A stretch of DNA of 28,332 nucleotides. It comes from Nitrososphaeria archaeon (GTDB lineage Archaea > Thermoproteota > Nitrososphaeria > JACIWG01). The notes beneath the pieces were generated by a model that worked only from the letters and a program-made list of their open reading frames with translations, searched no databases and was not told where the DNA came from. The translations under genes and the position numbers were made by a program. Shown in pieces: positions 1 through 28,332 of the stretch (position 1 is the stretch's first letter; each line of letters opens with the position of its first letter). The stretch covers positions 1 to 28,332 of the forward strand of contig JBEKIG010000020.1 of NCBI GenBank assembly GCA_050011875.1, read 5' to 3'.

Positions 1-126
1 GACTTCAAGATCAGTAACTTGCCAATTTCTCCAGTCTATTTCCAGTTCTTTGATTGTGCCTATTTTCTCGTTGGTTCCAGTATAAACATCTTTATCCAAA
101 ACTTCCTTACTTTTCACATTTATCAC
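1..126 (-). CDS. PRC-barrel domain protein, N-terminal part (runs off the window)
   Basis: Not in the ORF track. From GTG at 117 (in-frame GTG also at 126) it reads MKSKEVLDKDVYTGTNEKIGTIKELEIDWRNWQVTDLEV, the PRC-barrel pattern (lxgkdVyxxxGekIGxVkdlxiD). TTTATAA lies about 25 nt upstream of 126. Confidence 0.75.
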   Translation of the reverse strand, partial: MINVKSKEVLDKDVYTGTNEKIGTIKELEIDWRNWQVTDLEV

Positions 127-259
127 TTTATAAAATTATTTCTTACTAACTTATAAACATTTTGCTTAGTATTACTTCCCTTCTATTTTAACAACATGGG
201 GCAGTTGAGGACTTTCTCTTTAACAGTGCCGAATATTGACTTTTGCTGGCTCATGGGAG

Positions 260-451
260 CTAATCTTCTTTTTTCTTATGAGCAGCTAGTACTATTACTC
301 CACCAACTGCCAGACCAGCTAAGAATGCGACCGCTAAGGCTGCTCCCGGATGCTCTATAGTTAGAGTCTGCGCTTTGTCAACTCCTCCTTCTACATCTTC
401 TCTAAGTTTTTGTATACCGCGATTTACCTGATCAAGCGAATCCTGTGACAT
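260..451 (-). CDS. DUF883/ElaB/YqjD-like tail-anchored small protein
   Basis: Charged helical N-terminus, then EHPGAALAVAFLAGLAVG, a TM helix and a basic tail. TATA box about 24 nt upstream of the ATG (leaderless). Confidence 0.65.
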   Translation of the reverse strand: MSQDSLDQVNRGIQKLREDVEGGVDKAQTLTIEHPGAALAVAFLAGLAVGGVIVLAAHKKKED

Positions 452-507
452 ACTTTATAGATTAACAATGACTCTTATAAATCTTATGACGATATCGTAT
501 TCCACAG

Positions 508-759
508 ATGATTGAGCCGCTACTAAAAGGCGCTATTTCGGAAGTCAAAGAAGAACTAAAGAAAAAAGATGATAGGAGACTTGAAGAATTAAAAAAGAAC
601 GTTGGAGAACTAAAGAGCCAAAATAAAGAAATAATCACTTAGCAGACAGAAACAACAGAATTAAGACGTACAGTTAAAAGTCAAAAAAGCATAATCTCTC
701 GGCTGGGGCACATCTTTGGTGCTATTATTTTCGTTATTCTCTGGTATGTTTTGTATTAG
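508..759 (+). pseudogene. Coiled-coil protein with a C-terminal TM anchor, interrupted by an in-frame TAG at 640-642
   Basis: MIEPLLKGAISEVKEELKKKDDRRLEELKKNVGELKSQNKEIIT*QTETTELRRTVKSQKSIISRLGHIFGAIIFVILWYVLY*. The heptad pattern continues across the stop. Confidence 0.55.
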
Positions 760-924
760 TTTATTCTAATTTTTCTCTTTATCCGTGGTTTCAAAGTGTA
801 ATTCAACTACCAAGCTATTTCTTGGACGATCATAGCAGTTTTGTCAGTGAAGAACAAGGTCAAACCTAAAGTCCTTGAAATTAGAATAGAAAAACTTTGA
901 ATTTACTCTGAATTTTTTAAGAGG

Positions 925-1970
925 TTAATCATTTCGTACTCTAATTCTTTTTATAGTTGGTATAATGATACCACGAAAACCTTCATTTATGATAAAATTA
1001 ATATCACTCGTTGACCAAGCGGATTCTGCGACGCAACCAAGATTACAAGTTTTACAATTGTTGTATTGAGAATACATTTTCTGTATGTGTTTTGACTTCC
1101 ATACATTCGATAATCGTTGTTCCAGTAGGTTAATTTTATGGTCATTTGTGAAAAGACAAGGTGTTATCAAAAAACCTCTATGATCTATTTGCACATATTT
1201 CCAGGGATTACATGCATAGTCAAAATGACCTAATTGATTGACGTATCGTATAGAATTACTAATGGGGTATAATGATTTATGATCCAAAATAACTTGTTTG
1301 ACATAATGTATTTGCTCATGTGTTGGCATAAATTCTTTTGCCTTCGAGCCACCATTTGGATCCAATAAAAAGTTATAGTATCCATGTTAAGTTCGTCAAA
1401 AACCATGTGAATTAATTCATGGATTTCATCTGCATTTCTGTTACTTATAGTAACAACTGCACTCACTTCTGTTTGTGCCTTTAATGTGCTCAAACCATCC
1501 ATGAGTAAATGGATATTTTGTTTAATCTGCTCTAACCAATCTTTCCCTCTAATTTCAATATACATCTCTGGGTGTATGGTGTCTAGAGAAATTCCAATAA
1601 AATCGAAATTTTCAGCTATCTTTTCTATATGATCTTTATTGAATAAACTTAGATTTGTAACAACCATAGGAATAAGACCTTGCGATTTTGCATGAGACGC
1701 TAGTTCAAATAAATCTGAACGAAGAAAAGGCTCACCTCCACTAAAAGTCAAGGTAACAGCACCTATTTTTGCTAAATCATTGATAATTCTTTTCCATCCT
1801 TCAGTATTTGGTTCGTTTTCTTTTTTATTTTTCCACATATCACAATAGTTACATCGAGAATTACATAAAGAGGTGATTTTAAGATACGCATAGGTCGGTC
1901 GTTTGACAGAAGTAACTATATGATTATACGCATAATTTTCTATAAACTTCAGACCATGTGATTTTTTCAT
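925..1970 (-). pseudogene. Radical SAM protein with SPASM/twitch domain, split by a single frameshift near 1367-1371
   Basis: The N-half has CNSRCNYC and GGEP. The likely start is ATG 1970, after GAGGAAGGT. The C-half (925..1365) has C...PC and CKTCNLGC. One extra T in the T5 run joins the frames into ...ITFLLDPNGG, about 348 aa. Confidence 0.85.
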
Positions 1971-2381
1971 ATGTTTACCTTCCTCGCACTTTAGGCGTTC
2001 CCATAATATAATTAATATATATATTAAAATAATTCTATTCATATCCTTATGACGCAAAAGATTTTAGGGGGAAACATACTCTAATTTGCTTGTCTTAATC
2101 TGCTAAAATTGGCGATAAGAGCCTTCCCAGGAAGAAGAAGGATTTAAAAAAATTGGGATAACACTATCCATGATCTACCCATTGTACCCAAGAAAATCAA
2201 AGAGGTTGTGCAATACGGCTTCAAGCCTCCCTATCGCTAAAAAGGTTTTGAAAATAATCTCACTTCTTAGACTATGATCATAGCAAACTTGACAAGTACT
2301 CTGACCAGAGTTACATGAAAGAGAAGCTGGGAGAATGGTTTATCGTCTCCAGGAAAGGAACAGAAGTTTAATTTATATTTA

Positions 2382-2549
2382 TTAGACTCCTATAAGTAGT
2401 TCCACGACAAAGATGACAGCACCAATGATTAGGGCTATTTTCCCGACACTCATCAGCCCACCCACTTCCTTCACTAAGGCGGCTACAACCATGAGTAGGA
2501 TGCCCAGAACTATCAGTATTACACCGATGTCGCCATTAAATACGAACAT
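2382..2549 (-). CDS. 55-aa two-TM small membrane protein
   Basis: Below the ORF-track cutoff: MFVFNGDIGVILIVLGILLMVVAALVKEVGGLMSVGKIALIIGAVIFVVELLIGV. TTATATA lies about 24 nt upstream of the ATG. Confidence 0.75.
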   Translation of the reverse strand: MFVFNGDIGVILIVLGILLMVVAALVKEVGGLMSVGKIALIIGAVIFVVELLIGV

Positions 2550-2732
2550 AAATATGAAGATCTACAGTGAACTATATAAGGATTAGGACAGATGGTTCTG
2601 TCAACTTATAGGCTCATCTCTCTGAACTTTGTCGGTGTTAACTGTCGGCTCATATTCAATGAGCCTGTCTTGGCAATATCCTTCACTTCATTAACAAAAG
2701 GGTTTATTAACCCCAAAGTGTATTCAAAAATC

Positions 2733-2888
2733 ATGAGCAAAGAAGAAGTAAAGGGAAAAGGTAAACAGATCAAGGGAAAGATTCGTGAAGAAGTAGGCAA
2801 ATTGACAGATAACAAAACGGAACAGCTTAAAGGTAAGATTGAGAAAGCTGACTGCCCTATAGCTTTGTCAATGTTGCGCATATTCTAG
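2733..2888 (+). pseudogene. CsbD/YjbJ-like general stress protein, 3' end apparently replaced
   Basis: MSKEEVKGKGKQIKGKIREEVGKLTDNKTEQLKGKIEKA matches the CsbD pattern, then changes abruptly to DCPIALSMLRIF at about 2850. TTTATTA at 2703-2709 supports ATG 2733 rather than 2592. Confidence 0.75.
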
Positions 2889-3011
2889 ACCTCTTTTCCT
2901 TCTTGTATTTTTCTTCTGTCTTTTGCTTCTTTCACCAAACCCGCTTCCAACTGTGGATTTCCTCTGCATGTCTTTTCCCACAGTATATTCTGAATTCTTC
3001 TTCGCTGGCAT
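2868..3011 (-). CDS. 47-aa basic hydrophilic small protein
   Basis: MPAKKNSEYTVGKDMQRKSTVGSGFGERSKRQKKNTRRKRGLEYAQH. TTTTAAATA lies just under 30 nt upstream. Confidence 0.5.
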   Translation of the reverse strand: MPAKKNSEYTVGKDMQRKSTVGSGFGERSKRQKKNTRRKRGLEYAQH

Positions 3012-3119
3012 ATTAACTCTTTTTTCTATATGGATTTCATATTTAAAAAGATTCTGCTAGAGAGGCAGGTGCAAAGTTTATTAGGCAAGACGAGATTGAT
3101 TCTTATTTGAGTGATTTCG

Positions 3120-3254
3120 ATGTCTTTATTGGATAAAAATAAGAAGAAGGCTGAAGAGGAAGCGAAAGAGTTTGTTGAGGCTGCCACAAAAAAGGGGAAA
3201 AAGGGACAAAAGGAGCGGAAGAAGTATGATGATCATCAGGTTTTATACCGTTAA
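3120..3254 (+). CDS. 44-aa Lys/Glu/Ala-rich hydrophilin/LEA-like peptide (possibly degraded)
   Basis: MSLLDKNKKKAEEEAKEFVEAATKKGKKGQKERKKYDDHQVLYR. AAAGTTTATTA promoter at 3073-3083, similar to the CsbD promoter. In-frame GTG at 3111. Confidence 0.5.
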   Translation: MSLLDKNKKKAEEEAKEFVEAATKKGKKGQKERKKYDDHQVLYR

Positions 3255-3880
3255 AGGAGGCTATTTCACTAAGAGCATAAGCTATCAATGGCTTAGACAA
3301 CTAAGAAGCTATAGAAACAGCTAACGAGCCTTAATTTTTGTCCACGATTATAATGGAAGGCAAAAGTTGTTGTGACTTATCTTTTTGTTAATCTGTTCTT
3401 ATCTGAATGACTGAATGTGTAAACAAAAGGCTTATATTTTCTGTGAAGTGGATCTTAACGAAGAAGGTTTATTTTAGAAAGAAAATTTTTAGAACCTGAA
3501 ATTATTTCTAATGTCGTGAGTTTGATTTTGTGTAAATCAGCTCACTATCGATAATAATATCCCAAAAAAATATAAAAGTATTTTTAGAGTAAACTTTATA
3601 GACCGTATAAACTTTATTATATGATTTTTATTTGTAGATTATTACCGCAGGATTTATAATCCCGGACGCCACATTTTCTCTTAGAAATTTAACTATCTTA
3701 TCTATTAATATTACCAAAAACCTAGCTCGTCATACAAAGCAATTAATCACCTTTATTGCCTGTGCTGCGTATAATCAGACGATGCCTTCTGTCAGATACC
3801 CGTCCACAGTTCTCTGCACTATTTTAACCAACGCACCAATCATCCATACTATCGTTACTTCTGCCTTATTAGGCACTACA

Positions 3881-4015
3881 TTATGGAATCCTACAACTCG
3901 TGGTATAATTTCCTCCGAATTCTGTGTCGAGTTCTACGTTAAGAACCTGCCCTGAGGCGAAGGCGTCCTTACTAAACACTATCGTAAACTTTCCCTCCTT
4001 GCCCCCAGGTATAAA
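3881..4015 (-). pseudogene. C-terminal remnant of a probable surface/pilin-like beta-sandwich protein
   Basis: FIPGGKEGKFTIVFSKDAFASGQVLNVELDTEFGGNYTTSCRIP*, with no start codon. Followed by the hairpin TGCCT-TATT-AGGCA (3862-3875). The family call is tentative. Confidence 0.4.
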
Positions 4016-4165
4016 AAGTTCAAACTGATTGAGACACTCGCAGATAAAATTGCAGATAAATGTCTAGAAGATCATAAAATAAGTAAAGTTAAGGTAAGGG
4101 TCGAAAAACCTACTGCACTTAAATTTGCAGAAGGCGCTGGAGTGGAGGTTCTTAAACATGCGTAA
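4016..4165 (+). pseudogene. folB: Dihydroneopterin aldolase, C-terminal half only
   Basis: KFKLIETLADKIADKCLEDHKISKVKVRVEKPTALKFAEGAGVEVLKHA* carries the FolB motifs LIETLA, VxVxKP and GVE. The N-terminal half and start codon are missing. Confidence 0.85.
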
Positions 4166-4226
4166 AGATTTGCAGTCCAGCGAAGTATGTAATAGGCAAC
4201 TAGCGAAAATATGTATCTGATATATC

Positions 4227-4697
4227 TTAGGCCCTCTTTATCCTAGAATACACGACATATTCGAATTCTGGAAAGTCCTCCCTGCTTTCTAATTCCCATT
4301 CGCTCAAGTCGAAACTTGGAAAGAATTTATTGCCCGCGTACTCTTTCTTAATGTACGAGAGGTACATTCTATCTGCAATCCCAATTGTATGTTCGAAGAT
4401 GCTTGCTCCACCTATGATAAAGACATCAGCATCAGCATAAGATCGAGCTTTTTTCAGGGCTTCACTTATACTTTTGCATACTTCAGCTCCTTTCACAGAC
4501 TCAATCGACCTTGAGATCAAAATTGCGTGCTTTCCTGGTATATTTTTCATTGATTCAAACGTTTTCCTGCCTAGTATGACAGTCCCGCCAGCGACAAGCT
4601 TTTTGTAGCGTTGCATCTCCTTTGGAATGTGCCAAGGCAGTTTATCATCATTACCTATAACCTTGCTTCTTGTCATTGCAGCCACTAACGAGATCAA
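4227..4697 (-). CDS. folA: Dihydrofolate reductase
   Basis: ISLVAAM...VIG...LPWHIPKE, GRKTFES, FIIGGA, FFP motifs. The start is probably TTG 4697, after GGTGAT (the track gives ATG 4715). Confidence 0.95.
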   Translation of the reverse strand: MISLVAAMTRSKVIGNDDKLPWHIPKEMQRYKKLVAGGTVILGRKTFESMKNIPGKHAILISRSIESVKGAEVCKSISEALKKARSYADADVFIIGGASIFEHTIGIADRMYLSYIKKEYAGNKFFPSFDLSEWELESREDFPEFEYVVYSRIKRA

Positions 4698-4716
4698 TAT
4701 AAAATCACCAATCATC

Positions 4717-5211
4717 TTAGTTTAACTTCCGGCCATCGCCAAGGATGGATAAGTCATTCTTTGGTATTTCAGAGTATAATTGTCCAACAGCCTTTTTATA
4801 AATAGGGTGGATAATTTCTGGGTTTAAATCCATGAGGGGTCTTAGAACGAAGTCTCTTTCATGAAGTCTTGGATGTGGTATGTCAAGCTGCCCATCGTGG
4901 TAGATAAGATCATCATAGAACAGTATATCTACATCGATCTCTCTCGGCCCCCCATTGAATCTGCGTATTCTTCCTGTATCTTTCTCAACTTGCTTGACAA
5001 ATTCTAAAAGTTGTATTGGCGAAAGCTCTGTTTTGCCTTCCAACACCATATTCAAGAAGTTATCCTGCTTTTCATATCCAACAGGTTTTGTTTCGTATAC
5101 AAGCGATAGTTTTATCTCTTGAATCTTCCGTCTTAGAAGTTCAATTGCTTTTTTGAGGTTAGAGGCTCTATCACCTACATTTGAGCCCAATGCCAAATAG
5201 ATTTTCGCCAT
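4717..5211 (-). CDS. folK: 2-amino-4-hydroxy-6-hydroxymethyldihydropteridine diphosphokinase (HPPK)
   Basis: YLALGSNVGDR, YETKP, FLN, GPREIDVDIL, IPHPRLHERDFVL. Confidence 0.97.
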   Translation of the reverse strand: MAKIYLALGSNVGDRASNLKKAIELLRRKIQEIKLSLVYETKPVGYEKQDNFLNMVLEGKTELSPIQLLEFVKQVEKDTGRIRRFNGGPREIDVDILFYDDLIYHDGQLDIPHPRLHERDFVLRPLMDLNPEIIHPIYKKAVGQLYSEIPKNDLSILGDGRKLN

Positions 5212-5220
5212 AAAATAACC

Positions 5221-6105
5221 TTATTTTTTGTTTCTTAGAAGTGCATCCAGTGATACTGTAAATCTCTTCGTTTGTAATACATCATGTGTGCGTATGATGT
5301 GCGCGCCTTCCATTACTGCAATAGCCGTTTCTGCTAAAGCAGCTTCTATTCTGTCTAGCTCGGTAGGTACATAATCCAGTTTTAATTCATTCTTTAGCAA
5401 TTTACCCAAGTGGCTTTTTCTTGAAACGCTGACTACAATTGGGAGTCCTATTTTTGAGATTTTTTGAAGCTGTACTATTAGTTCTAGATTCTGCTTTAGG
5501 GTCTTACCGAAGCCAATCCCTGGATCTATTAAGATTTGGTTTTTACCTATCCCAGCCTTTTTTGCTATATCGATCTGCGATTCAAAGAAATGACATATTT
5601 CTTTCACTACATTTTTATAGTGAATGTCTTGTTGCATTATTTTTGGAGTGCCTTTTATATGGTAAATTATGATTGGACATTTAAACTTCTTGATAATCTT
5701 TGACAGCCTTCTATCAAAATTAAATCCAGATAATGAGTTTATCATGTCTGCACCAGCCAAAAGTGCTTGTTCGGCAACTTCTGCCTTGTACGTGTCCACA
5801 GAGATGAAAAAGCTATTTCTTAAGGAAAGTCTGATGTTTTTAATTACAGGGATTATTCTATTTAATTCCTCTTTAATGGTAATCGGTTTTGACCCCGGTC
5901 TTGTTGATTCTCCACCTATATCTATAATATCTGCACCTTCATCAAGCATCTGCCTTGCTCTGTCTACTGCATTATCTATATTGTTATAATAGAGACCTCC
6001 ATCTGAAAATGAATCCGGGGTAATATTCAATATCCCCATTATTCTAGTATTATTATCTAATCTAAGAATCTTATTTTGGTACTTTACTTCAAACTCTCTG
6101 CTCAT
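5221..6105 (-). CDS. folP: Dihydropteroate synthase (bacterial type)
   Basis: MGILNITPDSFSDGG, DIGGESTRPG, SVDT, DPGIGFGK, SRKS, IIRTHDV. SD GGAGGT. Confidence 0.97.
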   Translation of the reverse strand: MSREFEVKYQNKILRLDNNTRIMGILNITPDSFSDGGLYYNNIDNAVDRARQMLDEGADIIDIGGESTRPGSKPITIKEELNRIIPVIKNIRLSLRNSFFISVDTYKAEVAEQALLAGADMINSLSGFNFDRRLSKIIKKFKCPIIIYHIKGTPKIMQQDIHYKNVVKEICHFFESQIDIAKKAGIGKNQILIDPGIGFGKTLKQNLELIVQLQKISKIGLPIVVSVSRKSHLGKLLKNELKLDYVPTELDRIEAALAETAIAVMEGAHIIRTHDVLQTKRFTVSLDALLRNKK

Positions 6106-6188
6106 AACTATACCTCCATTTTAAATTAGGCGTCCAATCCTTTTATTAATGTACTAGTATATAACACCGAAAAAGGTAACATTCCACA

Positions 6189-6233
6189 GAGATACCTACA
6201 TTCCCAAAATCACGCTGGGGATATAGGTATCTC
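6189..6233. repeat. 18-bp inverted repeat / hairpin with 9-nt loop upstream of folP
   Basis: GAGATACCTACATTCCCA (6189-6206) pairs with TGGGGATATAGGTATCTC (6216-6233): 16 Watson-Crick pairs, one G-U and one mismatch. Confidence 0.8.
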
Positions 6234-6248
6234 AGAAAACGGGAGTCT

Positions 6249-6626
6249 TCAACTCGTTCTTACCTTTTCTATGCCGTCCTTTATTGCTGTTACTATCTTG
6301 CAGGCACGCTCCAAGTTTGCACTTGATATGCTCCCAACATTCGGCGCCACCTCCACCCTAATGTCCATGTCTTTCACAAAATTGAGGACTTCAGAAAACA
6401 CCTTTGTTGCGAGAGTTTTGAAAGCGGATGAAATGTCGGTGCTCTTTATTAGCTCTGTCTCAACCCCTCTGGGCATCTCAACTCCCAGCCACTTGAAAAA
6501 GTCAATGTCATAGTGCGTGCCTATGGGAGCAACACCCACAAAGAAAGATGCAGGCCTTATCCTCCTGTAGCTGCATTTTGAAACGTAATCTTCCAGTACC
6601 CGCCCCATTGTATTCGGCTCAAAGAT
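6249..6626 (-). pseudogene. C-terminal fragment of a methylenetetrahydrofolate reductase-like protein
   Basis: IFEPNTMGRVLEDYVSKC...PASFFVGVAP...IDFFKWLGVEMPRGVETEL...NVGSIS resembles the C-terminal third of atypical (mycobacterial-type) MTHFRs (DY..C...P....FlxWLGvxvP). An in-frame TAG lies just upstream. Confidence 0.55.
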
Positions 6627-6629
6627 CTA

Positions 6630-6895
6630 GACTAATAGTAAGAGTAGAGAAAGAAGAGTTTAACGGACCTTATCTTCAGATACCTTTTATTCTTCATCGA
6701 AAGCGTTTTCAACTGTTCTCATTGTTCTCCATTTTGACTATAGGCTTGTTTATATCAGGTTCGTCGGGTGCTATTGCGTCTTTAGCTGCGAGTTCAGGAT
6801 TTACATTCATTTCGCAATGGTTAGTTGGTGTAATTGGTACAGCTCTTTCAGTGATTCCTATTGCTTGGCTAAAATTAAAAACATCTACCGAGTAA
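6630..6895 (+). pseudogene. C-terminal fragment of a membrane-anchored hypothetical protein
   Basis: RLIVRVEKEEFNGPYLQIPF followed by two hydrophobic helices. The upstream part of the track ORF is simply antisense to the MTHFR-like fragment, so there is no credible start. Confidence 0.4.
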
Positions 6896-7136
6896 TTTCT
6901 TTTTTATTACTAAATTCCTTAATACAGTTCATATAAATACAATCAGATATGCCATATTTCTTCTCATATTCTCTTACCTTCCTAATGAATTGTTGATTAT
7001 CGGACTCTATTGTTATGTAGTCCAGGTATCTAATACTTATTTCTTTATCGACTCTGCAAAAGAACTTTTCACATACAAATATGAAGAAACTCGCCAAAGG
7101 GCTTAAGACTCTATACGATATTATAGGATTTATCAT
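6885..7136 (-). CDS. Hypothetical protein or fragment
   Basis: 83-aa ORF overlapping the upstream ORF. No motif recognised. Confidence 0.3.
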   Translation of the reverse strand: MINPIISYRVLSPLASFFIFVCEKFFCRVDKEISIRYLDYITIESDNQQFIRKVREYEKKYGISDCIYMNCIKEFSNKKEITR

Positions 7137-7392
7137 ATTTCTTTAGTATTCTCTTGATCTTACGGCTTCTATTCGGATCCTTTCCAGTAAGAGATTGGTA
7201 CTTCATAAGGAGGTAGCTTCTTAACTCAGAAATGTTATCTGCGATCTTAAGTGCAGGGACATAGAATTCGCTTAAAGCTTCTATTTGTCCTGCACCCCTT
7301 AGAGTATTAACCAGTGGCTCACGTGATGGAAGGTTCAGGAAAGTAATTGTAAAAGAGTCTAACACATCATTTTTCTCATCTGACAACTTCAT
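7111..7392 (-). CDS. Hypothetical protein (could be a frameshifted continuation of the HEPN ORF)
   Basis: 93-aa ORF overlapping the end of 7376..8080 by 17 nt. Confidence 0.4.
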   Translation of the reverse strand: MKLSDEKNDVLDSFTITFLNLPSREPLVNTLRGAGQIEALSEFYVPALKIADNISELRSYLLMKYQSLTGKDPNRSRKIKRILKKYDKSYNIV

Positions 7393-8080
7393 TTTCTTTC
7401 ATTCCCCAATGAGAGAGGGCTCCCCTCAAGTCAGTGACATATTTTCCTTCAAGATCTATTTCAGAATCGTTAATGATTTTTTGAACTCTGGCAGTAAATG
7501 TATCCGAGGAATAATAATATGCACCTAGAATCTCCAGGGCAATGTAATAACTTACAAACATATCTATGTGATTCGTTTCTATCAGGCCCCTATTGTACCA
7601 TTTAAAGCAGTAGTGAAAGGCGTCTGACTTATCCACGAGCCTATCCAAAGCATTGTAGATCTCATACATATAATCCAAACATTCTTTATCAAAGCTAGTA
7701 AACTCTCTTCTAGCTTCATCTATAAAATGACCCATGTCGCTAACGACTTTGTTGTTTGAATAAGGTAGTTCAGACATTTTATTTATGGAAGATATATCGT
7801 ACAACTGTTCTTCTATCTCCAAGCCCACATTTGTTGAGAGCACAAAAGAGTAAATCATTCTTTCCAGTGAGCCTTTTGCCTTTTGTATTGCTTTCTCTTC
7901 ATCTTCTGCCTCCAAGCTGATAACAGCTTTCTTACAATTGTCAAAAAGATATAGTTCAGTTTCATGTACATCTTTGCTTGGAGGAAAATGAATTGGTTTA
8001 GAGATGTTTGTACTTGTAAAAGGTTTTTCCTTAAGTTTAATATAGTAAGTAATTGAATATTTCTCTAAAACCATATGCAC
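7376..8080 (-). CDS. ApeA/MauJ-like HEPN domain protein
   Basis: Beta-rich N-terminus, then KWYNRGL...DMFVSYYIALEILG and an R-x4-H motif RGALSH (7409-7426). Confidence 0.65.
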   Translation of the reverse strand: MHMVLEKYSITYYIKLKEKPFTSTNISKPIHFPPSKDVHETELYLFDNCKKAVISLEAEDEEKAIQKAKGSLERMIYSFVLSTNVGLEIEEQLYDISSINKMSELPYSNNKVVSDMGHFIDEARREFTSFDKECLDYMYEIYNALDRLVDKSDAFHYCFKWYNRGLIETNHIDMFVSYYIALEILGAYYYSSDTFTARVQKIINDSEIDLEGKYVTDLRGALSHWGMKENEVVR

Positions 8081-8228
8081 TGATTTATATCTGACCTAAT
8101 TTTAAGGATTTAGCTATTTGTAATACTAATATAATGAGCTTATTTAAGAATTCTCATGATCCAAATGAGGTGATAGGGAGGGAACAGATGTGATCATTGA
8201 ATAAGGTTAAGTCTCTATGAGATATATA

Positions 8229-8261
8229 TGCACATTTTTGTGCACAAAAGCCTTAATTAAG
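8229..8261 (+). promoter_or_regulatory. trp operon promoter with overlapping palindromic operator(s)
   Basis: TGCACA-N4-TGTGCA (8229-8244) and the perfect 14-mer TTTTGTGCACAAAA (8236-8249) sit on the BRE directly before the TATA-like CTTAATTAAG (8252-8261). Confidence 0.65.
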
Positions 8262-8292
8262 CCATTTATCTACATTTTGGAGCATAAGGGGT

Positions 8293-9726
8293 ATGGAAAG
8301 ATTGGATATCGTAAAAGGCAATGAGCCAGCTGGTGCTCACACATCATTTGAAACCATTCACCGTTTGAAGCTTAGAAAGCTCACTTTTGGGCTCTCTCCT
8401 ATTGAAGTCTTCTCGAAATTCTACAAACAATGCGACAGCGTGTACATTCTTGAGTCAATAGAAGGTCCAAGGAAGCTAGCTCAGTACTCGTTCATTGGAT
8501 TCAATCCTATTTTGACAATCAAAATAAAGAACCGAGAAGTCGTAGTCCAAAACGAAAAAACTGGTGAGAAAACAAAAGAGAAAGCAACTGATCCACTACA
8601 TGAAATAAAAAAAGTTCTTGAAGGCCAACCAATTCTATATAGAAGGCTTAGGTTTGTGGGTGGAGCTGTTGGATATGTCTCTTACGATACCGTAAAATGC
8701 TGGGAAAGGCTACCAGACATAGCAGTCGACGGATCAAGATTCCCTGATGTTGAAGTAGGAGTGTATGATGACGGCATCGTGTTTGACCATAGGAAAAGGC
8801 AAACATTCTACTTTTATTCTAACGAAAACCGTCTATGTGAGGTGAACAGGCTGATGGAAGAGCCTACTGATTCTGAAACTTTTTCTTACGGGCAACCAAA
8901 AGTCAATGTCAGTAAAGAATACTTTGAAAAATCCGTAGAAAAAGCGAAAGAATATGTGGCTGCAGGCGATGTTCTTCAAGTCGTTCTGTCCAAACGCTAC
9001 GAATTCCGTATTAAGGGTAGCATGATAAACTTTTATCGCTCCCTCCGAAAGATAAATCCATCGCCTTACATGTACTTTCTGAAAATGGGTGACCGACAGA
9101 TTGTTGGCTCCAGTCCTGAAATGCTGGTAAGAGTTGACAACAGAATTGTTGAAACTTTTCCTATAGCGGGTACAAGGCCTTGTGGTGGAAACTCTAGCGA
9201 AAGCAGAAGATTAGCTAAAGAGCTGCTGTCAGATCCTAAAGAACGTGCTGAACATGTAATGCTTGTGGATCTGGCTAGAAATGACATTGGAAAGGTTTCG
9301 AAGTTTGGAAGCGTTCGTGTTCCGGAACTCATGAGGGTTCACAGATACAGCCACGTGCAACACATTGTTTCGCAGGTGACGGGCAACCTTAGGGAAGACT
9401 GTGACTGTTACGATGCATTGAGGGCTGTTTTTCCAGCTGGAACAGTATCAGGAGCGCCTAAGGTTAGAGCAATGGAGATTATTGAAGAACTCGAGCCAAC
9501 GAAAAGAGGACCTTATGCAGGTGCTGTTGGCTACTTTTCTTATAATGGTAACGCGGACTTTGCAATCGCCATCAGAACCCTTTTTGCTGTCAAAGACGAA
9601 GCTTACATTCAAGTAGGAGCTGGAATAGTAGCTGATTCCGTCCCAGAAATGGAATGGTTTGAAACGGAGCACAAAGGCAAGGCACTGATGAAAGCATTGG
9701 AAGCCTCAGGAGACGAAATGGCTTGA
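8293..9726 (+). CDS. trpE: Anthranilate synthase component I
   Basis: ILES, NPSPYM, GSSPE, PIAGT, AEHVMLVDLARND, FPAGTVSGAPK, GAGIVADS. Confidence 0.97.
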   Translation: MERLDIVKGNEPAGAHTSFETIHRLKLRKLTFGLSPIEVFSKFYKQCDSVYILESIEGPRKLAQYSFIGFNPILTIKIKNREVVVQNEKTGEKTKEKATDPLHEIKKVLEGQPILYRRLRFVGGAVGYVSYDTVKCWERLPDIAVDGSRFPDVEVGVYDDGIVFDHRKRQTFYFYSNENRLCEVNRLMEEPTDSETFSYGQPKVNVSKEYFEKSVEKAKEYVAAGDVLQVVLSKRYEFRIKGSMINFYRSLRKINPSPYMYFLKMGDRQIVGSSPEMLVRVDNRIVETFPIAGTRPCGGNSSESRRLAKELLSDPKERAEHVMLVDLARNDIGKVSKFGSVRVPELMRVHRYSHVQHIVSQVTGNLREDCDCYDALRAVFPAGTVSGAPKVRAMEIIEELEPTKRGPYAGAVGYFSYNGNADFAIAIRTLFAVKDEAYIQVGAGIVADSVPEMEWFETEHKGKALMKALEASGDEMA

Positions 9727-10313
9727 AAGTTCTGGTTATCGATAATTATGACTCCTTCGTCTACAACCTCGTTCAATGTATAGGGGAACTTGGAGGAGAC
9801 GTTGTCGTCTACAGAAACGACCAAGTAACTCTGGAACAAGTGATGAATCTTAGACCTGACAGAATAGTCATCTCCCCCGGTCCCGGCACACCTGAGGATG
9901 TGCGATATTTCGGCATATGCTCAGCGATCCTACGACATGTTAGCTGCAGAGTTCCCACATTGGGTGTCTGCCTCGGGCATCAAGGAATAATCTATGTCTT
10001 CGGAGGGAGAGTTGTGTCTGCACAAAAACTGATGCATGGAAAAACGAGCTTGATAAAACATGACGGGAAAGGCATTTTCAAGGGCGTCAGAAACCCTTTC
10101 ACTGCTACGCGGTATCATTCGCTCGTTGGAGATAAGCGTTCTGTTCCCCCATGTCTAGAAGTGACCGCAGAATCCCTCGATGATGGAGAAATCATGGGAG
10201 TCCGCCATGTTACCTATCCTATCGAAGGAGTACAGTTTCACCCGGAATCTATCCTTTGCGAAGATGGAAAACTAATCATGAAGAACTTTGTCGAAGGATG
10301 TGATAAGGGATGA
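9723..10313 (+). CDS. trpG: Anthranilate synthase component II (glutamine amidotransferase)
   Basis: IDNYDSF, SPGPG, GVCLGHQ, RYHSL, QFHPES. TTGA overlap with trpE. Confidence 0.97.
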   Translation: MKVLVIDNYDSFVYNLVQCIGELGGDVVVYRNDQVTLEQVMNLRPDRIVISPGPGTPEDVRYFGICSAILRHVSCRVPTLGVCLGHQGIIYVFGGRVVSAQKLMHGKTSLIKHDGKGIFKGVRNPFTATRYHSLVGDKRSVPPCLEVTAESLDDGEIMGVRHVTYPIEGVQFHPESILCEDGKLIMKNFVEGCDKG

Positions 10314-11371
10314 TTAGAGAAGGCATAGCAAAACTTACCGAGCGAGAAGACCTATGTTACGAAGAATCACAAGATATAATGAAAGAAATTATGTCTGGAA
10401 AAGCAGAGTCCACCCAAATAGCTGCATTCTTGACCGCTTTAAGGATGAAGGGAGAGACGGTTGAAGAGATTACAGCATTCGCAAAGGTTATGAGAGAATA
10501 TTGTAGGCGAATTCACCCTCTTGTCAGAGGTCGGCTGGTTGACACTTGCGGAACTGGCGGAGATAAAATAAAGACCTTCAACATCAGCACCGCAGCGGCT
10601 TTTGTCGTTGCAGGTGCAGGGGTAACCGTAGCCAAACATGGAAACCGATCAGTTACTGGCAAGAGTGGAAGTGCTGACGTTTTGGAGAGACTCGGCCTCA
10701 ACCTTAACATGAGCCAAGAAGCCGTTGAGAAAGCAATTGAGAACGTAGGACTAGGCTTTATGTTCGCTCCAGCCTTCCATCCGGCCATGAAGTTCGCTGC
10801 AGGTCCTAGGAGAGAACTAGGTATCAGAACAGTGTTCAACGTTCTTGGTCCTCTAACGAACCCAGCCAACGCAGATGCTCAAGTACTTGGAGTCTACGAT
10901 CACAGACTGACAGAACCTCTAGCTCACGTTTTGAACAACCTTGGCTGTAAGGAAGCGATGGTCGTCCATGGCCTAGATGGATTGGACGAAATTTCCACCA
11001 TAGGTAAGACGGTTATTTCATGGTTGAAGCAAGACGAAGTCTCAACCATTGAAACAGTCCCAGAAGACTTCGACGTTAAGCTAGCTAGGCCAGAAGAAAT
11101 AGAGGGAACCACACCAGACGAAAGCGCTGAAATCACCTTCAAGATTCTCAATGGCTGCGTTGACGCTAACGATCCGAAGAGAGAAATAGTTTTGGTCAAC
11201 GGGGTCGCAGGCATTATTGTAGGCGGTAAGGCTGAAGATTTCGGTTACGGCATAGAACTAGCTCGCGAATCAATCGAGAGCGGTGCTGCCTACAAAAAAC
11301 TCAAAATGTTAGTCAAAGTCTCTGATGGAAACCTCTCAAAGCTTGAGGAGTTTGAGCTGAAGTATGCCTGA
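10310..11371 (+). CDS. trpD: Anthranilate phosphoribosyltransferase
   Basis: DTCGTGGD, NIST, KHGNRS, GSADVLE, GLDE. ATGA overlap. Confidence 0.98.
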   Translation: MIREGIAKLTEREDLCYEESQDIMKEIMSGKAESTQIAAFLTALRMKGETVEEITAFAKVMREYCRRIHPLVRGRLVDTCGTGGDKIKTFNISTAAAFVVAGAGVTVAKHGNRSVTGKSGSADVLERLGLNLNMSQEAVEKAIENVGLGFMFAPAFHPAMKFAAGPRRELGIRTVFNVLGPLTNPANADAQVLGVYDHRLTEPLAHVLNNLGCKEAMVVHGLDGLDEISTIGKTVISWLKQDEVSTIETVPEDFDVKLARPEEIEGTTPDESAEITFKILNGCVDANDPKREIVLVNGVAGIIVGGKAEDFGYGIELARESIESGAAYKKLKMLVKVSDGNLSKLEEFELKYA

Positions 11372-12224
11372 TTTTCTTGACATGTTAGCTCGGGATGCGA
11401 AGGAAACGATCAACAGTGGCTACTACGAGGTTTCAACCCTAATTTCAACTCCTTCTATCAGCTTGGAAAAGGCGATCGTTCAAAGCAAATACATTCCAAT
11501 CATCTCCGAAATCAAAGCTGCCTCACCTTCGTTAGGCACGATTAGAAAGAACCTTAACCCAGGGAAAGTTGCAGGAGCTATGGAAAAGGGTGGAGCGGTG
11601 GGAATATCGGTACTGACTGAGCCAAAGCATTTTGAAGGGTCTCTTATTTGCCTCGCCAAAGTTCGGAAGGCAGTAAAACTTCCAATCCTTATGAAAGACA
11701 TCATCATCAGTACAGCACAGCTCGAAACTGCCTCTAAAACTGGCGCAAACGCTGTACTTCTTATAGAAGCCCTTTTTGAGAGAGGATACTGCGAATGCGA
11801 CATTCATGAAATGATTGCCAAAGCTCATTTGAAAAATCTTGAAGTCCTATTGGAAACCCATAACATGGATGAGTTTCAGTTTGCAGTCAGTAGCGGTGCT
11901 GATCTGATCGGCATCAATAATCGAAATCTTGGGACATTGAAAGTGGATCTTAACGTCACAAAGAAAATCTTAGAAAAAAATGGCACTAACGGGATAACTG
12001 TCGTGAGCGAGAGCGGAGTCGAAACGCTCAATGATCTCCGCTTTCTATACAAGTGTGGCGCTCATGCCTTTTTGATTGGATCAGCAATTATGTTGGCTAA
12101 TGACATCGAAAAGAAAGTCAGGGAGTTTGTGTTGGCTCTTGACTGGCGTTGGACTGAAACAAATGACCAAGGCTCCAAGAGAGCCATGGAGTCCATTGAA
12201 CGCAAGGAGGATGTCAGAGCATGA
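11364..12224 (+). CDS. trpC: Indole-3-glycerol phosphate synthase with a 27-aa C-terminal extension
   Basis: [43 protein letters not shown]. Confidence 0.95.
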
Positions 12225-13420
12225 AGAAATTAAGTCTATATCCAGTTGGCGGAAAATATGGTAAATATGGTGGGCGTTTCGTTCCAGAAACGCTAATGGA
12301 GGCGCTTGGAGAACTAGAGGAAGCTTATGAGCGAGTCAAGAATGACCCAACCTTCAAAAAGGAACTAGAGTATTACCTGTCAGAATACGCTGGGAGACCA
12401 ACTCCATCATACTATGCAGAGAATTTGACAAAGAGATTAGGTGGGCCAAAAATCTACCTCAAACGGGAGGACCTTGCCCACGGAGGCGCTCACAAAATCA
12501 ACAATACTCTTGGACAAGCCCTCCTTGCAAGAAGAATGGGGAAGAAAAGGGTTATCGCTGAAACTGGAGCAGGTCAGCATGGGGTATCTACAGCCATGGC
12601 CTGTGCTGTTCTCGGGTTAAAAGCTGAGATATACATGGGTGCTGAAGACATGAAAAGACAGAAGCTCAACGTTTTCAGGATGAAGCTGCTGGACGCTGAA
12701 GTTCACCCTGTAGAAGCTGGCTCTAAGACATTAAAGGACGCCATCAACGAAGCTCTGAGAGACTGGGTTACCAACGTTCAAACAACATATTATCTAATAG
12801 GATCAGTTGTAGGTCCACACCCGTATCCAATGATCGTCAGGGATTTCCAAAGCGTCATAGGCTGTGAGCTTAAGGAGCAGGTCATGCAGAAGGAGGGGCG
12901 ACTACCAGATGTGTTGGTCGCATGTGTAGGAGGCGGAAGCAATGCCATAGGCACTTTCTATCCCTTCTTGGACTATCCGCAAGTCAGAATGTACGGAGTT
13001 GAAGCAGGTGGCAAGGGAATAGAATCCGGCAAACATGCAGCCACCCTATGTGCCGGAGACGAAGGGGTCTTCCATGGCATGCTAAGTTACGTTCTCCAAG
13101 ATAGAGACGGTCAAATACAGGCTACACATAGCATATCTGCAGGCCTCGATTACCCAGGAGTCGGACCAGAACATTCCTTTCTTAAAAGTAATCAAAGAGT
13201 TCAATACGTCAACGCGACCGACGAGAAGGCTGTGAATGCTTTCCTTATGCTCTCAAAAGAGGAGGGCATAATCCCCGCTCTGGAACCATCACATGCCCTT
13301 GCTTTCACCATGGAGCTGGCTCCAAAGATGAAGAAGGAGGAAATAGTTGTGGTCACCCTCTCTGGACGCGGAGACAAGGATGTTGAAGTGGTGGCTGACA
13401 GCCTAGGTGCAAAGATATGA
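12221..13420 (+). CDS. trpB: Tryptophan synthase beta chain (TrpB1)
   Basis: GAHKINN (PLP lysine), [42 protein letters not shown]. Confidence 0.98.
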
Positions 13421-14226
13421 GGGAAATAGGCAGGGTTTTCCAGAAGCTCAAGGAGGAGCGCAGCGGAGCTCTCATAGGCTACATTATGTGCGGAGACCCC
13501 AAACCAGAGCATACGCCCAAGATTGCCCAAGCACTAGTCCAAGGTGGAGTAGATATCCTAGAACTTGGGTTACCCTTCTCCGATCCAATAGCCGACGGAC
13601 CAACAATACAAGCCGCCAGCGTACGTGCACTAAAAGCGGGAACAAAACCTAGGATGGTATTAGAAACCGCCAAACAAATCAAGGAAGAACATCGTATACC
13701 TATTGCAATCTTAACGTACTATAATCCAATCTTCAGAATGGGACCAGATACCTTCTTCAGATCGGCAAGAGACTGCGGAGTTGACGGTGTAATCGTCCCC
13801 GACCTGCCAGTGGAGGAAGCACATGACTACAGAAAGACTGCTGAAACTCACGAAATAGACACAATTTTCCTCGCAGCACCATCCACCTCCACTAGAAGAC
13901 TTCAAAAAATAGTCAAGTGTACTTCAGGCTTTCTCTACCTTGTCTCCAGCCTCGGGGTAACCGGAGAAAGGATGAACATTCAAGATTCAACCATTCAACT
14001 GATCAAGAAGTTTAAACCATACACAGCTGGACGAATCCCTCTGGCCGTAGGCTTCGGAATCTCTACATCCGATCATGTCAAAGCCGTCATCGAAAACGGA
14101 GCAGATGGAGCAATAGTGGGCAGCGCCTTTGTCAACATCGTCAGGAAGAATCAGAGAAACAGCAGAAAAATGCTAGATGAAATAGAAGAGAAAGCGCGCG
14201 ACCTGAAAACGTCAACCAAAACATAA
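13417..14226 (+). CDS. trpA: Tryptophan synthase alpha chain
   Basis: [38 protein letters not shown]. Confidence 0.98.
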
Positions 14227-14456
14227 TCACCTTAATAGGTCGGGATATCCTTTGAGCTTAAAGATAGGTCTAAGATTTGGTTCAACTGTGAAGCAGAAAG
14301 CATTTGGTTCGAAACAGACATGGCGATCTATCTAGCAACATGCAATCCCAGCTTTGAAACCTTTCTAGAAAACATTATACTACACCAAGAGCCATAACAA
14401 AAATTGCCACAGCTTGTCCGGGACACTATGCAGATGTTATGTGATTGGGTACTGGT

Positions 14457-14600
14457 TTAGCTATTGATTTGCTCATAAATATGATCAAGTTCTAAATAGA
14501 AGTTCCGCAGAGTTTCATTGTTGTTGACGACGAAGTCAGCGCGATGTTCTAGTTCATCGCTTCCAAGTTCAGTTTTGGCCATCTCGAAATTCCCTAAAAC
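14457..14600 (-). pseudogene. C-terminal remnant of a P-loop nucleotide kinase-like protein
   Basis: NFEMAKTELGSDELEHRADFVVNNNETLRNFYLELDHIYEQINS* fits the ADxxixNxxtlxxl tail of NMP/dephospho-CoA kinase-like proteins. Upstream frame contains stops. Confidence 0.45.
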
Positions 14601-14896
14601 GTCTGACAAAACGGTGTCTGATCAAATGTCTAATCAAGATATGGCAAAAGGCGATGTTAAGCAATGACACATTATTTGGTTCGCGTCGTTGAATACTTCT
14701 GGGATCCTCTTGCAAAATTTGTCCGACATAAGCCTATAGCTAGTAGGAGCATTTTTCTGCCCGATAACCATGATGCATTTGTTTAAATCAGGGTCCAATT
14801 CTGAAAAACTTTTTTATAATACATGGAAAAAAGAAAAAAACTTTGGAGCGTACGTTATAAGTGCAGTGGAAGAACAATACTATAAAGGTTGACAGA

Positions 14897-15050
14897 CTAT
14901 TGTTTAAGGATGAAAAGATTTTCTCAAAAGATGAGCAACTGAATCTTAAACCTTCGACAATAAAAGAAGTTGTAAAATTGTTTGAGTATATTGATCTTCA
15001 TGGTATTGATGAGGATTTAAATGGTAGGCTGTTTGAAAATTTCTTGACGG
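14897..15050 (+). pseudogene. Internal fragment of a type I-like N6-adenine DNA methyltransferase
   Basis: IFSKDEQLNLKPSTIKEVVKLFEYIDLHGIDEDLNGRLFENFL is the segment that normally precedes GQFFTPR, which is absent here. Confidence 0.7.
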
Positions 15051-15155
15051 TAACTGATAATAGAGTTATCCAATCAAGAGAAAATTTGGATCTAGCTCAT
15101 CAAATTGGCTGAGAAGTACTCAAAACTCTATATGACTTATTATTTAATAGGTGCA

Positions 15156-15578
15156 TTAATTGCAACATTTGCCTTTTGGTATCAGGTCTCCGTGAGGGCA
15201 CTGTCTCGGGTGTTTTAATAGTGTACATAGGGCATCCATGAACTCTTCGTCCATATGGTGCTCCATTCCGCAAACATTTTCTTCACTGATGTTCGTCTTT
15301 AGAGTTTCCTTCATCAACACTTCAATCAATCTGTGGGCGCGAATAATTCTTCTGGCTATTATTTTTCCCTTATCTGTAAGTTGAATTCCTTGTCTGGGCA
15401 CATATACAACAAAGCCTTCTTTTTCTAACTTCTTTAGCATCTCCACGGCGCTAGGCGCAGATATTCCTAAATGATTTGCCACCCACTTTATTCGTGCTAG
15501 TCTCTCCCCACTTTCCTCTGATACCCAAAGCGCCTCTAGATACTCTTCAACGCTCTCGGATACTTCCTCAGCCACCAT
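15156..15578 (-). CDS. DtxR/MntR-family metal-dependent transcriptional regulator
   Basis: EEYLEAL, wHTH, HRLIE, CGMEHH, CPHG. Ends in KCCN. No FeoA/SH3 domain. Confidence 0.95.
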   Translation of the reverse strand: MVAEEVSESVEEYLEALWVSEESGERLARIKWVANHLGISAPSAVEMLKKLEKEGFVVYVPRQGIQLTDKGKIIARRIIRAHRLIEVLMKETLKTNISEENVCGMEHHMDEEFMDALCTLLKHPRQCPHGDLIPKGKCCN

Positions 15579-15952
15579 CGAGTATAGTGAATTAAACTAT
15601 CATAGATATAAAGTTGAATTCCAATACATTTAGCGAATGCTTCAATAAACATCGACTATTCTCTGAAACTCAAACCCACCTACGGCATTTTCTGCTCCCC
15701 AATCAGATCTGGAATCTGGAAAGTTTATGAGGTCTGTTACCCACATCTTAAAGCAGCCTAGATTCTGAGAAGATGTCTCCAAGCGTTATTGCAACTCCGA
15801 TTTCGGCTATATTTAAGATGGCAGTGGCCTTATAGCTGAATTCTCTATTCATTGTAGCTCTCCATGGAATGTAGATTTTGATGACGAAGGCGAAGATATA
15901 TTCTCATAGCCAAAAGCACATATCCAAAGTTACTTTCAAGAAAATGATGGGC

Positions 15953-17149
15953 CTAAAGGAAGGAAGCAAAGCCGAGGATTCCAGTTATTACTATCAAAAC
16001 TGACACCACCCAGAACACCATCATCCACTGCGTGCTATGCTGATGTCCATTCATCACCTTGGCGTCTGAGACAAGTCTGCCCAGAAAGTACAGAGAAGGT
16101 ATAATGATTATTGGGTATATGATCATCAAGTTCAGCATGAGCTGGATGTAGCCTGTCACTGTAGCTACAAGGATTACAGCTGGGAGGCTTTCAAGTGCAT
16201 AAACCGCGATAAATGAAGCCTTTGAGGTTTGGCCGGTTGCCTCTAGTACACCCCAGGCTGAGCCAAGGGATATGGTGATAAGGGCGAGAAAGCCTGCAAA
16301 GAGGAAACTCATCCCCATAATTAGGGAAGCGTACGGCCCGAAGAAAGGTAACACTTTTGACAGTTCTTCTACATTGATTAGGTTGGTCCCACCTGAAAGG
16401 CGTATCCCTGCCACAACCACTATTATCATCAGAATCTCCGAGACCGTAGCGCCGAGTAAGGTCTCTATGCGTTCATTCTTCAGGTCCTTCGCCTGCTTCT
16501 CCCTTCGGCAATCTGCACCCGAGTGAAAGTACAACATCCAGGGCATTATAACAGCACCTACGTTTGCTGCAAGAAGATAATCGAAGGATGGCTCACCATA
16601 CGGCTGGAGGGGAGAAAGACCTACGGAGAGAAACTCTTTAATGTCGATGTGGAAGACAAGTGCTGAGGCTGCTATTACGGCTACGACCAGGAAACTCAGA
16701 GGTATGAGTATTATCTCGGCCTGCCTGTATCGTTTACCAATTACAACCACCGTGTGAATCATGTACGCCGATAAGATGCCTAGGAGAACCGGTATACCAA
16801 GGAGACTGAGGCCTATAGCTATCCCGGCATACTCGGCTACATATTCAAGAAAGTCTGTCACACCCATAGGGATGGCGGCCATCATAGCCGCACGTTTTCC
16901 ATAGAATCTTCTTATGGCCGCACCTAGTCCAAGACATGAAGCAATTCCCAGGCTGCCTGCCGCATATTGAACGAGGAATAGAGGAAATATAAGTATTAGG
17001 AGGATGAATATCATTCTGTAACCGAAGCTAGCGCCAGCTTGAAGGGCTGCAATGATAGAGGGTATGTCTACGTCCGCTATCATTACAAGCCAAGCTGGCC
17101 CAAAATTCGTAAGCCAATCAACCACCATAGAAGCACTATGGTTACGCAT
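15953..17149 (-). CDS. NRAMP-family divalent metal cation transporter
   Basis: FGPAWLVMIADVD, GASFGY, AEYAG, GAVIMPWMLYFHS, about 11 TM helices. Confidence 0.92.
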   Translation of the reverse strand: MRNHSASMVVDWLTNFGPAWLVMIADVDIPSIIAALQAGASFGYRMIFILLILIFPLFLVQYAAGSLGIASCLGLGAAIRRFYGKRAAMMAAIPMGVTDFLEYVAEYAGIAIGLSLLGIPVLLGILSAYMIHTVVVIGKRYRQAEIILIPLSFLVVAVIAASALVFHIDIKEFLSVGLSPLQPYGEPSFDYLLAANVGAVIMPWMLYFHSGADCRREKQAKDLKNERIETLLGATVSEILMIIVVVAGIRLSGGTNLINVEELSKVLPFFGPYASLIMGMSFLFAGFLALITISLGSAWGVLEATGQTSKASFIAVYALESLPAVILVATVTGYIQLMLNLMIIYPIIIIPSLYFLGRLVSDAKVMNGHQHSTQWMMVFWVVSVLIVITGILGFASFL

Positions 17150-17186
17150 GTTAACAAAATTAAGTAGCTTTTTATGATCCGTAGCA

Positions 17187-17230
17187 ATATATTAGGTCAG
17201 CCTAATATATATATATTTAGGTCTTCCTAA
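17187..17230. promoter_or_regulatory. Tandem DtxR/MntR-type operators flanking the NRAMP TATA box
   Basis: ATATATTAGG-TCAG-CCTAATATAT (17187-17210) and TTAGG-TCTT-CCTAA (17217-17230), both TTAGG-N4-CCTAA, 25 bp apart, around a TATATATA tract. Confidence 0.85.
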
Positions 17231-17322
17231 TATCGCTAGCCATCACAACAGATCCAGATCATAACTAGTTCAAAGAGGAATCGGCTACCGCAACAAAAAG
17301 CGATAGTTGTGTTCATATGAAA

Positions 17323-17780
17323 TTAAGATATCTTGGTTGATACTATCTCGCAGCCTTTTCTCAAGATCGCATCGTCCCCGATTACACTCACTCCAGATAT
17401 ACAGTTCGGGCTTTCAAGAGAGGACATGATCTTGACATGTCTACCTATGATGCTGTCGCGTATCTCAGCTCGATCCCCTATTATTGCCCTATTCATTATT
17501 GCAGACTTTTCTATGACTATATTCTTACCAATTTTGCAGAAGTTGTTAATACAGGAGTCCTTTGTCATTGCACTTGTACTAATATGACAATCCCTGCCAA
17601 CCAAGACAGCTCCGTCTAAGTTGACCTTTCCATCTCGGACGTTCTGCATTATTTCAGCTCTCCTTTTTAATGATTCCATACTTTCGCCTTGAATCCAAAT
17701 ATTCTCTTTTCCGATACTTTTCCTTCAATATCTAGTCCTCTTGCGATATTGTGAAGTATTCTTATCATCGTGTTCATGAC
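17323..17780 (-). pseudogene. Fragment of an NDP-sugar synthase / nucleotidyltransferase (left-handed beta-helix region)
   Basis: Hexapeptide repeats (IGKNIVIEKSAIMNRAIIGDRAEIRDSIIGRH). In-frame upstream ENIWIQGES, with an apparent frameshift near 17705-17710. Catalytic N-domain missing and C-terminus cut short. Confidence 0.75.
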
Positions 17781-17886
17781 AAGGTGTACAAGCTAAAAGT
17801 TAAAGAAGAGCATAAGCTGTTCAGTATTATGGAGAGGAAAAGTCTTATATTATGATGTTTTTAATATTGTCTACAGCAACTTGTAT

Positions 17887-19071
17887 ATGGCATCCATCAA
17901 GATTCTTGAAAACATATTCTGGGTTGGTGTGAATGACAGAAGAAACATTCTGTTTGAAGGACTTTGGCCGATACCTCAAGGAGTGACGTACAACTCATAC
18001 ATTATCAAAGGCTCTGAAAGAATAGCTCTAGTGGATACAGTCGACAGGTTCTATTCAAAACAGTTCATTTCTAATATTAGAGAAGTAATCGATCCTTCAA
18101 GGATTGACTATGTCATCCTCAACCATCTGGAACCAGACCATAGTGGTGCTCTAGAAGATGTGCTTAAGGTCGCTCCAAAGGTTAAGGTCGTTGGGTCTGC
18201 AGTTGCAATGAGCATCGCTAAAGCGTACTATTTCGAAAGCTTCGAATGGGTTACAGCCAAGGATGGCGATATGATATCACTTGGTGACCTATCCTTAAGA
18301 TTTATTTCAGCCCCTTGGCTGCATTGGCCAGAGACAATCTTCACATATGATGTACAAGATCAAGTCCTATTTTCCGGCGATGCATTCGGTACATTCGGAG
18401 CTACAGACGGAAAACTTTTTGATGACGAAATAAACATCAATTCATATGAAGGTGAAATGAAAAGGTATTTCGCTGATATTATTTCACATTATTCACAGTT
18501 CGTGATCAAGGCTGGCGAGAAAATCAAAGACTTACCTATAAAGGTACTTTGCACCACCCATGGCTTAGTCTATAGAAAAAATCCTAAACATGCTATTTCA
18601 AAGTATATCGAATGGAGTTCGGGCAAAGATGAAAATAAAATTATAATCGTTTATGGTAGCATGTACGAACATACAAAAGAGCTAGCAGAATACTTTGGGG
18701 TGAAACTAAAAGGGAAGGGCGTAGCTGTCAAATTATTTGATCTTTGCACAGTTCATCCGAGCTATGTCATGGCGGACATCATAGACGCCAAGGTTATCCT
18801 ATTTGGCACACCAACGTATGAAGGCCAAATCTTCCCTTTGGTATCTAATATGATAGAATATATGAGGATCAAACAAGTTAGACCCAAGACTGTTGGAGTC
18901 TTTGCAAATTTCAGCTGGGGAAGCAATGTTATTGACTCTCTTAAGAACAAACTTTCCGAAATTGGTATGAAGATTGTAGAACCTAAGATATTGATTAGGG
19001 GAAGGATTTCAGAAGAAGATAAGAAGAAAGCAGACATCTTGATCGAAAATATCATCAAAGCCTTCGAATAA
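17887..19071 (+). CDS. fprA: Flavodiiron protein (class A, FprA/NorV-like)
   Basis: NHLEPDH, LHWPE, SGDAFG, THG, flavodoxin YGSMYEHT and GTPT, SWG. ATG 17887 (TTG 17881 in the track). Confidence 0.93.
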   Translation: MASIKILENIFWVGVNDRRNILFEGLWPIPQGVTYNSYIIKGSERIALVDTVDRFYSKQFISNIREVIDPSRIDYVILNHLEPDHSGALEDVLKVAPKVKVVGSAVAMSIAKAYYFESFEWVTAKDGDMISLGDLSLRFISAPWLHWPETIFTYDVQDQVLFSGDAFGTFGATDGKLFDDEININSYEGEMKRYFADIISHYSQFVIKAGEKIKDLPIKVLCTTHGLVYRKNPKHAISKYIEWSSGKDENKIIIVYGSMYEHTKELAEYFGVKLKGKGVAVKLFDLCTVHPSYVMADIIDAKVILFGTPTYEGQIFPLVSNMIEYMRIKQVRPKTVGVFANFSWGSNVIDSLKNKLSEIGMKIVEPKILIRGRISEEDKKKADILIENIIKAFE

Positions 19072-19165
19072 GTAAACCCGTAAAGCTTAGAGACCTTCTT
19101 ATCAATTTCTTCTTCAACTTTCTTCAGTTCATCAGTTTGGCCAGCAGTTTTATTCCATTTAGCGT
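19072..19165 (-). pseudogene. Possible C-terminal remnant of a restriction-modification enzyme
   Basis: TDELKKVEEEIDKKVSKLYGFT resembles the EIDxxVxxLYGLT tail of type IIG/N6-MTase proteins. Confidence 0.4.
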
Positions 19166-19243
19166 TAAACTAAGCGTTTCCGTGCACCTGTATCAAACTT
19201 TCTGTACTTATAAGTTCAAGGGAAGTTTTTTTCATCGTTTAGG

Positions 19244-19360
19244 TTAGGTGCTAGAAGTACCACGAAGGGTTCCAATCACAGGAAACTTTTCAAGGACAGC
19301 TCCATCATGGGGAGCATCTTCTGGGGCATCAGTTAAATCTGCTCCAGCGCTATGATGTCC
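19244..19360 (-). pseudogene. C-terminal half of a cytochrome b5-like heme/steroid-binding domain protein
   Basis: HSAGADLTDAPEDAPHDGAVLEKFPVIGTL matches HxAGxDLTxxxxxAPHxxxvLxkfPvvG. The N-half (ELxxxdG...GxVYDV) is absent. Confidence 0.75.
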
Positions 19361-19386
19361 CGAACATATTCGGGAAACATTTATTG
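19358..19386 (+). promoter_or_regulatory. Palindrome plus TATA box upstream of hsp20
   Basis: TCCCGAA-CATA-TTCGGGA (19358-19375) followed by ATTTATTG (19379-19386). Confidence 0.55.
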
Positions 19387-19400
19387 CTTCGAATATAAGT

Positions 19401-19703
19401 ATGATACTCATGCCTAAGACAAAACCAGAAGTCTTCCCTTCAGTAACTGTGGACCATGACGAGAACAAGTTCCACATCGAAATCGAACTCCCAGGATCTG
19501 AGAAAAAGGACATAGAGTTAGACGTAGGCGACCGATCCTTCTGCATAAAAGCCCCTACAGAGGAAATAGTTTATAGCGCATGCTATACTCTTGCTCATGA
19601 AGTGGATCCAAAAAAGGCTGAGGCAACCTTTAACAACGGCCTCTTAAAAATTTCACTACCGTTCAAAAGCAAACTAGGCGGCACAAGAATACTCGTTAAA
19701 TAA
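19401..19703 (+). CDS. Small heat shock protein (Hsp20/alpha-crystallin)
   Basis: ELPGSEKKDI, LAHEVDP, AEATFNNGLLKISLP. The start may be ATG 19410. Confidence 0.93.
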   Translation: MILMPKTKPEVFPSVTVDHDENKFHIEIELPGSEKKDIELDVGDRSFCIKAPTEEIVYSACYTLAHEVDPKKAEATFNNGLLKISLPFKSKLGGTRILVK

Positions 19704-19717
19704 TTCCTTGGTCCCAA

Positions 19718-19732
19718 CCTCTTTTTTTGTTT
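19718..19732 (+). terminator. Archaeal oligo-T terminator after hsp20
   Basis: CCTCTTTTTTTGTTT about 15 nt after the stop codon. Confidence 0.5.
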
Positions 19733-20314
19733 AAAATCATTTATTAAATACGTTGGACATGTTTTATCATTTAGAAATGACATACTAAATCTAATAACTG
19801 GAGCGTGCTAAGAACAGAATAAAGAATCAATATATAATAAAGTGAAGAAATGAAGGAAATAACTAAAGAGCTCGTGGGATTGATTTAGTAACCTAGGAAC
19901 AGCTGCAGACAACCTAAACTGCGACTCTCCACCCAAAATCAAAAAATTATGTCCAGCTAATGGGTTAGTCATTATTTTGAGTTGTCTCTACAAAGTTCTG
20001 AGGGTTAACTGTAATTATATCATTCGACTGGTTTACATCCTTAACATTAAAATTTGTAATGACGTAAAACAAGTGCATGAGGAGGGCAGTGACGAGAGGA
20101 AAGATTTGGATAAAAATGAGGTAGCAACGATCTAATCTATCCGATTACGGTCTGATAACCAAATAATAAGTGTCGCGGCAGCACTTTTAATTGTATTTTG
20201 TAGCATATTCTAATGAATATAGTCAGGCCTAACTTTTCTTTGATATACATTATCTTCTGGCTAATGTTCGTAACACTAATTATGGAAAGGTAGTAAGAAA
20301 GATGTTTTTGGATG

Positions 20315-22186
20315 TCAAGAATAAATTTTCTCAATATTTACTGCTACTGTCTTATAATAGGGAACAAATGTTACTTTATCGAATCGACTTGGAAAGAGCC
20401 TATTCACTAACAAATCCTTGGAATGGAAATACATACCAACCATTCCTTCCGGAATTTTTTGGTCGATCTTTGCTTGCGTCTTTAAACTGGCAACTCGGCT
20501 AGTGACTTTTATTCGTTCGCCATTTTTTATTTTTAATTTTTTTGCATCTTTTTTGTTTAGATAACAACAGGGATCATCGGAAAATCGATTTAACGTTTTT
20601 GATTTAGACGTCATCTCATCAGTAAGAAAATGGAAAGGCGAACGGAATGTTGTTAGAATAAAGGGATATTTTCTAGAGATAACCCTTTTTAGGGGTGTAA
20701 GGTTGACAGCATGAAACCTTCTGAATTTAATATTCTTCTCTCCGTAAGCATCATTTCCTTGATAAATAGAATTGGGAATTAGGTTCTTATAGGCTGGAAC
20801 TTCTTTCACTAACTTCTCGAAAATTTCCTTTTCATTTTTATATCCGATTTCAATACCAAAAATTTTCGCTAATTCCGTTGAAATTATCCATTCCGGTTTA
20901 GATTCTCCTAAGGGGTCAATAACTTTATTTACAAATCTTATTCTTCTTTCTCCATTGGTTATCGTACCTGTTCTTTCCAATAAAGTTGGTGTTGGTAGGA
21001 TTACATCAGCAAACTTTGAGGTGATATTCAAATGAGGTTCGCATTGAACCACAAACATCTTTCTTAGGTTCTGGTGAACTCGATCCAGATTAGGTAAAGA
21101 CTGAGCTGGATTAAATCCCGAGATAAATATGGCTTTGACCGGAGAAATTAGTAAAGCCTGGATAATATTTTTTCGGCTGGGTTGATCTGATAAAGGAATA
21201 CTTGCAATATCACTAGCACCTTGAACGTTGATCTCTCCACGGGAAGAAAGTAATTTTCCTTCTTTTAAGATTAAAAGATTAAGTAAAAGAAACACGCTTT
21301 CTCTTCCGCGTAGTTCTTGGGTTATACCCATTCCATGCATTAATCCAAAACGCTTAGAATCCGCTATTAATCGAATCAACCTATTGAATTCGGTAAAAGA
21401 GAATCTAGTGTACTTTTTTATTCTTTTATACGTATAAAGTTTGACACTTTTTTTTAGTTCTAAAAAACCTTCTATTTTTTCAATCTCAGGTTGATAAGCC
21501 CGCAAACTAATTAACTTGTTGATGATACACTTCAAAAGGGCAGGTTCTGCTCCATTTTCGATTAAAAGTGACATATCCGCTCTTTGGGAAGTTGCATTTT
21601 CAGTGGCTTGGATGGTAATCATTTTCATTCCCTTATTTTGTGCCATTAAAAGTCGGTTGAAGTTTACTGGATAATTGGATGCGGGGTTGGAACCAATGAT
21701 TAATAAACAATCAAGATTTCCGACATCATCCATTTTGTCAGGAGATGCATCGATTCCCAAAAATTCTTTTAGGGCCTCGGTAGTAATCAAATGGCAAAGT
21801 CTTGTACAACAGCTATCAACCTGATTAGTCCTAAAAACCTTTTCCGCGAACTCTCTTAGAGTGAAGCAATCTTCGTTAGGGGTTTTTCCAGAAATGACAA
21901 AAAGGATTTCTTCGGGTTTCAATTTTTTGGTTCTATTCCAGATAAAACGATATGATCTTTTCCAAGAAACTTCAAGTAATTTTGAGTTTTTACTTTCTCT
22001 TATCATCGGTCGTAAAATTCTGTCTTTTCCAATTACCTCATGTAATGTTAACCCTTTAATACAAGGTCTACCTTGGCTTACCTCATCTTTTTTATCTGGA
22101 ATTACTTTTATAATCTTTTGATTTTTAACTAAAAATATTAATCTACATCCACAACCACAATATGGACATATTGAGGAGACTTCCAT
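20315..22186 (-). CDS. Compact FdhF-like molybdo/tungstopterin oxidoreductase (formate dehydrogenase alpha-like, Cys ligand)
   Basis: CPYCGCGC...CIKG [4Fe-4S], RLCH, RGEINVQG, ADVILP, GTITNGERRI, and a C-terminal MGD-binding domain. Confidence 0.88.
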   Translation of the reverse strand: MEVSSICPYCGCGCRLIFLVKNQKIIKVIPDKKDEVSQGRPCIKGLTLHEVIGKDRILRPMIRESKNSKLLEVSWKRSYRFIWNRTKKLKPEEILFVISGKTPNEDCFTLREFAEKVFRTNQVDSCCTRLCHLITTEALKEFLGIDASPDKMDDVGNLDCLLIIGSNPASNYPVNFNRLLMAQNKGMKMITIQATENATSQRADMSLLIENGAEPALLKCIINKLISLRAYQPEIEKIEGFLELKKSVKLYTYKRIKKYTRFSFTEFNRLIRLIADSKRFGLMHGMGITQELRGRESVFLLLNLLILKEGKLLSSRGEINVQGASDIASIPLSDQPSRKNIIQALLISPVKAIFISGFNPAQSLPNLDRVHQNLRKMFVVQCEPHLNITSKFADVILPTPTLLERTGTITNGERRIRFVNKVIDPLGESKPEWIISTELAKIFGIEIGYKNEKEIFEKLVKEVPAYKNLIPNSIYQGNDAYGEKNIKFRRFHAVNLTPLKRVISRKYPFILTTFRSPFHFLTDEMTSKSKTLNRFSDDPCCYLNKKDAKKLKIKNGERIKVTSRVASLKTQAKIDQKIPEGMVGMYFHSKDLLVNRLFPSRFDKVTFVPYYKTVAVNIEKIYS

Positions 22187-22562
22187 TTCTCACTTCAGAC
22201 TATGAATGAGTTGGTCTTTTATTCTTTCAGAATTTTACCTTTTAAAGGATGGAGGAACTTGTAGAGTGAGTATGCTATTGCAGATTTAAATAGTACCTGT
22301 AAAAATCGTGTACCTGCAAAAAAGATACCTATACATGGAAAAAGAATTATTCACTATGCTAAAACCCGTATATTTTCGGGAAAGTATTAAGTATTATCCC
22401 ATTAAATATGCTTCTAAGTGTTTAAATACATTAAGAAGGTGTAGAGATATACCAGGCATCCCTGCACAAGATTATCGGGGATATAACACGGCGAAACATA
22501 CTCTTTGAAGATTTAACACCACCAAAAGATTTAAAAGGCATTCCAAAATTAAATTCTAAATT

Positions 22563-24449
22563 ATGTACGGTTTTAGAGGAAAGTTGCTACAAGTCGATCT
22601 AGAAAACGGGAAGATATGGGAAGAAGTTGTCCCAAACGAGACCGCTAGGGAGTTTCTCGGTGGCAGAGGCCTTGGCGCAAAGATCCTTTACGATAAATTG
22701 AAATCAGGAGTAGATCCATTGGGGCGAGAGAATCTTTTAGTATTCATGACAGGACCGCTTCAGGGCAGCATGATCCCAGGTTCCACACACTATGTTGTTA
22801 TGTGCAAGTCTCCGCAATCAAACGGGATAGGGGAAGCTCATGCTGCAGGTTCGATAGGCCCAGAAATTAAGTACGCAGGGTACGATGGTGTTGTCTTTAG
22901 CGGAGTTGCCGAGGAACCGGTCTACCTTTGGCTCCACGATGGTGCTACCGAGCTTAGAGATGCTAAACACCTGTGGGGGAAGACAACCCATGAGACTGAG
23001 ACTCTCATAAAGAAGGAACTAAAGGTTCCTTCCGCTGCAGTGGCCAGCATAGGACTGGCAGGTGAAAACCTTGTCAAATTTGCCGGCATCTTAAACGATT
23101 TTTCTCGCGTGGCAGGCAGAACTGGCGTTGGAGCAGTAATGGGGTCAAAGAAGTTGAAGGCAGTCGCTGTCTTTGGCCGGGAAAAAAGGATCCCTCTAGC
23201 GGACAGAGAGCGTGTCCTCAAGCTTTCGAAGGAGCTTTCAGAAAAACTGCTTAGGGATCAAAGAGTAATTGACATGCAGAAGTATGGTACTCCCTTCGGG
23301 GTTACCACTTTAAACGTCCAAGGCATTCTTCCTACCAAGAACTATCAGACCGGCTTTTTCGAAGGGGCTGACAAGATAAGTGGAGGAACCATAACCGAGA
23401 CCATCCAAAAGGGTGTGTTCGGTTGCGTAGGATGCCCTGTTCGATGTTGGAGAGTTGCTGAAGTCAAGGATGGAAAGTACAAGGGCGATTTCAATGATGG
23501 GCCCGAGTATGAAACCGTTGCGTCATTAGGATCCCTTTGCCTTAACGATAATCTTGAGGCAATAGCCTATGCAAATCACCTCTGCAACCTATATTCACTG
23601 GACACTATTTCGACCGGCAATGTAATAGCGTTCGCCATAGAATGCTATGATAAAGGGTTAATAAATAAAGGGGACACGGGCGGGGTCAAACTTGACTGGA
23701 ATGATCCTGATTGTATAATCAAGATGATAGAGAAGATAGCTCGGAGGGAGGATATTGGGAACATCTTGGCCGAAGGCGTGAAGAAGGCTGCAGAAAAAAT
23801 AGGGGGAAATTCAAAATCCTTCGCGCTTGAAGTCAAGGGTGTTGAGGTTGCAATGCATGAACCTCGAGGTAAAAAAGCGGTAGGTCTAATGTACGCGACA
23901 GCATCTCGCGGCGCCACACATATGGACTCAGCCCATGACACAGCCTTTGAGAAGCCAGATGTCCTGCCTGAGCTGGGTTTAGTGAAAGCCTTGGATAGGA
24001 AGGACATCGCTGGAAAACCAGAACTTACGGTTAAGACTCAAGATGTTTATGCAATTATAAATTCAGCTATCTTATGCATGTTTACAGGGAGCATTACAAT
24101 GAGGCCTGTCAAGCTGTTTGACTACACCAACTGGTTCGAAGCAGTAACAGGCAACAAATACTCTGTAAGTGAGTTGATGATCACAGGCGAAAGAATCAAT
24201 AACCTCACAAGAGCCTTCAATGTCAGAGAAGGAATGTCTAGAAAGGACGACTACCTTCCCCCAAGGTTCTCTGAAAACATGTCCGGTGGCAATAGCTCTG
24301 AGCAAAAGATAACCAGAGCGGATCTGGACAAAATGCTTGATGAATACTACCAACTAAGGGGATGGGATGTGAATACCGGTATCCCGACCGCTTCTAAACT
24401 GGCAAGTCTGGGACTAAGTAGGATAGCTATAGATATTAAGGCACCCTAG
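22563..24449 (+). CDS. aor: Tungsten-dependent aldehyde:ferredoxin oxidoreductase family protein
   Basis: LGGRGLG, KSP, AGRTGVGAVMGSKKLKA, CVGCPVRC, GPEYET, DTIS, YYQLRGWD. Confidence 0.95.
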   Translation: MYGFRGKLLQVDLENGKIWEEVVPNETAREFLGGRGLGAKILYDKLKSGVDPLGRENLLVFMTGPLQGSMIPGSTHYVVMCKSPQSNGIGEAHAAGSIGPEIKYAGYDGVVFSGVAEEPVYLWLHDGATELRDAKHLWGKTTHETETLIKKELKVPSAAVASIGLAGENLVKFAGILNDFSRVAGRTGVGAVMGSKKLKAVAVFGREKRIPLADRERVLKLSKELSEKLLRDQRVIDMQKYGTPFGVTTLNVQGILPTKNYQTGFFEGADKISGGTITETIQKGVFGCVGCPVRCWRVAEVKDGKYKGDFNDGPEYETVASLGSLCLNDNLEAIAYANHLCNLYSLDTISTGNVIAFAIECYDKGLINKGDTGGVKLDWNDPDCIIKMIEKIARREDIGNILAEGVKKAAEKIGGNSKSFALEVKGVEVAMHEPRGKKAVGLMYATASRGATHMDSAHDTAFEKPDVLPELGLVKALDRKDIAGKPELTVKTQDVYAIINSAILCMFTGSITMRPVKLFDYTNWFEAVTGNKYSVSELMITGERINNLTRAFNVREGMSRKDDYLPPRFSENMSGGNSSEQKITRADLDKMLDEYYQLRGWDVNTGIPTASKLASLGLSRIAIDIKAP

Positions 24450-24651
24450 ACGCCAATATTACTTTTTGCCTAAATATGCGAGGATATACAAGCACATCAT
24501 TTTAACATTGAAAATGAGCAAGAAAGCATCACATATTTGCTAAATAAACCTTTATGAATCTTAGCCATGATTCCAAGATTTGAATATTCTGAAAGCGTTA
24601 ATATTGTTGATGACCTAACTTTAAGTAAAATTAATGAAGGATAGTTTATCA

Positions 24652-26046
24652 TTACATGTTTCTTTTTTCTATGTCCTCTAAGGCTTTGCTATATTGGAGC
24701 AGTGCGTTTATGGCATTGACAGCCCTCTCAGGGGTTGTGTACGAAGGTATCCTATTTTCCTCCAACATTTTTACTAGTATTTGAGTGAAATCTCCTCCTA
24801 TGGTGCACACAATTGTCGGTTTGCCATAGGTTACTTGTGATTCTGTTATCGCGTCTACTACGTCTGATTCTATATAGGAAGTTTGAAGAAGCACTATCAC
24901 AAGAATTATTCCAACATTCGGGTCCGAAGAAACAAGGTCTAATGCCTGCCTGTAACGCTCCACATCCGCGTCCCCTACTAAGTCTAATGGATTATTTGGA
25001 ATAGCGTAGTCTGGCAACTTTTCTTTCAGCTTCGTTGTCGTCTCAGGACTAAAATGTGCAAGCTTAAGGCCTAGTTTTGAAGCTTGATCAGAGCTTATTA
25101 CTCCAAATCCTCCTCCATTCGTGATAATCGCGATGTCCTTTTGGCCTTTAGGTATAGGTTGGTAGGCGAGAGCGCGTGCATAATCGAATAATTCATCTAC
25201 TGTACGAGCCTGAATTACGCCTGACTGTTTAAAAGCACCTTCATAGATTTTTGCAGATCCAGCCAAAGACCCTGTATGGGACATGGCTGCCCTGGCTCCC
25301 TCCTGTGTTACGCCTCCCTTTAGCACAATCAGAGGTTTACTCTTTGTGATTTTCGATGAAGCTTCAAGAAATTCTCTTCCTCGTGATATACTTTCCACAT
25401 AGATTACTATACATTTTGTTAGCGGGTCATCAGACAGATAGTTCAACAGGTCAACTTCGTCCACATCAATTTTGTTTCCAATGCTGATGAATTTACTGAT
25501 TCCAATATCCTGGGATGCAGCCCAGTCCAATATGGCGGAGCCAAAGGCGCCACTTTGAGATATGAACGCTATTGGGCCTCCTCTTGGGCGTCTTAATCTG
25601 TACCTAGGCAAGAATAACGTATCTACGTGATCTGTTGGATCATATATTCCGATGCAATTTGGGCCTATTACCCTCATACCGCTCCCATCAATTTTTTTTC
25701 TTATTTCCTCTTCAAGTTTCTCTCCTCTTTCACCTACCTCCTTGAAACCTCCAGAAATTATTATAGCTGCTTTAACACCTTTGGACACACATTCATCAAT
25801 AACAGATGGAACTATAGGCGCTGGAACAGCGATTACCGCTAAGTCTAACTCGCTTTGAATTTCGCTTATACTAGTATATGCCTTAAACCCTAGTATTTTG
25901 TCCGCTTTAGGATTTACAGGGAAGGTTTTTCCCTGAAACTCTGATTCCACAAAGTTTTTGAAGATTACATGACCAAACTTTCTAGGTTCCCTCGAGGCTC
26001 CTATTACGGCAACAGATCTGGGCTTAAAGAAGAACTCTAGATTCAT
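24652..26046 (-). CDS. acdA: ADP-forming acetate/acyl-CoA ligase alpha subunit
   Basis: SVAVIGAS, GPNCIG, SQSGA, SHTGSLAG (phospho-His), TNGGG, NPLDL. Confidence 0.95.
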   Translation of the reverse strand: MNLEFFFKPRSVAVIGASREPRKFGHVIFKNFVESEFQGKTFPVNPKADKILGFKAYTSISEIQSELDLAVIAVPAPIVPSVIDECVSKGVKAAIIISGGFKEVGERGEKLEEEIRKKIDGSGMRVIGPNCIGIYDPTDHVDTLFLPRYRLRRPRGGPIAFISQSGAFGSAILDWAASQDIGISKFISIGNKIDVDEVDLLNYLSDDPLTKCIVIYVESISRGREFLEASSKITKSKPLIVLKGGVTQEGARAAMSHTGSLAGSAKIYEGAFKQSGVIQARTVDELFDYARALAYQPIPKGQKDIAIITNGGGFGVISSDQASKLGLKLAHFSPETTTKLKEKLPDYAIPNNPLDLVGDADVERYRQALDLVSSDPNVGIILVIVLLQTSYIESDVVDAITESQVTYGKPTIVCTIGGDFTQILVKMLEENRIPSYTTPERAVNAINALLQYSKALEDIEKRNM

Positions 26047-26047
26047 T

Positions 26048-26761
26048 TTATTTGCCTCCTTCTTTTTGCTCTATGATAATTCGACAGTCTACAGCACAGA
26101 CGTGGTCGGGATACACGATTACCGGGTTAAGATCCAATTGGCTTATAGTATTATGGTCTATCATTAGATCAGAAACCTTGACCAACACAGTAACTATCGA
26201 ATCTAAATTCACGGGAGGTTTCCCCCTGAAGCCTTCCAGTATCTTCACACCCTTCAGTTCTTGAATAAGGTTTAAAGCATCCACCCTGTCTATAGGAGCC
26301 ACACGGAACGCAACATCATCATACACTTCAGTAAAAATCCCCCCTATCCCAAACATGATAGCTGGTCCAAACTGACTGTCCCTTATACCTCCGATAATCA
26401 CTTCCGTTGAAGGTGGCATCATTTCTTCAACTGCGATTCCTTTAACTTCAATAGAAGGACCTATTTTACCAACATCAGCGACCATCTTCTCATAGTCTAA
26501 TTTAAGTTCCTTTTCATCACTAACGTTCAGGACAACCCCTCCTACGTCAGATTTATGCAATATCTGGGGGGAGATGACCTTCAAAACTACTGGAAATCCG
26601 ATCTCTTTAGCCTTTGCAATCGCATCATCTACATCCGAGGCTACATAGAATTTGGGTGTAGGGATTTCGTGAAGATTACATATTAATTCTGCTTCGTCTA
26701 TAAGCAGGAAAGATCTTCCTTCGTTCAAAGCTTTCTGAATGATAGTTTCGCATCCTCTCAT
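26048..26761 (-). CDS. acdB: ADP-forming acetate/acyl-CoA ligase beta subunit (ATP-grasp)
   Basis: GFPVVLKVISPQILHKSDVGGV, FGPAIMFGIGG, LDLNP. ATG 26761 preferred to TTG 26794. Stop is 1 nt from the acdA start, with GGAGG SD. Confidence 0.95.
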   Translation of the reverse strand: MRGCETIIQKALNEGRSFLLIDEAELICNLHEIPTPKFYVASDVDDAIAKAKEIGFPVVLKVISPQILHKSDVGGVVLNVSDEKELKLDYEKMVADVGKIGPSIEVKGIAVEEMMPPSTEVIIGGIRDSQFGPAIMFGIGGIFTEVYDDVAFRVAPIDRVDALNLIQELKGVKILEGFRGKPPVNLDSIVTVLVKVSDLMIDHNTISQLDLNPVIVYPDHVCAVDCRIIIEQKEGGK

Positions 26762-27353
26762 TCGAGTCAGATCACATATGCTAACTTTTTGCAACCAATT
26801 AAACGTTTAGATGTAAGGGGAAACGGATTTCTTTTTTAGAGTTTAATCTTTTATACCCAAGTCACCAACCATGTGCTATCCTGTTTCTTAGATTGTCCAA
26901 CGTTGGGGGAGGTTCCTTCTTTGCGCCACATCTATTTCTTCTTTTGTGCTTACCTAGATCCTTTACGAATTTGCATATTCGTCTTGGTATTAATCAAGAT
27001 ATTAGGAGCGTATTACTGATATTTACGCGAACAAACATTCTAGAATATGATCGGAGTTCAACAGGAAGCTATCGCTTCAGCATAATAGATATCTGCACCC
27101 AATTATAGTCATAAAACCACTAGGTCCGTTCCTATTACGGCTAATAGACTCACCTAAACCTCTATCAAATGGTTAAAGATATTACGATTATTGCAGTTGG
27201 CCATTATCGTCTCATGATTACGGAAATAAGGAAGCGCTCCTCCTGTTCTTTTTGATAAAGATTGTTCTACCTAATGACGGTTCTGCTGAACCAAGAATAT
27301 ATATTATGAAAGTTTGAAAATATTTATTTCTAACTCGATGCAAAGTGTAGAGA

Positions 27354-27926
27354 ATGTACTCTAAGCAAATGGATAGACTACGCAGAATATGGGAAAATCC
27401 AGAGAAGATTCTATTACAGATAGGGTTAAACATAGGTATGACCTTTGTTGATGTCGGATGTGGCTCCGGTTTCTTTTCAATCCCAGCAGCTGAAATCGTA
27501 GGCTCATCAGGTAAGGTCATCAGTGTAGACATTAACTCTAAAGCTATAGCCTTACTCAACACTTCAGCAAAAGTAAAGGAGCTAAGAAATGTTGAAGCTA
27601 TTGTAGGAAAAGCGGAAAATACAGTTCCATGCTCAGAATGTGGGGATATTGTCTTCTTTGGAACGGTGCTTCATGACTTTGAAGATCCAAAGCAGGTTTT
27701 ATCTAACGCAAGAAAAATACTTAAACCAAATGGACTGCTGGTAGATCTGGACTGGAAAAAGGAAAGAGGAGTTATTGGACCACCTCTCTCGATCCGATTT
27801 GACAAGAACTTCGCAGCGCAAATGGTTGCTGAACAAGGCTTTGAAATTGTCTCGGTAAATGATTTAAGCGGATTTTACTATATAATTAAAGCCACCTTAA
27901 AAAAGAATGATAAATCAAAGACATAA
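27354..27926 (+). CDS. Class I SAM-dependent methyltransferase
   Basis: VDVGCGSG, VDIN, LHD, LKPNG, DWKK...GPP. Confidence 0.92.
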   Translation: MYSKQMDRLRRIWENPEKILLQIGLNIGMTFVDVGCGSGFFSIPAAEIVGSSGKVISVDINSKAIALLNTSAKVKELRNVEAIVGKAENTVPCSECGDIVFFGTVLHDFEDPKQVLSNARKILKPNGLLVDLDWKKERGVIGPPLSIRFDKNFAAQMVAEQGFEIVSVNDLSGFYYIIKATLKKNDKSKT

Positions 27927-27951
27927 ATTTGTTAATACCTAAACCTTGACC

Positions 27952-28197
27952 CTATACTTTGAATGTGTCTCCTGTTATTAATGGATTGCATTTTTGCTGG
28001 AAAGCGTCAATGAGTCGGCGTTTAGGTTTTAACCCTGTGCAGTGGCATGGGTAAATGAAATCTGGATCGATTTCAATCAGGTCGTTTATGGTTGCTCCAA
28101 CTGTCGCCTCATTTGAATCTGTCAGATGGAAACCTCCAATTATAGCATGAACCTTCTTTACTCCAGTCAACTTTTGCGCTTGCTTGATAGTGTTTAT
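27952..28197 (-). pseudogene. C-terminal fragment of an MBL-fold metallo-hydrolase (DHPS-like/MptH-related family)
   Basis: INTIKQAQKLTGVKKVHAIIGGFHL...PCHCTG. The expected upstream GCxH and HxHxDH motifs are absent, and an in-frame stop lies near 28225. Confidence 0.8.
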
Positions 28198-28213
28198 TTC
28201 AATTACTATATTT

Positions 28214-28332
28214 TTATTTGATTAGAATTTTTGTAGACTGGTTGACAACATTGTCGTTTAGTTCAATGCCTAGGCCGGGAAGATCAGGAATTTCAAATTT
28301 TCCATTCTTTGGTTGATAGTTCTGTTTACAGA
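28214..28332 (-). CDS. C-terminus of a mandelate racemase/muconate lactonizing (enolase superfamily) enzyme, continuing beyond the window
   Basis: CKQNYQPKNGKFEIPDLPGLGIELNDNVVNQSTKILIK*, containing the PxxPGLGIEL motif. Confidence 0.8.
   Translation of the reverse strand, partial: CKQNYQPKNGKFEIPDLPGLGIELNDNVVNQSTKILIK

Follow-up and report, generated by a model that had tools for sequence, protein, structure and literature searches.

A bacterial-type folP-folK-folA operon, probably acquired recently, in a peat-soil Nitrososphaeria archaeon

Does a bacterial-type folate cassette in an archaeal genome represent an undescribed system, a foreign module in use, or a relic? Most archaea use MptD/MptE. 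The cassette examined here lies in a stretch of 28,332 nucleotides (contig JBEKIG010000020.1 of assembly GCA_050011875.1, referred to below as the window) from a host that is a non-ammonia-oxidising member of Nitrososphaeria from peat soil. The host was read as such because its class holds an AmoA-bearing family, in which archaeal AmoA was detected in 10 of 10 genomes and to which 224 of the 400 further class genomes in the sample belong; the original prediction had framed the host as one of the Bathyarchaeia, which was not shown. In the Gagatemarchaeaceae paper (PMC10640624), describing a family to which the host is not assigned, a term search returned no mention of folate.

The original prediction described an intact, tightly spaced folP-folK-folA bounded by a truncated folB on one side and a truncated MTHFR-like gene on the other, and we found all five folate-related elements to be present. 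The features used in the following are:

3707-15058, strand not applicable: host-specific segment without a counterpart in the sister genome (genome comparison)
4010-4165, plus strand: C-terminal remnant of FolB (dihydroneopterin aldolase), about 50 codons (PF02152, 46 bits)
4227-4715, minus strand: folA, dihydrofolate reductase (PF00186 score of 141 bits, cut-off 25)
4717-5211, minus strand: folK, hydroxymethyldihydropterin pyrophosphokinase, 164 aa (PF01288 and TIGR01498)
5221-6105, minus strand: folP, dihydropteroate synthase, 294 aa (PF00809 and TIGR01496)
6106-6170, minus strand: folP leader with GGAGGT and a TTATATA box, read from the sequence
6189-6233, strand not applicable: 18-nt inverted repeat, 89% complementary, with a 9-nt loop
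6249-6626, minus strand: C-terminal third of a divergent MTHFR-like gene (homology via relatives)

The three intact genes are closely coupled on the minus strand, with folP first, folA last and the two broken genes on the flanks; the spacers, read directly from the sequence, are 9 nt between folP and folK and 1 nt between folK and folA. FolP scored 269 bits against PF00809 (cut-off 25.5), with a match covering profile positions 1-244 of 244, and 298 bits against TIGR01496 (cut-off 162.6), and its residues 18-291 align with solved DHPS. It keeps 57 of the 57 columns that are invariant in a 23-sequence alignment, presumably including the active-site and pterin-pocket residues. FolK scored 136 bits against PF01288 (cut-off 25.7) and 139 bits against TIGR01498 (cut-off 54.1), and residues 3-150 align with solved HPPKs. 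FolA, of 162 aa (156 aa with a TTG start), matches PF00186 over its full length, aligns over its full length to solved DHFRs and carries an acidic residue in the substrate pocket: the Glu of its P-K-E-M is aligned with the Asp of P-N-D-L in chain 8uvz_A, a position that we take to be the catalytic acid. By homology, FolK would pyrophosphorylate hydroxymethyl-dihydropterin, FolP would catalyse the condensation with p-aminobenzoate (pABA) and FolA would reduce dihydrofolate. All three are ordinary members of well-known families, and the suggestion of an undescribed system is thus not borne out.

The profile and homologue alignments also confirmed that the genes at both cassette ends are truncated. 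Within the stop-to-stop frame 3956-4165(+), the FolB remnant covers just positions 64-112 of the 113 that make up a complete PF02152 domain, and it is the sole FolB match in the genome. No N-terminal half was detected in any frame, by Pfam search upstream at E ≤ 10 or by low-stringency tblastn with two FolB proteins. The stub shares 45-47% identity with the C-termini of FolB from two Patescibacteria-type loci, L091 and L093. It lies on the strand opposite to folA and converges with it, a placing absent from the original prediction. At the other end, the open reading frame 6249-6608(-) lacks the N-terminal ~170 residues and has no direct Pfam match at E ≤ 10, neither to PF02219 nor to PF19345, and it falls short of the complete barrel of ~290 aa. 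It aligns to residues ~170-285 of ~290-aa proteins (88 representatives, E ≤ 0.001); weak MTHFR or MTHFR_2 matches were obtained for 13 of 15 scanned homologues, four of the 15 reaching the MTHFR_2 cut-off and none the MTHFR cut-off. The homology extends to 6626, where it ends at an in-frame TAG, and the whole genome contains no N-terminal part or second copy of this gene and no PF02219 match. Both stubs are probably debris of larger foreign or rearranged fragments. Two truncated folate-related genes flanking the operon are also what would be expected if a larger foreign folate island were being lost and the three intact genes served no working pathway. The close coupling of the genes and their full-length frames with conserved residues, including every invariant FolP column, argue against such decay, to which we return with the rest of the pathway.

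The distribution of the genes bears on how the cassette came to be in this genome. HPPK and DHFR_1 (PF00186) each occur in one of 41 relatives, namely the host genome itself, and Pterin_bind (DHPS) in none of nine family genomes. A sister genome from the same genus, G001, shares 93-96% identity with the right half of the contig (15959-17262, 20181-22230, 22505-26833 and 27174-27935) and 88% with 15059-15673; within the host-specific segment it matches only two repeat fragments of 34 and 58 bp. Besides the folate cassette, this segment contains the trp operon (8293-14226) and three unassigned open reading frames (6885-8080). The stretch immediately to the left of the cassette (2675-3706) is made up of repeats that recur in G001 at 84-97% identity and on other contigs of the host at 78-94%. 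Because this left flank is composed of multi-copy repeats and the two flanks lie on different G001 contigs, no simple empty site for the cassette could be defined in G001.

The closest relatives of the host FolP and FolK share 62-72% identity with them and pair up by the listed length of their longest contig (2370, 3349, 30459, 14178, 5787 and 3678), which we read as FolP and FolK pairs lying on the same contigs. The named near matches are Gottesmanbacteria (61%), the Patescibacteria group, Hydrogenothermus, Persephonella and Sulfurihydrogenibium. A contig search gave at least 80 loci, which among the matches listed are bacterial by title except for one Methanosarcinales-labelled MAG, with identities of at most 50%. 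In an IQ-TREE analysis of 52 FolP rows including 11 class relatives, the latter form a clade with a support of 100 and a branch length of 0.84, and the host FolP falls within clades of 2, 9, 16 and 21 rows, one inside the other, that have supports of 97-98. The 16-row clade includes Patescibacteria-named rows, with Aquificota next out, and a FastTree of 142 FolP rows agrees. The FolK tree returned the same three nearest neighbours, whereas FolA has other nearest kin, which bear no taxon labels. FolP and FolK are congruent and Patescibacteria-like, but FolA is incongruent with both. As judged from sequence, the affinity of FolP and FolK with a Patescibacteria-like clade is well supported; the direct donor could be another archaeon because the relatives at 62-72% identity carry no taxon labels.

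An ancestral cassette lost in every sampled relative would explain the presence of HPPK in two families of the class (5 of 11 and 7 of 17 genomes), and the AU test did not reject a tree constraining the host FolP with the 11 class relatives (logL 26.4 lower, p=0.174). We nevertheless consider such vertical inheritance very unlikely. In the class, HPPK is present in 13 of 401 genomes, where it is 36-44% identical to the host FolK (for the phylum, FolK-like proteins were counted in 13 of 401 genomes, with identities of up to 44%), and the FolP proteins of the class are 29-36% identical to that of the host, compared with 54-72% for the bacterial-type clade. In the free tree, a branch with a support of 100 sets the class relatives apart from the 41 remaining rows, among which the host FolP nests. 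Neither HPPK nor DHFR is found in the 40 other relatives, Pterin_bind is absent from the family genomes, and a sister genome as close as G001 has no cassette. Distribution, trees and sister-genome comparison together support the predicted bacterial-type, horizontally acquired and partly eroded cassette.

The cassette is an islet in that the closest relatives lack it and its phylogeny is foreign, with the constrained-tree AU test being not significant, and it has none of the other attributes of one. There is no composition break marking an island, as GC stays within the range of native genes. The higher AT content of folP than of the trp genes, which had been pointed out previously, is real (GC 0.351 vs 0.43-0.48), but it is not diagnostic because the values for native genes of this contig range from 0.345 to 0.478. 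Neither an integrase nor a transposase was found among the scanned open reading frames, and we found no tRNA genes, no Rfam families (which would include a THF riboswitch) and no direct repeats flanking the cassette. PADLOC and PHROGs gave no matches for four open reading frames between 6548 and 8080. Upstream of folP, the leader signals proposed earlier are both present: a putative GGAGGT signal at 6112-6117, 6 nt 5' of the ATG, and a TTATATA box at 6157-6163 as a putative promoter element, archaeal in style as far as sequence can tell. The inverted repeat sits between this promoter and the MTHFR-like stub, and three independent contigs end at it.

These contig ends, together with an estimated genome contamination of 4.83% and the mosaic appearance of the contig relative to G001, could suggest that misassembly or mis-binning brought in the contig's left half as foreign DNA. 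Independent assemblies break at 6218-6256: the contig L090, which is 100% identical to 2771-6223 of the window, ends at 6223, and in a run from another study (X2) one contig ends at 6218 and another starts at 6256. Among the independent contigs seen, none spans 6219-6255 or connects the cassette with the native right half. On the other hand, the X2 contigs cover 447-8840 with zero differences and an even depth of 8.0-8.8, and the genus-specific repeats (2771-3706) are joined to the cassette both in L090 and in the X2 record 3296-6218. A further run (X3) contains 100%-identical pieces of the cassette and of the native right half at similar depth. The same genome-specific pattern was observed for folC on a 196-kb contig (see below). 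With the tests available, independent assemblies and even depth argue against a chimeric contig, and we regard an artefact as highly improbable. Contigs of two more runs, X1 and X4, show no coverage of about 4003-8004, while X4 does contain sequences 95-99% alike to the left flank and the trp genes; missing coverage does not count as a finding in this comparison, and we base no conclusion on it.

Could folP and folA, together on acquired DNA, be a mobile sulfonamide and trimethoprim resistance pair of the sul and dfr type? NCBIfam Sul and Dfr models were among the matches, but all scored far below their cut-offs (Sul4 215 vs 600, Sul3 133 vs 475, DfrE 107 vs 347 and DfrA12/A21 96 vs 330), while the housekeeping DHPS model passes, and the genes were rejected as acquired resistance genes. 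There would also be nothing to protect, as the family lacks a native DHPS or DHFR_1, and no integron or transposon genes were seen among the scanned open reading frames. A resistance pair is thus the least probable of the explanations weighed here, to the point of being hardly credible.

For the rest of the pathway in the host genome, the suggested survey found some partners and not others. A classical folC is present in one of 13 genomes, the host, on the 196-kb contig; it lies in a second genome-specific insert, a segment of 1794 bp where G001 has 60 bp, and here an empty site was found. The folE gene is native, and the family carries SHMT and a ThyA-like gene. FolD, MTHFR, PabB, MptA and MptD were not found in the host genome, and TrpE is its sole chorismate-binding enzyme. 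No substitute for FolB (PTPS-III or MptD) was found in the host genome either. PMC5041015 describes PTPS-III (COG0720, motif ExxHGH) as bypassing FolB; the host likewise has a PTPS-family gene next to folE, but this single-copy gene has the motif C-R-N-L-H-G-H (CxxxHGH) of the QueD/PTPS-I type in place of ExxHGH. Since the only PTPS is QueD-like, a PTPS-III bypass is not indicated. The framing around H4MPT does not apply in the form originally given: according to PMC11897584, trimethoprim inhibits a cultured member of the class only in vitamin-free medium, and, with SHMT and a ThyA-like gene in the family and no MptA or MptD found, a shift of C1 carrier or a hybrid pterin pathway is neither needed nor shown.

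The lack of recognisable FolB, PabB, FolD and MTHFR functions would again suit a decaying leftover. Identical copies of the cassette in the runs of three studies, of which one may represent the source sample, speak against decay, as does the separate gain of folC at a second locus, which is understandable only for a pathway in use. We consider decay unlikely. Our preferred explanation is that the cassette is probably a recently acquired late-pathway folate module relying on salvage or unrecognised substitutes. The archaeon would have recently gained a bacterial-type operon in which folP and folK came together from a clade having Patescibacteria as named members and Aquificota next out, and folA has its nearest kin elsewhere. 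The separate folC, the native folE and the lineage's SHMT and ThyA-like gene would then complete a tetrahydrofolate supply and a thymidylate cycle that other members of the family do not encode. As FolB, PTPS-III, MptD and PabB were not found, the encoded route needs salvaged pterin and pABA, or substitutes. More tentatively, and with appreciable doubt, a tetrahydrofolate route might have been built piecemeal within about species-level divergence (93-96% DNA identity), the operon and the separate folC having been joined to a folE that otherwise serves archaeosine synthesis, and might run without recognisable FolB and PabB by recycling peat pterin and pABA (or pABA-glutamate) or by unrecognised substitutes. 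The TrpE/TrpG pair in the same 11-kb genome-specific segment is a candidate substitute for the aminobenzoate branch.

Among the closest known systems, the folate operon of Patescibacteria (CPR) has the order folP-folB-folE-pabC-pabB~folK followed by a CofE-like ligase; both L091 and L093 carry folP-folB-folE, which in L093 is followed by pabC and a pabB-folK fusion beside FtsE and RF2. The host FolP is 57-60% and FolK 49% identical to these loci, in addition to the likeness of the FolB stub, and FolP nests with Patescibacteria-named proteins. In contrast to that operon, the host cluster has an unfused folK immediately after folP and an additional folA, its folB is no more than a stub on the opposite strand, it lacks folE, pabB and pabC, and the ligase is a classical FolC at another locus instead of a CofE-like one. 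The late folate pathway of E. coli, Staphylococcus and Bacillus uses the same three families, with full-length alignment to solved structures, but the host cassette differs in its archaeal genome, its archaeal-style leader signals and the lack of any FolB or PabB found in the genome. DHPS proteins of other Nitrososphaeria belong to the same PF00809 family but form the separate, long-branched clade described above, and their genes often have longer open frames, mostly of 280-530 aa.

No new enzyme or mechanism emerges from the cassette, which is an ordinary, if clean, case of gene transfer into a vitamin pathway. The case cautions against automatic reconstruction, as three intact fol genes do not amount to a complete pathway here. 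Its value lies in a dated pathway gain, in which an uncultured soil archaeon from a family without DHPS, HPPK and FolA-type DHFR adds steps by several small transfers, with the sister genome providing a clean comparison of before and after. Such gains bear on the prediction of vitamin dependencies and cross-feeding in peat communities.

The cassette carries three intact genes, ordered folP, folK and folA, and truncated FolB and MTHFR-like genes at its two ends; the original prediction was right about these five elements and their coordinates.

5221-6105, minus strand: folP, 294 aa (PF00809, 269 bits; TIGR01496, 298 bits, cut-off 163)
4717-5211, minus strand: folK, 164 aa (PF01288, 136 bits; TIGR01498, 139 bits)
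4227-4715, minus strand: folA, 162 aa (PF00186, 141 bits)
6189-6233: 18-nt hairpin between folP and the MTHFR-like stub
6885-8080, minus strand: three ORFs (83, 93 and 234 aa) between the MTHFR-like stub and trpE
8293-14226: trpEGDCBA operon, in an 11-kb segment absent from the sister genome G001

Solved bacterial enzymes could be aligned over the full length with each of FolP, FolK and FolA, and FolP keeps 57 of 57 columns that are invariant when it is aligned to 22 relatives. A spacer of 9 nt separates folP from folK and one of 1 nt folK from folA, and folP is preceded by GGAGGT 6 nt 5' of its ATG and a TTATATA box about 50 nt upstream. A Sul/Dfr-type resistance cassette was ruled out because every Sul and Dfr model scored far under its cut-off. 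The FolB stub lies 3' of folA, is encoded on the other strand so that the two converge, and comprises only profile positions 64-112 of 113; the N-terminal half was absent from every frame examined nearby. The MTHFR-like stub is a 119-codon ORF upstream of folP, beyond the hairpin. It had no Pfam match itself, and an exhaustive HMMER search retrieved 88 representatives at E<=0.001, mostly of 277-345 aa, of which it covers the last 105-115 residues. Weak matches to PF02219 or PF19345 (MTHFR) were found in 13 of 15 homologues scanned, four reaching the MTHFR_2 cut-off and none that of MTHFR; this family, whose members have about 290 aa and weakly resemble MTHFR_2, appears to be uncharacterised. 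The homology spans 6626 to about 6280 by tblastn, a TAG closes the frame exactly at its end, and the rest of the genome, including the DNA upstream of this stretch, gave no further match. Several representatives have only 136-144 aa; the five compared (database proteins P0362, P0366, P0397, P0415 and P0423) start in common just before a conserved FFTTQ motif, which may be due to a natural split of the protein or to an effect of gene calling that recurs. The three ORFs of 6885-8080 gave no Pfam, PADLOC or PHROGs match.

The window, 28.3 kb long, is an entire contig from a genome bin of 2.64 Mb (97% complete, 4.8% contamination). Its sequence occurs in peat metagenome runs and, with a small share of the words, in one metagenome from soil. 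The host had been taken for a member of the Bathyarchaeia, an assignment that found no support. Of the 400 further genomes sampled in the class, 224 belong to one family; archaeal AmoA occurs in 10/10 searched genomes of that family, and in neither the host nor any of nine genomes of its own family, so the class is Nitrososphaeria and the host a non-ammonia-oxidising member.

We compared independent contigs with the window for signs of a chimeric assembly. The metagenome contig L090 matches 2771-6223 at 100% identity and carries 130 additional bases at 2850, and run X2, which belongs to a different study, has contigs that cover 447-2762, 2850-3270, 3296-6218 and 6256-8840 without differences (depths 8.2, 8.2, 8.0 and 8.8, respectively). 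These contigs physically join genus-specific repeats to the cassette, whose gene GC of 0.35-0.41 lies within the native-gene range of 0.345-0.478, although none of the contigs compared crosses the hairpin (6219-6255) or links the cassette to 15059 onward. In run X3, parts of folK, of the trp genes and of the native right half were recovered at 100% identity and a depth of 2.4-4.6. Position 2850/2851, which falls within or next to a small CsbD-like ORF, seems to be a variable site or one that assembly has collapsed; Logan contigs have loose ends there, and in G001 the corresponding position has a gap of 129 bp.

G001, a 94% complete genome of the same genus, shows 93-96% DNA identity to 15959-17262, 20181-22230, 22505-26833 and 27174-27935, and 88% to 15059-15673; its ACD alpha subunit is 98% identical to that of the window. 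By contrast, 3707-15058 has no match in G001 except two scraps of repeat, 34 and 58 bp long. This 11-kb segment comprises the cassette, the three unassigned ORFs and the trp operon. A simple empty site for the cassette could not be defined in G001, because the flanks of the segment map to different contigs and the left flank, 1-3706, is largely multi-copy repeat DNA common to G001 and other host contigs. The repeats at 1-500 and 2675-3706 are multi-copy elements of 60-200 bp, 78-100% identical to host contigs C1, C3, C6, C8, C21 and C22 and 81-97% to several G001 contigs, and fill variable regions of both genomes. No trpF was present among the window ORFs scanned, and TrpE was not found in the four family genomes searched (G001, G002, G004 and G007); DNA of a further genome, G008, is 72% identical to trpB and 67% to trpA.

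Pterin_bind was found in 0/9 family genomes, and HPPK and DHFR_1 each in 1/41 relatives, the host in both cases. HPPK occurs in 13/401 class genomes (two families) at 36-44% identity to the window FolK, FolK-like proteins in 13/401 genomes of the phylum reach at most 44%, and class FolP proteins are 29-36% identical to the window FolP. The closest FolP and FolK in a 5.8-billion-protein collection share 62-72% identity, and we read them as encoded on the same contigs because their longest contigs agree pairwise in size (2370, 3349, 30459, 14178, 5787 and 3678). Named matches just beyond belong to Candidatus Gottesmanbacteria (61%), a Patescibacteria group bacterium and Aquificota (Hydrogenothermus, Persephonella and Sulfurihydrogenibium). 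folP-folB-folE is present on two metagenome contigs whose FolP is 57-60% identical to that of the window; the longer, with pabC and a pabB-folK fusion next, is bacterial judging from the adjoining FtsE and release factor 2.

In an IQ-TREE analysis of 52 FolP rows, the window FolP falls in nested clades of 2, 9, 16 and 21 rows (support 97-98), of which the 16-row clade includes the rows named as Patescibacteria, and Aquificota enter with the 21-row clade. The 11 class relatives form a long-branched clade with support of 100. A 142-row FastTree agreed with this placement, and the FolK tree has the same three closest neighbours. FolA is incongruent: its closest matches (59-60%) differ from those of FolP and FolK in the listed contig sizes, and it groups in an 11-row clade (support 98) beside a group with one Woesearchaeota-named protein. 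When the window FolP was constrained to group with the class relatives, the log-likelihood fell by 26.4 and the AU test did not reject the resulting tree (p=0.174), which we regard as a weak test because such a long-branched group attaches almost anywhere at modest cost. The distribution, the trees and the absence from the sister genome bear out the predicted horizontal acquisition: FolP, FolK and FolA are intact and of foreign origin, are specific to this genome within its kin, and truly belong to it. Archaea are well known to have received bacterial metabolic genes; among the papers listed on archaeal folK/folP transfer, on tetrahydrofolate and DHPS in Thaumarchaeota and on folate biosynthesis in Nitrososphaeria, none describes this case, judging by its entry.

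The survey of the remaining pathway recovered folC, folE and a ThyA-like gene, but not mptA, folD or a second chorismate-binding enzyme. FolC (TIGR01499, 357 bits) is found in the host only among 13 genomes; its gene, on a contig of 196 kb, falls within a segment of 1794 bp to which 60 bp correspond in G001, and the flanks on either side are 91-93% identical between the two genomes. The site is an insertion/deletion hot spot in both genomes: 80 bases from the insert (L205 8835), G001 carries 917 bp absent from the host (G001:C9, L210 4962-5880). FolE occurs in both host and G001 in a cluster that probably serves preQ0/archaeosine synthesis.

G000:C3:146-149 kb (host locus L206 8295-10306): folE, QueD-type PTPS and pterin-4a-carbinolamine dehydratase, common to G001

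At a distance of 1 kb from this cluster is an ORF that weakly matches the Met_synt_B12 activation domain. The sole PTPS of the genome has the motif C-R-N-L-H-G-H, of the QueD/PTPS-I type, and lacks the ExxHGH of the FolB-bypassing PTPS-III (PMC5041015), so a PTPS-III bypass is not indicated. Neither MptA and MptD nor FolD and MTHFR were found in the host genome, the window TrpE is its only chorismate-binding enzyme, and the class-IV aminotransferase is present in one copy. SHMT occurs in 12/13 genomes and the ThyA-like protein in 7/13 (6/8 in the family).

A shift of C1 carrier, as originally proposed, is not needed. Trimethoprim inhibits a cultured class member only without vitamins (PMC11897584), so folate use is nothing unusual in the class. 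As the genome encodes neither FolB nor PabB function, the route would depend on salvaged hydroxymethyl-dihydropterin and pABA, or on unrecognised substitutes for these steps. With these, FolP, FolK and FolA would join FolC, FolE, SHMT and the ThyA-like protein in folate supply and recycling, giving the host dihydropteroate and dihydrofolate synthesis and dihydrofolate recycling, all of which its family lacks.
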